The notes under the pieces were generated by a model that ran no database searches, was not told the origin of the DNA, and saw only the letters and a program-made list of their open reading frames with translations. The position numbers and the translations under genes were made by a program. From sequence record PZ445533.1: a stretch of 48,914 nucleotides of DNA; one strand, written 5' to 3'. Below, one piece after another: positions 1-48,914 of this stretch (positions within the stretch are counted from its first letter, which is position 1; every line of letters starts with the position of its first letter). Origin of the DNA: a phage.

Positions 1-1569
1 ATGATCATATGGGAAGATTTGACGGCGGCGCAAAAGCGAGCCATTAAAGAAATCAGTGAGCATTCATTCGAAAAGATGATCAGAATCTGGTTTCAGTTAT
101 TGCAGGGGCAAAAATTCCAGAGCAACTGGCATTTTAGCTTATTGTGCAGTGAGGTAGAGAAGATCATCAATGGAGAGTCGCAGAATGTGATTTTCAACAT
201 TACGCCAGGTAGCGGTAAGACTGAGATTTTCTCGATCCACATGTCACCCTACGCGTCATTGAAAAGTCGGAAGGTGAGAAACCTTAACCTTTCGTTTAGT
301 GATGGACTTGTCCAGCAAAACAGCAACAGGATAAAGGAGATTATCGGTTCTCCTGAGTGGCAAGAGCTATGGCCAGGAAAACTGGCAAAGGCGAGCGCAA
401 AAGATCTCATAGTTACGGATGGCGGCAAGGTTAAATTGCAAGTTAACTCACGTTCTATTGGCGGACAGGTAACAGGTTTGCGTGGCGGCTATATGGACGA
501 TGGTTTTACTGGTATGCTGGTTCTGGACGATCCAGACAAGCCGGATGATATGCTTTCTAAGGTCAAGCGTGAGGCGATCCACATGCGGTTAAAAAACACA
601 GTGCGATCGCGTCGAATGAAAGACACTACGCCGATTGTTATGGTGCAACAGCGACTACACGTTAATGATTCCACCTGGTTTATGCTTAATGGCGGGATGG
701 GTGGTATTGAGTTTAAAGTTGTGAGTATTCCGGCGCTGGTTACGAAAGAATACCGCGAAACGCTTCCTGATTGGTTGAAGCCTGAATTTGATCGTGATGT
801 GTTGTCAAGTAAGCCAGTGATGATAGATGGCGTTGCTCATTATTCATTTTGGCCTGCGAAGGAAAGCGCGGAGGAATTGCTTGCATTGCGCAATGCAGAT
901 CCTTATACGTTCGCCAGTCAGTACCAACAGCAACCCATCGCGCTTGGCGGCAACGTGTTTAAAACAGAGTGGTTCCAGTATTACGGCAGCGGCGAAAAAT
1001 GCGCACTTCCTAAACCGGATCGCTTTGAATACACATTTATTACTGGTGATACCGCGCAGAAGGCCGGAGAGCTTAACGACTATTCAGTTTTTTGTTATTG
1101 GGGGATGTATAAGAATCGCGTTTACTTCATTGATGGCATTCGCGGAAAGTGGGAAGCGCCGGATCTTGAATTAAATTTTATTGCCTTCGTTAATCAGTGC
1201 TGGAAGCGCAATAAGGAGTGTGGCAGCTTGCGACGTATCCACATTGAGGATAAGGCCAGCGGCACGGGTTTGATTCAGGGGGCCAAAAAGAAGATCCCGA
1301 TTGATATAAATCCCGTTCAGCGAAGCAATGACAAGGTAACGCGAGCAATGGACGCCGCGCCAGTAATGAGGGCCGGACGTGTGGCACTGCCAGAAAGTCA
1401 TCCCATGTTACCTGAGATACTGGCAGAGGTTGCAGCGTTCACTTTTGACGATTCTCATCCCCATGATGATATTGTCGATAATATAGTTGATGCTGTTAAC
1501 GTCGAAATGAACTTGGCTGATGATCCGGTAGCAAGGATGAAAAAGCTGGCTGGTCTACGCAATAAATAG
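1..1569 (+). CDS. terL: Terminase large subunit (ATPase + nuclease); start may lie at or just before position 1
   Basis: 522 aa; Walker A NITPGSGKT, Walker B MLVLDDPD, acidic nuclease-domain residues; followed by portal; stop TAG embedded in the 21-bp motif. Confidence 0.85.
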   Translation: MIIWEDLTAAQKRAIKEISEHSFEKMIRIWFQLLQGQKFQSNWHFSLLCSEVEKIINGESQNVIFNITPGSGKTEIFSIHMSPYASLKSRKVRNLNLSFSDGLVQQNSNRIKEIIGSPEWQELWPGKLAKASAKDLIVTDGGKVKLQVNSRSIGGQVTGLRGGYMDDGFTGMLVLDDPDKPDDMLSKVKREAIHMRLKNTVRSRRMKDTTPIVMVQQRLHVNDSTWFMLNGGMGGIEFKVVSIPALVTKEYRETLPDWLKPEFDRDVLSSKPVMIDGVAHYSFWPAKESAEELLALRNADPYTFASQYQQQPIALGGNVFKTEWFQYYGSGEKCALPKPDRFEYTFITGDTAQKAGELNDYSVFCYWGMYKNRVYFIDGIRGKWEAPDLELNFIAFVNQCWKRNKECGSLRRIHIEDKASGTGLIQGAKKKIPIDINPVQRSNDKVTRAMDAAPVMRAGRVALPESHPMLPEILAEVAAFTFDDSHPHDDIVDNIVDAVNVEMNLADDPVARMKKLAGLRNK

Positions 1570-1596
1570 CACTAATTGCTAAAAAGTTATATAATC
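1564..1596 (+). repeat. Variant 21-bp box (AAATAGCACTAATTGCTAAAAAG) containing terL stop, followed by TATAAT and terminator
   Basis: Read directly; same variant as at 44639. Confidence 0.45.
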
Positions 1597-1598
1597 AA

Positions 1599-1622
1599 GG
1601 CTGGATTTTTCCAGCCTTTTTT
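1599..1622 (+). terminator. Rho-independent terminator after terL
   Basis: Hairpin GGCTGGA/TCCAGCC plus T-run. Confidence 0.6.
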
Positions 1623-1639
1623 ATTATGGAGATTTGACG

Positions 1640-2932
1640 ATGAGCGAAAAAACAAGGCTAGTTAAGGCCGATGGATACAACGAGATTTTCAAGGGTAGTA
1701 AGGGCAATGGGCGTGTAGAGTTGCCTTTCTTTATGCAGGGGTTCGAATACACCACGCACGCTGATTTTTACATTCGTGACGGCCTAGCAAAACGAATCAT
1801 CGACGTTGTTCCAGAAGAAATGGTGACGCCTGGATTTAATATTGATGGCGTGGAAGATGAGGAGAGTTTTAGATCTTTGTGGGATGAGAAGCGACTAAAC
1901 GATAAAATCATTGATGCGCTTTGCTGGTCGCGTCTTTTTGGTGGCGCTGCAATCGTGGCAATCGTTCAGGATGGCAGGTCGTTAAAGTCACCTGTAGCGC
2001 CTGGTGCAATCCTTGAAGATGTTCGCGTTTACGATCGCTTTCAGGTTAGGGTAGAAAAGCGCGAAACTAATCCACGCAAGGTAAGATATGGTGAGCCATT
2101 AATTTACACCATTTCACCTGGTGTCGACTTGCCAGAATACCAGGTTCACTATTCGCGAGTCTGTATTATCGACGGTGAGCGACTACCAAATCAGCGGCGT
2201 CAATCAAATGATGGGTGGGGTGAGTCGATCCTGAATAAGGGACTTGTTGAGGCTATTTGTGATTATAACTACTGCGAAAACTTAGCAACTCAATTGTTGC
2301 GACGTAAGCAACAGGCGGTATGGAAAGTTAAAGGTCTTGCTGATCTTTGTGATGATGATGATGGTGTTAGTGCCGCACGTTTGCGACTTGCTCAAGTTGA
2401 TGATGAGGGTGGCGTAGGCCGTGCGATCGGCATTGATGCGGAAGATGAGGAATATGATGTTTTAAATTCTGATATTTCTGCCGTCGATTCGTTCTTGGAA
2501 AAGAAGATGGATCGCATTGTATCTCTTTCCGGCATCCATGAAATCATCCTCAAAAACAAGAACGTTGGCGGTGTTAGCGCGAGCCAAAACACGGCGCTTG
2601 AAACCTTCTACAAGCTGATCGACCGAAAGCGAAAGGAAGAATACAAACCAATCCTTGAATTTCTGATCCCGTTCCTTATTCAAGAGGAAGAATGGAGCAT
2701 TCAGTTTGCGCCGTTAAGCGTTCCAAGCGAAAAGGACCAGGCCGAAATCTTGAACAAGAACATTGATTCTTTGAGTAAGGCTATTGACGGTCAATTCATG
2801 GATGCAGAAGAGGCGCGCGACACATTGCGAGCCATTGCGCCTAACGTTAAACTAAAAGACGGCAATGACATTAAATTACCTGAGCAAGACGTAGAGCCGG
2901 AGCCAGGAACAACAGAGGGTAGCAATCAATGA
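1640..2932 (+). CDS. Portal protein
   Basis: 430 aa ORF directly after terL, GGAG RBS 9 nt upstream of ATG 1640; position and size typical of portal; stop overlaps next start (ATGA). Confidence 0.6.
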   Translation: MSEKTRLVKADGYNEIFKGSKGNGRVELPFFMQGFEYTTHADFYIRDGLAKRIIDVVPEEMVTPGFNIDGVEDEESFRSLWDEKRLNDKIIDALCWSRLFGGAAIVAIVQDGRSLKSPVAPGAILEDVRVYDRFQVRVEKRETNPRKVRYGEPLIYTISPGVDLPEYQVHYSRVCIIDGERLPNQRRQSNDGWGESILNKGLVEAICDYNYCENLATQLLRRKQQAVWKVKGLADLCDDDDGVSAARLRLAQVDDEGGVGRAIGIDAEDEEYDVLNSDISAVDSFLEKKMDRIVSLSGIHEIILKNKNVGGVSASQNTALETFYKLIDRKRKEEYKPILEFLIPFLIQEEEWSIQFAPLSVPSEKDQAEILNKNIDSLSKAIDGQFMDAEEARDTLRAIAPNVKLKDGNDIKLPEQDVEPEPGTTEGSNQ

Positions 2933-3684
2933 TAGTGAAAGGCGTCGTTAAACAATGGCGCTTTCCTGAAGCAAGCGAGCGGCAATTGCGCCGCTCAATT
3001 CAGGAGGCGATAAGGGATCTTGTTGTGCTGATGCGCAGCAAAACAAAGGAAATGAAATTTGACGCGGACACCGAAGAAATCAACGCCGCAGAGGATGAGA
3101 TTAGTAGCTTCGCGTTAAAGCTAATAGCTGGCATCGCCGCATCACTTCCGGCTATCGGTCTTGCTGTTTATAAATTCAACGCGAAGCAATTTATTAACGT
3201 AGCCAAATCAACGGGAGGCAAGTCAAATTCAGCCGTTATCATCCTTATGGCTATTGGGGCCAATGCGAATGAGAGTTGGTATAGGACGCTATACGGTCAA
3301 TGGCATGACATGACGATCGCATCTCTTCAAAAGCTATTTGGAAACATCGTGTCTGACTGGTCAACCAATATTAGATTGGCAAACTTTCGCGGAATGAGAG
3401 ATAGCCAGGTTAATGAATTGGCTGGTAAGAGGTTCGCAGTGTATAGCTCTTGGGGTAAGACAAGGGCGGAAAACATCATAGGCGCTTGGAATAGTAGACT
3501 CATGCGCCAGCGTCTTTATGATTCAAAAGTAACTCATTATTTTTGGCATGGTATGCTTGATGACAGAGAGCGATTGCAGCATGTACAATGGGAAGGTAAG
3601 CGCATTGCGCTAGATTCTGAACATGATTTTCCTGGTGAGCCTTTCGGTTGTCGTTGTTGGGCCATACCAGATTGGAACAGTTAA
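2929..3684 (+). CDS. Head morphogenesis / minor head protein (SPP1 gp7 / Mu F-like position)
   Basis: 251 aa ORF translationally coupled to portal; synteny. Confidence 0.5.
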   Translation: MIVKGVVKQWRFPEASERQLRRSIQEAIRDLVVLMRSKTKEMKFDADTEEINAAEDEISSFALKLIAGIAASLPAIGLAVYKFNAKQFINVAKSTGGKSNSAVIILMAIGANANESWYRTLYGQWHDMTIASLQKLFGNIVSDWSTNIRLANFRGMRDSQVNELAGKRFAVYSSWGKTRAENIIGAWNSRLMRQRLYDSKVTHYFWHGMLDDRERLQHVQWEGKRIALDSEHDFPGEPFGCRCWAIPDWNS

Positions 3685-3694
3685 GAGGTATTAA

Positions 3695-4810
3695 ATGAAG
3701 GCAAAACAAAGATTTGATAGCGCCAAAGTAAAGGCGCACTTTGATGATAACGGGTTTTTAGTTGATCGCCCTATCGTGGCGCGAATTGGTTTACAAGTCT
3801 ATCAGACTCCTTTCGGTGAGCGCCGAGAATTTCGCCCTGCGTCAGAAGTATTCAAGGCCGACTCGCTCGCCACCTTTGCAGGGAAGCCGGTCACGGTTGG
3901 TCACGTCACGGTAACGCCAGAAAACGCCGAAAAGGTTGTAGTTGGTTCTTGTGCTGGCGCTGGTGTGCCGAACGGGATCGGCGTAGAGGTTCCGTTAAGC
4001 ATTTACTCAAAACGAGCAATCGAAAGCGCAAAGAAGCGAGACACGGCGGAAATTTCAGTTGGTTATACATCGGTTGATATTGATAAACCAGGCTGGGGCA
4101 ATAATAAAACTGGTGAGTACGTTTTCGATGAGGACGTTAGCGAAGACTGGAAACCTGATTCTCCTGATTGGGTTAAGTTTGATGCAATCCAGACTGAAAT
4201 CAAGGTAAACCACATCGCGTTAGTTTTCCGAGGTCGAGCTGGCATTGCAAAATTAAACCTTGATAGCCAGCAAGATTTTCCGTATAGTGACGACGTTATT
4301 AACAACAAAGAGGATCAAATCATGACTGTAAAAATTAAACTGGATGGCGCTGTAGAGTTTGACGTGCCGAAAGCGGTTGCGGATCACATTGAATCACTGA
4401 AAGCTGATACCAAAGCGCAGAAAGAAAAGGCTGACAGCCTGGAAGCTGAGCGAGACGCACTGCAAACCAAAGTAGATGGCATTCAGGATCAGATTGATGC
4501 CGCAGTCAAGAAGGCCAAAGAAGATGCCGAGCAATATGCTCAATTAGTGGCGGACGCTAAAGAGTTAGGCATCAAGTGCGACGGCCTGGATGCGAAAGCA
4601 ATCAAGGTTGCATACATCAAGGAAGTTATGGGCAATGACGTTTCTGATAAAACTGATGCCTATATCGAAACAGCTTTCGACATCGCCAAAAACTCTGATA
4701 AAATGGCGGCGCAGCGTAAGAGCATTAAAGGTGACTCTTTCGCGAATGAAAAGCAGGATGACGCAGGTTCTAAGCTGAATCCTAACGCTCGTTTTGAGAA
4801 ACTGAAATAA
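3695..4810 (+). CDS. Prohead protease / scaffold fusion (putative)
   Basis: 371 aa; N-terminal GKPVTVGHV and S-x-GY motifs resembling HK97-type prohead protease, C-terminal charged coiled-coil typical of scaffold; AAGAGG RBS. Confidence 0.45.
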   Translation: MKAKQRFDSAKVKAHFDDNGFLVDRPIVARIGLQVYQTPFGERREFRPASEVFKADSLATFAGKPVTVGHVTVTPENAEKVVVGSCAGAGVPNGIGVEVPLSIYSKRAIESAKKRDTAEISVGYTSVDIDKPGWGNNKTGEYVFDEDVSEDWKPDSPDWVKFDAIQTEIKVNHIALVFRGRAGIAKLNLDSQQDFPYSDDVINNKEDQIMTVKIKLDGAVEFDVPKAVADHIESLKADTKAQKEKADSLEAERDALQTKVDGIQDQIDAAVKKAKEDAEQYAQLVADAKELGIKCDGLDAKAIKVAYIKEVMGNDVSDKTDAYIETAFDIAKNSDKMAAQRKSIKGDSFANEKQDDAGSKLNPNARFEKLK

Positions 4811-4822
4811 GGAGTAATTAAA

Positions 4823-5332
4823 ATGGCTAAAATTGGAGCAAGTTATTTTGACACTATGGCGCGTGCGCTTCCTGGTCAGGTATCCGATACTTCGGCGTAT
4901 AACATCGACGGCGCTTGTGTTCTTGACAAGGAAGACGGCATCCCAATCCTGGTTGGCGTGGCTGTTAAGCTAAAAGGAGTTGACTCAATGGGTAATAAGC
5001 TGATCGACGCTATTTCTGGTAGTGGTGATGTTCCTTATGGCGTTGGCATCCGTTCGCACTTTCAAACTACGGCTGATAATGGACGAATGGTTTATGAGGC
5101 TGGCGGCGGAATCAACGTTATGACAGAGGGCCGCGTTTGGATGGTTGGCGATGATACCGACAAGAGCAAAAAACCATCGTATCGTGAGCCTGTAAAAATT
5201 GATGAAAACACTGGCAAGGTGAAAAGTGCTGGCACTATCAATACCAACTGGATTTACACGGGAGATAAAACCACATTTGGAACTGGCGATGATGTGTTGA
5301 CTTTGTTTGAAGTTCAGGTCTTCCCAAGCTAA
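4823..5332 (+). CDS. Capsid accessory/decoration-like protein (paralog 1)
   Basis: 169 aa; shares YNIDG ... GV(A/G)IRS ... W(I)(Y/F)TGD pattern with the next ORF; RBS AAGGAG. Confidence 0.5.
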   Translation: MAKIGASYFDTMARALPGQVSDTSAYNIDGACVLDKEDGIPILVGVAVKLKGVDSMGNKLIDAISGSGDVPYGVGIRSHFQTTADNGRMVYEAGGGINVMTEGRVWMVGDDTDKSKKPSYREPVKIDENTGKVKSAGTINTNWIYTGDKTTFGTGDDVLTLFEVQVFPS

Positions 5333-5337
5333 AATTA

Positions 5338-5362
5338 AGGCGCTCGCTTGAGCGCCTTTTTT
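5338..5362 (+). terminator. Rho-independent terminator
   Basis: GGCGCTC GCTT GAGCGCC plus TTTTTT. Confidence 0.6.
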
Positions 5363-5382
5363 ATTATGTAAGGAGAAATGAA

Positions 5383-6165
5383 ATGGCTAAAGATTATTCA
5401 TCTGTTATGGGTCTTTCTTGCCCTGGTTGTTTGGTTGATTCTACTCGCTACAATATTGATGGAACTGGCGTTTGCGGATCTGAGTCGATCATTGCTGGAA
5501 AAGTTGTTTTCTTCAAAGAGAGAGTGGAAGGTTATAACATATTTGTTGATCATAAAGAGTATGATGCTGTGGTTGCTGGTGTTGCTATAAGGAGCAATAT
5601 CACGACAACGGTTAACGAGGAAGACGGATACTCTGACTATAAGGAAGGAGATTCTATCAATATTTTAACAAGAGGGGTTGTATGGTGCTTAACTCAAACG
5701 ATTGAGTCTGCGCCTGAACATGGCGATCTTGTTTATGTTAACAATGATGGTTTTGTAGCAAAAAGTGATGGCGATGAAATCGTCGATGGCTGGATTTTTA
5801 CTGGTGACTTCTACAAGTTTGATGAAACAATGAACATAGTCGGAGTCAGAATAACGCCGCTTCATCATAGAAAATACCTTCTCACTGGTGCGATCATTGA
5901 GGCCGAAAATGGCTACATAGAGGGAACAGAGACGATTAATAACGTTCAATTAAAGGTAACGGTTGTTCCTACTTGGGCTGATGACAAAACGGGTCAGTGG
6001 ACAATTACAAACGAGCAAGATCCAAAGGTTGCCAGCGTTAGCCGTACAGGTCTTGTTGTTCCTACTGGTGTAGGAGGCAGAGTTAACGTCAACTGGACTG
6101 CTAATGATGGTTCTGGAGTTGCTGACCAGTTTGATATTGTATTTACGAAAACCGCTGGCGAATAA
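5383..6165 (+). CDS. Capsid accessory protein (paralog 2) with C-terminal Ig-like domain
   Basis: 260 aa; N-terminal region paralogous to 4823-5332; C-terminal beta-rich Ig-like segment (VTVVPTW...VNVNWTANDGSG). Confidence 0.5.
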   Translation: MAKDYSSVMGLSCPGCLVDSTRYNIDGTGVCGSESIIAGKVVFFKERVEGYNIFVDHKEYDAVVAGVAIRSNITTTVNEEDGYSDYKEGDSINILTRGVVWCLTQTIESAPEHGDLVYVNNDGFVAKSDGDEIVDGWIFTGDFYKFDETMNIVGVRITPLHHRKYLLTGAIIEAENGYIEGTETINNVQLKVTVVPTWADDKTGQWTITNEQDPKVASVSRTGLVVPTGVGGRVNVNWTANDGSGVADQFDIVFTKTAGE

Positions 6166-6190
6166 CTAATAGCATAAAAAAACATTGCAC

Positions 6191-6208
6191 GTTTAACAAA
6201 AAGTGCTA
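6191..6208 (-). repeat. Isolated copy of 21-bp box (minus orientation) inside structural module
   Basis: TTTAACAAAAAGTGCTAT on + strand; no hairpin/CATCGAAACG tract; TATTAG 22 nt downstream in minus orientation. Confidence 0.5.
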
Positions 6209-6213
6209 TCATC

Positions 6214-6241
6214 TAGGCCGTTACATTTAACGGCCTTTTTT
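6214..6241 (+). terminator. Rho-independent terminator upstream of capsid gene
   Basis: AGGCCGTTA ... TAACGGCCT plus TTTTTT. Confidence 0.6.
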
Positions 6242-6255
6242 ATGGAGGAAGCAAA

Positions 6256-7227
6256 ATGGCTAAAAAATACGATGAATTAGATGCTACCATTGTAGCAAAT
6301 CATTTACAGGTTCAGGGCGTTAAGGGTGATGCTTCTGATATGGGTATTTGGACCGCTCAAGAGCTACACAAGATCCGTTCAACGGCATACGAGAAAGAGT
6401 ATCCGGCAGGTTCCGCACTTCGCGTATTCCCTGTAACAAACGAGCTTTCTGATACTGATAAGACTTTTGAGTATCAGACTTTTGATAAGGTTGGCTACGC
6501 GAAAATTATCGCCGACTACACCGACGATCTGCCGACCGTGGACGCGCTGATGACTTCTGAATTTGGCAAGGTGTTCCGCCTGGGTAACGCTTTTCTGATC
6601 TCCATTGATGAGATTAAAGCAGGTCAGCGAACTGGCAAGAGCCTGTCAACTCGCAAGGCTAACGCTGCGCAAAATGCGCATGATCAGTTGATTAACTTCC
6701 TGGTGTTCAAAGGTTCCAAGCCTCATAAGATCGTTTCCGTTTTCGATCACCCTAACCTTACGAAAATTGTTTCTAAAGGATGGATGAGCCAGGATGGAAA
6801 CACCAAGTTCCCTGATGTGGCAAGCGATGAACTGGAGGCTGCAATCGAGACTATCGAGAAAGTAACAAAAGGTCAGCACCGCGCGACTAACATCCTGATC
6901 CCGCCGTCCATGCGTAAAGTCTTGACGGTTCGAATGGAAAATACCACTGAAAGTTATCTTGAATACTTCCAGAAGCAAAACGGCGGAATCACTATCGACT
7001 CTATCGCAGAGCTTGAGGATATTGACGGCAAAGGTGCGAAAGGTTGCTTGGTTTACGAAAAAGATCCAATGAACATGAGCATTGAGATTCCAGAAGCGTT
7101 TAACATGCTTCCGGCGCAGCCAAAAGACCTTCATTTCAAGGTTCCTTGCACTTCCAAGTGTACTGGCCTTACGATTTACCGTCCGTTTACGATGGTGCTT
7201 ATTACTGGCTTGAAAAAGTCAGTTTAA
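6256..7227 (+). CDS. Major capsid protein (putative)
   Basis: 323 aa, strong RBS GGAGG, followed by a strong rho-independent terminator; synteny. Confidence 0.6.
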   Translation: MAKKYDELDATIVANHLQVQGVKGDASDMGIWTAQELHKIRSTAYEKEYPAGSALRVFPVTNELSDTDKTFEYQTFDKVGYAKIIADYTDDLPTVDALMTSEFGKVFRLGNAFLISIDEIKAGQRTGKSLSTRKANAAQNAHDQLINFLVFKGSKPHKIVSVFDHPNLTKIVSKGWMSQDGNTKFPDVASDELEAAIETIEKVTKGQHRATNILIPPSMRKVLTVRMENTTESYLEYFQKQNGGITIDSIAELEDIDGKGAKGCLVYEKDPMNMSIEIPEAFNMLPAQPKDLHFKVPCTSKCTGLTIYRPFTMVLITGLKKSV

Positions 7228-7238
7228 TTAGATAACAT

Positions 7239-7268
7239 GGGGAGCCTTAAGGGTTCCCCTTTTTTTTT
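7239..7268 (+). terminator. Rho-independent terminator after major capsid gene
   Basis: GGGGAGCC TTAA GGGTTCCCC plus T9. Confidence 0.7.
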
Positions 7269-7286
7269 ATTTACGGAGTACACAAA

Positions 7287-7553
7287 ATGAGCAAAACTTT
7301 AAAACTTAAAGTAACTGGCGTTTGCATGATTATTATGGACGGTAAGCGTTATCACCCTGGTGATGAGATTGAAATTGAATCTGATCGTATTAATGATTCC
7401 GCAATTGAATACCTGATCGCTCGCGGCGATGTGGAAGTTAAAGACAATTCCGAAATTAACGAGCAAATCAAGGAGAAAGCGGAGAAGAAGCGCAAAAAAG
7501 ATCCTACAGAGGGCAAGAGCCGCAAAGAGCTAGAGGATGGCGGCGAATATTAA
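7287..7553 (+). CDS. Hypothetical protein (lysine-rich C-terminus)
   Basis: 88 aa ORF after capsid terminator; ACGGAG RBS. Confidence 0.45.
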
Positions 7554-7599
7554 TAATTGGGGCGCTTATGCGCCCCTTGTCATATCTGGAGAAAACAAA

Positions 7600-8019
7600 A
7601 TGGTAGATGAATTTTACACAGACGCTGAAATCGTTCAGCAAATCGTAAATTTGGCCCCACCAATGCAGCAGGTTGATCCCGATTTAATTGTGGCATGGAT
7701 TGAGCTTGCTAAAGAATTTGTTTGCAAAAAACGGTTTAAAAACTCATACCCGAAAGCGGTTGCGCTTTACACTCTTCACCTTATGACCTTAGACGGGGCA
7801 ATGAAACAGGAAGGTGAAAGCGTAGAAAGCTATTCCCGCCGCGTTGCATCGTTCACTCTGACTGGTGAGTTTAGTCAGACGTTTGATCGAATTTCTTCCG
7901 ATACAAGCGGAAAGCAGATCCGACAAACGCCGTGGGGCAAAATGTACGAAGTGTTAAACCGTAAGCACGGTGGCGGCTTTGGACTTGTAACTGGATTGCG
8001 CCGGAGATGTTGCCGATGA
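7600..8019 (+). CDS. Head-tail connector / head completion protein (putative)
   Basis: 139 aa; RBS GGAGAAAACAAA-ATG; position between capsid and tail genes. Confidence 0.45.
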
Positions 8020-8390
8020 ATTACAATGAGATTGCAAGAATGGCTACTGCTGGGATTAACTTTTTCAGCGACGCTAACGGTATGTTTAAGTGCATCACGC
8101 AGCAGGGAGGGGTTGAGATTATCGGCGGAGAGGAAGTTACCAAGCCTGAGATTTCAGTGATGATAAAGGGGCTTGTTAGATCTCCGAGGACTAGAGAGGT
8201 TGACGGTGAAACGATCCGAGTAACCGACAAGTTGGGGGTATTCACCAATGAAACTGAGATCAAAAATGGTTATCAGATTGAAATTGATGGCGATCGTTAT
8301 GTTGTCGTTGAAGCAAGACCAGTCAGACAGACTAACATCACGGCAGCTTATCGTCCGATATTAAGGAGGATTGCAGTGCATGGCGGATAA
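8016..8390 (+). CDS. Head-tail joining protein (putative)
   Basis: ATGA overlap with upstream gene; synteny. Confidence 0.4.
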
Positions 8391-8823
8391 TTATAAGATC
8401 AGGGAATTTCACGGTGATATAAGCAGGTGGATTGATTCAGTAAGCAGCGGCCTTGTTGATTGCGTTGAAATGTTCGCGACAAACGTCCACGAGGATCTTG
8501 TAAAGCGTTCGCCAGTTGATACGGGCCGATATAAAGCTAACTGGCAGGTAACAGCAAACAAGCCGCCGCTATATGCTCTCAATCAATACGATCGCGATGG
8601 TAGTAAAACCATTGCAGAAGGCAAGCGAGCAATATATGCAATCATGCGGGGTGGTGGCGCGGTGCGGTCAATCTATTTTTCAAACATGCTTATTTACGCC
8701 AATGCGCTTGAATACGGGCATTCAAAACAAGCGCCGTCCGGCGTGCTGGGAATCGTGGCGGTAAAGCTGCGATCCTATATGACTAAGGCAATAAAGGATT
8801 CGAGGGCAAAAAATGCACTATGA
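8380..8823 (+). CDS. Neck / tail completion protein (putative)
   Basis: AAGGAGGA RBS 9 nt upstream of ATG 8380; synteny. Confidence 0.4.
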   Translation: MADNYKIREFHGDISRWIDSVSSGLVDCVEMFATNVHEDLVKRSPVDTGRYKANWQVTANKPPLYALNQYDRDGSKTIAEGKRAIYAIMRGGGAVRSIYFSNMLIYANALEYGHSKQAPSGVLGIVAVKLRSYMTKAIKDSRAKNAL

Positions 8824-9214
8824 TTTAATGTTAGCGGCAAGAAAGGCGCTGGCGGAGGAATATGAATCACGATTCAAGATCGCCTATGAAAACGTTGATT
8901 TTGTTCCGCCTGGTGATGGTTCGATGTGGTTAAAATTTGACTACATGGAAGCCGACACAGATCGCATATCTCTTGATAGAAAATGCGTTTCTTATATCGG
9001 ATTGGTTCAGGTTGGAATTGTTATGCCTCCTGGCGGCGGCACTGATAAAGCGCGTTTGCTGGCTAAAGAGATTGCGAGATTTTTCTATGATGGTAGAATG
9101 TTTGAAACTGGCTATATTAGCGAGGGGGCAAACGTCCACGCATTACTAAAAAGTGAAACAGGTTGGTTCTTACCGATACGTTTCAGTGTTAGGCTTGACA
9201 CAAAGGAGGAATAA
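8813..9214 (+). CDS. Tail terminator-like protein (putative)
   Basis: 133 aa ORF overlapping upstream stop; synteny before major tail gene. Confidence 0.4.
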   Translation: MHYDLMLAARKALAEEYESRFKIAYENVDFVPPGDGSMWLKFDYMEADTDRISLDRKCVSYIGLVQVGIVMPPGGGTDKARLLAKEIARFFYDGRMFETGYISEGANVHALLKSETGWFLPIRFSVRLDTKEE

Positions 9215-9216
9215 TC

Positions 9217-9879
9217 ATGCACTTGCCTAATGGTTCTCAAATTTTCATCGGCGTTAATATGGGTGAGCCAATTAGCGCGACTCAAATCAGCAATGCTGAT
9301 AATCCTGTTTTTACAACCGAAAACACTCAAAGCATCAAAAAAGGCGCTTATGTTCTTATTGAAACATCTTCTTGGGGCAAACTTGTTAGTCGAGTGCTTC
9401 GAGTTAAGGAAGTATCAGATAATGCAAGTGTTACTCTTGAGGGTGTTAGCACTAAAGATACAAACGTATTTCCAGAAGGACAGAACACAGCAACTTTCCG
9501 AGAAGTGAAATCTTGGGTAGAGGTTCCTTGCGTACAGGATCTTGCGCAGGACGGCGGCGAGCAACAGTATTACACTTATCAGTGTTTGGCTGATGACCAG
9601 GAGCAGCAGTTGCCGACCTACAAGAGCGCGGTTTATCTTACCTACACTTTCGCTCATGAATATGATAACCCGATTTATCCGATCTTGCGCGAGGCTGAGG
9701 AATCCGGCGACGTAACCGCTTTGCGTATGTACGTGCCGAAAGCTAAAGAGATGCGTTGCTGGGCTGGCGTATTGTCTTTTAATGACATTCCGCAAACAAC
9801 TATGAACGAAATGGAAACTGTTTCCCTTTCTGTATCTCTGAAAGGCCGATTCACGTTCTTACCTTCCGACGTTAAGTAA
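9217..9879 (+). CDS. Major tail protein (putative)
   Basis: 220 aa, AGGAGG RBS, followed by strong terminator and then chaperone G/GT. Confidence 0.55.
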   Translation: MHLPNGSQIFIGVNMGEPISATQISNADNPVFTTENTQSIKKGAYVLIETSSWGKLVSRVLRVKEVSDNASVTLEGVSTKDTNVFPEGQNTATFREVKSWVEVPCVQDLAQDGGEQQYYTYQCLADDQEQQLPTYKSAVYLTYTFAHEYDNPIYPILREAEESGDVTALRMYVPKAKEMRCWAGVLSFNDIPQTTMNEMETVSLSVSLKGRFTFLPSDVK

Positions 9880-9884
9880 AACAA

Positions 9885-9906
9885 GGGGCGTTGCGCCCCT
9901 TTTTTC
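9885..9906 (+). terminator. Rho-independent terminator after major tail gene
   Basis: GGGGCG TTG CGCCCC plus T-run. Confidence 0.65.
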
Positions 9907-9945
9907 ATTCCTGTAAAATCAATCTATCAAATAAATTAATTCCAC

Positions 9946-9964
9946 TTTTAACAAAAAGTGCTAT
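9946..9964 (-). repeat. Isolated copy of 21-bp box (minus orientation) abutting RBS of chaperone G gene
   Basis: TTTTAACAAAAAGTGCTAT directly followed by AAGGAG and ATG 9979. Confidence 0.5.
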
Positions 9965-9978
9965 AAGGAGATCTTAAG

Positions 9979-10296
9979 ATGGCAAAGATGAAACTAACGT
10001 TAGGCCCACTGCCTGATTTTAAGCTGCCTGTTTCTTTCGTGCTTCCAAATGGTGATGAGCAAGTTATTGTTTTTACCGTGCGCCACAAGAAGGCAAGCGA
10101 AATTCACGAACGATACACGGCAGAAAAGCCGATGAGCGACGTAGAAATGATCACCTTCCTTGCTTCCGGTTGGGATCTGGAAGATGAATTTAACGAGGAA
10201 AACGTTGCTAAATTGCTGGATTATTACCCGTCTGCGTCATTATCGCTGACTGGTCATTATATGAAAGCACTTGCGGGGCAGCGGGTAAAAAACTAA
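9979..10296 (+). CDS. Tail assembly chaperone (G-like)
   Basis: 105 aa acidic ORF immediately upstream of tape measure; ends at slippery A-AAA-AAC. Confidence 0.65.
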   Translation: MAKMKLTLGPLPDFKLPVSFVLPNGDEQVIVFTVRHKKASEIHERYTAEKPMSDVEMITFLASGWDLEDEFNEENVAKLLDYYPSASLSLTGHYMKALAGQRVKN

Positions 10297-10613
10297 AGCG
10301 GGCGGTTTACCTGTTTTACCTCAAGCCGCCAACTGACGCACAATTAGAGGCCGTCGGCCTATCCCGTTCAGACTACGAAGGGGAGGAGCCGCCGGAGGTA
10401 ATTTTTGATGAATCAATGTTTCAATCTTGGGATCTGTTTTGCGCTATGCAGACGCAATGGAGATCGACTAGCGGCAGTGTGTATGGGTTCGACTATAACG
10501 TTTTGCCTATGCTTTTTGACATTTACAAGATTGAGGATCGGGAGATGGCGCTAAATGATTTGCGCATCATGGAACAAAAGGCGCTAGAAATGATTCATTC
10601 AAACAAAACATAA
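9979..10613 (+). CDS. Tail assembly chaperone GT-like fusion produced by programmed -1 frameshift at 10287-10293
   Basis: Slippery heptamer A AAA AAC two codons before the G stop; -1 frame is open from 10293 and runs into ORF 10416-10613. Confidence 0.55.
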
Positions 10614-10652
10614 GCGCCGAGAGGCGCTTTTTTAATATCTGGAGGTTTTAAA

Positions 10653-13334
10653 ATGGCTGAAAAATACGCTGGCCTAACGCTAGGCGTTGACGTGTCGCAG
10701 GTCAACAATGCTGTTAAATCATTGCAGCAATTCAAGAAGGCAAACGACGACGCAAAAAAAAGCGTTAATGAATTTGTTGATTCTGAGGTTGTGGCGCGAC
10801 AGCAAGCAAAACAGTTTGCCGAAGAACTGGCGCGCCAGAAAGCAGAATTTAAGAAAATCCAGGAGTCAATTGATCCCACCGCGTCAAAGATGGATAAGCT
10901 GCGAAAGGCAGCGACACAGCTTGATGCGCTATGGAAAAAGGGCATTGTTCCTGATGAGACTTTTTTTGAGCTTGGATCAATTCTTGAGACGCAGCAAAAC
11001 AAGCTGATCGCAACAAAAAAAGCGATGACGGAGGAAGGCCGCGCGGCGCTTGAGGAATCAAAGAACAAAGCGCGTGCAGCGGAAGAGGCTAAAAAATTCG
11101 TCCAGGCTTTGCGTGAGCAGGAAGAAGCAGCAGGAAAAAGCAAGTCTGAATTGCTGGAAATGAAAGCGGCACAGCTTGGAGTTAGCCAGGAGGCAGCACC
11201 TTACATCGCAAGGCTGAAAGAGCAGGAAAAGCAGATCCAGAAACTTGGGATTTCTACAGGCCAATACAAACAAGCAATGGCGCAATTGCCAATGCAGATC
11301 ACAGACGTGGTGACTTCACTTGCTTCTGGTATGCCAGTTTGGTTGGTCGCAGTCCAGCAGGGTGGACAGATCAAGGATTCTTTTGGTGGTGCATCCAATG
11401 CTTTAAAAGCGTTGCTATCTTTCCTGAATCCGGTAAACGTGGCGTTTGGCTTGCTTTCCGGCACGCTGGCAATTGCTGCATATAATGCCTACAAAGCACA
11501 GACAGAGCTTGAGGCAATTAAAAAAACCGTTCAGGAAACAACTGGCTTGAGTGGTGAGTTTGCCGAAAAGATTGCTATAGGAATCCAGGAGCTTTCCGAC
11601 AAGACAGGCGAAAGCGCCGAAGATCTGGCAAAGGCTTACATAACAACGAAAGACGGCGCGAGCGAGGCGATTAAAAAACTGGTTGACGTTGGGATGACTT
11701 ATGATGACGCAAAAAAGAAAGTCAACGAGTACAAGGGCGCGTCTAGCTTTGTCAGCTTGAATAACGAAATTGCAAACCACAAAAACAAAGTCCTTGAGTT
11801 GGGCGAGTCGTGGTATGAAGTTTTGAAAGCTAAGCGTGATTACGCTTCCCCGTCCGGCGGCCTGTTAGGTAAAGAGCTTGGCTATGTTAATCCTATGCTT
11901 AAGTTTGCACTTAACACTTATGAAGACATTGGAAAGGTCGTAAAAGATGCGAATAAGGACATGGCGGAACGAGCGGAGCGAATCGACAAAGAAAATCTGT
12001 CATTAAACAGAGTGCGAGCGGCGCAAGAGGCTTTAAACAAAGCCATTGAGGATCAGAAGGGCGTGGCGCGTTCGGCTGATGAAGAACTGAAAAAGCGCGC
12101 GGCTGAAAACGTGGAGTTTAGGCGCAAAGAGCTTGAGGAAATCAAGAAGCAGGAGCAGAAAAAGAAAGAGGCTAAAGGTGGAATAGTTCGCGGCCCTACT
12201 GAGCAGCTTGATAAAGAGTTGTACGTTTTAAAGGCGCAACTGGAAACTCTTAAAGAGCATCGCACTGTTAACGATGTTATTTCTCGCCAGCGTAAATCTT
12301 TATGGAGCATCGAAAAGCAGATCGAGATCCTGGAGAATGCGCAGAGCAAGCGTAAATTGACCGGAGCGGAACAGGCGCTACTAAACGAGCAAAAGGCCGT
12401 TCTTGAAATGGCAAGACAAAAAGCTGAGCTAGGGGATCAGATTGTTTTGCAGGAGCGCAAAAACAAGCTGGAGCAAGATAGTCTTAAGTTTATCCGTGAA
12501 ACTGAGGCTGCTATTGATGCGATTGGCCTTAAGCAACTTGGCTACACTGAAAAGCAGATCGAGCGTGAGCTAGAGTTACGCAAGCTGCGCACCGACTACG
12601 AGGCGCAAGGCGGAAGCGTTAGCGATGAAGTTTTTCAGCAAATGGAGGCGAAACTTAAGCTGTATTACCAGGCACAAGACGAGGCGCAAGGCAACTGGTT
12701 AGCCGGAGCAAAGAACGCATGGGAGCTATTCGCGGAAGATGCAAACAATGCCTATGGCAATGTTCAGCAGATCGCAAGCGAGGCGTTAAACGGCCTTACA
12801 AACCAATTAGCGAATTTTATCGCTACTGGCAAGGCAAACTTTAAAGACTTCTCGACGGCTATCATCAAAATGATTATCCAGATGATCACGAAAATGGTCG
12901 TCTTTAATGCGTTATCTGGCCTGATTGGTGGTCAAACCTGGACGATGGGGAGCTTGCTTAAGAATATTGGCGGATTTGCTGGCGGTGGATACACTGGAGA
13001 CGGCGGGAAGTATGAGCCAGCCGGAATTGTCCATAAAGGTGAATTTGTCATGACGAAGGAGGCGACGCAGCGTATCGGGGTAGGAAACTTGTACCGCATG
13101 ATGCGAGGCTATGCTAACGGCGGCGTTGTTGGTAGTTCCGGCTATACTGGCGGTGGCGCTGTAACTGGTGGAGCACCTCAATTTAACATCGGCGGGATTG
13201 ATGTTAGCATCACTAACGGAAACGATCCGAAGGGCATCGAAACTGGTGTTAAGATGATCTTTACTGATATGATTAAACGTTCCTGTATGCAGGGCGGCGA
13301 GGTTTACGAATTTGTTATGAGCAAGCGAGGTTGA
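10653..13334 (+). CDS. Tail tape measure protein
   Basis: 893 aa, long charged coiled-coil regions, Gly-rich C-terminal part; canonical position. Confidence 0.85.
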   Translation: MAEKYAGLTLGVDVSQVNNAVKSLQQFKKANDDAKKSVNEFVDSEVVARQQAKQFAEELARQKAEFKKIQESIDPTASKMDKLRKAATQLDALWKKGIVPDETFFELGSILETQQNKLIATKKAMTEEGRAALEESKNKARAAEEAKKFVQALREQEEAAGKSKSELLEMKAAQLGVSQEAAPYIARLKEQEKQIQKLGISTGQYKQAMAQLPMQITDVVTSLASGMPVWLVAVQQGGQIKDSFGGASNALKALLSFLNPVNVAFGLLSGTLAIAAYNAYKAQTELEAIKKTVQETTGLSGEFAEKIAIGIQELSDKTGESAEDLAKAYITTKDGASEAIKKLVDVGMTYDDAKKKVNEYKGASSFVSLNNEIANHKNKVLELGESWYEVLKAKRDYASPSGGLLGKELGYVNPMLKFALNTYEDIGKVVKDANKDMAERAERIDKENLSLNRVRAAQEALNKAIEDQKGVARSADEELKKRAAENVEFRRKELEEIKKQEQKKKEAKGGIVRGPTEQLDKELYVLKAQLETLKEHRTVNDVISRQRKSLWSIEKQIEILENAQSKRKLTGAEQALLNEQKAVLEMARQKAELGDQIVLQERKNKLEQDSLKFIRETEAAIDAIGLKQLGYTEKQIERELELRKLRTDYEAQGGSVSDEVFQQMEAKLKLYYQAQDEAQGNWLAGAKNAWELFAEDANNAYGNVQQIASEALNGLTNQLANFIATGKANFKDFSTAIIKMIIQMITKMVVFNALSGLIGGQTWTMGSLLKNIGGFAGGGYTGDGGKYEPAGIVHKGEFVMTKEATQRIGVGNLYRMMRGYANGGVVGSSGYTGGGAVTGGAPQFNIGGIDVSITNGNDPKGIETGVKMIFTDMIKRSCMQGGEVYEFVMSKRG

Positions 13335-13336
13335 TA

Positions 13337-13687
13337 ATGAAGCTGGATCAGTTTAAGTGGTGTACGCAGGTTCAGAATGGTGGCGGGGCCATGACGTCAT
13401 CGAATAACGATCGAGAGATTGCATTCGGTAACGGATACACACAGGTAGCATCTGGAGGTTTTAACACAATCCGGCGAGAGTTCAGCATTGTTTACGCTGG
13501 GCTTGATTACAGAGATGTTGTCAAGTTCCTGAATGAGCACAGGCTAAAACCTTTCTTGTGGATCATGCCAGATGGAAGCCCTGGATTGTTTAGGGTGAAA
13601 AGCGGTAGCGTCGGCCTTACTCCATTGTCGCCAACCGTTCAGGAAGTAAAAGCCACTTTTACGGAACAATTTACATCAATGCAGTAA
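13337..13687 (+). CDS. Minor tail protein (lambda gpM-like position)
   Basis: GAGG RBS; 116 aa directly after tape measure. Confidence 0.5.
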   Translation: MKLDQFKWCTQVQNGGGAMTSSNNDREIAFGNGYTQVASGGFNTIRREFSIVYAGLDYRDVVKFLNEHRLKPFLWIMPDGSPGLFRVKSGSVGLTPLSPTVQEVKATFTEQFTSMQ

Positions 13688-13691
13688 TTTA

Positions 13692-13717
13692 AAGCCGCCT
13701 TTGTGCGGCTTTTTTCT
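13692..13717 (+). terminator. Rho-independent terminator
   Basis: AGCCGC ... GCGGCT plus TTTTTT. Confidence 0.55.
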
Positions 13718-13749
13718 TGATGTTACAATGAGCAAAAAGGAGGTAGAAA

Positions 13750-14511
13750 ATGGCTAATAAAGAATCAGGTAGAGTTGAATTTGAGAACTGCCTACAAAGT
13801 TTGTACCCAGGCGAAATTATAACGCTTGTAGAGATTGACGGGACGAAGTTCGGAGCAAATATTTACCGATTTCACAATGAGAACATCTCTTATACTGCCG
13901 AAGAATTAATGCAAGCGCAGCAAACCGGAATATTGCCGCCGAAAGATATTATTTTTCAGGGTGAGGTTTACGGAGCGCGGCCTTTCGGTGTGAGCGGTAT
14001 TAACTTCACAAGTAACGGCAGGGCAGATAAGCCTCAGCTTATAGTGTCAAACCTTGACAGCAGGGTGAGCGCCATGATCAGAAATTACAATGGCATGATG
14101 CAAGCAAAGGTGACTTTCTGGATAACGGCAAAGGAATTTATCGGAGAAGGCGGAGCAATCAAAGATGGCGCTTACAGAAAATTGGTTTATTACATTGAGC
14201 GCCCAAGCCAGTACAATAGAGAGATAGCGAAATTTGATCTAACATCGCCTTACGATATGGATGGACTGATGATCCCGCCGCGCATCACTCAAAGCGTTTG
14301 CTATTGGGCGCAAAGGGGATGGTACAGGAGCGGAAAGGGTTGCTCTTATAACGGATCGGCAATGTTCGATAAAGACAATAAGCCAGTAACAGATCCATCA
14401 CAAGACTATTGCGCCGGAACTGTAACGGCTTGCAAATTGAGGTTCGGTCAGCAAAACGAATTGGATTTCGGCGGTTGCGCGGTTGCTTCACTGCTACGGA
14501 GGAATCAATAA
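13750..14511 (+). CDS. Minor tail protein L-like
   Basis: 253 aa; C-terminal conserved Cys cluster as in lambda gpL; synteny. Confidence 0.6.
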   Translation: MANKESGRVEFENCLQSLYPGEIITLVEIDGTKFGANIYRFHNENISYTAEELMQAQQTGILPPKDIIFQGEVYGARPFGVSGINFTSNGRADKPQLIVSNLDSRVSAMIRNYNGMMQAKVTFWITAKEFIGEGGAIKDGAYRKLVYYIERPSQYNREIAKFDLTSPYDMDGLMIPPRITQSVCYWAQRGWYRSGKGCSYNGSAMFDKDNKPVTDPSQDYCAGTVTACKLRFGQQNELDFGGCAVASLLRRNQ

Positions 14512-15242
14512 TGATTAGTGCAAAAATTAAACTTGAAATAATGCAGCACGTTAAAGAGGAATACCCTAAAGAGGCTTGCGGCGTCATAACTCAAAAGTCA
14601 CGGGTACAGAAATATCACCGCATAACCAACGTGCATGACGATCCAGAAAATCATTTTGAAATGGACGCCGTAGAATACGCTGAATCGCTCGACAAAGGCG
14701 AATTAATCGCGGTGGTGCATTCCCATTGCGGGGATGGTGCTAGCACGATACCGAGCGCGCACGACTCATGTATGTGCGATGAAATGGGTGTGTCGTGGAT
14801 TATAGTGTCATGGCCCGAAGGTGATATGAGAATTGTCGAGCCGCAGGAGAGGCCGCTTATCGGTCGCCCGTGGTCGCTGGGGTCGTTCGATTGCTGGGGT
14901 CTTATCATGGCATGGCATAAACAGCACGGAGTAGTATTGAATGACTTCCGAAAGCCTTACGAGTGGTGGAAGTCAGAATATGGTGAAAATCTTTACCAGG
15001 ATAATTATTTGAAAGAGGGATTTGTTGAAACTAACGAGCCTCCAAAACCTGGTGATATGGTGATTATGCAGCTATCATCGCCAGTCTGGAATCATGCGGG
15101 GATTTATTTGGGTAACAATCAGCTATTACATCATGCGTTTGGAAAGCTATCTCGCATTGACTTGTATTCTGGATGGTATCAGGAGCACACTGTAAAAATT
15201 TGCCGACATAAGGATCTGAAATATGACATTGAAAGTAATTAA
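14511..15242 (+). CDS. Tail tip assembly protein K-like (JAB/MPN + NlpC/P60 domains)
   Basis: JAMM-like HSHCGDG...S..HD motif and NlpC/P60-type Cys (DCWGL) with downstream His; TAATG overlap with L. Confidence 0.75.
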   Translation: MISAKIKLEIMQHVKEEYPKEACGVITQKSRVQKYHRITNVHDDPENHFEMDAVEYAESLDKGELIAVVHSHCGDGASTIPSAHDSCMCDEMGVSWIIVSWPEGDMRIVEPQERPLIGRPWSLGSFDCWGLIMAWHKQHGVVLNDFRKPYEWWKSEYGENLYQDNYLKEGFVETNEPPKPGDMVIMQLSSPVWNHAGIYLGNNQLLHHAFGKLSRIDLYSGWYQEHTVKICRHKDLKYDIESN

Positions 15243-15819
15243 ACTATCTGGTTCCCTGGGGCGTAGATTTGGCGTCTTTCACAAAATGGCGGTTGACTCA
15301 TACCCCGAAGCAATACGAGCGTTATCTTCCCAGGTTGATGGGTTCAAAGACTACATGCAAAGCGAAGTAGGATCGCGAATGAAGTATGCTGTATTTGTTG
15401 ATGGAAAAAACGTTAGTCAGCATGATGAAAAATCATGGAAGTGCGCGCGAGAGGTTCGAATAGTTCCCGTTCCAACTGGTTCTAAGTCCGGCGGCCTGTT
15501 CAATGTTGTTTTTGGTGCTGTAATTATGGCTACTGCGTTCTTTACTGGTGGTGCAAGCCTGGCGGCTATGGGCGCTTTTGCATCTTCCGCATTTATGATG
15601 GGTGGGGCTATCGCGTTGGGCGGTGTAATGCAAATGATCTCACCGCAGCAGGGAGGAATGAAACTGCAAAGCCAATCAGCAGAAAACAAGCCTTCTTACG
15701 CTTTCGGCGGTGCTGTAAATACCACGGCGGCAGGTTATCCGGTTCCTTTGCCATATGGATATAGGACAGTAGGCGGAGCAATCTGGTCGGCTGGCAGCTA
15801 CGCAGAAGATAAAGCATAA
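15223..15819 (+). CDS. Tail assembly protein I-like
   Basis: 198 aa, Gly/Ala-rich hydrophobic C-terminal half; between K and J. Confidence 0.6.
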   Translation: MTLKVIKLSGSLGRRFGVFHKMAVDSYPEAIRALSSQVDGFKDYMQSEVGSRMKYAVFVDGKNVSQHDEKSWKCAREVRIVPVPTGSKSGGLFNVVFGAVIMATAFFTGGASLAAMGAFASSAFMMGGAIALGGVMQMISPQQGGMKLQSQSAENKPSYAFGGAVNTTAAGYPVPLPYGYRTVGGAIWSAGSYAEDKA

Positions 15820-15826
15820 AAAAATA

Positions 15827-15848
15827 CCCGCCTTGCGCGGGTTTTTTT
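15827..15848 (+). terminator. Rho-independent terminator after tail I gene
   Basis: CCCGC CTTGC GCGGG plus T7. Confidence 0.6.
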
Positions 15849-15897
15849 GTGCATTTATAATGTGCAAACCAAGAAACAGCACAAAAGGTTAAAAGTC

Positions 15898-18800
15898 ATG
15901 GCTAAATATATGATAAGCGGCAGTAAGGGCGGAAGCAAAAAGCCATACGTGCCAAAAGAGATGGAAGATAACCTGATCTCGATAAACAAGATTAAAGTTT
16001 TGCTGGCTGTATCTGATGGCGAGTGCGATCCAGATTTCACGTTGCGCGATCTTTATCTTGATGATGTTCCGGTTATTGCCAGCGATGGCACTGTTAACTA
16101 CGAGGGAGTTACGGCTGAATATCGACCAGGTACGCAGACGCAAGATTACATCCAGGGTTTTACTGACACATCAAGTGAGGTGACAGTTGCAAGAGATATT
16201 ACCGGAGACAATCCTTATGTTATTTCTGTTACAAATAAAAATCTATCTGCGGTAAGAATAAAGATCCTGATGCCAGTAGGCATTAAAACAGAGGATAACG
16301 GCGATCTTGTTGGCGTAAGGGTTGAGTATGCCGTAGATATGGCTGTTGATGGCGGTTCTTATAGCGAGGTTATGAGAGATGTAATTGACGGCAAGACAAG
16401 ATCAGGATACGACCGCAGCAGAAGGATTGATCTTCCTAAGTTTGATGAGCGCGTTTTAATCCGAGTAAAGCGACTGACTCCAGACAGCACATCTTCAAAG
16501 GTGACTGATAAAATCAAGCTGCAAAGTTACGCTGAGGTTGTTGATGCAAAATTCCGCTATCCTCTGACTGGACTTGTATTCGTAGAATTTGACAGCGAAT
16601 TGTTTCCTACGCAAATCCCTAACATTTCTATAAAAAAGAAATGGAAGATTATTAATGTGCCAAGCAACTATGATCCAATATCAAGAGAATATCACGGGTC
16701 ATGGGATGGGACTTTTAAAAAAGCGTGGTCAAATAATCCTGCTTGGGTTCTTTATGATCTGGTGACAAATCAGCGTTATGGACTTGATCAGCGAGAGTTA
16801 GGAATACAGATCGACAAGTGGAGCTTATACGAGGCGGGCGTTTACTGCGATCAGAAAGTTCCAGACGGTAAAGGCGGCACTGAGCCTCGCTACCTATGCG
16901 ATGTGGTGATTCAGAATCAAGTTGAGGCTTATCAGCTAATCCGTGACATTTGCTCAATCTTTCGCGGAATGAGTTTTTGGAATGGTGAGAGCTTATCAAT
17001 CGTGATTGATAAGCCGCGCGATCCATCATACGTGTTTACTAATGAAAACGTCATCAACGGTGATTTTCAGTACACAAACGCAAGCGAAAAAAGCATGTAC
17101 ACGCAGTGTAACGTGACGTTTGACGACGAACAAAACATGTATCAGCAGGACGTAGAGGGGGTTTTTGATACTGAGGCGGCATTACGATTTGGATACAACC
17201 CAACAAGCATTACAGCGATCGGGTGTACGCGCAGGAGCGAAGCGAATCGTCGCGGTCGTTGGGTTTTGAAAACAAACCTTAGAAGCACTACTGTAAACTT
17301 TGCTACCGGACTAGAGGGGATGATTCCATCAATAGGTGATGTTATTGCTATCGCTGATAATTTTCAGAGTAGCAACCTAACGTTAAACCTATCGGGCCGA
17401 GTAATGGAAGTTTCAGGGCTGCAGGTTTTCGTTCCGTTTAAGGTTGATGCTCGCCCTGGTGATTTTATTATCATCAACAAGCCGGACGGCAAGCCAGTTA
17501 AGCGCACGATCTCAAAGGTTAGCGCAGACGGAAAAACCATTGAGTTAAATATTGGATTTGGTTTTGATGTTAAGCCTGATACTGTTTTTGCGATTGACCG
17601 TACTGATCTTGCGTTGCAGCAATACGTTGTGACAACCATCAGCAAGGGTGATGACGAAAACGAGTTTACCTATTCAATCACGGCTGTAGAGTACGATCCG
17701 AACAAATACGACGAGATTGATTATGGAGTAAACATTGATGACAGACCGACTTCAATTGTTCAGCCTGACGTGATGGCAGCGCCTGAGAACGTTAAGATCT
17801 CATCTTATTCTCGCGTCGTGCAGGGTGTTAGCGTTGAGACTATGGTTGTTTCATGGGATAAGGTTCCTTACGCATCGCTTTATGAAATGCAGTGGCGAAA
17901 AGGTGATGGTAACTGGCTGAATACGCCGCAGACCGCTAACAAAGAGATAGAGGTAGAAGGGATTTACTCTGGCAACTACCAAGTAAGGGTGAGATCCGTT
18001 TCTGCAAGCGGTAACGCTTCCCCGTGGTCAAAGATTGCAACCGCCACTCTGACAGGTAAAGTTGGCGAGCCAGGAGCGCCGATTAATCTTACGGCTTCTG
18101 ATAATGAAGTTTTTGGCATTCGTGTCAAATGGGGTATGCCGGAAGGATCAGGCGATACGGCTTACATTGAGCTTCACCAATCGCCAGACGGAACGGTTGA
18201 AAACTCAAGTCTGCTTACGCTGATTCCATATCCTCAATATGAGTATTGGCATAGCACGTTACCAGCGGGGCAAGTTGTATGGTATAGAATCCGCAGCGTT
18301 GACAGAATAGGCAACGTTTCAAGCTGGACTGACTTTGTTCGCGGCATGGCGTCAGATGACGTTGAATCTGTTTTGGGCGACATTCTGGACAAGATTTTTG
18401 ATACAGAAGCTGGTCAAGAAATCAAAGAGAACGCCATAGACAGTGCCAATAAAATCAAAGACCAGGCGCAATCAATCATACAGAACGCGTTGGCAAATGA
18501 TGCAGATGTGAAGTGGACGCGAGTGCAAAACGGAAAGCGCAAGGCTGAATATGGTCATGCTCTTGAGCTTATCGCCAATGAAACAGAAGCGCGCGTAACT
18601 CAAATCGAAGAGTTAAGGGCTTCAATTGATGGCGAGATAACATCAAGCATCAAGACAGTGCAGGAGGCAATTGCCACTGAATCAGAGACGCGAGCGACTC
18701 AAATTCAGCAGCTTGATTCTAAATTCACAAAAGAAATCGACGGCGTGCGCAAGGATACTTCTGCAAGCATTAGCGATGTAAGGCAGACAATCACTAACGA

Positions 18801-19476
18801 GTCAGAAGCGCGCGCTCAGGCCGTTCAGCAGCTTGACGCTAAGTTCACGAAAGAGATAAACGACCTTGACGGAGTTATCAAAACAGAAGTCGAGGCTAAC
18901 ATCTCAGAAGTGAAACAGGCGATCGCCAATGAGACAGAGGCAAGGGTTCAGGCTGACCAGGCATTAACAGCACGATTTGGCGACGTTGAATCTGCATTGG
19001 TTGAAAAGTTGGATTCTTGGGCGAGCGTTGATTCAGTTGGCGCTAAATACGCTATGAAACTTGGCCTTACTTACAAAGGCCAGCAATACAGCGCAGGAAT
19101 GGTGATGCAGCTTTCGCAGGGTTCATCCGGCCTTATCTCGCAAATTTTGTTTGATGCTAACAGGTTCGCCATTATGACTAGCTCTACTGGAGGGACTTTT
19201 ACTTTGCCTTTCGTGGTTGAGAATAATCAGGTTTTCATTAATAGTCTTTTGGTGAAGAACGGTTCAATCACTAATGCGATGATTGGTAATGTGATTCAGT
19301 CAAACAACTTTGTTCAAAACCAGCAAGGATGGAGGCTTGATAAAAACGGAATCTTTGAGAATTACGGATCAACGCCAGGAGAAGGAGCTACTAAATTCAC
19401 CAATGAGGGATTGAAGGTAAAAGATGCAAACGGAGTATTGAGGGTTGAAGTCGGAAGGATTACCGGAAGCTGGTAA
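15898..19476 (+). CDS. Central tail fibre / host specificity protein J-like
   Basis: ~1190 aa ORF after M-L-K-I; C-terminal coiled repeat region (ETEARVTQIEEL-type repeats); strong terminator after stop. Confidence 0.8.
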   Translation: MAKYMISGSKGGSKKPYVPKEMEDNLISINKIKVLLAVSDGECDPDFTLRDLYLDDVPVIASDGTVNYEGVTAEYRPGTQTQDYIQGFTDTSSEVTVARDITGDNPYVISVTNKNLSAVRIKILMPVGIKTEDNGDLVGVRVEYAVDMAVDGGSYSEVMRDVIDGKTRSGYDRSRRIDLPKFDERVLIRVKRLTPDSTSSKVTDKIKLQSYAEVVDAKFRYPLTGLVFVEFDSELFPTQIPNISIKKKWKIINVPSNYDPISREYHGSWDGTFKKAWSNNPAWVLYDLVTNQRYGLDQRELGIQIDKWSLYEAGVYCDQKVPDGKGGTEPRYLCDVVIQNQVEAYQLIRDICSIFRGMSFWNGESLSIVIDKPRDPSYVFTNENVINGDFQYTNASEKSMYTQCNVTFDDEQNMYQQDVEGVFDTEAALRFGYNPTSITAIGCTRRSEANRRGRWVLKTNLRSTTVNFATGLEGMIPSIGDVIAIADNFQSSNLTLNLSGRVMEVSGLQVFVPFKVDARPGDFIIINKPDGKPVKRTISKVSADGKTIELNIGFGFDVKPDTVFAIDRTDLALQQYVVTTISKGDDENEFTYSITAVEYDPNKYDEIDYGVNIDDRPTSIVQPDVMAAPENVKISSYSRVVQGVSVETMVVSWDKVPYASLYEMQWRKGDGNWLNTPQTANKEIEVEGIYSGNYQVRVRSVSASGNASPWSKIATATLTGKVGEPGAPINLTASDNEVFGIRVKWGMPEGSGDTAYIELHQSPDGTVENSSLLTLIPYPQYEYWHSTLPAGQVVWYRIRSVDRIGNVSSWTDFVRGMASDDVESVLGDILDKIFDTEAGQEIKENAIDSANKIKDQAQSIIQNALANDADVKWTRVQNGKRKAEYGHALELIANETEARVTQIEELRASIDGEITSSIKTVQEAIATESETRATQIQQLDSKFTKEIDGVRKDTSASISDVRQTITNESEARAQAVQQLDAKFTKEINDLDGVIKTEVEANISEVKQAIANETEARVQADQALTARFGDVESALVEKLDSWASVDSVGAKYAMKLGLTYKGQQYSAGMVMQLSQGSSGLISQILFDANRFAIMTSSTGGTFTLPFVVENNQVFINSLLVKNGSITNAMIGNVIQSNNFVQNQQGWRLDKNGIFENYGSTPGEGATKFTNEGLKVKDANGVLRVEVGRITGSW

Positions 19477-19500
19477 AAAAAGGGGGCATAGCCCCCTTTA
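19474..19500. terminator. Bidirectional terminator between J (+) and cor operon (-)
   Basis: A7 GGGGGC ATA GCCCCC TTT. Confidence 0.6.
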
Positions 19501-19503
19501 ATT

Positions 19504-20118
19504 TTAATCATAGTGTGATGCATTTATAACCAAAACAGATGAAGCGGTGTAAATACCAACAGGTCCAGGAGTTTGTGCAACCTGCCTAGAAAAAGAGTAG
19601 ATCCCGTTACCATACGCGGCAGCTTGAGACTCAAAAATCATGAATCCACCTAAAGCCGGATTAGGAACAGAGTTTAATGCTGTCAGTGATGGCATTATGG
19701 CGCAAGGATAGCCCATGTTAACATCAAATGCGATCCCGCTTACGCCTACTTGCTTTGCATCTAGCGGCCTCATTTTTCCATGATAAACCATTTCACCATG
19801 AGCATTATAAAACGCTATGCCGTGACTACCTGGGGGAGTAACCATATTACTAAAAGCATAAACAATAACCTCACCCTGATTATCAGATCTATCAAGTCTT
19901 ATTGCGTGCCTTCCACCATTGTTAAATTGCGTGAATGATATGTATGATTTAGCGGTCAATCTAACAAAGAAAAAACATACCCTATCAACAGGAATTGACG
20001 AAGTAAAAACGGTTCCGGTATTAGCAGATATTACAGCCCGATCAATTAGATTAACTGGAGTGAAATCTGGACTTAACCATAACGATCCGTCTGATTTTTT
20101 TATACTCATCCCGTACAT
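19504..20118 (-). CDS. Hypothetical protein, third gene of cor operon
   Basis: 204 aa; GGTGA RBS; overlaps upstream gene end. Confidence 0.5.
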   Translation of the reverse strand: MYGMSIKKSDGSLWLSPDFTPVNLIDRAVISANTGTVFTSSIPVDRVCFFFVRLTAKSYISFTQFNNGGRHAIRLDRSDNQGEVIVYAFSNMVTPPGSHGIAFYNAHGEMVYHGKMRPLDAKQVGVSGIAFDVNMGYPCAIMPSLTALNSVPNPALGGFMIFESQAAAYGNGIYSFSRQVAQTPGPVGIYTASSVLVINASHYD

Positions 20119-20120
20119 TA

Positions 20121-20399
20121 TCACCCCCAAAAAGTATATATATATCTTGAATCAGATCCAGAAAGCCCACTCCATGTAACGGTGTCGCCACTCACCCCTA
20201 AGTTTGGTGCGCCAGGGTCGCCACCACGCCAGGAATTCATGCCAACATATATTGCTTTCAATGATTTACCTGGCGGCCTGTTTTGGTAAGTCTTGCTACC
20301 TGATGGCTGAGTGAATTTATCAAGGAAGAAAACAGGCGTTAAAAGTCCTGTAACTTCCCTTCCTCGATCGTCATATATTGCATAACCATATTGCGCCAT
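20121..20399 (-). CDS. Hypothetical protein
   Basis: 92 aa; TAATG overlap with cor-like gene. Confidence 0.5.
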   Translation of the reverse strand: MAQYGYAIYDDRGREVTGLLTPVFFLDKFTQPSGSKTYQNRPPGKSLKAIYVGMNSWRGGDPGAPNLGVSGDTVTWSGLSGSDSRYIYTFWG

Positions 20400-20674
20400 T
20401 AATTACACCTCAAATCAATAAATTTACTTTCATTTTGCCAACGGTTGATAAATTTAACTTCTTTATTGTCAACGCTCAACCTGTATTGCTTTTGGCTGAA
20501 TCTGTTTTCGCGGACTGCATTAATTTTGACTTCATGTAACCCGTTAACAGGGAATGTTTTAACGTTAAATTTTGCCGTGCAATCGATCTCCTTGAAGTTG
20601 CCAGTAGGCGACGCTGCGCATCCTGTCAGAGCGGCTACAGTGGCGATAACTGCGATTAACTTTTTCATCTTCAA
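20399..20674 (-). CDS. Lipoprotein, Cor-like superinfection exclusion candidate
   Basis: 91 aa; signal peptide plus lipobox LTGC; located next to J on opposite strand as cor is in T1/phi80-like phages; motif-type promoter cassette upstream. Confidence 0.55.
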   Translation of the reverse strand: MKMKKLIAVIATVAALTGCAASPTGNFKEIDCTAKFNVKTFPVNGLHEVKINAVRENRFSQKQYRLSVDNKEVKFINRWQNESKFIDLRCN

Positions 20675-20679
20675 TACTC

Positions 20680-20745
20680 CTTAGTTGTTGTTGGATGCAA
20701 CTATACACGATCTTGGGCATCGCGTTTAGCAAAAAGTGCTATTTG
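20680..20745 (-). promoter_or_regulatory. Motif cassette upstream of cor-like operon
   Basis: Minus-strand reading AAATAGCACTTTTTGCTAAA, imperfect hairpin, TATAGT, CATCCAACAACAAC, RBS AAGGAG. Confidence 0.45.
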
Positions 20746-20749
20746 TTAT

Positions 20750-21110
20750 TTTTTGTTTTCCGGTGTTATCGAATTTAAGACGGCGTAAATTTAGCGCAAA
20801 ATTTAGACAACATAAGATCAATAAACAATCAATAAAATAGATATATACATATAAAATCAATAGTTTATTTATTTATGTATGTATATTTGTTTTTTCTTGT
20901 TATCTGCGTTTCTTGTGGTTTTGGTTGTTTGTGGTGATTTTTCTTTCTGAGTATCTGTATGTGCCATCATTCATGTGTATGTATATAATCCGGCGTATCT
21001 GAGAGAACAGGGGAACAAGAAAAATAACGCATATTAATCATTAACTTATGAGTCAAATCTGTTTTCTTGCCATCTGAGAACATTTAGAAAACAGAAAAAA
21101 CAAAACAGCT
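20750..21110. repeat. AT-rich divergent control region A with alternating purine-pyrimidine tracts and short iteron-like repeats
   Basis: ATCAATA x3, AAATTTAG x2, TGTATGTATAT tracts; homologous to 41200-41480. Confidence 0.5.
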
Positions 21111-21111
21111 A

Positions 21112-21139
21112 TTGACTAAATCAACCAAATGGCTACAAT
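21112..21139 (+). promoter_or_regulatory. Sigma70-like promoter (TTGACT-16-TACAAT) for recombination operon
   Basis: Read directly: TTGACT 21112-21117, 16-nt spacer, TACAAT 21134-21139, about 30 nt upstream of ATG 21170. Confidence 0.55.
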
Positions 21140-21169
21140 GCACGCATAAAGCAACAAGGAGCATTAAAG

Positions 21170-22225
21170 ATGAGTGATTTTAACGCCTACACTAGCGAAG
21201 AAATGAGCAACGAGCTTTATCATGATCCTAACGCGTGGACGGCTGAATATGTCAGCGGTTCCAGCCTGGCGGAGATTTACAGCACTTGCCCGGCGTACTG
21301 GAAGTACAAGCCGCGCCAGGAAACTAAAGCACTTGTTTTCGGTACGCAGTCGCATACCAACTTTGAAAGCAAGGAGCTATTCGAAAAAACATATCGCCGC
21401 GCACCGTCGCAGGATGATTTTAAAGATCTGATCACTAGCCAAACGGCGTTAGCATCAAAGCTGAAATCTTTTGGCCTGAAAGGTACAACGGGTAAACAAT
21501 ACCCTGAATTACTGGAAATGCTGTACAAGTGCGGCGAGGATCTCAATGTGTGGTGGCTTATCGAAATGATGGCAGAATGCCAGGCCGCAGCGGACGGAGT
21601 GCAGTTAATAGACGCTAAAGATTATGATGCCTGTGTAGCGATGCGGCGCGTACTTGAGGCCATACCGGAGCATAACGCTTGCATGAACAGCCCAACCGCG
21701 CAGCGTGAAATGTCAATATTTGGGATCATCAACGGCGTAAAAGTAAAAGTGCGTCTTGATCACGTTGACGTAAACAAGGATGTAAAGGCAACAATCATTA
21801 ACGGTTACGACGAAAAAGGCAGGCCGATTTATGAAGAAGTCACCTATCCAGAAGCGGTGATTATCACTGACTACAAAACAACGGTTAGCGCAAATCCGGT
21901 TGACTTCCAGCGCCTGGCTTACAATCACGGCTATTATCTTAAAATGGCTTTGCAACATGACTTATTCAAAAAGGCGTATCCAGACGAGGAAAGGCCAGTA
22001 ATTGTAAGATTGCTTGCGCAGGAGAAGAAAGAGCCTTACTTGCCGCTTGCTTTCCGCATGAATATTGAGCAATTGAAGATCGGGCGAATCCAGTACATGA
22101 GCGTGATCAACAAGTTCAACGTTTGCCAGCAGTTAGACGAATGGCCTTCGTATGCAAACGGGCAACCGGAAATTGATCTTGATACTCCTGATTGGGTACG
22201 CGCTCAATTCAGGCAGTATCTATAA
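21170..22225 (+). CDS. PD-(D/E)XK family exonuclease (RecE/RecB-like recombination nuclease)
   Basis: 351 aa; hhhDYKT motif (VIITDYKTT) with upstream acidic residues; first gene after sigma70-like promoter, followed by Erf and SSB. Confidence 0.55.
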   Translation: MSDFNAYTSEEMSNELYHDPNAWTAEYVSGSSLAEIYSTCPAYWKYKPRQETKALVFGTQSHTNFESKELFEKTYRRAPSQDDFKDLITSQTALASKLKSFGLKGTTGKQYPELLEMLYKCGEDLNVWWLIEMMAECQAAADGVQLIDAKDYDACVAMRRVLEAIPEHNACMNSPTAQREMSIFGIINGVKVKVRLDHVDVNKDVKATIINGYDEKGRPIYEEVTYPEAVIITDYKTTVSANPVDFQRLAYNHGYYLKMALQHDLFKKAYPDEERPVIVRLLAQEKKEPYLPLAFRMNIEQLKIGRIQYMSVINKFNVCQQLDEWPSYANGQPEIDLDTPDWVRAQFRQYL

Positions 22226-22297
22226 CAAACTAAACAAATAGCTAAACTTTTATAATGGTTGGTGATATAATTCGACAGCCAGATAACGGGAGAATGA

Positions 22298-22954
<657 letters not shown>

Positions 22955-22997
22955 TAAACGGGGCGCTTGCGCCCCTTTTGTCATAGGAGAAAACAAA

Positions 22998-23450
22998 ATG
23001 CACGTTATTACAGGTGAGATTCGAAAAGAGCCAAAAGTAAAGCAAATGCCTAACGGCAGCACGCTATATGTTATTGAGCTTTCCGAACGATATAAAGATC
23101 GTGAAGGAAATTGGCAGTATACAAACTATGTGTTTTTCTTTAACGCGAAAACAGACGGCCTGAATGGTTGGTATGCTGAGGCGTTCCAGGTAGGCAAGGT
23201 TATTTCTGTTTCCTGCGATACCTTGCGAGTTGAAACGCGAGAATACAACGGAAAGATTTACAGCACCGTGCAGCCTGGCGGATTTGCAAACTTGCTATTT
23301 AGCCAGAGAGGTGAAAGCCAGCAACAATATCAGCAGCGAACGCAAGGAGGATGGGGGCAACCACAACAGCAACAGCAACAAAATACTCAACAGCAGCCGC
23401 AGCAAAGCAATCAGCCTCCGATTGACTTTGACGACGATATACCATTCTGA
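22998..23450 (+). CDS. ssb: Single-stranded DNA-binding protein
   Basis: OB-fold-like N-terminus, Gln-rich linker, acidic C-terminal tail DFDDDIPF. Confidence 0.8.
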   Translation: MHVITGEIRKEPKVKQMPNGSTLYVIELSERYKDREGNWQYTNYVFFFNAKTDGLNGWYAEAFQVGKVISVSCDTLRVETREYNGKIYSTVQPGGFANLLFSQRGESQQQYQQRTQGGWGQPQQQQQQNTQQQPQQSNQPPIDFDDDIPF

Positions 23451-23455
23451 TAACA

Positions 23456-23486
23456 AAAAGCCCCGCATATGCGGGGCATTTTTTAG
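23456..23486. terminator. Bidirectional terminator between ssb (+) and fibre-like gene (-)
   Basis: AAAAAG CCCCGCAT ATGCGGGG CATTTTTT. Confidence 0.65.
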
Positions 23487-24220
23487 TCTAACGTGGTTGG
23501 TTTGTTTACCAGTGCCGCTACAACCGCTTTTAGCTCGTCAATTTCTTTTCTCATCTCATCGTTTTCCGCTTTCAATTTCTTAACTTGGTGAATCAGTGGA
23601 ACAGTGAGGCGGTCATACATAACGCCTTCCGCCACCATGCCATTACTTGAAGCAATGGCAGGATCTTCTCCTTCTTGCAGCGGTCGCCAGTGAACGTATT
23701 CCGGCGCAATTTCTCCAACCTCTTCCGCGATTAGCCCGTACCATCCCCAATCTTTACGGTCGCTTTCACAAGTTGACCGATACCACACAGGACGCATTTC
23801 AAGCATCAGATCCGCATATTCATCAATAACCGATTCTACGCTGCTCTTATAACGAGAAGAGGAAGTGGAGCGTAAAACTTGCGACACTCCAGCATTTGGA
23901 TCAAGCCATAAGTTTGCTGATTGAGCGGTTGTGTTAATATTAAATAAATAAAATGCATCGTTACCAGTTAGGGGGTAAAAACTCCCACTATACCTTCCGC
24001 TATCCAACTTGGATGATAGATCAGTTTGTTTTAGATACGGTTTCAACTTATTGTCAACATCAGCAGTTGATGCTTTTCCTGCAACATCCTGTTTTAGTGT
24101 CGAAACATCACTTTTCAGCTTCGTTATATCACCAGGAATAGTAGCAACATCCTGTTTTAGTGTTGAAACGTCATTTTTCAGCTTCGTTATATCACTAGGT
24201 ATAACAGTGACTGTAGCCAT
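23483..24220 (-). CDS. Tail fibre-like protein with C-terminal S74-type intramolecular chaperone domain
   Basis: 245 aa; N-terminal 21-aa tandem repeat (ITKLK.DVSTLKQDVA), C-terminal GLIAEEVGEIAPEYV segment typical of peptidase S74 IMC domains. Confidence 0.55.
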   Translation of the reverse strand: MATVTVIPSDITKLKNDVSTLKQDVATIPGDITKLKSDVSTLKQDVAGKASTADVDNKLKPYLKQTDLSSKLDSGRYSGSFYPLTGNDAFYLFNINTTAQSANLWLDPNAGVSQVLRSTSSSRYKSSVESVIDEYADLMLEMRPVWYRSTCESDRKDWGWYGLIAEEVGEIAPEYVHWRPLQEGEDPAIASSNGMVAEGVMYDRLTVPLIHQVKKLKAENDEMRKEIDELKAVVAALVNKPTTLD

Positions 24221-24232
24221 TTTCCTAACTCC

Positions 24233-24511
24233 TTAAGCCCATCCTCTAATAGACTGATCTAACTCAACCACGTATCCATTAAAAATTACGGCATCAAACT
24301 TATCATCAATGATTCGCACATTAACGAAATAGCCGTCGTTCTTTCGCGCAATCTCCTCGCCATCGTCAGATCGTGCAATTACTGTATAAGTATTGCCGAT
24401 TACATCGAGCAGGATTGCATCCTGAATGGATTCGTTATCATCCCAATTAATTTTTCCTAAAAAGGCCGAAAACTCGGCCTTGTCTGAAAATTTTAATGTT
24501 AAATCACGCAT
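24233..24511 (-). CDS. Hypothetical protein between fibre genes
   Basis: 92 aa; TAATG overlap with upstream fibre gene. Confidence 0.45.
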   Translation of the reverse strand: MRDLTLKFSDKAEFSAFLGKINWDDNESIQDAILLDVIGNTYTVIARSDDGEEIARKNDGYFVNVRIIDDKFDAVIFNGYVVELDQSIRGWA

Positions 24512-26487
24512 TAAACAATTTCCCCCAATTGATGATCTGTTAGTGCCTTGTGCCATATACGGAAGTTTCTAACGTGCCCGAAAAGATGACGTTCTCCCGT
24601 AGTTGTTTGTCCGCCAATCCTTATAGTAGCCGTTGATACTATATATCTCCATTCCGTTTTTGTTTCGCTTGATATTCTGGCATTACTTACACAGCAATTA
24701 TTGTAATCACTCTTTACTCTCATTCCCACGATCATCTTTTTTAGTTTTGCATTCTCGTAAACCCTTCTGTTTGATCCACCTATATCGCAATAAGGGAATC
24801 CGTCATTATCGCCTTCGGCAGACCCGAAAGCAAGAATAATTGCCGCTCCGGTTTGATGGCCGCCTGTATCAAAAACACGTGGCGCTGCGTTTGGCGTTAT
24901 ACTCCAGTTTTTATGAGCTTCCACAAGCAATGTAAACGGCAAATTGTAAAGGTTGTTTTTTATTGGCAATGCAACCATATCGCTTGCCCGTGTTACTGGA
25001 GTATCTTCTGTAATAATAAAGGATGAAGCGCACGCCCCACCTTCAACTTGAGGTGTCGCAATATAAATATAATCATCCGCACCAGTGCCAACTCCTTTTG
25101 CTGGGGCATACTGAACCATTCCACCTATCATATTTTCTGTATCAAGTGCCTTAATTGTCGCCTCAAAAAAGATCCATTTGCTTGCTTCATCTTTAACAGC
25201 CCTTGCAGTAATACGATTTGCAGCGCCGCCAGTTTTTTCAATTGATAAATCTGTCAGATTTACGTAAGCATCACCCAAAAATGCATAAGCAGATCCATCG
25301 TAGTTTTCAAATCGTAATCGGCATCTTAAATTTGGAGTCCCACTTTGCGCCCTGCATGATATGGTTACATACTTTTCATTTCCTGTTACATCAAAACCTC
25401 TACTGCCGGAAACGGTTACTATGTTAATCGATGAAGTTTGCCCTACCATTTCTGGTTTTAATGTAAATTTTGCGTACTGGAATCCGAAATTATCCACACC
25501 TGATCTATCTAAGATCATATTTGATGACTTGTTCCATTTTGAAGGATTGACGCTATTTATAAGAAGGTTTGTTCTTTGCCCCTCAATTAGCAGACCATCC
25601 TTTTCAAATCTAGGTTCATCAATAGCAGCATTAGTAAGCACCCCAGACTTATTAATGTAAGTAGCGGCTGATGCTCGTTTAAACTTAACTATCTTGTCAC
25701 CTGGCATCGTGATCTCATCGTCACCTATAACAATCTTTTTGTATGACGGCGAGAATCCGGTAATCATATCCAGGGAGTCATTAAATGGTATCCACACGTC
25801 CGGCAACGGTTGCAATAAGTCCTTGTAAGGTTCTGCCGCCTGCTTTGCGTATTCCTCCGCCTGATCTCGCGCACTTTCAGCTCCTGCCTTTGCAGTGTTC
25901 GCAGCGTCACGCGCGGATTCAGCGCCAGACTTTGCTGCTTCAGCGCCAGTCTTTGCAGTGTTTGCAGCGTCGCGCGCGGATTCAGCGGCAGCCTTTGCAG
26001 TATCAGCACCTTTCTTGCTATTCGCTGCATTTGTTGCGCTTGTCTTCGCGTTATTCTCGCTGGTTTTAGCTGCCTGCTGGCTTGCTGCTGCTGCGTCAGC
26101 ATTTGTCTTTACGTCTTCCTGGATCTTCTGTAGCTTATCCCAATCAAAATCCTTGATGATCTCAATAAATCCAGCAAACTCCGATTCCTTCCCCTGGTAA
26201 TAACGCAGCGTTTCCGCTACGTCTTGCGCAAGACCGTCAACCGTTAACGAGTCATGAAGCAAGATCAGGTAATTTGTCTTCTGGACTACCGCGCCGCCAG
26301 TAGTAATTGCGCGAATGCTTGTATCGCTAATCACTTCTGTAATCACAGCAGCTTGCAAAGGTTGAGCAAGAAAGAAAATAGTTGCGCCTGGGCGAATCAA
26401 TGTTAATTGCTCACGCCATTTTGTACCGTAACCAGTTACATAACCTTGCGCGTCCATAGACGCTTGGCCTTGTCTGTAAATCGCCAT
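24511..26487 (-). CDS. Tail fibre / receptor-binding protein
   Basis: 658 aa from ATG 26487 (AGGAGG RBS); Ala/Lys-rich repeated coiled region (AESARDAANTAK x3), C-terminal lectin/LamG-like region. Confidence 0.65.
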   Translation of the reverse strand: MAIYRQGQASMDAQGYVTGYGTKWREQLTLIRPGATIFFLAQPLQAAVITEVISDTSIRAITTGGAVVQKTNYLILLHDSLTVDGLAQDVAETLRYYQGKESEFAGFIEIIKDFDWDKLQKIQEDVKTNADAAAASQQAAKTSENNAKTSATNAANSKKGADTAKAAAESARDAANTAKTGAEAAKSGAESARDAANTAKAGAESARDQAEEYAKQAAEPYKDLLQPLPDVWIPFNDSLDMITGFSPSYKKIVIGDDEITMPGDKIVKFKRASAATYINKSGVLTNAAIDEPRFEKDGLLIEGQRTNLLINSVNPSKWNKSSNMILDRSGVDNFGFQYAKFTLKPEMVGQTSSINIVTVSGSRGFDVTGNEKYVTISCRAQSGTPNLRCRLRFENYDGSAYAFLGDAYVNLTDLSIEKTGGAANRITARAVKDEASKWIFFEATIKALDTENMIGGMVQYAPAKGVGTGADDYIYIATPQVEGGACASSFIITEDTPVTRASDMVALPIKNNLYNLPFTLLVEAHKNWSITPNAAPRVFDTGGHQTGAAIILAFGSAEGDNDGFPYCDIGGSNRRVYENAKLKKMIVGMRVKSDYNNCCVSNARISSETKTEWRYIVSTATIRIGGQTTTGERHLFGHVRNFRIWHKALTDHQLGEIV

Positions 26488-26502
26488 TTGTAAAATCCTC
26501 CT

Positions 26503-26522
26503 AAATAGCACTTTTTGCTAAT
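26503..26522 (+). repeat. Isolated copy of 21-bp box upstream of tail fibre gene (opposite orientation)
   Basis: AAATAGCACTTTTTGCTAAT located 10 nt beyond fibre gene RBS. Confidence 0.5.
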
Positions 26523-26555
26523 GACAATGCAGATAATAGCATTTTCAAGTGCAAA

Positions 26556-26580
26556 AAAAAACCCCGCATAAGCGGGGCAA
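26556..26580. terminator. Terminator after primase gene (minus strand), A/T flanks both sides
   Basis: A9 CCCCGC ATAA GCGGGG. Confidence 0.6.
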
Positions 26581-26593
26581 TACTAGCGGAGTT

Positions 26594-27523
26594 TTATAGC
26601 AGTGATTCGGGCTTGTAGAGTTTTCTTTCTACTCCCTGTTTAAAATTATCGTTAACAGGCATCATTATGTCAAGCCCTCTTTCCTCTGCCGCGATTATCA
26701 CATCACGATCATCTTTCCGGCAGACTACGCGCATTCTTCTTTCTCCTTTATATCTATGCGCAACCATTTCAAGATTTGAAGGAGTAAAACAGGCCCACAC
26801 CTCTTGACCAGTTGATAAATGAACATGCTGAGAATCAACCCAATCAAGGCACAAATAGATCGTCTTATCTGTACTACCTGTTTTAACAACAGATCCTCGC
26901 GTGTAGTCGCGAGCTAAAAACCAATCCTTTCCATCCTCATCAATGAAAAGCACGTTACACATTTCATCATCCAGCCCGTCATCATGCACCAGGTGACAAG
27001 GTAGCGCGTGAATGTATCGACCATCCTTGACGCCGCAATCATAATGACAATCTTCCGGCGGATATATCCCCTCATAAACGCTTAAAGGTGTGCGATCGAA
27101 TTTTAATGTTTTTGCCATCACTTTTTCGCAACATTCATGACTTGCCTGTTTCCCGAACGAGTAACCAGAAGAACGCGAAGCGCGTTTGTTTGCTCTGATC
27201 CTGTAATCTTGTGGCACTTTTCCGAGGAAGCGGCCCAAAATGTTGATGGCCTCGCTGTAAGGTTCGCCAGTTAATTTCATTAACCAACCGATCCCCGTGT
27301 CGTTGCCGCACACGTTGCAGATCGCGCCGCCGTCGCCCTCTTCATTTAGCTTATCAGTCCATCTAAAACGATCCTTACCGCCGCAGTGTGGGCAAGGTTG
27401 ATGCTTTTTGTTGAAAACATCGCTATGCAGTCCGCAAATGCTTTGTAGTGCTTCACGCCATAACCCCTTCATATATGGCAAAACATCTTCTTTCTGATAG
27501 GTCATAAAGTTTTCAGTATTCAT
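26594..27523 (-). CDS. DNA primase (zinc-binding domain)
   Basis: CPHCGG...CNVCG zinc-finger motif; start ATG 27523 chosen because it follows a terminator hairpin and GAGG RBS. Confidence 0.6.
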   Translation of the reverse strand: MNTENFMTYQKEDVLPYMKGLWREALQSICGLHSDVFNKKHQPCPHCGGKDRFRWTDKLNEEGDGGAICNVCGNDTGIGWLMKLTGEPYSEAINILGRFLGKVPQDYRIRANKRASRSSGYSFGKQASHECCEKVMAKTLKFDRTPLSVYEGIYPPEDCHYDCGVKDGRYIHALPCHLVHDDGLDDEMCNVLFIDEDGKDWFLARDYTRGSVVKTGSTDKTIYLCLDWVDSQHVHLSTGQEVWACFTPSNLEMVAHRYKGERRMRVVCRKDDRDVIIAAEERGLDIMMPVNDNFKQGVERKLYKPESLL

Positions 27524-27530
27524 GGCAAAC

Positions 27531-27570
27531 CTCAATAAAAAAGCCCAGCAAATATTATCATTTCGCTGGG
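27531..27570 (-). terminator. Hairpin + T-run between HTH gene and primase start
   Basis: Minus-strand GCCCAGCGAAATGATAATATTTGCTGGGC followed by TTTTTTATT, then RBS GAGG and ATG 27523. Confidence 0.5.
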
Positions 27571-27578
27571 CCTTATCA

Positions 27579-28055
27579 TTAGCTATTCGTGCTGTTATCA
27601 CCTTTGTAGAATCTTCCGCCTGGTTCGTAGTCTGAATTTTTGACTACGCGCAACATTTCGTATTTGTCGCAACGGGTAGTAAGAGGCTTGCCGTTAGAAT
27701 CAAACCGCAGATCTGGACGACAAAATGATGCGCGGTATCCTTTGCATCCATTATATTTGTAGTCGTTATGCACCTTTTGTGCTCCAGCGGCTGAAATCAT
27801 ACCACGCTTTCGCCATTGGTTAACGACTTGCTGAGATACGCGCAGACGTCGAGCCATAGCAGGAACACCGCCATAATACTCGATCAGAATATCCAGGCGA
27901 GATTTCAGGCTTGCTTTTACCTCATCTCGCAGGATAAGGAATCCGGTTCGGTGTTTTCGTGGCTTTTTGTCTTTACCTCGTCGCGTTCCGTTGTTACCGT
28001 TAATAGTGCGCTTGTCGATCTCACCCGTAGATACTGCAATTCGTGCATCTTTCAT
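27579..28055 (-). CDS. Cro/YdaS-like HTH DNA-binding protein with C-terminal Cys cluster
   Basis: GGVPAMARRLRVSQQVVNQWRKRG HTH signature; basic N-terminus; GAGGTGA RBS. Confidence 0.55.
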   Translation of the reverse strand: MKDARIAVSTGEIDKRTINGNNGTRRGKDKKPRKHRTGFLILRDEVKASLKSRLDILIEYYGGVPAMARRLRVSQQVVNQWRKRGMISAAGAQKVHNDYKYNGCKGYRASFCRPDLRFDSNGKPLTTRCDKYEMLRVVKNSDYEPGGRFYKGDNSTNS

Positions 28056-28065
28056 CTAGTCACCT

Positions 28066-28130
28066 CATAGCATTTTTTGTTAAAACAGTTTATTGTAATG
28101 AGTCTATTATATACTCCAAATGGCATTTTT
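28066..28130 (+). promoter_or_regulatory. Motif copy in divergent region between HTH gene and helicase
   Basis: ATAGCATTTTTTGTTAAAAC then TATTAT 22 nt after TTGTTA, no hairpin; about 60 nt upstream of helicase ATG. Confidence 0.4.
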
Positions 28131-28142
28131 TAAAGGTTTAAG

Positions 28143-30140
28143 ATGATTCCAAATATCGAAAAACAAATATCAGCATTAGGCGAGGCAGTAATAAAAAGCA
28201 TCCAAGAGCGATTCACGGTTGGCAATATAGTGCCTTATCCTTATCAGTGCGTTGCGTATGCAGAGATCGCAAAGCGCATGAAAAACTATGAGCATCCTTT
28301 CTTTGTTAAGGCTTCTGTATCGGCTGGCAAAACATTGATGTTTGCGATGGTTGCGGCGCAATGCCGCAAAATGGGATTGAAAATGATGGTCCTTGCTCGC
28401 CAGGCTGAAATTGTTGATCAGGATTCGGAAGAGATCAGCAATCTTGGCGTGCCAAACTCAATCTATTGCGCCGGACTGAAAACAAAAAGCGCATACTTTC
28501 CGATCGTAGTCGGTTCTGAGGGCACTGTAGTAAACGGATTGTTTAAGTCGTTAGGTGATTATGTTCCGCACGTTATCGGTATTGATGAATGTCACCAGGT
28601 GGATTGGGAGGATCTCGCGGACGCGATAGAAAATAATGAATCTTACCAGCAGATGACCACTAAGAAGGATTTGCCAGTACTGATTGGAGAAGAACAGCAA
28701 TTTGATTCCAATGGCGATCCAATGTTCGGAACAGGGCGCACACAGTACACCGTAATAATAATGGAAATGATGCGTAGGTGTCGCGAGGCATACGGGCACG
28801 AATTGCGAATATTCGGCATGACTGGATCTGAGTTTCGCGGCGTGGTTCCAATACTGGTTGAAGATAAGAACAAAAAGGGATTCTGGCGTGAGCAGGTGAC
28901 TAACATAGACACAAACTACTTAATCAAATTCGGTTCGGTAGTGCCAACAAACTTCGGCGACGTAGGCGACCTGGGTTATGACCTTTCAGAGTTCGAAGCC
29001 AGTAGCGAGGATGGCGTTTCAGACTTTGACGCTAAAACATTGCGCAAGATGGAAGAAAAGATCCATCAAGACGCAACAATGACACAGAAAATCATGGCTA
29101 AAGTCCATGAGATATGCAAAGACAGGAACGGAGTTTTAGTTACATGCGCAGGGGAAAGGCACTGCAAGGAGGCCGCCGCCGCACTGCCGCCAGGCGTTGA
29201 ATACAGGATCATAACTGGCAAGACTGGAGATAATCAGCGTAAAGAGTGGCTGAGGGAGGCATACGAGGGAAAAGTAAAATACATCTTCCAGGTACAGGCG
29301 CTTACCACTGGCGTTAACGTTCCGTTTTGGGATACTTCTGTAATACTGAGAAAGATAGGATCTCTAACATTGCTTATCCAGCTTTTGGGGCGCGGCATGC
29401 GACTGCTTAAGCAATGGCACATTGAGCAGGGATTCAAGAAAAAAGATCATCTTGTATTGGATTTTGCAGGTACTATGGATGAGTTAGGTGATTTGTATTT
29501 CGATCCAATCCTTGAGCAAGCGCAATTCCAAAAGAGATTTACAAACGGGAAAGAGCCTAAGACTTGTCCGATATGTGGAACGCTAAACAGCTTTTACGCT
29601 CGCCGATGTATGCACGTAGACGATAACGGGAAACGATGCGAGCATTTTTGGACTTACAGAATTTGCGAGGACCAGGTAGATCCGAGAACAAAAAAGATAA
29701 TCAAGCGCGGTTGCGGAACAAAAAACGACGTAGTGGCGAGAGTTTGCCGTTGTTGCGATATTTCTCTTGTCGATCCTAACGAGAAGTTAAGCGGTAAGCA
29801 CTACACCAAAAACGATTGGTGCAACGTTAAATATTTCCGCGTTGATATGACGAAAAACCAGAAAGGAATTGTTTTTTGCTATGAGCTTGAGGCCAACGGC
29901 GACACGTTCAAGGCATACGAAAGATTTTTCCCTGAGTCAGAAAGCAACATTTGCCGGACGATATGGAGAAAAATAGCATTGCAGCACATACCGGATCGCA
30001 AGATTGCTGGTATGGTGGCGAGCTATAGAAATGCGCGTAAAATAATGTCATACGCTCATCACATCATGCCGCCTGTACGCGTAACGCATCGCAAAAACGG
30101 CAAAGGTGAGGATAACATTGCAAAACGGGAGTTTGTTTAA
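28143..30140 (+). CDS. SF2 DNA helicase with C-terminal zinc-ribbon region
   Basis: Walker A ASVSAGKT, DECH box, TGS motif, QLLGRGMR motif VI; Cys-rich C-terminus. Confidence 0.85.
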   Translation: MIPNIEKQISALGEAVIKSIQERFTVGNIVPYPYQCVAYAEIAKRMKNYEHPFFVKASVSAGKTLMFAMVAAQCRKMGLKMMVLARQAEIVDQDSEEISNLGVPNSIYCAGLKTKSAYFPIVVGSEGTVVNGLFKSLGDYVPHVIGIDECHQVDWEDLADAIENNESYQQMTTKKDLPVLIGEEQQFDSNGDPMFGTGRTQYTVIIMEMMRRCREAYGHELRIFGMTGSEFRGVVPILVEDKNKKGFWREQVTNIDTNYLIKFGSVVPTNFGDVGDLGYDLSEFEASSEDGVSDFDAKTLRKMEEKIHQDATMTQKIMAKVHEICKDRNGVLVTCAGERHCKEAAAALPPGVEYRIITGKTGDNQRKEWLREAYEGKVKYIFQVQALTTGVNVPFWDTSVILRKIGSLTLLIQLLGRGMRLLKQWHIEQGFKKKDHLVLDFAGTMDELGDLYFDPILEQAQFQKRFTNGKEPKTCPICGTLNSFYARRCMHVDDNGKRCEHFWTYRICEDQVDPRTKKIIKRGCGTKNDVVARVCRCCDISLVDPNEKLSGKHYTKNDWCNVKYFRVDMTKNQKGIVFCYELEANGDTFKAYERFFPESESNICRTIWRKIALQHIPDRKIAGMVASYRNARKIMSYAHHIMPPVRVTHRKNGKGEDNIAKREFV

Positions 30141-30559
30141 TGGCTATAACTGATAAAGGAGATTATCTTGAGTTTTACGAAAGAGATCCAACCGACACTA
30201 GAAAGGAAGTTAATCACCAGATAGATAGCTTTCAGTGGTTGACTTATGCTCATCCTTACTTGCTGGCGTGGCATACGGTAAACGAGAATGAGAAGTCGAA
30301 AGTAACGGCGATGATTGATCAGCAGTCCGGCTTGGTTAAGGGGGTAAGCGATTTCATCATCCTGATTGGTTCAAACGGAAAATACCCCTTTGCAGCGATT
30401 GAGATCAAACGAGTTAATAAATCAGGCAAGGGGAAAGCATCACCAGTCAGCGATGAACAAAAGGCTTTTTTGCGTCGCGTTCGCAGTTTAGGAGGATTCG
30501 CTGCGGTCGCCTACGGATTTAATCAGTTTAAGTTAGCTATTGAATACATGCTTAAATAG
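30140..30559 (+). CDS. VRR-NUC domain nuclease
   Basis: GVSDFIIL...AAIEIKR...DEQKAFL pattern typical of VRR-NUC PD-(D/E)XK fold; TAATG overlap with helicase. Confidence 0.7.
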   Translation: MAITDKGDYLEFYERDPTDTRKEVNHQIDSFQWLTYAHPYLLAWHTVNENEKSKVTAMIDQQSGLVKGVSDFIILIGSNGKYPFAAIEIKRVNKSGKGKASPVSDEQKAFLRRVRSLGGFAAVAYGFNQFKLAIEYMLK

Positions 30560-30612
30560 CACTTTTTGTTAAAACTGGCGCGATGGATTGCGCCATAATT
30601 CAATAACACGAG
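30553..30612 (+). promoter_or_regulatory. Motif cassette (21-bp box + hairpin + ATAAT) upstream of dam
   Basis: AAATAGCACTTTTTGTTAAAAC with TAG as stop of VRR-NUC gene; hairpin GGCGCGATGGATTGCGCC; CATAAT 22 nt after TTGTTA. Confidence 0.5.
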
Positions 30613-30639
30613 ATGGCTTTTAATAGCGGAGAAATGAAA

Positions 30640-31365
30640 ATGGCTAAAGATATTTTAGATAAAGACACACATGACGCATTCGTTAGCTTTGAGCAGTTGG
30701 AGAGAGAAACGTTTATAGGAAATGCTCTTGCAACTGGAGGCCATTACCAGGCAGTAAAGCCAAATCAATATTATAAGGTAAGCGGCAACCGATACGCTGG
30801 AAGCACTACGCCGGACGTTGTGCGCGATATGTGGAGCACACCTCAAGAGATCGTGGAGTGGATGGAATCAGAATTTGGCGAATACGATCTCGACGCGGCA
30901 GCAAGCCATGAAAACGCAGTTTGCGAGAAGTTCTATAGCAAGGAAACAAACTGCTTAAAGCGTTGGTGGGGTAGCAACAAGCACGTATGGCTTAACCCGC
31001 CGCACAGCAACCCAACGCCATTTATCAAGAAAGCAATTGAGCAAATGGAGCACAACAACCAAATTGATGTTTTGCTGCCTGCCGACAATTCCACGGCCTG
31101 GTTTTATGAGGCGCAGAAAAACGCGGCTGAAATCATATGGATCACTGGCGAGGTTTACGAAGAGGGGGGAGTGGAATATTCCCGCACCGGAAGAATCGCC
31201 TTTGTGTCTGGATTGACTGGCGAGCCTGTACAGGGCAACAATAAGGGAAGCGTGATTTTTGTCATGCGCAAACTTAAAGAAGGCGAGGAGCAGAAAACGC
31301 GATACGTTAAGATCAGCGATATTTGCCCCTCTGTAACCGAACGCCGCGCGCGCAAACGGAGCTAA
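30640..31365 (+). CDS. dam: DNA N6-adenine methyltransferase (phage Dam family)
   Basis: DLDAAAS and WLNPPHS motifs; GGAG RBS 9 nt upstream; ORF is open from 30613 so start uncertain. Confidence 0.65.
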   Translation: MAKDILDKDTHDAFVSFEQLERETFIGNALATGGHYQAVKPNQYYKVSGNRYAGSTTPDVVRDMWSTPQEIVEWMESEFGEYDLDAAASHENAVCEKFYSKETNCLKRWWGSNKHVWLNPPHSNPTPFIKKAIEQMEHNNQIDVLLPADNSTAWFYEAQKNAAEIIWITGEVYEEGGVEYSRTGRIAFVSGLTGEPVQGNNKGSVIFVMRKLKEGEEQKTRYVKISDICPSVTERRARKRS

Positions 31366-31369
31366 CACG

Positions 31370-31627
31370 ATGAAAAAAGAGAGAAGCGTTTATTTAAATG
31401 AAACTGGCGAGTGGTTGTTATTTCGCGCTATGGTGTGCGATGCACTTGATAAAAACCCTAACGTGAAAAAGATGATTGATTGCGATCCGTGGGAATTTTC
31501 AAGCGCATTAGATATGAGCTTTGAGGATACAAGAAAACTACCTCTTGAAAAATGGCACGAACAAATAAGAAATGACATGCAAGAGTTTGTCGATTCGTGG
31601 AATTTTCAGAACGGAATGATCCACTAA
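31370..31627 (+). CDS. Hypothetical protein
   Basis: 85 aa; stop TAA directly followed by the motif cassette. Confidence 0.5.
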   Translation: MKKERSVYLNETGEWLLFRAMVCDALDKNPNVKKMIDCDPWEFSSALDMSFEDTRKLPLEKWHEQIRNDMQEFVDSWNFQNGMIH

Positions 31628-31690
31628 TAGCACTTTTTGTTAAAACGCCCGGCATTTTGTCGGGCATAATTATTTCATCGAAACGAACGT
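31626..31690 (+). promoter_or_regulatory. Motif cassette
   Basis: AATAGCACTTTTTGTTAAAAC, hairpin GCCCGGCATTTTGTCGGGC, ATAATT, CATCGAAACGAAC, RBS GAGG. Confidence 0.5.
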
Positions 31691-31702
31691 GAGGAAATGA
31701 AA

Positions 31703-31882
31703 ATGGTAGTATATAGCAAGAAAGCATTTGACCAGGCGCAACAAGCCGCACGCGAGGCGGTAAAAGGTGGAACGAAAAACAATATGCAGCTTGATTGGGG
31801 CGCTGCAATGATTCTACTTCGCGTTGCATATGGTCACTACCCGTTAGAATTTGCGGAGGCATATTATAAGCATGAAGGTTGA
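31703..31882 (+). CDS. Hypothetical small protein
   Basis: GAGG RBS 8 nt upstream of ATG 31703; downstream of motif cassette. Confidence 0.45.
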   Translation: MVVYSKKAFDQAQQAAREAVKGGTKNNMQLDWGAAMILLRVAYGHYPLEFAEAYYKHEG

Positions 31883-32114
31883 GCAAGGTAGAGAGGCGGT
31901 ATGGAATCACGCTAAAGAATGCGGAATAGCCGACGATATAAAGAAGATCGCGCAATACTTTGATATTGCAGATGTGAGCATAATTAGCGGCGATAAGATG
32001 ACTTTCCTCAAGGAAAGGCCGCGAAAAATGGTAAGAGTTCCAGCAGTTCCAACAAAAATTGATTTCAAAGAGGCAATGGCTAAAATCCGAGAGCCTCGCA
32101 AATATTATAAATGA
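31872..32114 (+). CDS. Hypothetical protein
   Basis: 80 aa from internal ATG overlapping upstream stop. Confidence 0.4.
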   Translation: MKVEQGREAVWNHAKECGIADDIKKIAQYFDIADVSIISGDKMTFLKERPRKMVRVPAVPTKIDFKEAMAKIREPRKYYK

Positions 32115-32208
32115 GGATAGTTATCATGTGGCGCTTGTTTGTTCTACCGTTACCCGTTATCATCGCTGTTACAGTTATGTACCATATAGTGATGAGATAG
32201 GTAGCAGA

Positions 32209-33324
32209 ATGAAAAATGTAAAAATTACAGATGAGCAATTCAAAATCGAACGGGCGGCGGGTAAGACATATAAACAGATCGCTCAAGAGTACGGAATGAA
32301 TGTGAGAAGCGTCGAGCGTCGCGCGGCGCGCCTTGCAAAGCAAGGCCAGGTATCCACCATTGGAGCGCCTGGTTTTGGCGTTCATGGTGAGTCAGTAATG
32401 ACTGACAAAGAAGGCAACATAATCCTAAAGTGGACTAAAACCAGCAAGGATAAAGAGCAATTAGAAGCATTAATGCGCGCAGCAATGGAGGCATTTAGCG
32501 AGGAAGTGCCGCGATTAGATCCGGTTCCATTACAGGAGCGCGACTATAACGAAACGCTTTCCTTGTATCCGATCTTTGACATGCACTTAGGCGCTATGGC
32601 CCATAAGCACGAATGCGGCGAAAATTGGGATACTGCCACGGCAGAGCGCGTTATGAATAACTTTATCGACTATGCTTTAATGTGCGCACCGGATAGCGAA
32701 AAGGCTGTCATCCTGATTGGTGGCGATATGCTGCATAGCGACGGCCTGGAGGCGGTTACACCTGCAAGCGGTCACGTACTGGATCAAGATAGTCGATATG
32801 CAAAATTGGTTTACGTTGCCATCCGTGCAATGCGACGCGCAATCAATAAAATGTTGTTAAAGCATAAACATGTTGAAGTCCAGATCGTAGAGGGCAATCA
32901 TGACCAATCAGGAATGATTTGGCTACGCGCAGCAATGGCGGCAGCATATGAAAACGAGCCGCGCGTTTACGTTGATGTTTCCCCTCGCGTTGTGCACCAC
33001 ACGCAATACGGAAAAACTTTCCTTGCGTACCATCACGGGCACACAGTGCGTAAACCGGAGGATTTGCTAATGATGTGCGCGTCAGATTGGCGGGAGGACT
33101 TCGGAAACTCAAAAACGATGTATGCGCACGTAGGGCACTGGCATCACCAGACCGTGACAGAAACGTCGCTTGGCATCGTTGAGGTGCATAGCACACTGGC
33201 GGCAAAAGACGCATACGCCGCGCGAGGTGGCTGGAGATCTCGACGCCGTGCGGCGGTTATCATTTACGACAAAGAGCATGGAGAGGTGGGGCGATTTGTT
33301 CACTATCCAGAAATGATGAATTGA
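32209..33324 (+). CDS. HTH domain fused to calcineurin-like metallophosphoesterase (Mre11/SbcD-like motifs)
   Basis: N-terminal HTH-like segment (YKQIAQEYGMNVRSVERRAARL); DxHLG, GD, GNHD, GHWHH phosphoesterase motifs; start 32209 inferred. Confidence 0.5.
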   Translation: MKNVKITDEQFKIERAAGKTYKQIAQEYGMNVRSVERRAARLAKQGQVSTIGAPGFGVHGESVMTDKEGNIILKWTKTSKDKEQLEALMRAAMEAFSEEVPRLDPVPLQERDYNETLSLYPIFDMHLGAMAHKHECGENWDTATAERVMNNFIDYALMCAPDSEKAVILIGGDMLHSDGLEAVTPASGHVLDQDSRYAKLVYVAIRAMRRAINKMLLKHKHVEVQIVEGNHDQSGMIWLRAAMAAAYENEPRVYVDVSPRVVHHTQYGKTFLAYHHGHTVRKPEDLLMMCASDWREDFGNSKTMYAHVGHWHHQTVTETSLGIVEVHSTLAAKDAYAARGGWRSRRRAAVIIYDKEHGEVGRFVHYPEMMN

Positions 33325-33469
33325 TGAATTTTTATTTAAATCAATGACAAATTAAATCAAAAACTTGCAAAGGGGCGGCGTTTGTCGCCTCTTTTTTTTG
33401 TTTAATTTTTTACCATGTACGTTTATCATGCGGTCAATATATTGACTTTAATTAATATGGAGAATAAAA

Positions 33470-33685
33470 ATGAAAGATTTTATTAACGCAGCTACCGCTG
33501 GATCTGGCGGTTCATCTATCGCAAGCGCCGCTACAGGGCAGTTAACCATTGCTATTGCCAGCTTTGTTTTAATGGCTGCATTCGGTGCATGGGGCGCTTA
33601 CCTTCGCTGGCGTGATAGTAAAAAATTCCACGAAGCGATCGAAAAAGGTGATATTCAAAAAGCTATTGAAATCAGGGGCAAGTAA
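33470..33685 (+). CDS. Holin (putative)
   Basis: 71 aa, one or two TM segments, charged C-terminus, immediately upstream of endolysin (TAATG overlap). Confidence 0.55.
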
Positions 33686-34176
33686 TGAGCATAAAGAACA
33701 GGGTAGCGGCTGCGGCCTTTGGCGTTGCGGTTGCCTTGACTTCTCCACTTCTTGAAGAGATCGAAGGGGTAAGATACAAGCCATACAAAGATATTGCTGG
33801 AGTATGGACGGTTTGCGCAGGAATCACCGGACCAGATGTTATCCTGGGGAAAACGTACACTAAAAAAGAGTGTGATGCTTTGTTGGCTAAGCATATCCAG
33901 GTTGCTAAAAAGGAAGTTGACAAGCAAGTTAAGGTTGATATTCCTGATAGTATGCGTGCAGCAATGTACTCATTCACTTACAATGCAGGTGTGGGAGCTT
34001 TCAGAAATTCAACAATGCTGAAACTCATCAACCAGGGGAAATTAAACGAGGCTTGCGATCAGCTTTATCGTTGGACTTATTACCATAACCCAAAAACAGG
34101 AAAGCGCGAGAAGTCTAAAGGCTTACTTAACAGGCGCAAGGTCGAATACAAATATTGCACAATGGATCTGAAATGA
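33685..34176 (+). CDS. SAR endolysin, T4-lysozyme-like (GH24)
   Basis: E-x8-D-x5-T catalytic triad pattern ([19 protein letters not shown]) preceded by Ala/Gly-rich signal-anchor-release segment. Confidence 0.8.
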
Positions 34177-34568
34177 TGAAGAATTTTTTACTTACACCAA
34201 TCGCAATGGCGGTGATCTTGTCTGGATGTTCAAGCGTTACGCCACTGACCGGATTAATCGGCAGTAAGCCGGAAATCACAGCACAGGCTGGAGCGGAGAA
34301 CGTGAAGCAGACAGTTGGCATTACAGCAAAGCAGGACGCCAGCACAAAACAGGAAACCACAATAAAGGAATCTGCGGTTGACAAGGTGGACACGTCCAGC
34401 AAGAAGGATTTCACAACATCAACCATTCAGGCCAATACCATCAAGGCAGACAAAATTCAGGTCGTGCAGGGTAATAACGGCAGATGGTACGATCCGGTAA
34501 TCATATGCGTGGTTGTGTTAATTGTGCTGATTTTTCTTTACTGGAGAGAAAAGAAAAAGGAGGCTTAA
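34176..34568 (+). CDS. Unimolecular spanin (T1 gp11-like)
   Basis: N-terminal lipoprotein signal with lipobox LSGC plus C-terminal TM helix (VIICVVVLIVLIFLYW) in one polypeptide; overlaps endolysin stop. Confidence 0.7.
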   Translation: MKNFLLTPIAMAVILSGCSSVTPLTGLIGSKPEITAQAGAENVKQTVGITAKQDASTKQETTIKESAVDKVDTSSKKDFTTSTIQANTIKADKIQVVQGNNGRWYDPVIICVVVLIVLIFLYWREKKKEA

Positions 34569-34582
34569 TGCCTCCTTTATTT
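34549..34582. terminator. Bidirectional terminator between convergent spanin (+) and small gene (-)
   Basis: AAAAAGGAGGC TTAATG CCTCCTTTATTTTT. Confidence 0.6.
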
Positions 34583-34808
34583 TTATGCGTCGGGCCACAT
34601 ATGAGTTTCGTTTGTTGGCTTGTTCGATTCGTCGTACTGCCTTACTTCAATGCTGCAAGTGTCGCCGTACATTTCTGCAATCTTGCGCTCATTTTCAACC
34701 GCCGATTGCTCACTCCAGCCTGAATCCTTATCGTAAACTGTCGGGATTTCAGAAGAAGATCCATTTGCATGATTGTATACGCGAACTACTAAAAACTTGC
34801 TGGACATA
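34583..34808 (-). CDS. Hypothetical protein
   Basis: 75 aa from ATG 34808 with AGGA RBS, directly downstream of motif cassette. Confidence 0.5.
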
Positions 34809-34814
34809 ATTTTT

Positions 34815-34889
34815 CCTTTTTGGTTGGTTCGTTTCGATGAAACAAATATACCCGACACAAGGTCGGGAGTTTTAACAAAAAATGCTATT
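34815..34889 (-). promoter_or_regulatory. Motif cassette
   Basis: Minus-strand AATAGCATTTTTTGTTAAAAC, hairpin CCCGACCTTGTGTCGGG, TATATT, CATCGAAACGAACC. Confidence 0.5.
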
Positions 34890-35079
34890 CCATACGCTTT
34901 ACTGTAACCAATAACACACCATCATCATTGCATAAAACGTGTTCAGTGGTGCTAAAAGCTCGCATATCTGAATAAAGTAGCGTAAGTAAAGCATGAATAA
35001 AATCATCATGTGATATTGAATTTACGGCGCAGTGCTTCAAGATCTTGTCTATTAGCTTTTGCCTGGAACAATTCATCAT
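34885..35079 (-). CDS. Hypothetical small ORF overlapping 3' end of upstream gene (uncertain)
   Basis: 64 aa ORF whose TAG stop is the TAG inside the 21-bp motif; overlaps 35006-35401 by 74 nt. Confidence 0.2.
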   Translation of the reverse strand: MMNCSRQKLIDKILKHCAVNSISHDDFIHALLTLLYSDMRAFSTTEHVLCNDDGVLLVTVKRME

Positions 35080-35401
35080 CGCCCATCTCCCCTATTCTAG
35101 CTATATCCCTGATCCAGTCGTTGCGCATACCATCCAGGCTATACAATTCGAATCCGAAAGGCCGCTTTGACGATCCTTTGGACCAGTATTTTCCGCAGAC
35201 TCCATCTATATAACCAGCCGTCATCATTCTTGCGCAAAATTCCTTAGATGCAAGGCTGGCGAACATTCGCGGCGTAAGTCCGGCGGCCCGTGCGAGCCGC
35301 TCACATTCTCTATGCTGATAGATAAATTTGGCTATGTGCTGCCTGTTAAACCAATCGTATGACTCACACCATTTATACAGATCAAGCAAAAACATAATCA
35401 T
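35006..35401 (-). CDS. Hypothetical protein coupled to P-loop ATPase
   Basis: 131 aa; ATGA overlap with upstream 526-aa gene. Confidence 0.55.
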   Translation of the reverse strand: MIMFLLDLYKWCESYDWFNRQHIAKFIYQHRECERLARAAGLTPRMFASLASKEFCARMMTAGYIDGVCGKYWSKGSSKRPFGFELYSLDGMRNDWIRDIARIGEMGDDELFQAKANRQDLEALRRKFNIT

Positions 35402-36978
35402 CCCAGCAGTATTGGATTGACAAAAATAACACCATTAATCACACAAACATAATTTCTTTCTTCCAGCATTGGCAGTAAGTGCCCTTCTATCCTTTTCATT
35501 ACGCCAGCCTGACCAACGAAAGGTTTTACCTTTCTCGCTGATTCGTACAGGGCGCGGATATTCAGAATCCCTTTATTAGCCTTGCCGTGCCTCGTGATCA
35601 ATTCAATCAATTTACCCATTTCAGCATCATCACCAGCATAACCAGAAGCATTGGCGGCGCTAATGTATGTTTTGCTCAATTCCTGAAACATGATCAACGC
35701 CTCTTGCATTGTTTCCACGTCGATCTCTTTCGACTTCTGCGGGTATCCGGCAGGATTAAACCAGTTACGGATAACATGCAGGACGGAAGCAAGCCTGATC
35801 ACCTGTTTATCCATTTTACCCAGCGCACCGCGTAACATTGTATGAGAATACTTTCCTCCGTCTGCAAGATGCGGTTCCATATCCTGGCGAGCAATGTTGA
35901 GCACTCGCATAGCTGAACGGCTTATTTTCAGCGATATATTTGATTCGCTCATGATGTTATGCACCAATTGATAATATTGGGCTTTCAATTCAGAATCCAC
36001 CGCCTCATAGGTAGAATCACCATTTTCATCAATGAATGAGCGACGGCCTAAGAATGATTCCTCTCGGACCAACAAAAAACGCTCACTAACACCGATGCCT
36101 CGCGATCCAGCGTCCATGATTCCGCTTATCGTTTCATCCTGGGCTATGACGCTCATACATCCAAGCGCGCGAAAACTCATATTATTGTCAGCATTAGCGC
36201 GGGCAATTGATACGTGACCATTATCCCACGCCTTAAGCACTAACTCACTGTTAGTCTTCCTTTCGCTATTTGCATAGGTCAAGCCTAACAGACTGTTAAT
36301 ACTTGTTGCTTCATCAGATATTACGGCAAAGTTACCTTGCTTGTTGTTGATTTTCGCCAAGCCTTCTGGAGTTGTATCTGAAACAGGAAAAGTTATATCA
36401 CACATTTTTTCCAGCTTTTCCTCCAGATCCTCTTTTTCCTGGTATAGAGATTCCATATCAGCGCCGGATCTTTCGCTTTTCATCTCCTTTGCAAGACCTG
36501 CCAGCTTTGCCTGTATTTTCTTTCTTTCCTTGCGGCGTTGCTCGTTGATCTTCTCAACTTCCGCAATCATCGGAGCAATAGCCATGCTGTTGATCGCAGA
36601 TTTACCAGTTGACGGCGGCTGGCTTGTAACGACGTAAAGCGCAGTCGGCTGATCGGTTCCGTGATAGTCAACCGTAAAGCGTCCAAGCATAGCGGCAGAA
36701 ATGCAGCCGATAAAGTGCATGTAAGCCGATGATTCAGGGAATTGAACGGATCGCGCAATGCTGCGTGATAACTTGCCGACAACATCAATATCATTACCAA
36801 GAGAAATAACGGGGTAGCGATCGTGACCGCTATTCACATCCTTTACGTCGCCCCAAAAGCTGGACGACTGGCGATAGCCGTTAGCCTGAATTGATACGCG
36901 AACTGGCGAAAGGTTCTGGCTTTCAGCCATAGCGATTATTTGTTGTGGAGTTAATTTGTTCGTTTCTAATGAAAACAT
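35398..36978 (-). CDS. P-loop NTPase of unknown function (deviant Walker A PPSTGKS, Walker B VISDEA)
   Basis: 526 aa; SF3-helicase-like Walker A variant, Walker B hhhhDE about 90 aa downstream with charged coiled insert; first gene behind motif cassette. Confidence 0.5.
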   Translation of the reverse strand: MFSLETNKLTPQQIIAMAESQNLSPVRVSIQANGYRQSSSFWGDVKDVNSGHDRYPVISLGNDIDVVGKLSRSIARSVQFPESSAYMHFIGCISAAMLGRFTVDYHGTDQPTALYVVTSQPPSTGKSAINSMAIAPMIAEVEKINEQRRKERKKIQAKLAGLAKEMKSERSGADMESLYQEKEDLEEKLEKMCDITFPVSDTTPEGLAKINNKQGNFAVISDEATSINSLLGLTYANSERKTNSELVLKAWDNGHVSIARANADNNMSFRALGCMSVIAQDETISGIMDAGSRGIGVSERFLLVREESFLGRRSFIDENGDSTYEAVDSELKAQYYQLVHNIMSESNISLKISRSAMRVLNIARQDMEPHLADGGKYSHTMLRGALGKMDKQVIRLASVLHVIRNWFNPAGYPQKSKEIDVETMQEALIMFQELSKTYISAANASGYAGDDAEMGKLIELITRHGKANKGILNIRALYESARKVKPFVGQAGVMKRIEGHLLPMLEERNYVCVINGVIFVNPILLG

Positions 36979-36984
36979 TCGTTA

Positions 36985-37053
36985 GCTTCTCCTTTGTGGG
37001 CCGTAAATTTTAACGGCCCAATACTACCCCGTTTTGTCAAAAAGTGCTATTTG
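36985..37053 (-). promoter_or_regulatory. Motif cassette (box carries canonical TTGACA) upstream of P-loop ATPase gene
   Basis: Minus-strand AAATAGCACTTTTTGACAAAAC, hairpin GGGCCG...CGGCCC with TAAAAT in loop 22 nt after TTGACA. Confidence 0.5.
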
Positions 37054-37268
37054 ATCCGCTCTATTGCAACCAGAAGTCGATCAGGCTGGCGGTCGCTGTA
37101 GCATTCTCCTGTAATCCCATCCTTAAACGTAAAGTAAAGCGCCTTATGATATGAAAAACCAATCAGCCAACCTACCGCCGTTTTTTTGATGGGCCTGACT
37201 ATATCGCCAGGCTTGAAAGTCTTTGTGGTAGAATGCGTTACTTTGTAACGGTTTTCACTGTTTATCAC
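37047..37268 (-). CDS. Hypothetical protein
   Basis: 73 aa; ATGA overlap with upstream gene; stop TAG within motif. Confidence 0.5.
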   Translation of the reverse strand: MINSENRYKVTHSTTKTFKPGDIVRPIKKTAVGWLIGFSYHKALYFTFKDGITGECYSDRQPDRLLVAIERIK

Positions 37269-37651
37269 AGATATTTGCCCTCAAACAGATAACAGCCGCC
37301 AGCAGAGAATCCGACCTCTTCACGGTACAGGTTCCAGCGGTCGCCGCACTCATCAAAAACATAACCCGCAACGCTTCCAAGCGGTCGCCCTTTCTCGATC
37401 TGGTATCGCTTGCCCTGCTTAAAGTGCTTTTTGCACGGCATGTTATGATCTACAAACGTGCAAAGAACGGTTTTTGTGTTAATGGAGCGGTAATCATCTC
37501 GGTTTGCTGGAAGCCAGCGGCTACCCTTAACAAGCGTCTTAACCTGGAACTCTTCCACCTCGATCACATCATCACTTCCTGCAATCTTCTGATAAACCGT
37601 TTTAAAACGGCCTTTCATCAATACGTTGGTTTCATTACAGATAACATTCAT
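37265..37651 (-). CDS. Hypothetical protein
   Basis: 128 aa; AAGGAG RBS; directly downstream of motif cassette. Confidence 0.55.
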   Translation of the reverse strand: MNVICNETNVLMKGRFKTVYQKIAGSDDVIEVEEFQVKTLVKGSRWLPANRDDYRSINTKTVLCTFVDHNMPCKKHFKQGKRYQIEKGRPLGSVAGYVFDECGDRWNLYREEVGFSAGGCYLFEGKYL

Positions 37652-37659
37652 GATTAGAT

Positions 37660-37727
37660 CTCCTTTGTTTGTTCGATGTGATTATGCCAGGTTTTTACAC
37701 CTGGCTTTTAACAAAAAGTGCTATTTT
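37660..37727 (-). promoter_or_regulatory. Motif cassette
   Basis: Minus-strand motif containing methyltransferase stop TAG, hairpin GCCAGGTGTAAAAACCTGGC, ATAATC, TCGAACAAACAAAGGAG. Confidence 0.5.
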
Positions 37728-38431
37728 GAGTTTGACTCAAAGACTGCGCGAGCAAAGCCGCGCGGAGTGAGGGAGCGGATCATCTTTGTGCGCGATGACT
37801 TGCCGCCAGTTTTGGCCCAGCCTGGATTATCTTTGTCTTCCTCTTTCGGCAGGATTAAAGCGCGTGGAGGAATAACAAAGCCGTTGCCAGTCCAGAGGCA
37901 CGTTTTCTTAAAATAGCGATCACGCGCCGGAATAATATCAGGGAAGTCGGGATGTTTATCATCTTCCGGCAGATAGCCAGCGTAATCGCACGGATGGAAC
38001 GTATAATCAGGCTTACGCCATAACGTTGACAACTTGCCAACCGGATTTTCGATCATGTAAGGAACACCGAAATAATCAGCTATATCAGCCGCGATTCTGC
38101 AAGTGTCGGCGGCCTCATCCTGGAACGATGGATTCTCAAGGCGTTTTTTGGCCCAATGGCGAGATCCGCTATTTGCAAGGTCGGTGCAAGGAGGGAACGC
38201 CATAATAAAATCAGGATTGCCCCACTCATTATTGATTGCCTTAACATAAAAAGCATCATCAATCCAGACGTTAACGTATTCGATATTCTCATGCTGTATG
38301 CGCACTGACTGGTAATCACCGTGATCGCCGCCGTCAGCATTAAAGCAAATGCACTTATATCCATTATCAGCCCAATCTTTAACTGCTTTACCAGATCCAT
38401 CAAATAGGGAGAACATTAAACCTTTATACAT
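37721..38431 (-). CDS. Compact DNA (cytosine-5)-methyltransferase-like protein
   Basis: 236 aa; motif I-like FSLFDGSG, motif IV FPPCTDLANSG (PC catalytic Cys), motif VI ENPVG, C-terminal TPRGFARAVF; GAGG RBS 8 nt upstream of ATG 38431. Confidence 0.6.
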   Translation of the reverse strand: MYKGLMFSLFDGSGKAVKDWADNGYKCICFNADGGDHGDYQSVRIQHENIEYVNVWIDDAFYVKAINNEWGNPDFIMAFPPCTDLANSGSRHWAKKRLENPSFQDEAADTCRIAADIADYFGVPYMIENPVGKLSTLWRKPDYTFHPCDYAGYLPEDDKHPDFPDIIPARDRYFKKTCLWTGNGFVIPPRALILPKEEDKDNPGWAKTGGKSSRTKMIRSLTPRGFARAVFESNSK

Positions 38432-38441
38432 CGTCATTACC

Positions 38442-38666
38442 TCAAAACGGAAAACAGCGCGGACAACCAGGATCGAAATCGCATCCACAATCATTAACAA
38501 TCATAGTGGGATCTGCAAATATTGCGCTTGATTCAAGATCCATATCCATATCACCTAAAGCCTCATCAAGAGTCTTAATTTTATATGCCACTTCAAGCGC
38601 CGCCTCTTTATTTAGTCCGGCATCTTCTGCCATTTGAAGGCGCTCAAAAAATCCGTCTTGACTCAT
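38442..38666 (-). CDS. Small acidic protein with C-terminal Cys knuckle (CGCDFDPGCPRC)
   Basis: 74 aa, 16 acidic vs about 5 basic residues; stop overlaps RBS of methyltransferase gene. Confidence 0.5.
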   Translation of the reverse strand: MSQDGFFERLQMAEDAGLNKEAALEVAYKIKTLDEALGDMDMDLESSAIFADPTMIVNDCGCDFDPGCPRCFPF

Positions 38667-38779
38667 CGCATAATCCCCTTAATAACAGCCAAGATAATAG
38701 CCAGGCCAGCAGTAGTAACCAAAAAGCCAACCGCGCCAATAATCGAATAAAAAAAGAAATCAATAGCCTTATCTATCAT
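38663..38779 (-). CDS. Small hydrophobic membrane peptide (38 aa)
   Basis: Own translation: MIDKAIDFFFYSIIGAVGFLVTTAGLAIILAVIKGIMR; GAGGTGG RBS; stop TGA overlaps ATG of next gene; not in ORF track (under 60 aa). Confidence 0.4.
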   Translation of the reverse strand: MIDKAIDFFFYSIIGAVGFLVTTAGLAIILAVIKGIMR

Positions 38780-38820
38780 TTCCACCTCATTTAAAAGGCG
38801 GCAAAACGCCGCCATATTAA

Positions 38821-39048
38821 TTAAAGAGCACGCCAACTTTGAATATAGAAAGAGTTTTCTTCCAGTAATTCTTTTAACTGATCTTTATTGTATTTGCGCA
38901 CCTTACCGCCTGGATGGATACCAATAAGATAGCCTCCTTTGCCCTCGGTGATAGTGATTTGGCTAATTCCACAAGACTTATCAAGTTTTACAGCCACGCG
39001 GTGATGAGCGTCAATAGTTGACATAATGTTTAAAACTTTTGCTTTCAT
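38821..39048 (-). CDS. Hypothetical protein
   Basis: 75 aa ORF in minus-strand small-gene block. Confidence 0.45.
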   Translation of the reverse strand: MKAKVLNIMSTIDAHHRVAVKLDKSCGISQITITEGKGGYLIGIHPGGKVRKYNKDQLKELLEENSFYIQSWRAL

Positions 39049-39156
39049 TTAAATATCCTCAATTGAAATATGAATGGCGTCGTGCTCTTTTTCCGTCTCC
39101 GCCGTAATGGTCATTTGCAACCGCTACCATCCAGGCATTTTTGAAAATAAATAGCC

Positions 39157-39369
39157 TCATTTCTTATTTTTCATCTTAAATTTATGGCCTGGAACACCAG
39201 CACCAATATAGCCATCGTTGTATTCCATTAAATAAAGGTGAAGGCCATTATCTGAAATTACATGAGGATCTTCTTTGAGATTTCCCATTAGCGGGTATTC
39301 TTTTCCGCGCGTAAATCTCCAAGTTGAGTCATAAGTTTCTACGCATTTAAGTTTTAATTGCTTTGCCAT
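39157..39369 (-). CDS. Hypothetical protein
   Basis: 70 aa; start overlaps upstream stop (ATGG...TAA). Confidence 0.45.
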   Translation of the reverse strand: MAKQLKLKCVETYDSTWRFTRGKEYPLMGNLKEDPHVISDNGLHLYLMEYNDGYIGAGVPGHKFKMKNKK

Positions 39370-39566
39370 TAGATGATCTCCATGTATGTTTCAAAGCCAT
39401 TTAACTTGAACAGGCCGTTTTCACATTTGCGAACGTTCCAAGTTAGCCCTGAGTGGTACGCCTCCATATCATCAAGGTCAATGGTGATTTCAGCACCTTT
39501 CTTAAACAAACCTTTTTCGTGAGACTTGTCGCGCTTAACAACTTTAACATCAACCTGATTTTCCAT
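39369..39566 (-). CDS. Hypothetical protein
   Basis: 65 aa; directly downstream of motif cassette with GAGGA RBS. Confidence 0.5.
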   Translation of the reverse strand: MENQVDVKVVKRDKSHEKGLFKKGAEITIDLDDMEAYHSGLTWNVRKCENGLFKLNGFETYMEII

Positions 39567-39574
39567 CTTTAAAT

Positions 39575-39643
39575 CCTCGTTTGTTGTCGATGCGCTTACT
39601 ATACCAATCAGCAGCGCATCGTTTTTAACAAAAAGTGCTATTT
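39575..39643 (-). promoter_or_regulatory. Motif cassette
   Basis: Minus-strand motif, hairpin GATGCGCT...AGCGCATC with TATAGT in loop, CATCGACAACAAACGAGGA. Confidence 0.5.
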
Positions 39644-39863
39644 AGTCCAGAAATTCGATTTCACGCTCTCCAGTTAACGGATTTACAAGCCAGAATCCGA
39701 GAGGTTCGCCGTGAACACCGCCATAGAATCCAAGCGCCGCCAGATCTTCACCTTTAACGAATACCAGGTTTCCGCTACGGCTTACGTGAGACACGTTAAC
39801 GATAACCGGAAATATGCGATCCTTAAATGCAGGCCGCAGGGCGTAACATCCGTTATTGAGCAA
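39642..39863 (-). CDS. Hypothetical protein
   Basis: 73 aa; stop TAA immediately followed by motif. Confidence 0.45.
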   Translation of the reverse strand: MLNNGCYALRPAFKDRIFPVIVNVSHVSRSGNLVFVKGEDLAALGFYGGVHGEPLGFWLVNPLTGEREIEFLD

Positions 39864-39917
39864 ACGTGCTTTGCGCTAAACTGGAATAGGTGCATTAATT
39901 TTCATGGTTATTACTCC

Positions 39918-40130
39918 TTATCGTAAAGATTTAAAGACGTATAGTTTATTGCGGTAACTATATATCCGCATTGTTATTTCTCGCAGTGCAATATATTCCT
40001 TCCTGTTTTCCGGCAGACTGGCGAGCAACAACAGACAGTATTTATAAGCGCGATCAAGATTCCTTTCCGTGCCCCTGCAATATCCCTTGTTGCGCCTGGA
40101 GCGGTACAGCCATAACAATTTCTTGAACAT
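39918..40130 (-). CDS. Hypothetical basic small protein (uncertain)
   Basis: 70 aa from internal ATG placed 1 nt after stop of upstream gene (TGAAATG); Arg/Lys-rich. Confidence 0.3.
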   Translation of the reverse strand: MFKKLLWLYRSRRNKGYCRGTERNLDRAYKYCLLLLASLPENRKEYIALREITMRIYSYRNKLYVFKSLR

Positions 40131-40131
40131 T

Positions 40132-40341
40132 TCAGATCCGCCCATACAGATCGCAAACTTCGTTGATAAAACAGCGTTGAGACTCTTTATCCTGCTTCTC
40201 AAACATCGCACGGCACTCATAGCGGTGATTATGTACGATGACAACAACCATATTTTCAGGTGCTGACGGGTGACGCGCGGAAGCGTCGCAGATTGAAACA
40301 TCCATACCCATCTCATGTGCTTTCTTGATCACATCCAACAT
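40132..40341 (-). CDS. Hypothetical protein
   Basis: 69 aa from second ATG; protein-like composition. Confidence 0.4.
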   Translation of the reverse strand: MLDVIKKAHEMGMDVSICDASARHPSAPENMVVVIVHNHRYECRAMFEKQDKESQRCFINEVCDLYGRI

Positions 40342-40595
40342 TTTTTCTTCTCCTGCAATAAGCAAACATCATTGATAAAATCAGCACGGCCCTTAATGTT
40401 GCTGATGTGGAACGTCTTTTCAGCGTACAGGCCATCACCTTCAATCACGATCATTACGCGAGTCGGTTTATTCACGGGCGCACACGAAAAGAGTGGTCGC
40501 GCCGGAAGAAATTTAGTGGTCACATCCAGGTTAGCCCTGGCGGCCCTGCAAAATGCCTCCGCCAGATCCAAATCATTTTCGGTAATCACCGCCAT
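40329..40595 (-). CDS. Hypothetical protein
   Basis: 88 aa; ATGA-type coupling with upstream gene. Confidence 0.45.
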   Translation of the reverse strand: MAVITENDLDLAEAFCRAARANLDVTTKFLPARPLFSCAPVNKPTRVMIVIEGDGLYAEKTFHISNIKGRADFINDVCLLQEKKKCWM

Positions 40596-40867
40596 TACTT
40601 TTTGATCTCCTTACTGATAAATTTCAGCACATGGCGCAAGAAAACTTCGTTGTTGATAGTCGCTGGCAATTCTTCTTTCACTTCTTGCGGCAGATAGATA
40701 TTGCCGTGCCAGGTCAAGCAATCGTAGTTGATACGATAAGAGCAAAGCCACTCGCAATCGTTATCTGCTTCCCAAATGCAGAGTTGCAGAACATCGCCAA
40801 AATCTTCAACAGTCAGATCCAGACCGTGACGCTTAGCGAAATTGAAAGTGGTTTTGCTGATGTTCAT
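40595..40867 (-). CDS. Hypothetical protein, first gene of leftward small-gene operon
   Basis: 90 aa; AGGAG RBS; motif cassette immediately upstream. Confidence 0.55.
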   Translation of the reverse strand: MNISKTTFNFAKRHGLDLTVEDFGDVLQLCIWEADNDCEWLCSYRINYDCLTWHGNIYLPQEVKEELPATINNEVFLRHVLKFISKEIKK

Positions 40868-40874
40868 TTACTAT

Positions 40875-40946
40875 CTCCTGAGCGGTTCGTTTCGATGTGT
40901 GTAATGTACCCGATCAGGCGGCCTGATTTTTAACAAAAAGTGCTAT
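40875..40946 (-). promoter_or_regulatory. Motif cassette at head of leftward small-gene operon
   Basis: Minus-strand motif, hairpin ATCAGGCCGCCTGAT, TACATT, CATCGAAACGAACC, RBS AGGAG. Confidence 0.5.
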
Positions 40947-40949
40947 TTG

Positions 40950-41485
40950 ACGGTTAGCACCAGGATTGTGATCGAAATAATCAAAAGTAATCATTCGTAA
41001 TCAAATCACGTCAAAATGATGATTGCCTTTGCAAATTTGATGAGAAAAGTAATCACGTTTAATCATTGGTTGCAGGGGAGATAGTGAAACCCTCCACTCT
41101 TGCCTCACTTTTCCGCCTGGCTGTCAGTGGTTGTTATGTTCCGTTCCCGCCTGTTCTTTTGTTGACCTTCCGCAAAATACGATAACAAAAAATAACAAAC
41201 AATACCTATATAATACATTGAAAAATAAGGATTATTTATTTATATGTATCTATATATTCTCTTTTGTTATCTTGGTTATTGTGGTATTTGGTGGGGGTAT
41301 ATAGTTTTTGTGTATCTGTATGTGTGTATGGGTATGTAGGGGCATATATATCTATATGGCACTTTCCGCGAGAAAACTTCGATAACAGGCAATGATAACA
41401 TTGATTTATAAGGAAAAATAACGCCCATATTGTTATTGTGCCACCATATAAAATTGATAAAACACGCGGGAACAAGAAAAAACAG
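40950..41485. repeat. AT-rich divergent control region B, homologous to region A, with (G)TAATCA iteron-like repeats
   Basis: Five TAATCA copies 40975-41075; shared blocks TTATTTATTTAT, GTATCTGTATGTG, GGGAACAAGAAAAA with region A. Confidence 0.5.
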
Positions 41486-41514
41486 TTGACACATTAAATA
41501 GCATTATTGATAAT
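41486..41514 (+). promoter_or_regulatory. Sigma70-like promoter (TTGACA-17-GATAAT) for rightward operon
   Basis: TTGACA 41486-41491, 17-nt spacer, GATAAT 41509-41514, RBS AGGAGG and ATG 41544 downstream. Confidence 0.6.
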
Positions 41515-41543
41515 GCCGACACCTAACAACCAGGAGGTAGAAA

Positions 41544-42008
41544 ATGAGCGAGCAATCATTCACTGACACGCTGCGCCGTGCAGCTATTATGCTGGCTAAT
41601 GGCGAGGAAGAGACGATCAAGATTCCTGACGCGTATTTGCAGGTCCACATGTTCGGCAAGAAGTCGGCAAGCAATCCGGCGGCCTACATTCGCCAGATCA
41701 TGAGTCGAGTGCCAGAAGTCGCCGAGCGGGGGCGCGTATCCGTTACCCGTGGCGTTTACGGGCCGGAAGATGAAAACTTCGGTAGCACTTTCTACGAGGT
41801 GCGGATTGTTGAAGGCCGTCGCAAGGTTTACAACAAAGAGGCACTGGAAAGGGCAGTGCGCCAGGCTAAGCGCAAGGTTGCAGAGGCGATCATTGATATG
41901 TCACCAAACCTGGCAAACTATGCGCCGGAAGAGTACGAAACATTATCAAAGGCCGTCGCTGACTTTCACGCGATGATCAAAAAAACTTTCCTGGAGGATG
42001 AGCAATGA
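41544..42008 (+). CDS. Hypothetical protein, first gene of rightward operon
   Basis: 154 aa; AGGAGG RBS; canonical sigma70-like promoter about 30 bp upstream. Confidence 0.6.
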   Translation: MSEQSFTDTLRRAAIMLANGEEETIKIPDAYLQVHMFGKKSASNPAAYIRQIMSRVPEVAERGRVSVTRGVYGPEDENFGSTFYEVRIVEGRRKVYNKEALERAVRQAKRKVAEAIIDMSPNLANYAPEEYETLSKAVADFHAMIKKTFLEDEQ

Positions 42009-42277
42009 AAAAGGCATTAATCAGCGTTTTGGCGGCAATGGCATTCCTGACCGGATGCAAAGAAGATGGCGCGCATGTTGGCAATGTGCAGATGGCTAAC
42101 CCTGGTGATGACTACAGCGTAAGGGAGCTATTCACCGCTGACGGTTGCACCGTTTACCGATTCTATGACGATCGCACTGTTTACTTCACCAACTGCAAGG
42201 GCACTACTAGCTGGGAAGTGTCGAAAAGCAATGGCAAAGGCACGAAGACAGAACATATGACCGTCGAGACAAAATAG
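42005..42277 (+). CDS. Lipoprotein (second superinfection-exclusion candidate)
   Basis: 90 aa; signal peptide and lipobox LTGC; ATGA overlap with upstream gene; stop TAG within motif. Confidence 0.55.
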   Translation: MKKALISVLAAMAFLTGCKEDGAHVGNVQMANPGDDYSVRELFTADGCTVYRFYDDRTVYFTNCKGTTSWEVSKSNGKGTKTEHMTVETK

Positions 42278-42335
42278 CACTTTTTGTTAAAACTCAAATG
42301 TGGGGCCAGGTATAATGGCCTCACTTTCAACGAGA
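42272..42335 (+). promoter_or_regulatory. Motif cassette
   Basis: Motif with TAG stop of lipoprotein gene; hairpin GGCC...GGCC with TATAAT in loop, 21 nt after TTGTTA. Confidence 0.5.
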
Positions 42336-42346
42336 GGGGAAACGCG

Positions 42347-42574
42347 ATGGAAAGTTTAATCATCCAGAAGAAAATGAAGTGCGTCAGTGTAGCGCCAGGT
42401 TGCGGCTTTATGTTCACGGTGGGAAATATCTACTCCGCGCAGAAGATGAGAACATCAACCGGATCGTTTTACGTCAATAATAATCAGGGATTCCGCATGT
42501 TCCTGAACGGTCAAAGTGGCAACGAAATTTGCGCTTACGCCGACCTTATCGCAACCTTTGAGGAAGTGAAATAA
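42347..42574 (+). CDS. Hypothetical protein
   Basis: 75 aa from ATG 42347 with GAGGGG RBS downstream of motif cassette. Confidence 0.45.
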   Translation: MESLIIQKKMKCVSVAPGCGFMFTVGNIYSAQKMRTSTGSFYVNNNQGFRMFLNGQSGNEICAYADLIATFEEVK

Positions 42575-42987
42575 TGGATGACTGCATGCCGTTTCCTGGA
42601 TATAGAAATAAAGATGGTTACGGTCAGGTTTGCATAAATGGTGTAGTTGTTGGTGCTCACGGGTTAGCATATTGCAGAGCTAACAACCTTTCACTTAATG
42701 ATATACGTGGAATGGTTGTAAGGCATAGGTGTGATAATCCGCCGTGCTGCAATCCTGATCATTTGGAGATAGGAACGCAAAGGGATAACGTTATTGATTG
42801 CATAAAGCGAGGAAGGTTTAAAAGTAATGCTGGTGTTAATAATCCAAGAGCAAAATTGAATTACGACACAGCAGAAGAGATTCGCAAAGAGTACGCTAGC
42901 GGCGTAGTGTCTATGGGGGCGCTAGCTGAGAAATACATGGTTGGTAAAAGCACAATAAAAAGAGTTATTGACCGGAGCATTTGGTGA
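42574..42987 (+). CDS. HNH homing endonuclease
   Basis: HRCDNPPCCNPDHLEIGTQRDN HNH motif with Cys pairs; free-standing between small genes. Confidence 0.75.
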   Translation: MDDCMPFPGYRNKDGYGQVCINGVVVGAHGLAYCRANNLSLNDIRGMVVRHRCDNPPCCNPDHLEIGTQRDNVIDCIKRGRFKSNAGVNNPRAKLNYDTAEEIRKEYASGVVSMGALAEKYMVGKSTIKRVIDRSIW

Positions 42988-43526
42988 TGAAAATTTATAC
43001 ATTTGAACTATGGGGCAATAAGTACGAATTTACGACAAGCAAGCCTATTGTTGTGTGCGATCTCGACGGCACGCTATCGGACGGATCGCATCGTTTGCAC
43101 TTGCTGCCAACCGAAAACTTGCACCTTACGGAATCGTGGAGCGAATTTAACAGGGCAGCCGCCGCAGATTCACCGATTAAGAGCACGATTGCTGTTATCA
43201 ATGGTTTGTGGGTATCTGGCTTTGCCGTCGTTATCCTTACCGGACGCAGCGACGAAGTGCGCTATGAAACATGTAAATGGCTGAATGAGAACGGCGTGAA
43301 GTTTGACGAAATCATCATGCGTCGCCAGCAGGACAACCGAAAGGATACGGTTATTAAAGAAGAAGCCTTGCGCGCTATTGGATTGGGCAACATTGTTTGC
43401 GCCTTTGACGATTCTCCGAATGTGGTTAAGCACTTCCGAAGCCTGGGGATCACAACCTATCAGGTCACGGAATACGACAAGCCACACGCTCACCTGCAAT
43501 CTCACGGCGTGGAGTGTTTAAAATGA
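42987..43526 (+). CDS. HAD-family phosphatase (nucleotidase or polynucleotide 3'-phosphatase-like)
   Basis: DxDGT motif (VVCDLDGTL) at N-terminus, later hhhhTGR and FDD motifs typical of HAD fold; TGATG overlap with HNH gene. Confidence 0.6.
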   Translation: MKIYTFELWGNKYEFTTSKPIVVCDLDGTLSDGSHRLHLLPTENLHLTESWSEFNRAAAADSPIKSTIAVINGLWVSGFAVVILTGRSDEVRYETCKWLNENGVKFDEIIMRRQQDNRKDTVIKEEALRAIGLGNIVCAFDDSPNVVKHFRSLGITTYQVTEYDKPHAHLQSHGVECLK

Positions 43527-43684
43527 CTTGGTTGCTTTTAATCTTTGTCACAAGTTACAACTCCGCAGCTATTGAGTCGCAGGAGTTCCACGGCGAATCA
43601 AGATGCCAGGAAGCGCGAAAGCAAGTTGTTCTCCACATGTCAGATAGTGGGAAGGATGTAACAGCGTTATGCGTTCGTAAATAG
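43523..43684 (+). CDS. Small protein with N-terminal hydrophobic/signal-like segment (53 aa)
   Basis: Own translation MTWLLLIFVTSYNSAAIESQEF...; ATGA overlap with upstream stop; TAG stop is the TAG of the 21-bp motif. Confidence 0.4.
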   Translation: MTWLLLIFVTSYNSAAIESQEFHGESRCQEARKQVVLHMSDSGKDVTALCVRK

Positions 43685-43775
43685 CACTTTTTGTTAAAGC
43701 ATTCCATCGGGCTTGCTTTATAGTAAGCCCATCAACAACGAAAGAGGAAAGCATCATGTTGTTACAGCAGACGAG
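43679..43775 (+). promoter_or_regulatory. Motif cassette
   Basis: Motif, hairpin GGGCTT...AAGCCC with TATAGT in loop, ATCAACAACGAAAGAGGAAA. Confidence 0.5.
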
Positions 43776-43786
43776 GAGACGAAGAA

Positions 43787-44056
43787 ATGACACGCAAAAT
43801 TGAAATATTCCAGGCCATAGACAGAATCGACATGAGGGATTCACTATTCGCTATTGAGTCCATTGATGGCGAAGACGTCGCCTACAACGTAGAGCTGGAT
43901 GAATACAGCTTCGACTGTGTGCGCAAAAAGTTTGCAGATAAAATTGCTATGCAAGGCCGATGCTTGCATAAAGACTCAAGCATAGAGCCTAGACGAAGCG
44001 ACATGATTAATCCAAAACTTGTTGAGACTATTACTTTTGTGGAGAGCAGAAAATGA
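43787..44056 (+). CDS. Hypothetical protein
   Basis: 89 aa downstream of motif cassette; ATGA overlap with kinase gene. Confidence 0.5.
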   Translation: MTRKIEIFQAIDRIDMRDSLFAIESIDGEDVAYNVELDEYSFDCVRKKFADKIAMQGRCLHKDSSIEPRRSDMINPKLVETITFVESRK

Positions 44057-44643
44057 AAAGAGACATCATTATCCTGAATGGGCCACCTGGAGTGGGAAAG
44101 GACACCATTGCGGCATACCTTACCGGACACCAATACCCAGCAGTTAAGGCATCATTCAAACAGCCAATGTTCGATATTGCGTTCTCCATGCTTGGTGTGT
44201 ACAGATACGATGAATTTATGGACTTGTACAACGACCGGGAACAGAAAGAAAAGCCTCAAGTGATATTGCAGGGCAAATCACCGCGTCAGTTCATGATCTG
44301 GATTAGCGAGGAGGTAATGAAGCCAGCATTTGGGGAACAGTATTTCGGCTGGAGAATGGTTGAGCAGATTCACGAAATGTACCGCGACCTTGCAATTATC
44401 GTAACAGACGGCGGCTTTCCAGAAGAAATCAAGCCACTGATTAAAGCAGGTCACAAAGTGCACATTTGCCGACTGCATCGCGAGGGGTACACGTTCGATG
44501 GCGACTCGCGAAACTATATCGACATGGGCGACTATCATCACCGCCTCAAGCATTACGATTTCACGTTGCACGATGGCGAGCCAGAAAAGACGGTGGAGGA
44601 AATCATCGAAACCGTGCAGTGGCATTTCACAAAAATCAAATAG
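44053..44643 (+). CDS. P-loop nucleotide kinase (dNMP-kinase-like, GKDT motif)
   Basis: N-terminal IILNGPPGVGKDT Walker A resembling phage deoxynucleoside-monophosphate kinases; stop TAG within motif variant. Confidence 0.6.
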   Translation: MKRDIIILNGPPGVGKDTIAAYLTGHQYPAVKASFKQPMFDIAFSMLGVYRYDEFMDLYNDREQKEKPQVILQGKSPRQFMIWISEEVMKPAFGEQYFGWRMVEQIHEMYRDLAIIVTDGGFPEEIKPLIKAGHKVHICRLHREGYTFDGDSRNYIDMGDYHHRLKHYDFTLHDGEPEKTVEEIIETVQWHFTKIK

Positions 44644-44705
44644 CACGAATTGCTAAACGCGGGGCGCAATGCTCCGCTATAATTTACCCCGTTCAGTAAA
44701 CATAG
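44639..44705 (+). promoter_or_regulatory. Motif cassette (variant box AAATAGCACGAATTGCTAAA)
   Basis: Variant box containing kinase stop TAG, GC hairpin, TATAAT 22 nt after TTGCTA. Confidence 0.45.
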
Positions 44706-44714
44706 GAATCAACA

Positions 44715-45116
44715 ATGTTAGAGCTAAGCAATATCCGCACCGGAACAAAATTTCGCGTAACCTGGGCAGACGAAAAATGCGGCCTTCGTCGTGGTGAGAT
44801 TGTAACCGCCCAATCCCGTTACATCGGCAGACTGGAGAACTACAAGCGCCCACGCATTAAATTCGGCTACATCATCACCGATAGCCTGGGATTCGACAAT
44901 TACGTGATCAAGTCCAGCACCGGAATCATCGCAGACCTTAAGCGAATCCGTAATCATCGCGGCTGTCACATAAAGACCATGAAAACACCATTCCAGAACG
45001 CCCGATACGATGCGCGACGTATGCGCCGACTTGCTCGCAACGCCTGTAAGTTCAAGAAGACTGGCGATGATTTTTACAAAACCTACCAGGGGATCGCGCG
45101 CAATGCTGGCAAATAA
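44715..45116 (+). CDS. Hypothetical basic protein
   Basis: 133 aa downstream of motif cassette. Confidence 0.5.
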   Translation: MLELSNIRTGTKFRVTWADEKCGLRRGEIVTAQSRYIGRLENYKRPRIKFGYIITDSLGFDNYVIKSSTGIIADLKRIRNHRGCHIKTMKTPFQNARYDARRMRRLARNACKFKKTGDDFYKTYQGIARNAGK

Positions 45117-45215
45117 CGTCGATTCGACTAATCCAAAGCCGCCATTTGATTTTCATAAGGCGATGGCTGTGATACTATTCGTTCTGTTAATTTTTCACTG
45201 TTTGAGGTTTGGATT

Positions 45216-45467
45216 ATGGTTGTCAATGCACTAAAGCGGCTTATTCGTCCAGAATACAGGATCGTATGTTGCACTGAATGCAAAGTTTACTACCTGCAAC
45301 GTCGTAGCACCTGGCGCGGTCGCTGGGAATATCTGACAGAGGATTCATTCGGCCTGTTCGCTATGGAGTTTGCTCGATACAGTTCGGCGGCAATGTACGC
45401 GAAAACAGCGCACCGATTCCGCAAATCACGACTTCGTTTGCTTGTTGTTAATAAGTGCGATGCATAG
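45216..45467 (+). CDS. Hypothetical protein (CxxC motif)
   Basis: 83 aa, GAGG RBS. Confidence 0.45.
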   Translation: MVVNALKRLIRPEYRIVCCTECKVYYLQRRSTWRGRWEYLTEDSFGLFAMEFARYSSAAMYAKTAHRFRKSRLRLLVVNKCDA

Positions 45468-45475
45468 GATCACGA

Positions 45476-45655
45476 ATGAAAATAGCAATTATCACTTTTA
45501 TTGCCCTTATCGCTGGTTGCTACCTTGCTTATAATTATAGCGGCATTGTTGAGTCAATCGGCGGGTTGATTATCTTCATGGCTGGCGGTTATGCTGGCTA
45601 TTGTGACGGATTCGAAAACGGAAAGCGTTATGTGCTGACCGGAAAGAAAAAGTAA
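45476..45655 (+). CDS. Small membrane protein (two predicted TM segments)
   Basis: 59 aa from ATG 45476 with AGGA RBS; hydrophobic segments IAIITFIALIAGCYLAY and GGLIIFMAGGYAGY. Confidence 0.45.
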   Translation: MKIAIITFIALIAGCYLAYNYSGIVESIGGLIIFMAGGYAGYCDGFENGKRYVLTGKKK

Positions 45656-45699
45656 AACACGCGCCGCCGCAAGGTGGCGTTTTCTATAGGAGAAAGAAA

Positions 45700-45990
45700 A
45701 TGGCAACTATGCGAAAAATGCTTATCAATGGCTTTGAAAGAGAAATTCGCCGTCGAGGCTGGGATGATTCTAAAAATTCACCTTACACTATCAATCGCGG
45801 AGAGTATAAATCAGTTCGACATTTTGCACGATGCCTGGCTGGATGCTACGACCTGGAGCATCCTTTCCCGTTCATGAACGAAACGCTAACCGAAATGATG
45901 GAAGAGGCCGCAACTCAAGATCGACCATTGACGCAACATGATTTTGATGAGTTTGCGCACTGGGAAATCGAATGTGCGCTATATAAATAG
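45700..45990 (+). CDS. Hypothetical protein
   Basis: 96 aa, AGGAGAA RBS; stop TAG within motif. Confidence 0.55.
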   Translation: MATMRKMLINGFEREIRRRGWDDSKNSPYTINRGEYKSVRHFARCLAGCYDLEHPFPFMNETLTEMMEEAATQDRPLTQHDFDEFAHWEIECALYK

Positions 45991-46050
45991 CACTTTTTGT
46001 TAAAACCAGCTTCGGCTGGTTTTGTATTATATGCGCATCGACAACAGAGG
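45985..46050 (+). promoter_or_regulatory. Motif cassette
   Basis: Motif with TAG stop, hairpin CCAGCTTCGGCTGG + T-run, TATTAT, CATCGACAACAGAGGAGG. Confidence 0.5.
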
Positions 46051-46060
46051 AGGCCGGAAC

Positions 46061-46246
46061 ATGGCAACGCTGACAGTTAAAACAAAATTTTCCGTTATGA
46101 AGTTCGAATGTGAGCAATACAATTACAAGAAAGGTGGCAGCTTCGGAACGCTGGTTACATACGACAAAGAAGGTCGACAACTTGAAGTGGTGACAATAGG
46201 TAATGCGCTAGGCGGCGAGAATCCACAATTTCAGTTTGAGGGATAA
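46061..46246 (+). CDS. Hypothetical protein
   Basis: 61 aa from ATG 46061 with AGGAGG RBS downstream of motif cassette. Confidence 0.5.
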   Translation: MATLTVKTKFSVMKFECEQYNYKKGGSFGTLVTYDKEGRQLEVVTIGNALGGENPQFQFEG

Positions 46247-46249
46247 GTG

Positions 46250-46498
46250 ATGAAAGATAAAAGTTTTGTAGGCCATGTTCGCGTTAAGTTAATCAATGTT
46301 GACTATCGTCCAGATCCAGAATCACCTACATTGCGCGAGTGGGCTGGATTCGAAAACGGAAAGGAAATGGTTGTAGAGCTTTATAAAGACGGTGAGATGT
46401 GGGCTATGGCTGGCGTTAACCGTAGCGGCGAATTTGGCGAAGTGAAGGAAACAGATTGGTTTAGTTTGACAAACGAAGAAGCGGAGATTATCGAATGA
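46250..46498 (+). CDS. Hypothetical protein
   Basis: 82 aa; GAGGGATAA RBS; coupled to neighbours. Confidence 0.5.
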   Translation: MKDKSFVGHVRVKLINVDYRPDPESPTLREWAGFENGKEMVVELYKDGEMWAMAGVNRSGEFGEVKETDWFSLTNEEAEIIE

Positions 46499-46803
46499 TT
46501 ACGATCAACCTTTCAGAAGAGCAAGCGCGCATTATGTTAGCGGCCTTTGGTTGGCGAGATGATAACGGTATTCAGGCAACGGTTAAAATTCCTGAGACTG
46601 TAGCGCGTGAAGTTTTTAACCAGCTTGAACACGCATTTGTTCCCGCTGGTTCTGATCAGGCAGAAACAGCGGCATGGTTTGGTGAGAATGGCTACCGAGA
46701 TCAGCAGGTTGAGGACTGGAAGCGAAAGAATGAAAGCATGGAGTCGGCATTTGCTGATTACGTTCAATCAGTTGCAAATCACGTATCGGAGAAATACAAA
46801 TGA
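46495..46803 (+). CDS. Hypothetical protein
   Basis: 102 aa; ATGA overlaps at both ends. Confidence 0.5.
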   Translation: MITINLSEEQARIMLAAFGWRDDNGIQATVKIPETVAREVFNQLEHAFVPAGSDQAETAAWFGENGYRDQQVEDWKRKNESMESAFADYVQSVANHVSEKYK

Positions 46804-47114
46804 TTTACATTCACTACTACCAAATCGGAACAAACGAGAACAAAAAAGAGCATCGTTTCATTCATGATGATTTTGACAAGGCAAAGGCGCAGCAACAGGT
46901 TTTAGGCGGTGTCATTCAGGCTTTTGAGCCTGTAGAAGATATTGAGCACCGCGATCATTTAAAAGATATTGTCATTGATGAGATCTCTTGCTTGATTGAC
47001 GATATGACAAATCACGGCCCTGGTTCCCCGTGGGAAGATGCAGGATCTGTAACGTGGGACAAGGCAAAAGTTAAGACGCTAAACAACTTTCGGGAGATTC
47101 TCGACGGTTTTTAA
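46800..47114 (+). CDS. Hypothetical acidic protein
   Basis: 104 aa; ATGA overlap. Confidence 0.5.
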   Translation: MIYIHYYQIGTNENKKEHRFIHDDFDKAKAQQQVLGGVIQAFEPVEDIEHRDHLKDIVIDEISCLIDDMTNHGPGSPWEDAGSVTWDKAKVKTLNNFREILDGF

Positions 47115-47184
47115 TTAAAAACACATAGCCGCTAGAGCGCCTCAGTAGCATTCTAACGAGTTATTTTTTAAGTAAGGTGATTTT

Positions 47185-47313
47185 ATGGGTGAGTACAAGC
47201 AGCCTTCGCAGTGGTGCAAAGAGAAGCAGGAGGAGGCATTGGAGCGCGGAGAAGTAGAAGAAGCCATGAACTATTTCAAACTTGCGGAAGAATGGAAGGG
47301 GAGAGGATACTGA
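47185..47313 (+). CDS. Small ORF (42 aa, uncertain)
   Basis: AAGGTGA RBS 5 nt upstream of ATG 47185; TGA overlaps ATG of next ORF. Confidence 0.3.
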   Translation: MGEYKQPSQWCKEKQEEALERGEVEEAMNYFKLAEEWKGRGY

Positions 47314-47543
47314 TGTTCGGTATGAATGAGGCGCAATTCAACGCAGCTAAACGCCAGGCTAAAAAGTGCGGCGAGGCCATGAAAGCGGATGTAGAAAAGC
47401 GCGGGAAGTATGTTGATGAAGTAATGAAGAGCATCATTGCAGAGCACTACCAACCAATCGCGCCAATGTTGACGATCACGCAATTTATCTGGCTGTGCGG
47501 TTACTTGCGCGGGCGGTGGGGCAATGCTTTCGACCGCGAATGA
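47313..47543 (+). CDS. Hypothetical protein
   Basis: 76 aa from ATG overlapping upstream stop; GGAGAGGA RBS. Confidence 0.45.
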   Translation: MFGMNEAQFNAAKRQAKKCGEAMKADVEKRGKYVDEVMKSIIAEHYQPIAPMLTITQFIWLCGYLRGRWGNAFDRE

Positions 47544-47572
47544 TTGACAACGTTGTCATGATTGGATAGCAT
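47544..47572 (+). promoter_or_regulatory. Promoter candidate TTGACA-17-TAGCAT with embedded 14-bp perfect palindrome TGACAACGTTGTCA
   Basis: TTGACA 47544-47549, spacer 17, TAGCAT 47567-47572; palindrome 47545-47558 overlaps -35. Confidence 0.4.
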
Positions 47573-47635
47573 CAATCCCGTAAACGTAAGAGCGGCCTTG
47601 CTGCCGAACGCGTGACGCGATAGTCACAAACAACG

Positions 47636-47682
47636 GCGCTATGCTGGGACACTGTAAGACGTAGCGCCTTTTTTTACGGAGC
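47636..47682 (+). terminator. Hairpin + T7 downstream of palindromic promoter candidate
   Basis: GGCGCTA ... TAGCGCC then TTTTTTT. Confidence 0.5.
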
Positions 47683-47689
47683 AAATAAA

Positions 47690-47923
47690 ATGCAAAAGTT
47701 CAAACTTACAATTGCCTTTCGCGATGAGGTCATTCATCCTTTCTACGGTAGCTTTGATAAATGCTTTACGGTAGAAGTCACAGAAAATCAGCTTAATGGT
47801 GATGATACGTGTATTTCTATCGGTGATGTTGCCTACCCGATTCATAATATTACTTGCATTAAGCGTGAGGTTATCGCCAGTGATTTACAAGGTGAAACTA
47901 ACGATTCGACGGATGGGGCGTAA
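47690..47923 (+). CDS. Hypothetical protein
   Basis: 77 aa, ACGGAG RBS directly after terminator. Confidence 0.5.
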   Translation: MQKFKLTIAFRDEVIHPFYGSFDKCFTVEVTENQLNGDDTCISIGDVAYPIHNITCIKREVIASDLQGETNDSTDGA

Positions 47924-48061
47924 TTGCTCCTCTTGCAAACAAGATTTTGAATGTGAGGTTGCGGCCTTTAATGCAGAGCACGCCGTTAACCTTGCAAAAC
48001 GCCTTTCAGGGGCGAATCCTGAAACACATCAATTTTCCATTAACTTTGTAAAGGAAATGTC

Positions 48062-48304
48062 ATGAGTACGTTACTATTTGTTTTAAGTTATATCCTCACC
48101 TTTATTGCTGGCGCATTTGCATGGGGATGCCTGACGTCAGTCGCAATAGCTCATCTTGCACGTAAAGGCAAGGCGGCGTTTGCCATTTACTCAAGCAAGG
48201 ATGAGAAATGGCATGTTCGCGGTCGATACCTGCGGATCGGACAGGAAATTCACAAGCACATCAAAGCAATGGACGGAAAAGTGGAATACAAATTGCTTGA
48301 GTGA
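48062..48304 (+). CDS. Small membrane protein (N-terminal TM helix)
   Basis: 80 aa; hydrophobic N-terminus LLFVLSYILTFIAGAFAWGCL; followed by terminator. Confidence 0.5.
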   Translation: MSTLLFVLSYILTFIAGAFAWGCLTSVAIAHLARKGKAAFAIYSSKDEKWHVRGRYLRIGQEIHKHIKAMDGKVEYKLLE

Positions 48305-48312
48305 CGAAAAAC

Positions 48313-48338
48313 AGCCCGCCTTTATGGCGGGTTTTTTA
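48313..48338 (+). terminator. Rho-independent terminator before terS promoter
   Basis: CCCGCC TTTAT GGCGGG plus TTTTTT. Confidence 0.65.
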
Positions 48339-48359
48339 TTGCCCGTTGTCTGGTATAAT
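48331..48359 (+). promoter_or_regulatory. Extended -10 promoter candidate (TGGTATAAT) upstream of terS
   Basis: TGnTATAAT-type element at 48351-48359 just downstream of terminator hairpin. Confidence 0.4.
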
Positions 48360-48387
48360 CAGGCATCTAACCAAAGGAGGATTAACA

Positions 48388-48914
48388 ATGGCTAAAAACG
48401 TTGAGCCTGCTGTAAAGGCATTAAATTTCAAAGAGTTATACAATAAAACTTATGGCGATATTGTCACGCTAAACAACCGCCACAAGTACACGCCGGAACA
48501 GGTTTTTGACATGGCGATCCGCTATTTCACTTGGGCCGAAGAGAATCACATTCAGGCGGCTGAAACTGCTTCCTTTCAGGGTGACGTGTACGAGAGCAGA
48601 GTTTACAAGCCTCGCGTTTTCACGGTTAACGGATTCAGCTTGTATCTCGGCGTTACTGAGGCGGCTGTAAGCAAGTGGCGTAAAGAGCCTGGATTCTGCG
48701 ATGTGATGGAGTTTGTTGATAAAGTAATTTACGAGCAAAAATTCCAGCTTGCGGCAAATAACATGATTAATGCTGGATTTATCGGTAAAGAGATCGGCGT
48801 AGAGAAGCCAGCAACAGTGAGCGTTGAAGCTAGCGCGGCAGCTAATGCAAGCATTGACGCAGTAACTGCCGATGAGGTGAAAGAGGCTGTTATTGATATT
48901 CTGGAGCAACTTTA
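48388..48914 (+). CDS. terS: Terminase small subunit, 3'-partial (runs off window end)
   Basis: Own translation MAKNVEPAVKALNFKELYNKTYGDIVTL... open to the last base; AAGGAGG RBS; extended -10 promoter upstream; position immediately before terL. Confidence 0.65.
   Translation, partial: MAKNVEPAVKALNFKELYNKTYGDIVTLNNRHKYTPEQVFDMAIRYFTWAEENHIQAAETASFQGDVYESRVYKPRVFTVNGFSLYLGVTEAAVSKWRKEPGFCDVMEFVDKVIYEQKFQLAANNMINAGFIGKEIGVEKPATVSVEASAAANASIDAVTADEVKEAVIDILEQL

What the first reader, a model, noticed from the sequence alone, without database searches (positions are those of the whole stretch)
35006..36978. Two-gene module: 526-aa P-loop ATPase with deviant Walker A plus coupled 131-aa partner, function unknown
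The 526-aa protein carries PPSTGKS (resembling SF3-helicase or DUF-type P-loops) and a Walker B hhhhDE (FAVISDEAT) separated by a charged coiled insert, and is not the replicative helicase or primase, which are encoded elsewhere. It is the first gene behind a motif cassette whose box carries a perfect TTGACA. The coupled 131-aa protein has no recognisable motif. Could be a replication accessory or a nucleic-acid-targeting accessory or anti-defence function.
Basis: inference. Interest (0 to 1): 0.55.

Follow-up and report, generated by a model that had tools for sequence, protein, structure and literature searches.

The report
Phage MCM-like helicase with winged-helix partner
The large gene is the T1-type phage's own ring-helicase (DUF3987 family, related to MCM, already annotated "DNA helicase" in public records) and most likely its replicative helicase, and the small coupled gene encodes a lineage-restricted winged-helix protein of untested function, so the module is ordinary rather than a new system.

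Summary
The sequence observation holds. ORFs 35398-36978(-) (526 aa) and 35006-35401(-) (131 aa) overlap by ATGA. The motifs QPPSTGKS and FAVISDE, the helical insert between them and the upstream TTGACA box are all present.

DUF3987 was proposed as a phage replicative helicase family in 2016, and one member was shown to unwind DNA in 2025. The helicase "encoded elsewhere" is a RadD-like SF2 repair helicase next to a VRR-NUC nuclease. I found no DNA polymerase, DnaB-type helicase or loader.

The 131-aa protein is a basic winged-helix domain with a helical tail. Its family is confined to this phage group and lies directly downstream of the helicase in 80 of 80 related loci. Its role (helicase accessory or origin binder, versus regulator) is inferred only.

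Verdict: already known, low interest.

The parts
35398..36978 (-). Gene for the 526-aa DUF3987 / MCM-like AAA+ helicase. It is the orthologue of phage tonn gp43, SECphi27 gp11 and T1 ST9.
36598..36621 (-). Walker A / P-loop QPPSTGKS (residues 120-127). It is deviant because Gln replaces the first Gly.
   Evidence: Coordinates. Invariant in 22 homologues, except that position 124 is T, A or S.
36394..36597 (-). Charged alpha-helical hairpin insert that follows the P-loop helix (residues about 128-195).
   Evidence: AlphaFold2 helices H126-168 and H172-191. 15 K+R and 15 D+E in residues 126-195. The Pfam model spans it without a net gap (profile 3-350 against residues 81-430), so it is a feature of the family.
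36310..36330 (-). Walker B FAVISDE (residues 217-223).
   Evidence: Predicted strand E217-221. S221 and E223 are invariant. D222 is Ala in 5 of 22 homologues.
36169..36216 (-). Predicted beta-hairpin (residues 255-270) at the position of the pre-sensor-1 beta-hairpin of MCM-type AAA+ proteins. It carries the invariant R260.
   Evidence: Strands E255-258 and E267-270. R260 invariant. The assignment to the pre-sensor-1 hairpin is inferred from the order of elements and was not read from a structural alignment.
36076..36147 (-). Candidate sensor-1 region IAQDE (residues 278-282) and candidate arginine finger S-E-R300-F (residues 298-301, compare MCM 'SRF').
   Evidence: I278, A279, D281, E282, E299 and R300 are invariant. 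Q280, S298 and F301 are conserved in at least 90% of sequences. Coordinates. The functional assignment is inferred.
35401..35643 (-). C-terminal winged-helix domain of the helicase (residues about 446-526, pI 9.25).
35006..35401 (-). Gene for the 131-aa partner: an N-terminal basic winged helix (residues about 1-80, pI 9.4) plus a helical, mildly acidic tail. It is the orthologue of tonn gp44 (mislabelled 'YdbL') and T1 ST10.
34885..35079 (-). Third gene of the unit: a 64-aa protein (phrog_9539) whose 5' 74 nt overlap the 3' end of the 131-aa gene in another frame. RefSeq tonn does not annotate it.
   Evidence: ORF found. phrog_9539, E 7.1e-26, full length. tblastn finds homologues at the same position in most of the 80 loci and in T1.
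37031..37052 (-). Copy of the Drexlerviridae 21-nt direct repeat (aaATAGCACnnnTTGnTAAAA), here with TTGACA. It lies 72 nt upstream of the helicase start codon.
   Evidence: The repeat is described for phage TLS, with function unresolved (PMC11447400). It is conserved at about -71 to -74 in 28 of the 31 loci whose helicase is at least 75% identical.
36997..37020 (-). Stem-loop GGGCCGT/ACGGCCC with a TAAAAT-containing loop, between the box and the RBS (AAAGGAG) of the helicase gene.
   Evidence: Inverted repeat I10. Fifteen of 17 lineage representatives fold into a 7-12-bp hairpin at the equivalent place with different stem sequences. The Klebsiella-type representative has only a weak one, and for the tonn-like sequence it is one element of a larger predicted fold.
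37047..37651 (-). Upstream genes of the same leftward unit. The 128-aa protein (37265-37651, phrog_2684) is the orthologue of the SECphi27 Mokosh type I trigger. The 73-aa protein is at 37047-37268. Their own promoter-type cassette is at about 37705-37726.
   Evidence: A p128 homologue was found upstream of the helicase gene in 79 of 80 loci, the remaining locus having only 50 nt of upstream DNA. The identity with the Mokosh trigger is shown.

Best explanation
The 526-aa protein is the phage's DUF3987-family, MCM-like AAA+ (superfamily 6) ring helicase.

Predicted architecture:
- a small helical N-terminal domain (residues 1-100);
- an AAA+ core (about 101-320) with P-loop QPPSxGKS, Walker B hhhhS(D)E, a beta-hairpin at the pre-sensor-1 position, and an SERF arginine-finger-like motif;
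- a long charged helical hairpin inserted after the P-loop helix;
- a helical lid;
- a basic C-terminal winged helix.

Most likely mechanism (inferred, not shown). It assembles as a ring on phage DNA early in infection and unwinds it using ATP. It works with the separately encoded Zn-ribbon/DnaG-type primase and the phage SSB. Synthesis is done by host DNA polymerase III, because the phage has no polymerase. In other words, it is the replicative helicase of T1-type phages.

The 131-aa protein is made from the same mRNA by translational coupling. It is a lineage-specific basic winged-helix protein. My best guess is that it acts with the helicase at initiation, either recognising DNA or the origin, or helping to load the ring.

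What is shown here: family membership, fold, motif conservation, synteny, and the absence of any other ring helicase or loader.

What is inferred: hexamer formation, the replicative role, and everything about the partner's function.
For: 1. Family. Pfam DUF3987 at 152.9 bits against a cut-off of 27. PHROG 'DNA helicase', E 2.6e-244.

3. Catalytic residues are invariant down to 36% identity: K126, S127, E223, R260, D281, E282 and R300.

4. Literature. DUF3987 proteins were linked to MCM by profile comparison, carry a C-terminal wHTH, are associated with primases and were proposed as phage replicative helicases. N4 dns, which is essential for replication, is a member (PMC4889955). PriCT-DUF3987 (AgaPH) unwinds 5'-overhang and forked DNA, and needs Walker A and B (PMC11724360).

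5. No competitor in the genome. The other helicase is a RadD homologue (E 3.6e-40) next to a VRR-NUC nuclease. The primase lacks a helicase domain. The annotation lists no polymerase, DnaB-type helicase or loader, and scans of 10 further hypothetical proteins found none.

6. Context in distant relatives. In Aeromonas phage pIS4-A (36% identity) the gene lies next to the primase and the SF2 helicase. In a 78-kb contig it heads a block of SF2 helicase, DUF3799 nuclease, AAA_24 and SSB.

7. The gene is found in 926 phage records, and T1 has it as ST9.

Against: - There is no experiment on any Drexlerviridae DUF3987 protein in the literature I could search.
- In this phage the helicase gene is about 8 kb from the primase rather than adjacent, unlike the usual family pattern.
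- The TLS and BASEL papers treat the SF2 helicase plus primase as the replication pair.
- The protein lacks the OB-fold/Zn N-terminal domain that MCM uses for hexamerisation and DNA binding. Residues 1-100 are predicted helical.
- Pfam's MCM model gives no hit.
- D222 of Walker B is Ala in 5 of 22 homologues.
- No iteron-like origin was found in or near the module.
- A search for primase-DUF3987 fusions among 120 homologues of this primase found none.
- For the partner, ATGA overlaps are common throughout this compact genome (for example the 128-aa and 73-aa genes), so coupling is weak evidence of a physical complex.
- The winged-helix fold is generic.
- The more distant DUF3987 phages lack the partner.
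Confidence: 0.65

Rival explanations
1. The DUF3987 protein is a genuine helicase but not the fork helicase. On this view the phage recruits host DnaB for bulk replication, and the DUF3987 helicase serves another step. That step could be initiation only, recombination-dependent restart, concatemer processing, or degradation or unwinding of host DNA.
For: - The phage already depends on the host for its polymerase, since none is annotated.
- The gene lies in the early leftward arm among small accessory genes, about 8 kb from the primase, SSB and recombination cluster.
- Published genome papers assign the replication role to the SF2 helicase and primase pair.
Against: - No DnaB-recruiting protein of the lambda P, DnaC or other loader types was detected.
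- The SF2 helicase is RadD-like and paired with a VRR-NUC nuclease, so it is of a repair type.
- DUF3987 genes sit inside replication modules in distant relatives.
- The family substitutes for DnaB, MCM or RepA domains in primase fusions (PMC5862659; PMC4889955).
Confidence: 0.15
2. The 131-aa winged-helix protein is not a helicase partner but a sequence-specific DNA-binding regulator. For example, it could be the factor that recognises the 21-nt direct repeat (aaATAGCACnnnTTGnTAAAA) found in front of most transcription units. It would then be co-transcribed with the helicase merely because both are early genes.
For: - It has a basic winged helix of the kind found in MarR, PadR, ArsR and Fur regulators (pI).
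- The repeat occurs 17 times in the window and 18 times in T1.
- The repeat is present in every clade that has the 131-aa family, at 0.12-0.63 copies per kb.
- The repeat is absent from the two outgroup contigs that have DUF3987 but lack the 131-aa family: 0 in 17.6 kb and 0 in 7.9 kb.
- No binding factor for the repeat is known (PMC11447400).
Against: - The co-distribution rests on only two outgroups and may simply reflect shared ancestry.
- The phage has another candidate regulator, an HTH protein of phrog_2856.
- The strict adjacency to the helicase gene in 80 of 80 loci, across helicase identities of 63-100%, is more than shared early timing would require.
- There is no dimerisation module typical of MarR or PadR, and no Pfam hit.
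Confidence: 0.2
3. This is the first reader's alternative: the pair is an anti-defence or nucleic-acid-targeting accessory module rather than part of core replication.
For: - The neighbouring 128-aa gene in the same unit is a known trigger of the Mokosh type I defence system and is dispensable, since a frameshift at codon 7 gives viable escapers.
- The arm carries two DNA methyltransferases, which is typical counter-restriction content.
Against: - There are no PADLOC hits.
- The pair is found in 926 and 835 phage records and in all 80 metagenomic relatives, unlike the patchy distribution typical of accessory anti-defence genes.
- The fold and family are those of replicative helicases.
- In the held supplement of the Stokar-Avihail preprint, both SECphi27 entries map to the 128-aa gene and none to these two genes.
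Confidence: 0.05

Closest known systems
DUF3987 (Pfam PF13148) helicases: AgaPH (PriCT-DUF3987 of a Seonamhaeicola mobile element), phage N4 dns, mycobacteriophage Corndog SF6 protein
   Same: - It is a member by the Pfam gathering threshold.
- Walker A 'with variation' and Walker B are conserved.
- It has a C-terminal winged helix.
- It belongs to a phage or mobile-element replication context.
- The family was predicted to be replicative, and AgaPH was shown to be an ATP/dATP-dependent 5'->3' helicase.
   Different: - It has no PriCT or AEP primase domain fused or adjacent. The cognate primase is DnaG/Zn-ribbon type and lies about 8 kb away.
- It has its own about 100-residue helical N-terminal domain.
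- It is followed by a lineage-specific winged-helix gene, which I did not see described for other members.
- Its activity and polarity are untested.
MCM helicases of archaea and eukaryotes (AAA+, superfamily 6)
   Same: - It has a beta-hairpin at the pre-sensor-1 position and an SRF-like arginine-finger motif.
- It has a C-terminal winged helix, as in MCM.
   Different: - It lacks the N-terminal OB-fold/Zn domain.
- It has a long helical hairpin after the P-loop helix.
- The one characterised DUF3987 member moves 5'->3', whereas MCM moves 3'->5' (established knowledge).
- It is a homologue at superfamily level, not an MCM family member.
MCM-like or D5-like helicases of staphylococcal mobile elements (SCCmec Cch, SaPI Pri-Rep)
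   Same: - They are mobile-element AAA+ helicases with a C-terminal DNA-binding winged helix, and replicate using host polymerase.
   Different: - The similarity is much weaker than to MCM.
- They belong to different Pfam families (DUF927, D5).
- Those systems have a defined iteron origin next to the gene, and none was found here.
Generic winged-helix DNA-binding proteins (MarR/PadR/ArsR/Fur regulators, E2F/DP, cullin WHB, the retron St85-family effector chain of 7v9x), compared with the 131-aa protein
   Different: - Identity is 3-17%, and there is no family-level sequence match.
- It has no recognisable dimerisation or ligand module.
- It carries a private C-terminal helical tail with the invariant D108, L111 and F112.
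- The family has only 20 clusters at 50% identity among 1.84 billion representatives.
E. coli RadD (SF2 DNA-repair helicase), compared with the phage's other 'ATP-dependent helicase'
   Same: The phage protein (window 28143-30140) aligns to RadD (6jde) with E 3.6e-40 and has ResIII and Helicase_C domains.
   Different: It is not part of the finding.

Membership tests
DUF3987 (PF13148) helicase family | Match to the Pfam model above the gathering score | tested here: met
   152.9 bits against a cut-off of 27. E 1.7e-44. Residues 81-430 align to profile positions 3-350 of 364.
DUF3987 (PF13148) helicase family | Conserved Walker A (GxxxxGK[ST] with variation) and Walker B acidic residues | tested here: met
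   QPPSxGKS and E223 are invariant in 22 sequences down to 36% identity. D222 is Ala in 5 of them.
DUF3987 (PF13148) helicase family | [quoted passage not shown] | tested here: met
   [not shown]
DUF3987 (PF13148) helicase family | Fused to, or encoded next to, an AEP or DnaG-type primase | tested here: not met
   In the window the primase is at 26594-27523, about 8 kb away and on the other side of a tail-fibre and lysis block. 120 homologues of that primase are all stand-alone. The feature is met in the distant relative pIS4-A, where the genes are adjacent. The source describes the feature as frequent, not obligatory.
DUF3987 (PF13148) helicase family | ATP-dependent DNA unwinding (5'->3' in AgaPH) and oligomeric state | not testable with these tools
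   This needs purified protein. The only precedent is AgaPH (PMC11724360).
MCM family (Pfam PF00493; AAA+ superfamily 6) | Sequence match to the MCM model | tested here: not met
   No MCM hit at E <= 0.1 in Pfam. No PDB sequence hit with the single sequence or the profile.
MCM family (Pfam PF00493; AAA+ superfamily 6) | MCM-type AAA+ fold | tested here: met
   [not shown]
MCM family (Pfam PF00493; AAA+ superfamily 6) | N-terminal OB-fold / zinc-binding domain | tested here: not met
   Residues 1-100 are predicted as five short helices with no beta-barrel.
MCM family (Pfam PF00493; AAA+ superfamily 6) | Pre-sensor-1 beta-hairpin, sensor 1, and arginine finger (SRF motif) in trans | tested here: inconclusive
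   A beta-hairpin at 255-270 with invariant R260, the motif IAQDE at 278-282 and SERF at 298-301 are in the expected order and are conserved. I had no residue-level structural alignment to confirm the equivalences.
   [not shown]
DnaB / SF4 (RecA-fold) replicative helicases | RecA-type core, DnaB_C Pfam match | tested here: not met
   There is no Pfam hit. All the top structural matches are AAA+ proteins.
Winged-helix fold (131-aa protein) | H1-S1-H2-H3-hairpin wing topology | tested here: met
   [not shown]
MarR/PadR/ArsR-type transcription regulators (131-aa protein) | Family-level sequence match and dimerisation helices | tested here: not met
   No Pfam or NCBIfam hit at E <= 0.1. A profile search against PDB sequences gave nothing below E 0.8.
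YdbL (label carried by GenBank/RefSeq records for the 131-aa protein) | Match to the YdbL/DUF1318 family | tested here: not met
   No Pfam or NCBIfam match of any kind. The label is propagated from 'YdbL [Salmonella virus SP126]'.
Known anti-phage defence or candidate defence proteins | Match to a PADLOC model | tested here: not met
   No hits at E <= 0.1 for either protein.

The most novel reading that the evidence does not exclude
The 131-aa winged-helix protein is a dedicated initiation factor for the MCM-like helicase. On this reading a T1-type phage would carry a minimal 'winged-helix loader/origin recogniser plus MCM-like ring' pair that plugs into the bacterial Pol III replisome. The protein might also use the genome-wide 21-nt direct repeats as its landing sites, which would link the transcription cassettes to replication initiation. 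This would supply the origin-binding protein or helicase loader that has been explicitly noted as undetected in a Drexlerviridae phage (PMC8004638).
Probability: 0.25. Interest if true: 0.5.

Novelty: already known. Interest (0 to 1): 0.2.

Why it matters
There is little here for discovery. The gene is a catalogued family member and is already named "DNA helicase" in the public records of these phages.

The useful outcome is a correction. In T1-type phages the ring helicase that most plausibly drives the fork is the DUF3987/MCM-like protein (T1 ST9).

These phages are widely used in defence-system and therapy work (T1, SECphi27, BASEL Bas01-13). Knowing which protein is the replicative helicase matters when interpreting escape mutants and defence triggers.

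The small winged-helix partner is the only open item. If it proves to be the missing loader or origin binder, it would give a simple bacterial model for loading an MCM-like helicase.

Tried and rejected
- Sequence searches of both proteins, and of their profiles, against PDB sequences gave only chance hits with E >= 0.46.

- I looked for a Rosetta-stone fusion of this phage's primase with DUF3987. All 120 listed homologues, down to 45% identity, are stand-alone proteins of about 310 aa. This is inconclusive.

- There is an apparent helicase-partner fusion in Vibrio phage Vc1 (P0112; also BFVD hit A0A6M5CB08). The sequence contains a duplicated segment and a frame change at the gene junction. 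I rejected it as an assembly or annotation artefact.

- I tested whether small genes flanking DUF3987 in pIS4-A are homologous to the 131-aa protein. hhalign probability was below 1% for both, so I rejected this.

- I compared the 131-aa protein with the helicase itself for a possible domain duplication. The result was not significant.

- I searched 34400-37800 for iterons or an AT-rich origin. Only short two-copy repeats were found, and nothing origin-like.

I replaced it with single-sequence folds.

- The afdb50 fold library was unavailable. The BFVD search with the 131-aa model returned only its own family.

- A literature search for classical T1 host-gene requirements (dnaB, dnaE) found nothing relevant in the held library, so I make no claim about it.

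- The sigma-70 reading of the 'perfect TTGACA' is not supported. No promoter was called there, the spacing to the -10-like hexamer is 22 nt, and the hexamer is not conserved in relatives.
Full report
**What is in the sequence**

Both ORFs are on the minus strand at the stated coordinates: 35398-36978 (526 aa) and 35006-35401 (131 aa). The stop of the first overlaps the start of the second in ATGA.

The 526-aa protein carries the following features:
- QPPSTGKS at residues 120-127.
- FAVISDEAT at residues 217-225.
- Between them, a segment predicted as two long helices (126-168 and 172-191), with equal numbers of basic and acidic residues.

The gene is preceded by AAATAGCACTTTTTGACAAAAC at 37031-37052(-). 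This contains a perfect TTGACA at 37035-37040. A stem-loop (36997-37020) and a strong RBS follow it.

**Where the window comes from**

The 2.5 kb around the finding is 100% identical to Escherichia phage tonn (Drexlerviridae, Tempevirinae, Warwickvirus). It is 98.8% identical to SECphi27. Over the rest of the region I compared, the aligned segments are about 98% identical to tonn across some 17.5 kb (window 22755-24148 and 24980-41155). The shorter aligned segments beyond 41.9 kb are mostly 78-92% identical.

In RefSeq the two genes are gp43 "DNA helicase" and gp44 "YdbL". In phage T1 they are ST9 "DNA helicase" (58% identical) and ST10 "hypothetical protein" (52%), in the same arrangement.

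**Identity of the 526-aa protein**

It matches two family models:
- Pfam DUF3987: E 1.7e-44, 152.9 bits against a gathering score of 27, residues 81-430.
- PHROG 2373 "DNA helicase": E 2.6e-244, full length.

I aligned 22 homologues down to 36% identity. The invariant positions are the P-loop (Q120, P121, P122, S123, G125, K126, S127), S221 and E223 of Walker B, R260, I278-A279 and D281-E282, E299 and R300, and R383, G384, G387, K388 and D390. Q280, S298 and F301 are conserved in at least 90% of the sequences.

- Next come other AAA+ proteins: RavA, BchI, the SCCmec helicase Cch, ComM and BrxL.
- The last 80 residues match winged-helix domains of ORC/Cdc6, cullins, Scc1 and Stn1.

The predicted order of elements is as follows:
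- strand and P-loop;
- Walker B strand (217-221);
- beta-hairpin (255-270, with R260);
- strand ending in QDE (273-282);
- SERF (298-301);
- helical lid;
- winged helix.

This is the order expected for an MCM-type AAA+ module with a pre-sensor-1 hairpin and an SRF-type arginine finger. That mapping is my inference. I had no residue-level superposition.

The protein also differs from MCM:
- The N-terminal 100 residues are helical, with no OB-fold or zinc domain.
- A long helical hairpin follows the P-loop helix.
- Pfam's MCM model does not hit it.

It is therefore a superfamily-6 relative of MCM, not an MCM family member, and not an SF3 or DnaB-type helicase.

**What is already known about the family**

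- Kazlauskas, Krupovic and Venclovas (2016) linked phage DUF3987 proteins to MCM by profile comparison. They noted the C-terminal winged helix and the frequent association with AEP or DnaG primases. They counted the essential N4 dns protein as a member, and concluded that these proteins act as replicative helicases (PMC4889955).
- A 2018 survey predicted DUF3987 to be a helicase domain because it replaces MCM, RepA or DnaB domains in primase fusions (PMC5862659).
- In 2025 a PriCT-DUF3987 protein (AgaPH) was purified. It unwinds 5'-tailed and forked DNA with ATP or dATP, depends on Walker A and B, and binds its primase-polymerase (PMC11724360).

**Is it the replicative helicase of this phage?**

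I tested this on the tonn orthologues, which are about 99% identical to the window's proteins.

- The other "ATP-dependent helicase" (window 28143-30140) has ResIII and Helicase_C domains. It aligns to E. coli RadD, a DNA-repair SF2 helicase, with E 3.6e-40. A VRR-NUC nuclease gene immediately follows it. This is a repair/recombination pair, not a ring helicase.
- The primase (26594-27523) has only the primase Zn-ribbon in Pfam. It matches the N-terminal half of PHROG 510.
- The complete tonn annotation lists no DNA polymerase, no DnaB-type helicase and no loader or initiator.
- Pfam and PHROG scans of ten further hypothetical proteins found none either.

Distant relatives place the DUF3987 gene inside replication modules:
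- In Aeromonas phage pIS4-A (36% identity) it lies beside the primase and the SF2 helicase.
- In a 78-kb contig it heads a block of SF2 helicase, DUF3799 nuclease, AAA_24 and SSB.

The gene is present in 926 phage records.

I therefore consider it the most likely fork helicase, working with the phage primase and SSB and with host Pol III. I put about 0.65-0.7 on this.

Several points count against it:
- There is no experiment on this subfamily.
- The gene is about 8 kb from the primase.
- Genome papers on TLS and the BASEL phages speak of the SF2 helicase and primase as the replication pair.
- The Walker B aspartate is Ala in 5 of 22 homologues.

The main rival is that host DnaB does the bulk unwinding and this helicase has a narrower role. 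I give that about 0.15.

**The 131-aa partner**

It has no Pfam, NCBIfam or PADLOC match, so the "YdbL" label is not supported.

An exhaustive profile search of 1.84 billion representative proteins found only 20 clusters, all close relatives. tblastn finds it in 835 phage records.

The AlphaFold2 model (pLDDT 86.6) has two parts. Residues 1-75 form a winged helix. They are followed by three short helices that include the invariant D108, L111 and F112, and then a poorly predicted tail.

I examined 80 IMG/VR loci whose helicase is 63-100% identical. The partner lies directly downstream in all 80. The gap is 34 nt or less in 75 of them, and the other five have insertions of 87-532 nt.

More distant DUF3987 phages lack the partner. 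pIS4-A has an unrelated 77-aa gene in that position.

My best guess is a DNA-binding accessory of the helicase, involved in origin recognition or loading. A paper on another Drexlerviridae phage explicitly notes that no loader or origin-binding protein could be found (PMC8004638).

The evidence for this is weak. ATGA overlaps are common in this genome, and the fold is generic.

A concrete rival is that the partner binds the 21-nt direct repeat that precedes most transcription units. That repeat co-occurs with the 131-aa family in every clade tested. It is absent from the two outgroup contigs. Two outgroups cannot separate function from shared ancestry.

**The upstream cassette**

The box is a copy of the direct repeat aaATAGCACnnnTTGnTAAAA, already described for TLS, T1 and relatives. 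Its function is unresolved; a stoperator, an UP element and an enhancer site have all been proposed (PMC11447400).

In the window, 13 copies on the coding strand share three elements:
- the box;
- about 21 nt that often form a GC-rich hairpin;
- a TATAAT-like hexamer.

Six of the 13 also carry CATCGA(A/C)A(A/C).

The copy before the helicase gene differs in three ways:
- It has TTGACA instead of TTGTTA.
- Its hairpin encloses the -10-like hexamer.
- It has no CATCGAAACGAAC.

The TTGACA is specific to the tonn-like lineage. Relatives have TTGTTA or TTGCTA. The spacing to the -10-like hexamer is 22 nt, and the promoter scan called nothing there. I would therefore not give the "perfect -35" any weight.

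The hairpin itself is conserved. Fifteen of 17 lineage representatives fold into a 7-12-bp stem 10-15 nt before the RBS, with different stem sequences and often TATAAT in the loop. I have no explanation for this.

**Extent of the unit**

The pair is part of a conserved leftward block:
- 128-aa gene (37265-37651);
- 73-aa gene (37047-37268);
- helicase gene;
- 131-aa gene;
- 64-aa gene (34885-35079, phrog_9539, E 7e-26), which overlaps the last 74 nt of the 131-aa gene in another frame and is not annotated in RefSeq tonn.

The 128-aa protein is the orthologue of the SECphi27 "protein of unknown function (128aa)" that triggers Mokosh type I. The gene sequence printed in that paper's supplement begins identically. 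The escape mutation at SECphi27 position 6995 (E7fs) falls in codon 7 of gp13 (6629-7015).

**Verdict**

The large protein is a known kind and is already annotated as such. The anti-defence idea has no support.

The only open question is the role of the small winged-helix partner. Interest is 0.2. The most novel reading still allowed, a dedicated winged-helix loader or origin recogniser for an MCM-like phage helicase, has a probability of about 0.25.

Noticed in passing
window 37265-37651 (-): The 128-aa ORF two genes upstream of the helicase gene is the orthologue of SECphi27 gp13. That is the 'protein of unknown function (128aa)' whose expression triggers the Mokosh type I defence system. 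Escapers carry a frameshift at codon 7 (E7fs at SECphi27 position 6995). The gene is therefore dispensable, and it is conserved upstream of the helicase in 79 of 80 related loci.
   Followed up: yes
window 34885-35079 (-): A 64-aa ORF overlaps the last 74 nt of the 131-aa gene in a different frame. It matches phrog_9539 over its full length (E 7e-26). It is conserved at this position in most relatives and in T1, but RefSeq tonn and T1 do not annotate it.
   Followed up: partly
window, boxes starting at 28074, 30563, 31634, 42281, 45994 (+) and 40939, 39634, 37717, 37043, 34881, 9957 (-), among others: A repeated cassette lies in front of most transcription units. It consists of the box aATAGCACTTTTTGTTAAAAC, about 21 nt that often form a GC-rich hairpin, and a TATAAT-like hexamer. 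Six copies also have CATCGA(A/C)A(A/C). The strict pattern occurs 17 times in the window. The 21-nt box is described for TLS and T1 with unresolved function (PMC11447400). The box-to-hexamer distance is too long for a standard -35/-10 pair.
   Followed up: partly
window 36997-37020 (-) and the equivalent position in L008-L086: A 7-12-bp hairpin lies 10-15 nt upstream of the helicase RBS in 15 of 17 lineage representatives. The stem sequences differ (GGGCCGT, GGTGCGG, GTTGCCG, GGTTGGCC, GGTTCCGG, and others) and the loop often reads TATAAT. This is positional conservation with changing stems. The function is unknown, and the RNAalifold test failed because of alignment misregister.
   Followed up: partly
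window 28143-30140 (+) and 30140-30559 (+): The phage's annotated 'ATP-dependent helicase' is a homologue of the E. coli repair helicase RadD (E 3.6e-40). It is translationally coupled to a VRR-NUC nuclease. Genome papers usually present it as the replication helicase.
   Followed up: partly
residue 222 of the 526-aa protein (window 36313-36315): The Walker B aspartate is replaced by alanine (VISAEA) in 5 of 22 homologues, while the following glutamate is invariant. This is unusual for an active AAA+ ATPase and is unexplained.
   Followed up: no
window 35006-35401 (-); records NC_049815, NC_047938 and others: The product name 'YdbL' carried by many GenBank/RefSeq records for the 131-aa protein has no support from Pfam or NCBIfam. 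It appears to be a propagated mislabel.
   Followed up: yes
residues 12, 22, 30, 33 of the 131-aa protein: C12, H22 and H30 are invariant. C33 is nearly invariant, being Ala in the most divergent homologue. This could be a metal site within the winged helix. I could not check distances because model coordinates are not returned.
   Followed up: no
L087 (phage T1) 46085-46624; L077, L046, L048, L059: The block tolerates insertions. T1 has an HNH endonuclease gene (ST8) between the 128-aa homologue and the helicase gene. Five of 80 loci have 87-532 nt inserted between the helicase and partner genes.
   Followed up: no
P0112 / UniProt A0A6M5CB08 (Vibrio phage Vc1 'Helicase', 345 aa): This is an apparent fusion of the helicase C-terminus with the partner's N-terminus. 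It contains a duplicated 80-residue segment and a frame change, so it is an assembly or annotation artefact and not a natural fusion.
   Followed up: yes

What the first reader, a model, noticed from the sequence alone, without database searches (positions are those of the whole stretch)
37721..38779. Candidate anti-restriction operon: small membrane peptide, acidic Cys-knuckle protein, compact orphan C5-methyltransferase
Three translationally coupled genes on the minus strand. (1) 38-aa hydrophobic peptide (38663-38779). (2) 74-aa strongly acidic protein (net charge about -10) ending in CGCDFDPGCPRC, compatible with a DNA-mimic or zinc-binding inhibitor. (3) 236-aa protein with C5-cytosine methyltransferase motifs I (FDGSG), IV (FPPCTDLANSG), VI (ENPVG) and X-like (TPRGFARAVF), unusually short for the family and with no cognate restriction gene nearby. 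Together with the separate Dam-type methyltransferase this suggests layered protection of phage DNA against host restriction.
Basis: partly seen in the sequence, partly recalled or inferred. Interest (0 to 1): 0.65.

Follow-up and report, generated by a model that had tools for sequence, protein, structure and literature searches.

The report
Known T1-like phage Dcm methyltransferase locus
The methyltransferase is a real but already known and tested phage enzyme, a Dcm-like cytosine methylase that also sets off the retron Ec86 defence; the two small genes before it are real genes of unknown function, and the three do not form a dedicated anti-restriction operon.

The parts
37721..38431 (-). 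dcm: 236-aa Dcm-like orphan C5-cytosine DNA methyltransferase. Motif I is F10-D-G-S-G14, the catalytic residues are P81-C82, motif VI is E128-N-P130, then K175-K176, and the C-terminal helix is R224-GFARAVF.
38440..38443 (-). GAGG Shine-Dalgarno of dcm, overlapping the TGA stop (38444-38442) of the 74-aa gene.
   Evidence: Sequence. Two K42 escaper phages carry a single C-to-A change 9 bp upstream of dcm. In the KarlJaspers sequence that position is a G of GAGG on the gene strand. This is an inference, because the K42 sequence itself was not available.
38442..38666 (-). 74-aa acidic protein (net charge -11). It has a small N-terminal helical module, a disordered acidic linker, then C60-x-C62-x5-C68-x2-C71 and a terminal F-P-F. 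Function unknown.
   Evidence: phrog_9323 E=3.8e-37, annotated 'unknown function'. dN/dS 0.12-0.14. 450 phage records; every listed record but one partial 29-kb entry is 46-53 kb, and all retrieved ones are Drexlerviridae. AF2 pLDDT 62.9. Comparison of C-termini across 66 loci.
38663..38779 (-). 38-aa single-pass membrane peptide. Its stop overlaps the start of the 74-aa gene (ATGA).
   Evidence: Found in 93 phage records. 55-58% identical between Warwickvirus and Hanrivervirus, with hydrophobicity retained. dN/dS 0.2-0.4. Two unrelated 39-40-aa membrane peptides sit at the same position in other lineages, and Tls, Tunavirus and Webervirus have none.
38797..38813 (-). Terminator-like hairpin GGCGGCgttTTGCCGCC followed by TTTT, between the 75-aa gene and the 38-aa gene.
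   Evidence: A hairpin with a different stem sequence followed by a T-run is at the same place in KarlJaspers and ESh4. This is covariation across only three sequences.
37681..37723 (-). Promoter-like element that closes the unit. It starts at the dcm stop codon: TAGCACTTTTTGTTAAAA, then a GC-rich hairpin spacer, then CATAAT.
   Evidence: One of 16 copies of the 18-mer in the window (expected 0.15). The architecture is shared by most copies. The hairpin stem covaries among phages.
39623..39640 (-). The next copy of the same promoter-like 18-mer upstream on the minus strand. It is the likely start of the transcription unit that contains the three genes.
39369..39566 (-). First gene of the same unit: a 65-aa homologue of Gp54, the Bas11 protein that activates CapRel-SJ46. 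Listed as context, not as part of the claimed operon.
   Evidence: Pfam PF25180 E=1.7e-38. PMC11578894.
30613..31365 (+).
   Evidence: Pfam PF05869 E=2.8e-60. PADLOC orphan MTase E=3e-103.

Best explanation
The finding covers the last three genes of a seven-ORF early transcription unit of a T1-like (Drexlerviridae, Warwickvirus) coliphage. The only gene with an assignable function is dcm. It encodes a minimal, orphan, SAM-dependent C5-cytosine DNA methyltransferase, orthologous to the characterised Dcm of phage K42/KarlJaspers. Cys82 of the Pro-Cys motif attacks C6 of the target cytosine, Glu128 of the ENx motif helps, and the FDGSG loop and the C-terminal helix hold SAM. The target is most likely the inner C of CCWGG, as for host Dcm. 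Methylating replicating phage DNA makes the phage independent of host Dcm and protects it from CCWGG-cutting enzymes such as EcoRII. The Dam enzyme does the same for GATC. All other palindromes are handled by strong site avoidance. The cost is that the enzyme also methylates retron Ec86 (Eco1) msDNA and so triggers abortive infection. Shown here: the gene, its orthology, its fold and its motifs. Shown in the literature for the K42 enzyme: 5mC formation, dependence on a catalytic-site mutant, and the retron trigger. Inferred: CCWGG specificity of this enzyme and its anti-restriction benefit. The 74-aa and 38-aa genes are translated in series with dcm but are not functionally tied to it. The 74-aa protein is a conserved Drexlerviridae backbone protein of unknown role, most likely a protein-binding adaptor. 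The 38-aa peptide is a lineage-specific membrane-peptide insert.
For: Identity: the region is 99.3% identical to phages swan01, orkinos and tunzivis. Synteny and annotation match FritzSarasin. Dcm is 99.6% identical to FritzSarasin and 89% to KarlJaspers, with the same 236-aa length. The K42 residues C82, E128, K175 and K176 fall at the same numbers here. K42 Dcm raised 5mC on msDNA, a four-residue active-site mutant did not, mutating CCTGG in the msDNA abolished defence, and escaper phages had lost dcm or its ribosome-binding site. Family membership: PHROG 757 E=4.8e-85. C82 is invariant, and F79, P80, E128 and N129 are nearly invariant, in 60 sequences only 33-56% identical. A profile built from homologues finds only DNMT3B, aligned across motifs I to IV (E=0.09). 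Role: the genome has 125 CCWGG sites (observed/expected 1.02) and 286 GATC sites (0.99). In contrast, 22 of 64 six-base palindromes are absent, against 2.8% of other hexamers, and CCSGG is at 0.14. Unit structure: promoter-like 18-mers at 39640 and 37723 bracket the genes. Independence of the small genes. Plasmid-expressed Dcm alone was active in vivo.
Against: Pfam PF00145, NCBIfam and PADLOC do not detect the protein, and only 2 of 60 family members touch PF00145, weakly. Membership therefore rests on fold, motifs and the literature. CCWGG specificity was assumed by analogy in the K42 work, not mapped. The experiments were done in dcm+ MG1655, where host Dcm did not trigger the retron, so the phage enzyme may differ in site or substrate preference. 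Lack of CCWGG and GATC depletion is also expected simply because E. coli hosts carry Dam and Dcm. The BASEL study found no simple relation between methyltransferase genes and restriction phenotype in Drexlerviridae. No experiment has shown that dcm benefits the phage. The promoter and terminator assignments are pattern-based only.
Confidence: 0.78

Rival explanations
1. One reading: the three genes form a dedicated anti-restriction operon, in which the 74-aa acidic protein is an Ocr/ArdA-like DNA mimic or zinc-dependent inhibitor of restriction enzymes and the methyltransferase adds a second layer.
For: Net charge is -11 in 74 residues. The gene sits in an early region and is translationally coupled to dcm. 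It lies immediately upstream of dcm in several genera. FritzSarasin and PeterMerian, the closest BASEL relatives, are unusually restriction-resistant.
Against: There is no Pfam hit at E<=1, which includes the Ocr and ArdA models, and the PHROG families are 'unknown function'. The AF2 model has pLDDT 63 with a disordered acidic stretch rather than a rigid charged surface. KarlJaspers carries all three genes (85% identical 74-aa protein), and the BASEL text names only FritzSarasin and PeterMerian as highly resistant and calls most other Drexlerviridae very sensitive. KarlJaspers's own phenotype was not looked up. Resistance of this lineage is more simply explained by site avoidance: 0 EcoKI, 0 EcoRV and 1 EcoRI site. 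The 38-aa peptide is not a conserved partner.
Confidence: 0.08
2. The 74-aa protein is a Dcm-specific accessory factor, for example a regulator, chaperone or specificity modulator, which would explain the tight coupling.
For: The gap to dcm is 8-23 nt in Warwickvirus, Hanrivervirus, Webervirus, Eclunavirus and unclassified contigs. The Cys4 form mostly goes with this adjacency, and the Cys-less Tunavirus form does not.
Against: K42 Dcm expressed alone was active. The Cys4 form persists in L052, where an HNH gene replaces dcm. L058 has a Cys-less form with dcm 407 nt downstream. Tunavirus keeps the gene 2.3-3.2 kb from dcm. There are 1526 phage records with dcm against 450 with the 74-aa gene. 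The correlation reduces to very few independent lineages.
Confidence: 0.1
3. [quoted passage not shown] Its terminal (F/I)P(F/W), presented by an acidic tail or a zinc knuckle, would occupy the SSB-tail pocket of host or phage genome-maintenance proteins.
For: The terminal tripeptide is conserved down to 37% identity while the linker varies. The forms seen are CFPF, CIPF(W), CMPF, DDDDYIPW and KFDDGIPF. The phage's own SSB ends in PPIDFDDDIPF. In this window the tail reads C-DFD-PGCPRC-FPF.
Against: The resemblance was noticed after the fact and rests on three residues. Webervirus and Eclunavirus forms carry an extra terminal Trp, which would move the carboxylate that SSB-tail pockets recognise (established knowledge of SSB-Ct binding). 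A search of the paper library for such a phage decoy listed no title or abstract describing one; none of the 11 papers was opened.
Confidence: 0.12
4. The methyltransferase recognises something other than CCWGG, or prefers single-stranded or hairpin DNA, and its main role is not protection from EcoRII-type enzymes.
For: The region between motif VIII and the C-terminal helix is very short. Host Dcm in MG1655 did not activate Ec86, whereas the phage enzyme did. The specificity has never been mapped.
Against: Changing CCTGG to AATGG, ACTGG or CATGG in the msDNA abolished defence. CCWGG is not depleted, although the related CCSGG is at observed/expected 0.14.
Confidence: 0.15

Closest known systems
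Dcm of phage K42 / KarlJaspers (Bas06), the trigger of retron Ec86 (Eco1); bioRxiv 10.1101/2023.08.16.553469
   Same: Same length (236 aa, 711 bp) and 89% identity to the Bas06 protein. C82, E128, K175 and K176 are at the same positions. The same three-gene arrangement (37/38-aa peptide, 74-aa protein, dcm) and the same GAGG ribosome-binding site overlapping the upstream stop.
   Different: A different genus (Warwickvirus rather than Hanrivervirus). About 11% of residues differ, mostly at positions 46-72. The activity of this particular protein is untested.
FritzSarasin (Bas04) bas04_0049-0051, and the same genes in swan01, orkinos, tonn and tunus
   Same: 97.7-99.3% DNA identity over 2.6 kb. 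All three ORFs are annotated there, and the methyltransferase is named 'Dcm-like C5 cytosine methyltransferase' or 'dcm'.
   Different: None of substance. This window is another isolate of the same species group.
Canonical C5-cytosine DNA methyltransferases (Pfam PF00145: M.HhaI, M.HaeIII, E. coli Dcm/M.EcoRII, DNMT3A/B catalytic domain)
   Different: Sequence identity is only 10-17% and there is no PF00145 hit. The protein is about 100 residues shorter than M.HhaI, with a much reduced region where the target-recognition domain normally sits. It has no partner restriction enzyme.
Ocr (T7 gp0.3) and ArdA DNA-mimic anti-restriction proteins
   Same: Small, strongly acidic, early-expressed phage or plasmid proteins.
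   Different: No sequence or profile similarity. No confident folded charged surface. The Cys4 knuckle and the hydrophobic C-terminal tip have no counterpart in Ocr or ArdA (my knowledge of those structures).
C-terminal tip of bacterial and phage SSB (DDDIPF)
   Same: An acidic run followed by a terminal I/F-P-F/W. The phage's own SSB carries DFDDDIPF.
   Different: There is no OB fold. In this window a Cys4 knuckle replaces most of the acidic run. The resemblance is a lead, not a test.

Membership tests
C5-cytosine DNA methyltransferase (class of PF00145) | Motif I FxGxG SAM-binding loop | tested here: met
   F10-D-G-S-G14. D11, G12, S13 and G14 are invariant in 41 homologues. The loop aligns with VLSLFDG of DNMT3B.
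C5-cytosine DNA methyltransferase (class of PF00145) | Motif IV Pro-Cys with the catalytic cysteine | tested here: met
   P81-C82. C82 is invariant in 60 sequences of 33-56% identity. It aligns with PCNDLS of DNMT3B.
C5-cytosine DNA methyltransferase (class of PF00145) | Motif VI ENV-type glutamate | tested here: met
   E128-N129-P130. P130 is invariant and E128 and N129 are at least 90% conserved.
C5-cytosine DNA methyltransferase (class of PF00145) | Overall fold of the catalytic domain | tested here: met
C5-cytosine DNA methyltransferase (class of PF00145) | Scores above the curated Pfam/NCBIfam family threshold | tested here: not met
   No Pfam hit at E<=1 and no NCBIfam hit. Only 2 of 60 relatives touch PF00145, at E=0.004. 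It is a divergent branch outside the curated models.
C5-cytosine DNA methyltransferase (class of PF00145) | Variable target-recognition domain between motifs VIII and IX | tested here: inconclusive
   Only about 45 residues (about 178-222) lie between K175-K176 and the C-terminal helix. They include the lowest-confidence block (residues 201-210, pLDDT 58). Which part reads the DNA was not determined.
C5-cytosine DNA methyltransferase (class of PF00145) | Forms 5-methylcytosine in DNA | not testable with these tools
   Shown by LC-MS for the K42 enzyme, and lost in the C82A/E128A/K175A/K176A mutant.
Phage Dcm-like methyltransferase (PHROG 757; K42/KarlJaspers Dcm) | Family profile match over the full length | tested here: met
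   E=4.8e-85 over residues 2-237 of the 238-aa query that starts at the first ATG. 1526 phage records hold a homologue, and there are 1189 clusters at 50% identity.
Phage Dcm-like methyltransferase (PHROG 757; K42/KarlJaspers Dcm) | CCWGG specificity and activation of retron Ec86 | not testable with these tools
   Inferred from 89% identity to Bas06 Dcm and the K42 data. It is consistent with CCWGG observed/expected of 1.02.
Type II restriction-modification system | A cognate restriction endonuclease gene next to the methyltransferase | tested here: not met
   The neighbours are small proteins of unknown function and a DUF3987 helicase/ATPase. PADLOC gives no hit for the five genes of the cluster tested or for the DUF3987 gene. 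The enzyme is an orphan.
Ocr/ArdA-type DNA-mimic anti-restriction protein (74-aa protein) | Sequence or profile similarity to a known mimic family | tested here: not met
   No Pfam family at E<=1. No PDB sequence match below E=0.2. PHROG families 9323, 9085 and 4823 are all 'unknown function'.
Ocr/ArdA-type DNA-mimic anti-restriction protein (74-aa protein) | A rigid fold displaying a DNA-like array of carboxylates | tested here: inconclusive
   Net charge is -11, but AF2 gives pLDDT 62.9, with residues 41-52 below 50. The alignment behind the model was shallow (19 sequences, at least 68% identical).
Zinc knuckle or ribbon (74-aa protein C-terminus) | Four conserved metal-ligand cysteines with fixed spacing | tested here: met
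   C60, C62, C68 and C71 are invariant in 19 sequences. The CxCx5CxxC spacing is kept in Webervirus (44% identity); Eclunavirus has Cx3Cx5CxxC. The cysteines are absent in Tunavirus and in L058. Metal binding itself cannot be tested here.
SSB C-terminal-tip motif (74-aa protein) | A terminal hydrophobic-Pro-aromatic tripeptide preceded by acidic residues | tested here: inconclusive
   The terminal [FILM]P[FW] is found in 64 of 66 loci (exceptions: FQF in L042 and the truncated L045). The acidic run is clear in Tunavirus and L058, while here only DFD remains; Webervirus adds a final W. Binding cannot be tested here.

The most novel reading that the evidence does not exclude
The 74-aa protein defines an uncharacterised family of small Drexlerviridae adaptors. 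A three-helix head is linked to a C-terminal tip that imitates the SSB tail (DFDDDIPF), carried either on an acidic tail (Tunavirus) or on a zinc knuckle (this phage). The tip would dock into the SSB-tail pocket of host nucleases or helicases to disarm or recruit them early in infection. The recurrent, translationally coupled small membrane peptide just upstream might tether it or act with it.
Probability: 0.12. Interest if true: 0.6.

Novelty: already known. Interest (0 to 1): 0.2.

Why it matters
The assignable gene is an established phage counter-restriction and trigger gene, so the finding adds no new biology. It does confirm that sequence-only reading can pick out a methyltransferase that Pfam, NCBIfam and PADLOC all miss. 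Three points may be useful. First, the genome combines two orphan methyltransferases with extreme palindrome avoidance, which fits the restriction resistance reported for its closest BASEL relatives. Second, two known defence triggers (the Gp54 homologue and Dcm) lie in one early unit. Third, the 74-aa family, with its conserved terminal tip, is a cheap target for a deletion or pulldown experiment.

Tried and rejected
1. Pfam, NCBIfam and PADLOC scans of all three proteins gave nothing.
2. PDB sequence searches gave only marginal results. The single methyltransferase sequence and the 41-sequence profile gave DNMT3B at E=0.7 and 0.09. A more diverse 60-sequence profile lost even that.
3. I asked whether the hairpin just after dcm, which contains CCAGG and CCTGG, is a Dcm-linked regulatory site. 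I rejected this. Other genera have the same element with unrelated stem sequences and no CCWGG, and it belongs to a promoter-like repeat with 16 copies.
4. A BFVD fold search with the low-confidence 74-aa model returned only uncharacterised phage proteins. It did show that the N-terminal 44 residues recur inside longer proteins of ViI-like phages.
5. A profile search of the 5.8-billion-protein set with the 74-aa alignment found 230 relatives. The 120 listed are 63-82 aa, with no Pfam domains and no informative names.
6. Literature searches for the promoter-like 18-mer found nothing relevant, and none of the titles or abstracts listed for phage SSB-tail mimics described one.
7. A gapped promoter pattern search failed on tool syntax.
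8. I checked whether the Cys4 motif tracks adjacency to dcm. It mostly follows phylogeny, with exceptions both ways (L052 and L058), so I did not take it as evidence of a functional link.
Full report
**What the window is.** A 2.6-kb stretch around the finding is 99.3% identical to Escherichia phages swan01, orkinos and tunzivis, and 97.7% identical to the BASEL phage FritzSarasin (Drexlerviridae, Tempevirinae, Warwickvirus). The window is therefore a T1-like siphophage genome. In FritzSarasin all three ORFs are annotated (bas04_0049 to 0051), and the largest is named 'Dcm-like C5 cytosine methyltransferase'.

**Checking the observation.**
- The 38-aa ORF (38663-38779) has a strong GAGGTGG ribosome-binding site. 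Its stop overlaps the start of the 74-aa ORF (38442-38666) as ATGA.
- The 74-aa stop codon overlaps a GAGG, which lies 8 nt before the ATG that gives a 236-aa, 711-bp methyltransferase gene (37721-38431).
- The 74-aa protein has a net charge of -11 and ends in CGCDFDPGCPRCFPF.
- dN/dS against KarlJaspers, ESh4 and atuna is 0.11-0.24 for dcm, 0.12-0.14 for the 74-aa gene and 0.2-0.4 for the 38-aa gene.

**The methyltransferase.**
- *Curated libraries miss it.* There is no Pfam or NCBIfam hit at E<=1 and no PADLOC hit. Only 2 of 60 relatives touch PF00145, weakly.
- *PHROG 757 matches it.* This 'DNA methyltransferase' family scores E=4.8e-85.
- *PDB sequence searches point weakly to DNMT3B.* It is the only kind of hit, aligned from the FDG loop to the Pro-Cys motif (E=0.7 for the single sequence, 0.09 for a profile).
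- *The predicted structure is confident.* pLDDT is 91.2 and pTM 0.90.
- *The catalytic residues are conserved.* In 60 family members only 33-56% identical to the query, C82 is invariant, and F79, P80, E128 and N129 are at least 90% conserved.
- *The short length is not unusual.* The exhaustive search found 1189 clusters at 50% identity, and most of the 150 listed are 210-260 aa. A tblastn search found homologues in 1526 phage records, including 44-kb siphophages such as GeorgBuechner and 136-156-kb myophages.

**It is already characterised.** A preprint on retron Ec86 (10.1101/2023.08.16.553469) isolated escapers of phage K42, a KarlJaspers-like Drexlerviridae phage.
- All four escapers had lost or damaged a 711-bp dcm gene.
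- Expressing Dcm alone was toxic only when the retron was present.
- LC-MS showed raised 5mC on msDNA with wild-type Dcm, but not with a C82A/E128A/K175A/K176A mutant.
- Changing the CCTGG in the msDNA stem-loop abolished defence.
- 34 of 35 Ec86-sensitive phages in their collection encoded Dcm.
- A later paper cites this as established (PMC12916289).

The protein in this window is 89% identical to KarlJaspers Dcm, has the same length, and has C82, E128, K175 and K176 at the same numbers. Two K42 escapers carried a C-to-A change 9 bp upstream of dcm. In KarlJaspers that position is a G of the GAGG on the gene strand. This supports both the MYKGL start and the functional ribosome-binding site seen here. 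It is an inference, because I did not have the K42 sequence.

**What dcm does for the phage.** An anti-restriction role is plausible but not proven.
- The genome avoids palindromes very strongly. 22 of 64 six-base palindromes are absent, against 2.8% of other hexamers. It has 0 EcoRV, 0 HindIII, 0 BamHI, 1 EcoRI and 0 EcoKI sites, and CCSGG is at observed/expected 0.14.
- In contrast, CCWGG (125 sites, 1.02) and GATC (286 sites, 0.99) are at expectation.
- This is what one would expect if those two motifs are covered by the phage Dcm-like and Dam-like enzymes. The Dam enzyme is at 30613-31365 (PF05869, E=2.8e-60).
- The caveats are these. E. coli hosts carry Dam and Dcm themselves. The K42 study assumed rather than mapped CCWGG specificity, and it worked in a dcm+ host whose own Dcm did not trigger the retron. 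[quoted passage not shown]

**The 74-aa protein.**
- *Distribution.* It belongs to PHROG 9323, 'unknown function'. It occurs in 450 phage records; all but one of the listed records are 46-53 kb, and all retrieved ones are Drexlerviridae.
- *No known relatives.* It has no Pfam hit, which includes the Ocr and ArdA models, and no PDB sequence match.
- *Structure.* AF2 gives a low-confidence model (pLDDT 62.9) with three short helices (6-15, 20-27, 33-36), a disordered acidic stretch (41-52) and an irregular Cys-rich end.
- *Comparison of 66 IMG/VR loci and several GenBank phages.* The N-terminal module (R9, A13, A16-G-L18, E21, V26-A27, L33, A36-L-G38, M40-D41, E45) is conserved throughout. The C-terminus comes in three forms:
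  1. CxCx5CxxC followed by [FIM]PF(W) in Tempevirinae, Webervirus, Eclunavirus and unclassified contigs, mostly 8-23 nt upstream of dcm.
  2. A Cys-less poly-acidic tail ending DDDDYIPW in Tunavirus, where dcm lies 2.3-3.2 kb upstream.
  3. A Cys-less tail ending KFDDGIPF in L058.
- *Independence from dcm.* In L052 the Cys4 form is kept although an HNH endonuclease gene replaces dcm. Together with the activity of Dcm alone in the K42 experiments, this argues against an obligate functional pair.

The one feature conserved in nearly every form is the terminal hydrophobic-Pro-aromatic tip. It resembles the SSB C-terminal tip, and the phage's own SSB ends in PPIDFDDDIPF. I record this as a lead only. 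I noticed it after the fact, it rests on three residues, and it could not be tested here.

**The 38-aa peptide.**
- It has a single membrane-spanning segment.
- It is found in 93 records, all Warwickvirus or Hanrivervirus relatives, and is only 55-58% identical between the two genera.
- Tls, Tunavirus and Webervirus lack it. In those phages the conserved 75-aa gene, or a gene for a 108-117-aa Cys-rich protein, directly precedes the 74-aa gene.
- Two other lineages have unrelated 39-40-aa membrane peptides at the same position, also overlapping the start of the 74-aa gene.

The position therefore attracts small membrane-peptide genes, but this peptide is not a conserved partner.

**Operon structure.**
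- The 18-mer TAGCACTTTTTGTTAAAA occurs 16 times in the window at up to 3 mismatches, where 0.15 are expected.
- The copies checked around the finding (minus-strand copies at 34887-40945, plus-strand copies at 28068-31628) lie on the same strand as the neighbouring genes.
- Most copies are followed about 18-19 nt later by a -10-like hexamer, often across a GC-rich hairpin. At the copy just after dcm, the hairpin stem differs in sequence but keeps its pairing from phage to phage.
- One copy begins exactly at the dcm stop codon (37723). The next one upstream on the minus strand is at 39640.
- The unit so defined holds the ORFs of 65, 70, 33 and 75 aa, then a terminator-like hairpin (38797-38813; a different stem with a T-run sits at the same place in KarlJaspers and ESh4), then the 38-aa, 74-aa and dcm genes.
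- The first gene of the unit is a homologue of Gp54 (PF25180, E=1.7e-38), the small Bas11 protein that activates CapRel-SJ46 (PMC11578894).

The three genes are thus the distal part of a longer early unit, not an operon of their own. These transcription signals are pattern-based and untested.

**Verdict.**
- The gene is already annotated, and its close homologue has been characterised experimentally. The 'compact' size is the family norm. Neither comparative genomics nor any similarity search supports a three-gene anti-restriction module with a DNA-mimic component.
- What remains of interest is the uncharacterised 74-aa family and its conserved C-terminal tip.

Noticed in passing
window 1567, 6208, 9963, 20741, 26506, 28068, 30557, 31628, 34887, 37049, 37723, 39640, 40945, 42275, 43682, 45988 (5' ends): The 18-mer TAGCACTTTTTGTTAAAA occurs 16 times at up to 3 mismatches (expected 0.15); the copies checked around the finding lie on the strand of the neighbouring genes. 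Most copies are followed about 18-19 nt later by (C/T)ATAAT or TATAGT. The spacer is often a GC-rich hairpin; at the copy just after dcm its stem differs in sequence but keeps its pairing between phages. It looks like a family-specific promoter, perhaps with a regulator site. I found no description of it in the paper library.
   Followed up: partly
window 39369-39566 (-): This 65-aa ORF is a homologue of Gp54 (Pfam PF25180, E=1.7e-38), the Bas11 protein that directly activates the CapRel-SJ46 defence. It is the first gene of the same transcription unit as dcm, so two known defence triggers lie in one early unit.
   Followed up: partly
whole window: Palindrome avoidance is extreme. 22 of 64 six-base palindromes are absent, against 114 of 4032 other hexamers. 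There are 0 EcoKI (AACN6GTGC), 0 EcoRV, 0 HindIII, 0 BamHI and 1 EcoRI sites. This alone could explain the restriction resistance BASEL reported for the close relatives FritzSarasin and PeterMerian.
   Followed up: partly
L002 (phage Tls) about 2737-2814; also just after dcm in L018 and L019: An unannotated 25-codon ORF, MTPIEKICCPKHGGSGDKTTCPFCK, looks like a mini zinc ribbon. It sits between the 74-aa gene and dcm in Tls and, in a near-identical form, immediately after dcm in other contigs. It may be a small mobile ORF that travels with dcm.
   Followed up: no
L052 3232-3798: In one Webervirus contig a 188-aa HNH-type homing-endonuclease ORF replaces dcm at exactly the same position. This suggests dcm is an exchangeable accessory gene at this site.
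   Followed up: partly
phage collection records MG065643, MG065665, MG065670, MG065673, MG065680 and others: About 20-39 records named 'Campylobacter phage' with host Campylobacter jejuni are T1-like genomes of 29-50 kb that carry this E. coli-phage locus at 68-72% DNA identity. The host labels look doubtful.
   Followed up: no
window 38797-38813 (-): A terminator-like hairpin lies between the 75-aa gene and the 38-aa gene. KarlJaspers and ESh4 have a different stem sequence at the same place, followed by a T-run. With its short T-run it may attenuate expression of the 38-aa, 74-aa and dcm genes.
   Followed up: partly
BFVD hits E1XTJ6 (Salmonella phage ViI), G8GDS7 (PhiSH19), A0A0A0YRC2 (Erwinia phiEa2809): The N-terminal helical module of the 74-aa protein (about 44 residues) recurs at 36-39% identity inside longer (159-245 aa) uncharacterised proteins of ViI-like phages. 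This matches the weak PHROG 4823 hit.
   Followed up: no
window 30140-30559 (+) and 35398-36978 (-): A VRR-NUC nuclease-domain protein (PF08774, E=2e-10) lies directly upstream of Dam. The 526-aa protein annotated as 'helicase' downstream of the dcm cluster is a DUF3987 protein (E=1.7e-44).
   Followed up: no

What the first reader, a model, noticed from the sequence alone, without database searches (positions are those of the whole stretch)
38821..40867. Block of eight small unknown genes behind a motif-cassette promoter: candidate host-takeover or anti-defence genes
Eight tightly coupled ORFs of 65-90 aa on the minus strand (40867 down to 38821), none with recognisable motifs; one putative product (39918-40130) is strongly basic and another region encodes a Cys-rich alternative frame. 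Dense arrays of small early genes in virulent phages are where anti-defence and host shut-off proteins are typically found. I cannot assign functions from sequence alone.
Basis: inference. Interest (0 to 1): 0.4.

Follow-up and report, generated by a model that had tools for sequence, protein, structure and literature searches.

The report
Accessory small-gene block of T1-like phage
This is the variable small-gene stretch of a T1-like coliphage (genus Warwickvirus): nine real genes, one of them broken by a stop codon and one identical to a protein whose close relative is known to set off a bacterial immune protein, so it is largely ordinary and already partly explained.

Summary
The eight minus-strand ORFs exist, and all evolve as protein-coding genes (dN/dS 0.06-0.36). 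The description needs four corrections.

1. The block is two units, not one. Each sits behind a copy of a 21-nt motif cassette found 16 times in the genome. A hairpin terminator lies just after the last gene.
2. The ORF at 39642-39863 is the remnant of an 87-codon gene (start 39905). It carries an amber stop at codon 10 that is private to this genome.
3. A conserved 33-codon gene (39059-39160) was missed.
4. One ORF does have a recognisable family. ORF 39369-39566 matches Pfam PF25180 "Gp54" (E 1.7e-38; PDB 9axb). It is 100% identical to SECphi27 Gp19.

Gp54 of phage Bas11 directly activates the CapRelSJ46 defence protein. Gp19 was tested and does not.

The basic ORF is real (pI 10.3) and is a genus-restricted orphan. 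The Cys-rich alternative frame is not coding.

Relatives swap, gain, lose or break these genes, sometimes at the motif cassettes. Bas11 mutants that delete gene 54 and its neighbours still form plaques.

Two confident structure models (an RWD-like fold and a small alpha/beta fold) gave no function. Anti-defence or host-takeover roles remain plausible but undemonstrated.

The parts
40903..40947 (-). Promoter-like motif cassette P1. It consists of the 21-nt motif AATAGCACTTTTTGTTAAAAA (40947-40927), an 18-nt spacer containing an inverted repeat, and the -10-like hexamer TACATT (40908-40903). A conserved leader CATCGAAACGAAC, a ribosome-binding site and the g1 ATG follow.
   Evidence: The motif occurs 16 times in the window against 0.01 expected. 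The aligned cassettes show a fixed 17-18 nt spacing to a -10-like hexamer. The generic sigma-70 scan does not call it.
40595..40867 (-). g1, 90 aa, acidic. It belongs to phrog_6147 and has an RWD-like alpha-beta4-alpha fold. It is the most conserved and most widely spread gene of the block.
40329..40595 (-). g2, 88 aa. Found only in a subset of Warwickvirus. Weak paralogue of g3.
   Evidence: Present in 7 of 18 loci. BLASTP against g3: 25% identity, E 0.005. dN/dS 0.06. No family or PDB match.
40132..40341 (-). g3, 69 aa. Warwickvirus subset, with a distant 79-81 aa relative (about 30% identity) in Hanrivervirus. Frameshifted in phage FritzSarasin (Bas04).
   Evidence: A 1-nt deletion at codon 29 in L001 fuses it to the g4 frame. 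dN/dS 0.14.
39918..40130 (-). g4, 70 aa (75 if started at ATG 40145). Strongly basic orphan protein restricted to Warwickvirus.
   Evidence: pI 10.3, net charge +12.5. 12 of 15 variable sites are at codon position 3. dN/dS 0.10. 58 phage records, all at least 95% identical. Among 1.84 billion representative proteins only its own cluster matches, plus a spurious repeat protein.
39642..39905 (-). g5, an 87-codon gene disrupted here by an amber codon at codon 10 (TAG at 39878-39876).
   Evidence: An intact 87-aa homologue exists in JLBYU01. T versus A at 39878, in the window only. The amber allele is in 0 IMG/VR contigs and the wild-type allele in 4. No tRNA gene in the window. The family is in 181 phage records of Tempevirinae and Tunavirinae.
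39598..39642 (-). Promoter-like motif cassette P2. It consists of the motif (39642-39622), an 18-nt spacer, and the -10-like hexamer TATAGT (39603-39598) lying within a hairpin.
   Evidence: The same cassette lies in the 75-nt gap upstream of Bas11 gene 54. There, escape mutations 'immediately upstream' lowered Gp54 expression, and the native promoter worked in uninfected E. coli (PMC11578894).
39369..39566 (-). g6, 65 aa. Member of the Gp54 family and identical to SECphi27 Gp19.
   Evidence: Pfam PF25180: E 1.7e-38, 130.7 bits against a cut-off of 27. PDB 9axb/9erv Gp54, E 4e-17. 100% identical to L011:1687-1884. It has V7 and A25 where the activating Bas11 protein has A7 and I25.
39157..39369 (-). 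g7, 70 aa, with a W-x-F-T-x-G-x-E-Y motif. Homologous to the N-terminal domain of SECphi27 gp20. Variable presence among relatives.
   Evidence: BLASTP against gp20, E 2e-6. 70 phage records. Absent from Hanrivervirus loci. dN/dS 0.36.
   Evidence: phrog_32259 E 3.3e-20. Present in 17 of 18 loci. A homologous stretch in Citrobacter phage Stevie (L019) gave dN/dS 0.06. Annotated in Bas04 and Bas05.
38821..39048 (-). g8, 75 aa, small alpha/beta protein. Conserved across the whole family Drexlerviridae, usually just upstream of the DNA methyltransferase gene.
38790..38813 (-). Intrinsic-terminator-like hairpin GGCGGC-GTTTT-GCCGCC followed by TTTTAAAT. It begins 8 nt after the g8 stop codon.
   Evidence: and the sequence.

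Best explanation
The region is the variable, dispensable accessory-gene part of the leftward replication/DNA-modification gene cluster of a Warwickvirus phage (Drexlerviridae, Tempevirinae).

It is built from promoter-led modules. Cassette P1 drives g1-g2-g3-g4-(g5). Cassette P2 drives g6-g7-g7b-g8. A hairpin terminator follows g8.

The cassette (21-nt motif, 18-nt spacer, -10-like hexamer) is the phage's general promoter unit. It is most likely read by the host RNA polymerase.

The products are small single-domain proteins with no enzymatic signatures. They most likely act by binding host or defence proteins.

One of them, g6, is a Gp54-family beta-barrel protein. In Bas11 this family binds the antitoxin domain of CapRelSJ46 and switches the toxin on. 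The allele here is identical to SECphi27 Gp19 and carries V7 and A25, so it should not be sensed by CapRelSJ46.

What is shown: gene reality, the family assignment of g6, modular variability, and two predicted folds.
What is taken from the literature on relatives: dispensability, promoter activity, the lack of toxicity of Bas11 Gp54, and the non-activation of CapRelSJ46 by SECphi27 Gp19.
What is inferred: early expression, and host- or defence-directed binding functions for the other genes.
For: Identity of the phage and block:
- 98.8% identity to phage orkinos and dozens of other Warwickvirus genomes.

Coding:
- dN/dS 0.06-0.36 for all nine genes.
- Third-position bias in g4.

Modules and promoter:
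- The motif occurs 16 times against 0.01 expected, always co-oriented with the downstream genes.
- Two copies lie in the block.
- The same motif is annotated as repeat_region in phage Stevie, and is present in Webervirus and Tunavirus loci.
- Bas11 has it in the 75-nt gap upstream of gene 54. There, upstream escape mutations lowered expression, and the native promoter works in uninfected cells.

Variability:
- g2, g3, g4 and g7 are present in only some relatives.
- Extra genes are inserted between g5 and g6 in SECphi27, Bas04 and IMG/VR contigs, and these insertions are bounded by an extra motif copy.
- g3 is frameshifted in Bas04. g5 carries an amber codon here.

g6:
- Pfam PF25180, PDB 9axb, 100% identical to SECphi27 Gp19.
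- Functional data from PMC11578894.

Small binder-like folds:
- g1 is RWD-like.
- g8 is a small alpha/beta protein.

Horizontal spread of g1:
- It occurs in Krischvirus, Vequintavirinae, a jumbo phage and a podovirus.
Against: - No expression data exist for this phage. The generic sigma-70 scan does not call P1 or P2, and the TTGTTA to -10 distance of about 22 nt is non-canonical.
- The link between the Bas11 promoter mutations and the motif cassette is positional only. The exact mutated bases were not available to me.
- No gene other than g6 has any functional homologue.
- g8 is conserved family-wide and linked to the methyltransferase, which fits a core phage role better than an accessory one.
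- g1 is unusually conserved (93-99%) for a supposed arms-race gene.
- The only documented activity of the Gp54 family harms the phage (it triggers immunity). Its benefit to the phage is unknown.
Confidence: 0.6

Rival explanations
1. Several of these genes are true counter-defence (anti-immunity) proteins. Each inhibits a specific bacterial defence system. Gp54-family sensing by CapRel would then be a guard-type response to such an inhibitor, as with Ocr and PARIS.
For: - The genes lie in a hypervariable, dispensable region. They are small and, in the case of g1, horizontally mobile.
- The authors of PMC11578894 propose this for Gp54.
- g6 and g7 have the highest dN/dS in the block, 0.34 and 0.36.
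Against: - No homology to any known anti-defence protein was found in the libraries available.
- The fold similarities are generic.
- SECphi27, which has nearly the same block, is still blocked by CapRelSJ46 and by the Bil ubiquitin-like system.
- There is no experimental inhibition data.
Confidence: 0.3
2. The genes are host-takeover or shut-off factors. The basic protein g4, for example, would bind nucleic acid or a host machine and arrest host functions early in infection.
For: - g4 has pI 10.3 and net charge +12.5 in 70 residues, and is under purifying selection.
- The position behind the phage's promoter cassettes suggests transcription by host polymerase.
Against: - g4 exists only in part of one genus (58 records), and close relatives such as Bas05 lack it. 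It therefore cannot be a required takeover step.
- Gp54 of Bas11 is not toxic when expressed alone.
- There are no toxicity data for the other genes.
Confidence: 0.15
3. Part of the block, at least g8 and perhaps g7b and g5, serves conserved phage DNA metabolism or regulation together with the downstream methyltransferase and helicase. These genes would not be host-directed at all.
For: - g8 homologues are in 681 Drexlerviridae records. In several genera they sit directly before the DNA methyltransferase, and in Webervirus they overlap it.
- g7b and g5 are conserved across genera.
- The downstream genes are a Dcm-like methyltransferase and a helicase.
Against: - The g8 fold search gave only generic beta-sheet-core matches and no nucleic-acid-binding or regulatory family.
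- g5 is knocked out by an amber codon in this evidently viable genome.
- Bas11 tolerates deletions of gene 54 'and nearby genes'.
Confidence: 0.25
4. The ORFs are chance open frames or decaying pseudogenes with no function.
For: - Most are annotated only as hypothetical, and g4 is often not annotated at all.
- One gene is amber-disrupted here, and another is frameshifted in Bas04.
Against: - dN/dS is far below 1 for all nine genes.
- They have ribosome-binding sites and coupled starts.
- AF2 models for g1 and g8 have pLDDT above 91.
- A relative of g6 has a solved structure.
Confidence: 0.03

Closest known systems
Gp54 of phage Bas11 (JohannLBurckhardt), Pfam PF25180, PDB 9axb/9erv. Trigger of the fused toxin-antitoxin CapRelSJ46 (Zhang et al., Nature 2024, PMC11578894).
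   Same: g6 (39369-39566) is a full-length family member: 130.7 bits, 54% identical to Bas11 Gp54. It has the same length and the same genomic position, behind the same motif cassette and upstream of the g8 homologue and the Dcm-like methyltransferase. It is 100% identical to SECphi27 Gp19, a homologue studied in the same paper.
   Different: It carries V7 and A25 instead of A7 and I25. In the Bas11 protein, A7V or I25V each largely abolish activation. The identical SECphi27 Gp19 did not activate CapRelSJ46. It is therefore a family member but not expected to be a CapRelSJ46 trigger. The native function of the family is unknown.
Accessory or 'moron'-type variable early regions of virulent coliphages (T7 class I genes such as ocr and 0.4, T5 pre-early genes, T4 hyperplastic regions).
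   Same: Dense arrays of small, non-essential genes of unknown function. They have their own promoters, turn over by whole-gene gain and loss, and spread horizontally between unrelated phages.
   Different: No gene here is homologous to any characterised member of those regions. Expression timing has not been measured. The promoter unit is a Drexlerviridae-specific 21-nt motif cassette, not a canonical sigma-70 promoter or a phage-polymerase promoter.
Ksap1 of Dhillonvirus phages, trigger of KpAvs2 (Bechon et al., Nat Commun 2024, PMC11564622).
   Same: A roughly 74-aa dispensable protein of unknown function, encoded next to a methyltransferase gene, and sensed directly by a defence protein. 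Natural variants escape sensing. This is the same logic as the Gp54 family.
   Different: No sequence relationship. Ksap1 homologues were reported only in Dhillonvirus.
RWD / UBC-like alpha+beta sandwich domains (for example kinetochore Mcm21, Mad1 and Spc25, and the GCN2 RWD domain).
   Different: Sequence identity is only 7-13%, with no family-level sequence match. There is no catalytic cysteine at the E2 position. This is fold-level resemblance only, and RWD domains are generic protein-protein interaction modules.

Membership tests
Gp54 family (Pfam PF25180, 'phage antiviral trigger protein Gp54') | Full-length match to the Pfam model above its gathering score | tested here: met
   g6: 130.7 bits against a cut-off of 27, E 1.7e-38, residues 1-65 on profile positions 1-65 of 65.
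Gp54 family (Pfam PF25180, 'phage antiviral trigger protein Gp54') | Sequence homology to the structurally solved Gp54 of Bas11 | tested here: met
   PDB 9axb_A and 9erv, E 4.4e-17 over the whole protein. 54% identity with 31 invariant columns.
Gp54 family (Pfam PF25180, 'phage antiviral trigger protein Gp54') | Syntenic position in Tempevirinae genomes: behind an intergenic cassette, upstream of the g8 homologue and the Dcm-like methyltransferase | tested here: met
   Same order in SECphi27 (gp19), Bas05 (gp57), Bas04 and Bas11 (gene 54).
Functional CapRelSJ46 triggers (the Gp54-Bas11 type) | Residues A7, G24 and I25 needed for activation of CapRelSJ46 | tested here: not met
   g6 has V7, G24 and A25. 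A7V and I25V each largely abolish activation, and the identical protein SECphi27 Gp19 did not activate CapRelSJ46 (PMC11578894).
Known anti-defence protein families | Sequence homology to a characterised inhibitor of a defence system | tested here: not met
   No hit to a protein of known function in Pfam, PHROGs, NCBIfam or PDB for g1-g5, g7, g7b or g8. Dedicated anti-defence libraries (dbAPIS, AntiDefenseFinder) were not available, so this test is incomplete.
Known anti-defence protein families | Demonstrated inhibition of a defence system | not testable with these tools
   This needs phage knock-outs or trans-expression on strains carrying defined defence systems.
Accessory (non-core, dispensable) phage genes | Patchy presence among close relatives, and tolerance of loss | tested here: met
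   g2, g3, g4 and g7 are absent from many relatives, and alternative genes are inserted in others. g3 is frameshifted in Bas04 and g5 is amber-disrupted here. Bas11 escape mutants delete gene 54 plus neighbours. The criterion is not met for g8, and only weakly for g1, which are present in nearly all relatives.
RWD / UBC-like fold (g1) | alpha-beta4-alpha(-alpha) sandwich topology superposable on RWD domains | tested here: met
RWD / UBC-like fold (g1) | Sequence-level family membership, or an E2 catalytic Cys after strand 4 | tested here: not met
   No Pfam match. The only nearly invariant Cys (C38) lies between strands 2 and 3.

The most novel reading that the evidence does not exclude
g1 (phrog_6147) may be a new, widely mobile family of phage-encoded host- or defence-protein binders. 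It is a 90-aa RWD-like protein with nearly invariant surface motifs (ADNDCEW, GNIYLP, KEELPAT). It occurs in 432 phage genomes of unrelated groups: Drexlerviridae, Krischvirus, Vequintavirinae, a jumbo phage and a podovirus.

In addition, the 21-nt motif cassettes may act not only as promoters but as portable recombination junctions that let Drexlerviridae swap 'promoter plus small gene' modules. The evidence here excludes neither idea.
Probability: 0.2. Interest if true: 0.55.

Novelty: new member of a known kind. Interest (0 to 1): 0.3.

Why it matters
The block shows how a T1-like phage keeps a swappable set of small genes behind copies of one standard promoter cassette.

It links one of these genes to a characterised immune-sensing interaction, CapRelSJ46 and Gp54. 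It also predicts that this phage should not be sensed through its Gp54 homologue. Sensing through the capsid protein remains possible: the capsid protein keeps I85, L114 and I115, the wild-type residues at sites where escape substitutions arose in SECphi27 and Bas10.

For function discovery it narrows the targets:
- g1: very conserved, spread across phage families, with a confident fold.
- g4: a basic orphan.
- g8: conserved family-wide and linked to the methyltransferase.

Otherwise the region is ordinary. Near-identical copies are already public and are annotated as hypothetical proteins.

Tried and rejected
- PADLOC and NCBIfam scans of all ten small proteins gave nothing.
- PDB sequence searches for g1, g2, g3, g4, g5, g7, g8 and g10 gave nothing significant.
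- Rfam and tRNA scans of the region and window gave nothing. There is therefore no hidden RNA gene and no suppressor tRNA for the amber codon.
- Fold searches:
  - g1 against PDB gave an RWD-like fold only.
  - g1 against BFVD gave only uncharacterised homologues.
  - g8 against PDB gave generic matches to the sheet cores of papain-like and DUB domains and to YkuJ, with no conserved catalytic residues.
  - AFDB50 was unavailable.
- I considered that g4 is a TPR-like fragment, because a 2009-aa protein matched in eight stretches. I rejected this: the target is a repetitive protein, pairwise E is only 0.006, and there is no TPR Pfam hit.
- I considered that g1 is a decoy for ubiquitin-like (Bil) defence because of its RWD/UBC-like fold. 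SECphi27 carries a 98% identical g1 and is still efficiently restricted by Bil, so this is unlikely for that system.
- I considered that Ksap1 (the KpAvs2 trigger) might be related. It is Dhillonvirus-specific.
- A literature search for the motif sequence found no relevant paper.
- Searches for Drexlerviridae transcriptomes found none bearing on timing.
- The apparent similarity of g5 to SECphi27 gp20 is limited to 14 residues and was dropped.
- Alternative cassette genes from relatives have no known function either; the only hit is DUF7170.
Full report
What the window is.
The 2.5 kb around the finding is 96-99% identical to more than 60 sequenced Escherichia phages of the genus Warwickvirus (Drexlerviridae, Tempevirinae). 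These include orkinos, tonn, swan01, SECphi27 and FritzSarasin/Bas04. No public record is identical over the right 21 kb; the best is 96% identity over 83%. In those records the genes under the finding are almost all called 'hypothetical protein'. The few other names (DsbD, TamB, polynucleotide phosphorylase) appear in only a few records (the JLBYU series, XY3, phiE31-2, SECphi27). No family search here supports them.

Checking the observation.
Reading the strand shows ribosome-binding sites and coupled junctions:
- TAATG overlaps at g1/g2 and g6/g7.
- A 13-nt overlap at g2/g3.
- TGAaATG at g3/g4.
- ATGA at g7/g7b.

I tested coding potential against 18 or more related loci fetched from GenBank and IMG/VR. 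Each gene shows purifying selection. Nei-Gojobori dN/dS against the most divergent ungapped relative is 0.07, 0.06, 0.14, 0.10, 0.23, 0.34, 0.36, 0.06 and 0.10 for g1, g2, g3, g4, g5, g6, g7, g7b and g8.

For the basic ORF g4 (39918-40130), 12 of 15 variable sites among eight genomes are at the third codon position of its frame. The basic protein is therefore real (pI 10.3, net charge +12.5). The overlapping Cys-rich frame is not the coding frame.

Four corrections to the observation.
1. The ORF listed as 39642-39863 starts at a TTG with no ribosome-binding site. In relatives the gene starts at ATG 39905 behind AAGGAG and is 87 codons long. In this window alone, codon 10 is TAG instead of AAG: T at 39878 against A in seven relatives. 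The amber allele is in none of the IMG/VR contigs, while the wild-type 29-mer is in four. The phage has no tRNA gene. So g5 is knocked out here, or at best re-initiated, or the base is a sequencing error.
2. A 33-codon gene, g7b (39059-39160), lies between g7 and g8. It matches phrog_32259 at E 3e-20, is present in 17 of 18 loci, and has dN/dS 0.06.
3. The block is not a single coupled array, as described in the next section.
4. One ORF does have a recognisable family (see the section on g6).

Transcription units.
The 21-nt motif AATAGCACTTTTTGTTAAAA[A/C] occurs 16 times in the window, against 0.01 expected by chance. It is always intergenic and points toward the downstream genes.

Aligning the copies shows a fixed architecture:
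- the motif;
- 17-18 nt that usually form an inverted repeat;
- a -10-like hexamer (CATAAT, TATAAT, TATAGT or TACATT);
- a conserved leader (CATCGAAACGAAC or CATCGACAACAA);
- a ribosome-binding site and the ATG.

Two perfect motif copies lie in the finding: at 40947-40927 before g1, and at 39642-39622 in the 75-nt gap before g6. A GC-rich hairpin followed by a T-run (38813-38790) follows the g8 stop codon. So there are two promoter-led modules, g1-g5 and g6-g8.

The generic sigma-70 scan does not call these sites, and the distance from TTGTTA to the -10 element is about 22 nt. The promoter assignment therefore rests on three things:
- Architecture.
- Conservation. The same motif is annotated as 'repeat_region' in Citrobacter phage Stevie, and occurs in Webervirus and Tunavirus loci.
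- Published data on a relative. In Bas11 the 75-nt gap upstream of gene 54 contains exactly this cassette. [quoted passage not shown] These lowered Gp54 levels, and a gp54-Flag construct with its native promoter was expressed in uninfected E. coli MG1655 (PMC11578894). I could not see the exact mutated bases, so this link is positional.

The one gene with a known family.
g6 (39369-39566, 65 aa) matches Pfam PF25180 'Phage antiviral trigger protein Gp54' end to end (130.7 bits, cut-off 27, E 1.7e-38). It also matches the solved structures 9axb and 9erv.

Gp54 of Bas11 is a 66-aa protein that directly binds the C-terminal antitoxin domain of the fused toxin-antitoxin CapRelSJ46. This releases the tRNA-pyrophosphorylating toxin. 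Gp54 is non-essential and not toxic by itself. Its benefit to the phage is unknown; the authors suggest it might inhibit another defence system.

g6 is 100% identical to SECphi27 Gp19 and to the Bas04 homologue. In that study the SECphi27, Bas5, Bas8 and Bas10 homologues did not activate CapRelSJ46. The single changes A7V or I25V largely abolish activation by the Bas11 protein. g6 has V7 and A25. So g6 is a firm family member, but it fails the test for a CapRelSJ46 trigger.

The family occurs in 215 phage records, nearly all Drexlerviridae.

The other genes.
No other ORF matched a family of known function in Pfam, PHROGs, NCBIfam, PADLOC or PDB.

- g1 (90 aa, acidic) is the most striking.
  - It is 93-99% identical in all related loci, even where its neighbours are 65-85% identical.
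  - It has homologues in 432 phage records, including Krischvirus (JSE), Vequintavirinae, phapecoctaviruses, the jumbo phage K64-1, a podovirus, and Erwinia and Vibrio phages. All are uncharacterised.
  - A 54-sequence alignment shows nearly invariant motifs.
  - The AF2 model is confident (pLDDT 91.5).
  - BFVD returned only uncharacterised homologues.
  - This indicates a protein-binding module, not a function.
- g8 (75 aa) occurs in 681 records covering all Drexlerviridae genera. It typically sits right before the DNA methyltransferase. Its model (pLDDT 93.4) gives only generic sheet-core matches.
- g4 is an orphan. It is in 58 records, all Warwickvirus and all at least 95% identical. Among 1.84 billion representative proteins it has no true relative.
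- g2 and g3 are weak paralogues.
- g7 is homologous to the N-terminal domain of SECphi27 gp20.

Variability.
Across the fetched loci, g1, g5, g6, g7b and g8 are nearly always present, while g2, g3, g4 and g7 come and go.
- SECphi27 and Bas04 carry two extra genes between g5 and g6.
- Some IMG/VR contigs carry a different pair there.
- In both cases the insertion is bounded by an extra copy of the motif cassette.
- Many relatives have a 93-aa gene after g6 that this window lacks.
- Bas04 has a 1-nt deletion that frameshifts g3.
- Bas11 escape mutants delete gene 54 and neighbouring genes and still form plaques.

This is the behaviour of an accessory region made of promoter-plus-gene modules.

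Interpretation.
The best-supported reading is an accessory, largely dispensable region expressed from the phage's standard promoter cassettes. It encodes small binder-type proteins, one of which belongs to a family that a defence protein has learned to sense.

The evidence does not show that any of these genes inhibits a defence system or shuts off the host. SECphi27, which has almost the same block, is still restricted by CapRelSJ46 (through its capsid protein) and by the Bil system.

g8, and perhaps g7b and g5, look more like conserved phage functions than fast-evolving weapons.

Verdict.
The region is a new, near-identical member of a known kind of phage accessory block. Interest is modest. 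The most promising leads are g1, g4 and the cassette-bounded module exchange.

Noticed in passing
Window-wide, 16 sites, for example 30555-30575(+), 31626-31646(+), 37705-37725(-), 42273-42293(+) and 45986-46006(+): A 21-nt motif, AATAGCACTTTTTGTTAAAA[A/C], sits 17-18 nt upstream of a -10-like hexamer. The spacer usually forms a hairpin, and in some copies the -10 hexamer lies in the loop or the 3' arm. The motif-to-hexamer geometry is not that of a canonical sigma-70 promoter (TTGTTA lies about 22 nt from the -10). The cassette might double as a terminator or processing site for the upstream gene. The same motif occurs in Tlsvirus, Webervirus, Tunavirus and Henuseptimavirus loci.
   Followed up: partly
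window:39876-39878 (-): A private amber codon (AAG to TAG) at codon 10 of the otherwise conserved 87-codon gene g5. It may be a real knock-out, an artefact of propagation on a suppressor host, or a sequencing error.
   Followed up: yes
window:38442-38666 (-): Just outside the finding lies a very acidic 74-aa protein (pI 4.05, net charge -11.5) with a C-terminal CGC-x6-C-x2-C motif. It overlaps the start of the Dcm-like methyltransferase gene and is conserved in Tempevirinae (phrog_9323). Its charge resembles that of DNA-mimic anti-restriction proteins. No PDB or Pfam match.
   Followed up: partly
window:38663-38779 (-): A 38-aa hydrophobic (single-pass membrane-like) peptide gene immediately after the terminator hairpin. 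It is conserved at 51-97% identity in relatives and is mis-named 'TamB' in some records.
   Followed up: no
window:40948-41543: A roughly 600-nt gene-poor, AT-rich divergent intergenic region. It contains short direct repeats (ATAACAAAAAATAAC, AAGTAATCA) and a purine/pyrimidine-skewed low-complexity stretch. A near-consensus sigma-70 promoter (TTGACA-17-GATAAT, 41486-41514, + strand) serves the rightward operon. The region could hold regulatory or origin-like elements. Hanrivervirus relatives have an extra gene here.
   Followed up: no
window:6256-7227 (+): The major capsid protein has I85, L114 and I115. These are the wild-type residues at positions where escape substitutions arose in SECphi27 (L114P, I115F) and Bas10 (I85T, I115F), allowing escape from CapRelSJ46. 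If this phage is sensed by CapRelSJ46, the capsid protein rather than the Gp54 homologue would be the likelier trigger.
   Followed up: partly
L001 (FritzSarasin/Bas04) 4828-5250: The annotated 140-aa 'hypothetical protein' bas04_0060 is an artefactual fusion. A 1-nt deletion in g3 (codon 29) shifts reading into the g4 frame.
   Followed up: yes
L020 and L021 (Webervirus) 1989-2228: In Klebsiella weberviruses the g8 homologue overlaps the start of the DNA methyltransferase gene, which suggests translational coupling and a possible functional link.
   Followed up: no

What the first reader, a model, noticed from the sequence alone, without database searches (positions are those of the whole stretch)
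40950..41543. AT-rich divergent control region B with iteron-like repeats and alternating purine-pyrimidine tracts (candidate origin / early promoter hub)
About 590-bp non-coding stretch between the leftward small-gene operon (start 40867) and the rightward operon (start 41544). It contains five (G)TAATCA repeats within 100 bp (40975-41075), long TG/TA alternating tracts (TGTATCTGTATGTGTGTATGGGTATGTAG) and a canonical TTGACA-17-GATAAT promoter at 41486-41514. About 250 bp is homologous to region A at 20830-21030. Such structure is typical of phage replication origins and/or strong divergent early promoters with bent DNA.
Basis: seen in the sequence. Interest (0 to 1): 0.55.

Follow-up and report, generated by a model that had tools for sequence, protein, structure and literature searches.

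The report
T1-like phage packaging-start and early-promoter region
This non-coding stretch of a T1-like coliphage most likely holds the site where DNA packaging starts and one of the phage's few host-type early promoters, plus a very AT-rich upstream module that has a twin elsewhere in the genome and whose role (promoter control or replication origin) is still open.

Summary
The window is a T1-like phage (Drexlerviridae, Warwickvirus). Region 40868-41543 has no conserved ORF. It holds five same-strand TAATCA repeats, spaced 10, 10, 52 and 10 bp, against 0.1-0.2 expected. It also holds a TTGACA-17-GATAAT promoter.

It has a true paralog. A profile built only from "region A" of 25 relatives finds 41131-41537 at E 5e-23, and finds exactly two copies per genome.

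The region is composite:
1. **40928-40948:** a copy of the known T1-family 21-nt repeat, which serves the leftward operon.
2. **40949-41115:** the TAATCA cluster, present in B only. It corresponds to where pac was mapped by restriction digests in TLS. The T1, SU57, haarsle, PHB17 and YSP2 records also end there. It is therefore probably the packaging start, not origin iterons.
3. **41131-41485:** the AT-rich module. Together with its twin it is the least stable DNA in the genome. It carries phased TTGTT/AACA units that are the most conserved elements across genera.
4. **41486-41514:** the sigma-70 promoter. It is equivalent to one of only three such promoters reported in TLS.

Whether the twin modules regulate early promoters or are replication origins cannot be settled by computation. 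No DnaA boxes, GATC clusters, RNA structure or conserved ORFs were found.

The parts
40868..40927 (-). Leader of the leftward operon. It holds the ribosome-binding site, a -10-like TACATT (AATGTA on the + strand, 40903-40908) and a small GC hairpin (40913-40927).
   Evidence: Sequence. It belongs to a roughly 63-nt promoter/leader cassette that also occurs at 31626-31688 and 34827-34889 (I1, I2, D20).
40928..40948 (-). Copy of the T1-family 21-nt direct repeat (AAATAGCACTTTTTGTTAAAA on the - strand). It is a promoter-associated element for the leftward operon.
   Evidence: It is one of 16 copies in the window, each lying upstream of a gene and pointing the same way as that gene (D1, D2). It matches the TLS consensus aaATAGCACnnnTTGnTAAAA, whose function the TLS authors list as unknown.
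40949..41115 (.). Candidate pac region, meaning terminase recognition and the first packaging cut. It holds five phased TAATCA repeats (40978-41003 and 41050-41065), TGATGATTG and TTTGATGAG elements, and the conserved GTTGCAGGGGAGATAGTGAAACC (41069-41091).
   Evidence: - The repeats are non-random.
- The cluster is absent from region A.
- TLS position 1, the restriction-mapped pac, lies in the equivalent TGATT cluster.
- The T1, haarsle, PHB17, YSP2 and SU57 records end at the equivalent place.
- This is the most curved 200 bp of the window in a wedge model.
- The stretch 40868-41155 is about 96% identical in many phages whose sequence further right differs.
41131..41485 (+). AT-rich module, a paralog of 20738-21110. 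From left to right it holds:
- TGTT units (41131-41165);
- GATAACAAAAAATAACAAAC (41181-41200);
- a nearly pure A+T centre (41201-41256);
- the inverted unit TTTTGTTATCTTGGTTATTG (41260-41283);
- a T/G-rich, C-poor tract (41263-41345);
- two GATAACA copies (41381-41400);
- an AACA/A-tract array directly upstream of the -35 hexamer (41461-41485).
   Evidence: - Profile and pairwise homology.
- Lowest duplex stability in the window.
- GATAACA/TGTTATC occurs 6 times in the two modules against 0.19 expected.
- Repeat map.
- In region A, 8 of the 12 blocks that are at least 90% conserved across 25 Tempevirinae sequences are TTGTT/TGTT/AACA/GAACA.
- The most G-poor and the most C-poor 80-nt stretches of the genome lie side by side here.
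41486..41514 (+). Sigma-70 promoter TTGACA-17-GATAAT for the rightward operon of small genes. The transcription start is inferred near 41521.
   Evidence: Consensus scan. TTGAC(A/T) plus nATAAT is conserved in tonnikala, pSf-1, vojen, haarsle, PHB17, YSP2 and TLS. It is equivalent to TLS P01.
41532..41546 (+). Ribosome-binding site AGGAGG (41532-41537) and start codon (41544) of the first rightward gene, a 154-aa DUF7174 protein.
20738..21168 (+). Region A, the twin module. It has an AT-rich core with TTGTT/AACA units and the sigma-70 promoter TTGACT-16-TACAAT (21112-21139), upstream of the exonuclease VIII-like gene (21170).
   Evidence: The promoter is conserved in all but one (L043) of the 43 IMG/VR loci, T1 among them. 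It is equivalent to TLS P51.

Best explanation
Region B is the junction region next to the genome end of a T1-like phage. It carries three separate functions side by side.

1. **Left edge.** A 21-nt family repeat with its leader cassette starts the leftward operon.
2. **Packaging site (40949-41115).** This stretch holds helically phased TAATCA/TGATT repeats on intrinsically curved DNA. The inference is that the small terminase subunit binds these repeats and that the first cut falls at about 41010-41110. Headful packaging would then run rightward, through the small-gene operon, towards the terminase and structural genes.
3. **Promoter-linked module (41131-41514).** This roughly 400-bp module is duplicated in the genome. 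It consists of a very AT-rich, easily melted centre bracketed by 10-bp-phased TTGTT/AACA units, followed by a near-consensus sigma-70 promoter. Host RNA polymerase would use this promoter straight after injection. The conserved TTGTT/AACA units are inferred to be binding sites for a protein that acts on both twin modules. That protein is probably phage-encoded, because the flanking bases of the unit differ between lineages that infect the same host. Its most likely role is to boost or later shut off the immediate-early promoters.

**Shown:** the anatomy, the paralogy, the conservation of the units, and the positional equivalence to mapped genome ends.

**Inferred:** terminase binding, the cut position, and the nature and effect of the protein that binds the units.
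For: **Identity of the phage.**

**Packaging site.**
- The TLS paper maps pac about 5,882 bp from a HindIII site and about 2.7 kb from an EcoRV site (Fig. S1 legend).
- In the TLS record these sites are at 5876 and 2733. Position 1 is therefore the mapped pac, and it lies inside the TGATT-repeat cluster of the region-B equivalent.
- The T1 record is opened in the same cluster and is annotated with a 2.8-kb terminal repeat starting at position 1.
- SU57's PhageTerm end, which coincides with a step in read coverage, lies just after its repeat cluster. That paper states that the pac of T1-like phages is in this untranslated region.
- The haarsle, PHB17 and YSP2 records end at window-equivalent positions 41075-41127.
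- The cluster is specific to B, non-random and curved.

**Promoter.**. TLS lists only P01, P51 and P57 as sigma-70-like promoters. They correspond to window positions 41486, 21112 and 28134 (minus strand).

**Module.**
- Exactly two copies per genome, in the window and in TLS.
- The two modules are the least stable DNA in the window.
- Conserved TTGTT/AACA footprint.
- Lineage-specific versions of the unit are enriched in both modules of each genome: GATAACA in the window, TGTAACA in T1, GTGAACA/TGGAACA in TLS, and GATATAC/GTATACA in SU57.
- The module always includes the promoter.
- A mosaic breakpoint at about 41155 separates the pac cluster, which travels with the left operon, from the module, which travels with the right operon.
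Against: - No experiment exists for this phage.
- The TLS mapping has gel-level resolution. Its final base was chosen by resemblance to the P22 pac site.
- Some records may have been opened by analogy with T1 rather than from data.
- The site is 7.3 kb from the small terminase gene, unlike P22, Sf6 or SPP1. No P22-type pac consensus is present.
- The strong curvature is not reproduced at the equivalent clusters of T1, TLS and SU57.
- No protein has been tied to the TTGTT/AACA units.
- The flanking bases of the unit are not uniform within one genome. In tonnikala, modules A and B differ.
- The AACA array next to the -35 hexamer may simply be an UP-like A-tract.
- The motifs were chosen after inspecting the sequences, so the shuffle statistics are optimistic.
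Confidence: 0.6

Rival explanations
1. The twin AT-rich modules (41131-41485 and 20738-21110) are the phage's two replication origins. In this reading an initiator binds the phased TTGTT/AACA units on both sides. The roughly 60-bp A+T centre then melts, helped by the adjacent promoter, and the phage helicase and primase are loaded. This does not conflict with the promoter or pac assignments.
For: - The two modules are the two least stable duplex stretches in the window.
- The repeat units are inverted around an almost pure A+T centre. Base composition also switches strand at the centre.
- The units are the best-conserved elements of the module.
- The units have lineage-specific flanking bases, which suits a phage-encoded binding protein.
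- There are exactly two homologous copies at distant sites. From memory, SPP1 oriL/oriR and P4 ori/crr are arranged this way.
- The phage has its own primase and an MCM-like AAA+ helicase with a C-terminal winged helix.
- Two papers on T1-like phages report finding no origin: TLS and SU57.
Against: - There are no DnaA boxes and no GATC cluster. An IHF consensus occurs once, in region A only.
- The units are 5-7 bp long, not classical 17-22-bp iterons.
- Neither module lies in or next to a replication gene.
- The module is inherited together with the promoter and the downstream early genes. It is swapped between close relatives along with them. This points to a promoter-centred role.
- The helicase shows no demonstrated link to the P4 alpha origin-binding domain.
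- No replication data exist.
Confidence: 0.3
2. The TAATCA cluster is not pac. Instead it is an operator or iteron array for a regulator of the adjacent leftward promoter, or for an initiator. In this reading packaging starts elsewhere.
For: - Five same-strand repeats at 10-bp phasing are typical of proteins that bind in tandem on one face of the helix.
- The cluster begins right next to the leftward 21-nt repeat.
- It is 7.3 kb from the small terminase gene.
- Several record ends could be by convention rather than measurement.
Against: - The TLS restriction mapping and the SU57 coverage step place the end in the equivalent cluster independently.
- The other 15 copies of the 21-nt repeat have no such cluster next to them.
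- No rival pac-like sequence was found in the terminase gene.
Confidence: 0.2
3. The AT-rich core has no sequence-specific function. It would be spacer DNA, a recombination junction between mosaic modules, or only a general upstream A/T element of a strong promoter.
For: - A mosaic breakpoint lies at its left edge.
- AT-rich upstream DNA is common at strong promoters (established knowledge).
- The B module diverges quickly between close relatives.
Against: - Region A stays alignable over about 430 bp across genera whose exonuclease proteins are only 73-81% identical.
- Discrete blocks are at least 90% conserved in a background of 63%.
- A profile built from region A recovers region B at E 5e-23.
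- The motifs are enriched well beyond what base composition explains.
Confidence: 0.07
4. The core encodes a small hydrophobic peptide or a non-coding RNA.
For: - Gene callers mark a 31-aa ORF at 41244-41339 in many contigs.
- The + strand folds with z -1.9, because of the inverted repeat.
Against: - The ORF is interrupted after 3 codons in pSf-1, vojen and haarsle, and it has no counterpart in region A of other genera.
- The spacing to any ribosome-binding site is poor.
- Rfam gives nothing at gathering score, and only chance-level hits at E up to 1.
- The minus strand folds with z -0.27.
- The internal promoter-like site in region A is not conserved.
Confidence: 0.03

Closest known systems
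pac region of T1-like phages (T1, TLS, SU57)
   Same: - Same place in the genome map: the untranslated region between the divergent clusters of small genes.
- It lies just right of the leftward 21-nt repeat.
- It is a cluster of TGATT/TAATCA-type short repeats.
- The TLS pac was mapped here by restriction digests, and the SU57 end by PhageTerm.
   Different: - The repeat words differ between lineages. The window uses TAATCA, T1 uses TGATTG and ATTGTTGC, and TLS uses GATTTGATT.
- The exact cut and the bases recognised are not defined in any of these phages.
- Strong predicted curvature is seen only in the window.
P1 pac and SPP1 pac (from memory: hexamer repeats TGATCA/G flanking the cut in P1; pacL/pacC/pacR with phased, bent DNA in SPP1)
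   Same: - Short repeats lie in two groups (3 + 2) on either side of a roughly 45-bp centre.
- The repeats are phased with the helix and the DNA is predicted to be curved.
- TGATTA, the reverse complement of TAATCA, differs from the P1 hexamer by one base.
   Different: - The repeats contain no GATC, so there can be no Dam control of the P1 type.
- The site is 7.3 kb from the terminase genes, whereas SPP1 pac lies next to gene 1.
- No binding or cleavage data exist.
Sigma-70 early promoters P01 and P51 of phage TLS
   Same: - They are positional and sequence equivalents of the window promoters at 41486 and 21112.
- They are two of only three canonical promoters in a genome that otherwise uses the 21-nt repeat.
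   Different: Nothing of substance differs. The TLS paper does not describe the upstream twin modules.
Twin origins or cis replication regions: SPP1 oriL/oriR and P4 ori/crr (from memory)
   Same: Two homologous non-coding regions lie far apart in one genome. Each has repeated short binding units next to AT-rich DNA.
   Different: - No initiator has been identified and no replication data exist.
- The units are shorter than those of SPP1 or P4.
- The modules are tied to promoters rather than to replication genes.
- A P4 alpha-type origin-binding domain was not demonstrated in the phage helicase.
Lambda OL/OR (paralogous operator regions controlling the early promoters; established knowledge)
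   Same: Two homologous control regions, each attached to an early promoter, share repeated binding units.
   Different: - The modules are far longer, about 350 bp upstream of the promoter.
- The units do not overlap the core promoter.
- The phage is virulent, and no repressor is known.

Membership tests
T1-family 21-nt direct repeat (aaATAGCACnnnTTGnTAAAA) | Match to the consensus, intergenic, pointing in the direction of transcription, about 76 nt upstream of a start codon | tested here: met
   On the minus strand, 40948-40928 reads AAATAGCACTTTTTGTTAAAA. It lies 81 nt upstream of the ATG at 40867.
pac site of a headful-packaging phage | Coincides with the physical end of the first-headful DNA | tested here: inconclusive
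   This was tested only by positional homology. The TLS mapped pac, the SU57 PhageTerm end, and the ends of the T1, haarsle, PHB17 and YSP2 records all fall in or at the right edge of the equivalent cluster. No reads from this phage were available.
pac site of a headful-packaging phage | Specific binding by the small terminase subunit and cleavage by terminase | not testable with these tools
   The small terminase is a gp3-type protein (PF16677). Binding cannot be computed.
pac site of a headful-packaging phage | Lies within or next to the small terminase gene (P22, Sf6 and SPP1 pattern) | tested here: not met
   The small terminase gene starts at 48388, which is 7.3 kb to the right. The same distance is seen in T1 and TLS.
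pac site of a headful-packaging phage | P22-type pac consensus AAGATTTATCTG | tested here: not met
   With up to 2 mismatches there are 4 matches in the window, against 6.5 expected. None lies in region B or in the terminase gene.
Sigma-70 promoter | -35 and -10 hexamers with a 16-18 bp spacer | tested here: met
   TTGACA-17-GATAAT, 11 of 12 positions.
Sigma-70 promoter | Conserved at the same place in relatives | tested here: met
   It is listed as P01 in TLS.
Sigma-70 promoter | Mapped transcription start | not testable with these tools
   No transcript data for a T1-like phage were found in the library.
Iteron-type replication origin | AT-rich, easily unwound element | tested here: met
   41162-41461 and 20798-21097 are the least stable 300-bp stretches of the window (z 4.1 and 4.2).
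Iteron-type replication origin | Array of repeated initiator-binding sites beside the AT-rich element | tested here: inconclusive
   Conserved, phased TTGTT/AACA units flank the centre. They are short, and no initiator is known.
Iteron-type replication origin | Host initiation signals (DnaA boxes, GATC cluster, IHF site) | tested here: not met
   Each region holds one 1-mismatch DnaA-box match, which is chance level, and 2 GATC sites. An IHF consensus occurs in region A only.
Iteron-type replication origin | Located in or beside the initiator or replication genes | tested here: not met
   The primase is at 26594-27601, and the helicases are at 28143-30140 and 35398-36978. The modules lie at 20.9 kb and 41.3 kb.
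Iteron-type replication origin | Replication starts there | not testable with these tools
   This needs marker-frequency or nascent-strand mapping.
Z-DNA-forming alternating purine-pyrimidine tract | A long perfect alternation (tens of bp, usually CG or TG repeats) | tested here: not met
   The longest runs are 14 nt in B and 16 nt in A.
Known RNA family | Match to an Rfam model at gathering score | tested here: not met
   There are 0 hits in the whole window. At E up to 1, only chance-level hits appear.

The most novel reading that the evidence does not exclude
The two homologous AT-rich modules, 41131-41485 and 20738-21110, are the replication origins of T1-like phages. These origins have never been mapped. 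In this reading each is a promoter-coupled unwinding element bracketed by phased TTGTT/AACA sites for a phage-encoded initiator. They would work as a pair, as in SPP1 oriL/oriR or P4 ori/crr. One of them would sit about 100 bp from the packaging start.
Probability: 0.28. Interest if true: 0.65.

Novelty: new member of a known kind. Interest (0 to 1): 0.4.

Why it matters
T1 is one of the classical coliphages, yet its origin of replication, the logic of its early transcription and the exact form of its pac site remain undefined. This analysis splits a single odd-looking AT-rich region into separate parts that can each be tested.

- **A packaging-site candidate with defined repeats.** This is useful for work on transduction and for engineering phage genomes.
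- **One of the very few host-type promoters.** This is useful for understanding host take-over and for synthetic phage design.
- **A duplicated upstream module that I did not find described in the papers read here.** Its conserved TTGTT/AACA units give a concrete handle for finding the protein that binds it. They also allow a direct test of whether these modules are the missing origins.

If the module turns out to be only promoter control, the result is ordinary but still sharpens the annotation of a large phage family.

Tried and rejected
**Coding potential.** The small ORFs in both modules are not conserved.

**RNA gene.** No Rfam family matches and no significant fold was found.

**Host-factor sites.** DnaA, Fur, ArcA and Chi matches are absent or at chance level, and there is no GATC cluster. 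An IHF consensus occurs in region A only. The resemblances I had recalled to Fur boxes (TAATCATT), ArcA or OmpR direct repeats, and Chi-like GT-rich DNA did not survive these scans.

**Z-DNA.** The alternating runs are at most 16 nt.

**P22-type pac consensus.** Matches are at chance level.

**Link to P4 alpha.**
- I suspected that the DUF3987 helicase carries a P4 alpha-like origin-binding domain. The TLS repeat GTGAACA resembles the P4 iteron as I remember it.
- A sequence search of solved structures found nothing.
- A confident model (pLDDT 89) matches MCM subunits at low TM-scores. This indicates an AAA+ helicase with a C-terminal winged helix and no specific tie to P4 alpha.

**Covariation of candidate binding proteins with unit type.** I compared the helix-turn-helix regulator, the helicase C-terminus and the small terminase across the window, T1, TLS and, for the small terminase only, SU57. 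Three or four lineages cannot separate covariation from phylogeny.

**Curvature as a shared property of pac clusters.** This holds for the window only.

**Contig ends in public assemblies as evidence for physical ends.** The ten contigs returned, each about 50 kb, all run through region B.

**Literature.** The T1 genome paper and the Rtp paper are not held. No transcript or replication mapping of a T1-like phage was found.
Full report
**What the window is.** Megablast of the region finds 84 phage records. The best are Escherichia phages AV105, brachmannus, JK16 and PeterMerian, at 97-99% identity. PeterMerian is classified as Drexlerviridae, Tempevirinae, Warwickvirus. The window begins at the large terminase gene. 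The small terminase gene (48388-48912, PF16677) runs to its end.

**Check of the observation.**
- *Non-coding stretch.* The stretch 40868-41543 lies between a leftward gene starting at 40867 and a rightward gene starting at 41544.
- *TAATCA repeats.* The five copies are at 40978, 40988, 40998, 41050 and 41060. All are on the + strand, spaced 10, 10, 52 and 10 bp, so they lie on one face of the helix. Local dinucleotide shuffles give 0.09-0.17 copies.
- *Promoter.* TTGACA-17-GATAAT is at 41486-41514.
- *TG/TA tract.* The tract exists, but the longest perfect purine/pyrimidine alternation is 14 nt in B and 16 nt in A. That is too short to argue for Z-DNA.
blastn aligns 41173-41536 with 20808-21161 at E 1e-19, and the local alignment score is 7.9 sd above shuffles.
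- *Independent test of the paralogy.* I built a profile only from region A of 25 distinct Tempevirinae sequences. It hits 41131-41537 at E 4.9e-23 over almost its whole length. It also hits the equivalent place in TLS (121-519, E 2.9e-29). It finds exactly two copies per genome.
- *Composition.* Regions A and B are the two least stable duplex stretches of the window at every scale tried.

**The region is composite.** Aligning A with B shows shared flanks and a shared core. It also shows a roughly 165-bp insertion in B (40949-41115) that holds all the TAATCA repeats. The parts are best taken one at a time.

**Left edge.** Positions 40928-40948 are one of 16 copies of a 21-nt repeat. Each copy lies upstream of a gene and points the same way as that gene. 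The TLS re-annotation paper describes this repeat (consensus aaATAGCACnnnTTGnTAAAA, about 76 nt before start codons). It lists the repeat's function as an open question. The copy here belongs to a roughly 63-nt promoter/leader cassette present three times in the window (I1, I2, D20).

**The TAATCA cluster is probably the packaging start.**
- *TLS.* The paper reports a submolar pac-HindIII fragment of about 6 kb. [quoted passage not shown] S1 legend).
- *TLS record.* HindIII is at 5876 and EcoRV at 2733, so position 1 is the mapped pac. Position 1 lies between the last leftward gene (end 49707) and the first rightward gene (start 589). It sits inside a run of TGATT/GATTTGATT repeats just right of the leftward 21-nt repeat.
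- *T1.* The T1 reference record is opened inside the equivalent TGATTG/ATTGTTGC repeats. It is annotated with a terminal repeat at 1-2800.
- *SU57.* This phage belongs to another subfamily. Its authors chose the PhageTerm end that coincided with an abrupt change in read depth. They state that pac in T1 and other T1-like phages lies in this untranslated region. That end falls right after the SU57 repeat cluster.
- *Other records.* The haarsle, PHB17 and YSP2 records end at window-equivalent positions 41075, 41085 and about 41108-41127.
- *Estimate from TLS spacing.* The TLS module begins 120 bp after pac. Applying the same spacing to the window puts the cut near 41010, between the two groups of TAATCA repeats.

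**Caveats on the pac reading.**
- Gel mapping is coarse.
- Some records may follow the T1 convention rather than data.
- The site is 7.3 kb from the terminase genes.
- No P22-type consensus is present.
- In a wedge model that passed controls with phased and unphased A-tracts, 40950-41149 is the most curved 200 bp of the window (z -6.4). The equivalent clusters of T1, TLS and SU57 are not among the four most curved stretches of their genomes. The wedge angles were recalled from memory. I therefore treat the curvature as a property of this lineage, not of the family.

**The promoter.** The -35 TTGAC(A/T) and a -10 nATAAT are present upstream of the first rightward gene in tonnikala, pSf-1, vojen, haarsle, PHB17, YSP2 and TLS. 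The region A promoter is conserved in all but one (L043) of the 43 IMG/VR loci, T1 among them. Supplementary Table S1 of the TLS paper lists only three sigma-70-like promoters: P01, P51 and P57. They correspond to the window promoters at 41486, 21112 and 28134 (minus strand). Regions A and B therefore carry two of the three units that unmodified host polymerase should read first. This last step is an inference.

**The twin AT-rich module: layout.** Each module has this order:
- TGTT units;
- a pair of units 10 bp apart (in B, GATAACAAAAAATAACAAAC);
- about 60 bp of almost pure A+T;
- the same pair inverted (TTTTGTTATCTTGGTTATTG);
- a T/G-rich tract;
- more AACA units up to the -35 hexamer.

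The most G-poor 80 nt of the whole window (41182-41261 and 20797-20876) lie directly beside the most C-poor 80 nt (41263-41342, with 2 C and 28 G, and 20860-20939).

**The twin AT-rich module: conservation and enrichment.**
- Across 25 distinct Tempevirinae copies of region A, the mean identity to the window base is 63%. Of the 12 blocks that are at least 90% conserved, 8 are TTGTT, TGTT, AACA or GAACA. The other four are the two promoter hexamer regions, AAAT and ATCA.
- Seven-base versions of the unit are enriched in both modules of each genome, and they differ by lineage:
  - GATAACA in the window: 6 in the modules against 10 in the rest of the genome, with 0.19 expected from local shuffles;
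  - TGTAACA in T1: 6 against 2;
  - GTGAACA and TGGAACA in TLS;
  - GATATAC and GTATACA in SU57.
- These motifs were picked after looking at the data, so the statistics are generous.
- In tonnikala the two modules differ in flavour.
- Because all these phages infect E. coli, lineage-specific flanking bases favour a phage-encoded binding protein. This is an inference.

**What the module does.** Two readings survive.

*Promoter control, which I rank first.*
- The module always includes the promoter, in both copies and across the family.
- A mosaic breakpoint at about 41155 shows that the module is exchanged together with the rightward early genes. The pac cluster stays with the left operon.
- The unit array runs right up to the -35 hexamer, where it also looks like an UP-type A-tract.
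- The third densest cluster of the units lies at the third sigma-70 promoter (27861-28160).

*Replication origin.*
- The module contains the most easily melted DNA in the genome.
- The repeat units are inverted around an A+T centre.
- Two distant homologous copies exist, as I recall for SPP1 and P4.
- The phage has its own primase and helicases.
- Two papers on T1-like phages report finding no origin.

Against the origin reading, there are no DnaA boxes or GATC clusters, the modules are not next to replication genes, and the units are very short. The two readings are compatible with each other, as in phage origins that depend on transcription.

**Things ruled out.**
- *Small ORFs.* They are not conserved.
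- *RNA gene.* There is no Rfam family and no significant fold.
- *Fur, ArcA and Chi look-alikes.* None reached even loose thresholds.
- *Helicase.* The DUF3987 helicase gave a confident model (pLDDT 89). Its best structural matches are MCM subunits at low TM-scores. I could not connect it to the P4 alpha origin-binding domain.

**Verdict.**
- The "iteron-like repeats" are better explained as the packaging start.
- The "origin" remains a live but unproven reading of the AT-rich twin modules.
- The pac location at region level and the promoters are already in the literature for relatives.
- I did not find the twin-module structure with its conserved TTGTT/AACA units described in the papers I read. 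The TLS paper explicitly reports finding no iteron-like repeats.

Noticed in passing
window 1564-46007 (16 copies, e.g. 30554-30576, 42272-42294, 37700-37726): The 21-nt repeat AAATAGCACTTTTTGTTAAAA is regularly followed by a GC hairpin and then a -10-like hexamer about 22 nt after TTGTTA. Its 3' end, TTAAAA, can serve as a weak -35 hexamer with an 18-19-nt spacer; the consensus scan picks this up at 42287-42316. It therefore looks like a second promoter class with an upstream ATAGCAC element, perhaps dependent on an activator. The TLS authors list its function as unknown.
   Followed up: partly
window 31626-31688, 34827-34889, 40885-40947: A roughly 63-nt cassette (21-nt repeat, hairpin, -10-like hexamer and a leader containing CATCGAAACGAACC) occurs three times, at 71-87% complementarity between copies.
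   Followed up: no
window 35398-36978 (- strand): The 526-aa DUF3987 'DNA helicase' gives a confident model (pLDDT 89.4, pTM 0.87). Its best matches among solved structures are MCM2-7 subunits (E down to 9e-6, TM 0.30-0.37). It ends in a helix-turn-helix plus beta-hairpin that looks like a winged helix. The putative recognition helix is identical in the window and TLS but different in T1.
   Followed up: partly
window 27861-28160: This is the third densest cluster of the RWAACA/TGTT units. It lies at the divergent promoter region between the Cro-like 158-aa regulator/primase operon (sigma-70 promoter at 28134-28106, minus strand, equivalent to TLS P57) and the helicase gene at 28143.
   Followed up: partly
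window about 41155: A sharp mosaic breakpoint. Dozens of phages share 40868-41155 at about 96% identity and then diverge. Only 16 records carry the whole of region B. The B module evolves much faster than the A module among close relatives.
   Followed up: partly
GenBank records MN158216.1 (BEK26) and MN158217.1 (BEC3), equivalent to window 20728 and 20880: Two deposited genomes begin inside region A. This may be an assembly break in extremely AT-rich DNA, or it may be a real feature of that site.
   Followed up: no
GenBank records MG0656xx ('Campylobacter phage' A14b, A13a, E6 and others): Eighteen records named as Campylobacter jejuni phages carry region A at about 74% identity and look like T1-like coliphage genomes. 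They are probably contaminants or mislabelled hosts.
   Followed up: no
window 24081-24203, 25876-26001, 18571-18946: There are tandem 63-nt repeats (86-92% identical) inside the leftward ORFs 23483-24220 and 24511-26511. There are also roughly 100-130-nt periodic repeats inside the large tail protein gene. These are probably repeated structural domains.
   Followed up: no
window 41069-41091; T1 positions 1-9; PHB17 position 1; haarsle position 1: The sequence GTTGCAGGGGAGATAGTGAAACC at the right edge of the TAATCA cluster has recognisable counterparts at which three independent records begin: GAGGGGATAGAGAAAC in haarsle, GTGAAACC in PHB17 and GTTGCATGG in T1. It may mark the cut site itself.
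   Followed up: partly
window 42574-42987: The fourth gene of the rightward early operon translates to a protein with an HNH-like cysteine/histidine pattern (…HRCDNPPCCNPDHLE…). This suggests a homing endonuclease inserted among the early genes. It was not checked against any family library.
   Followed up: no
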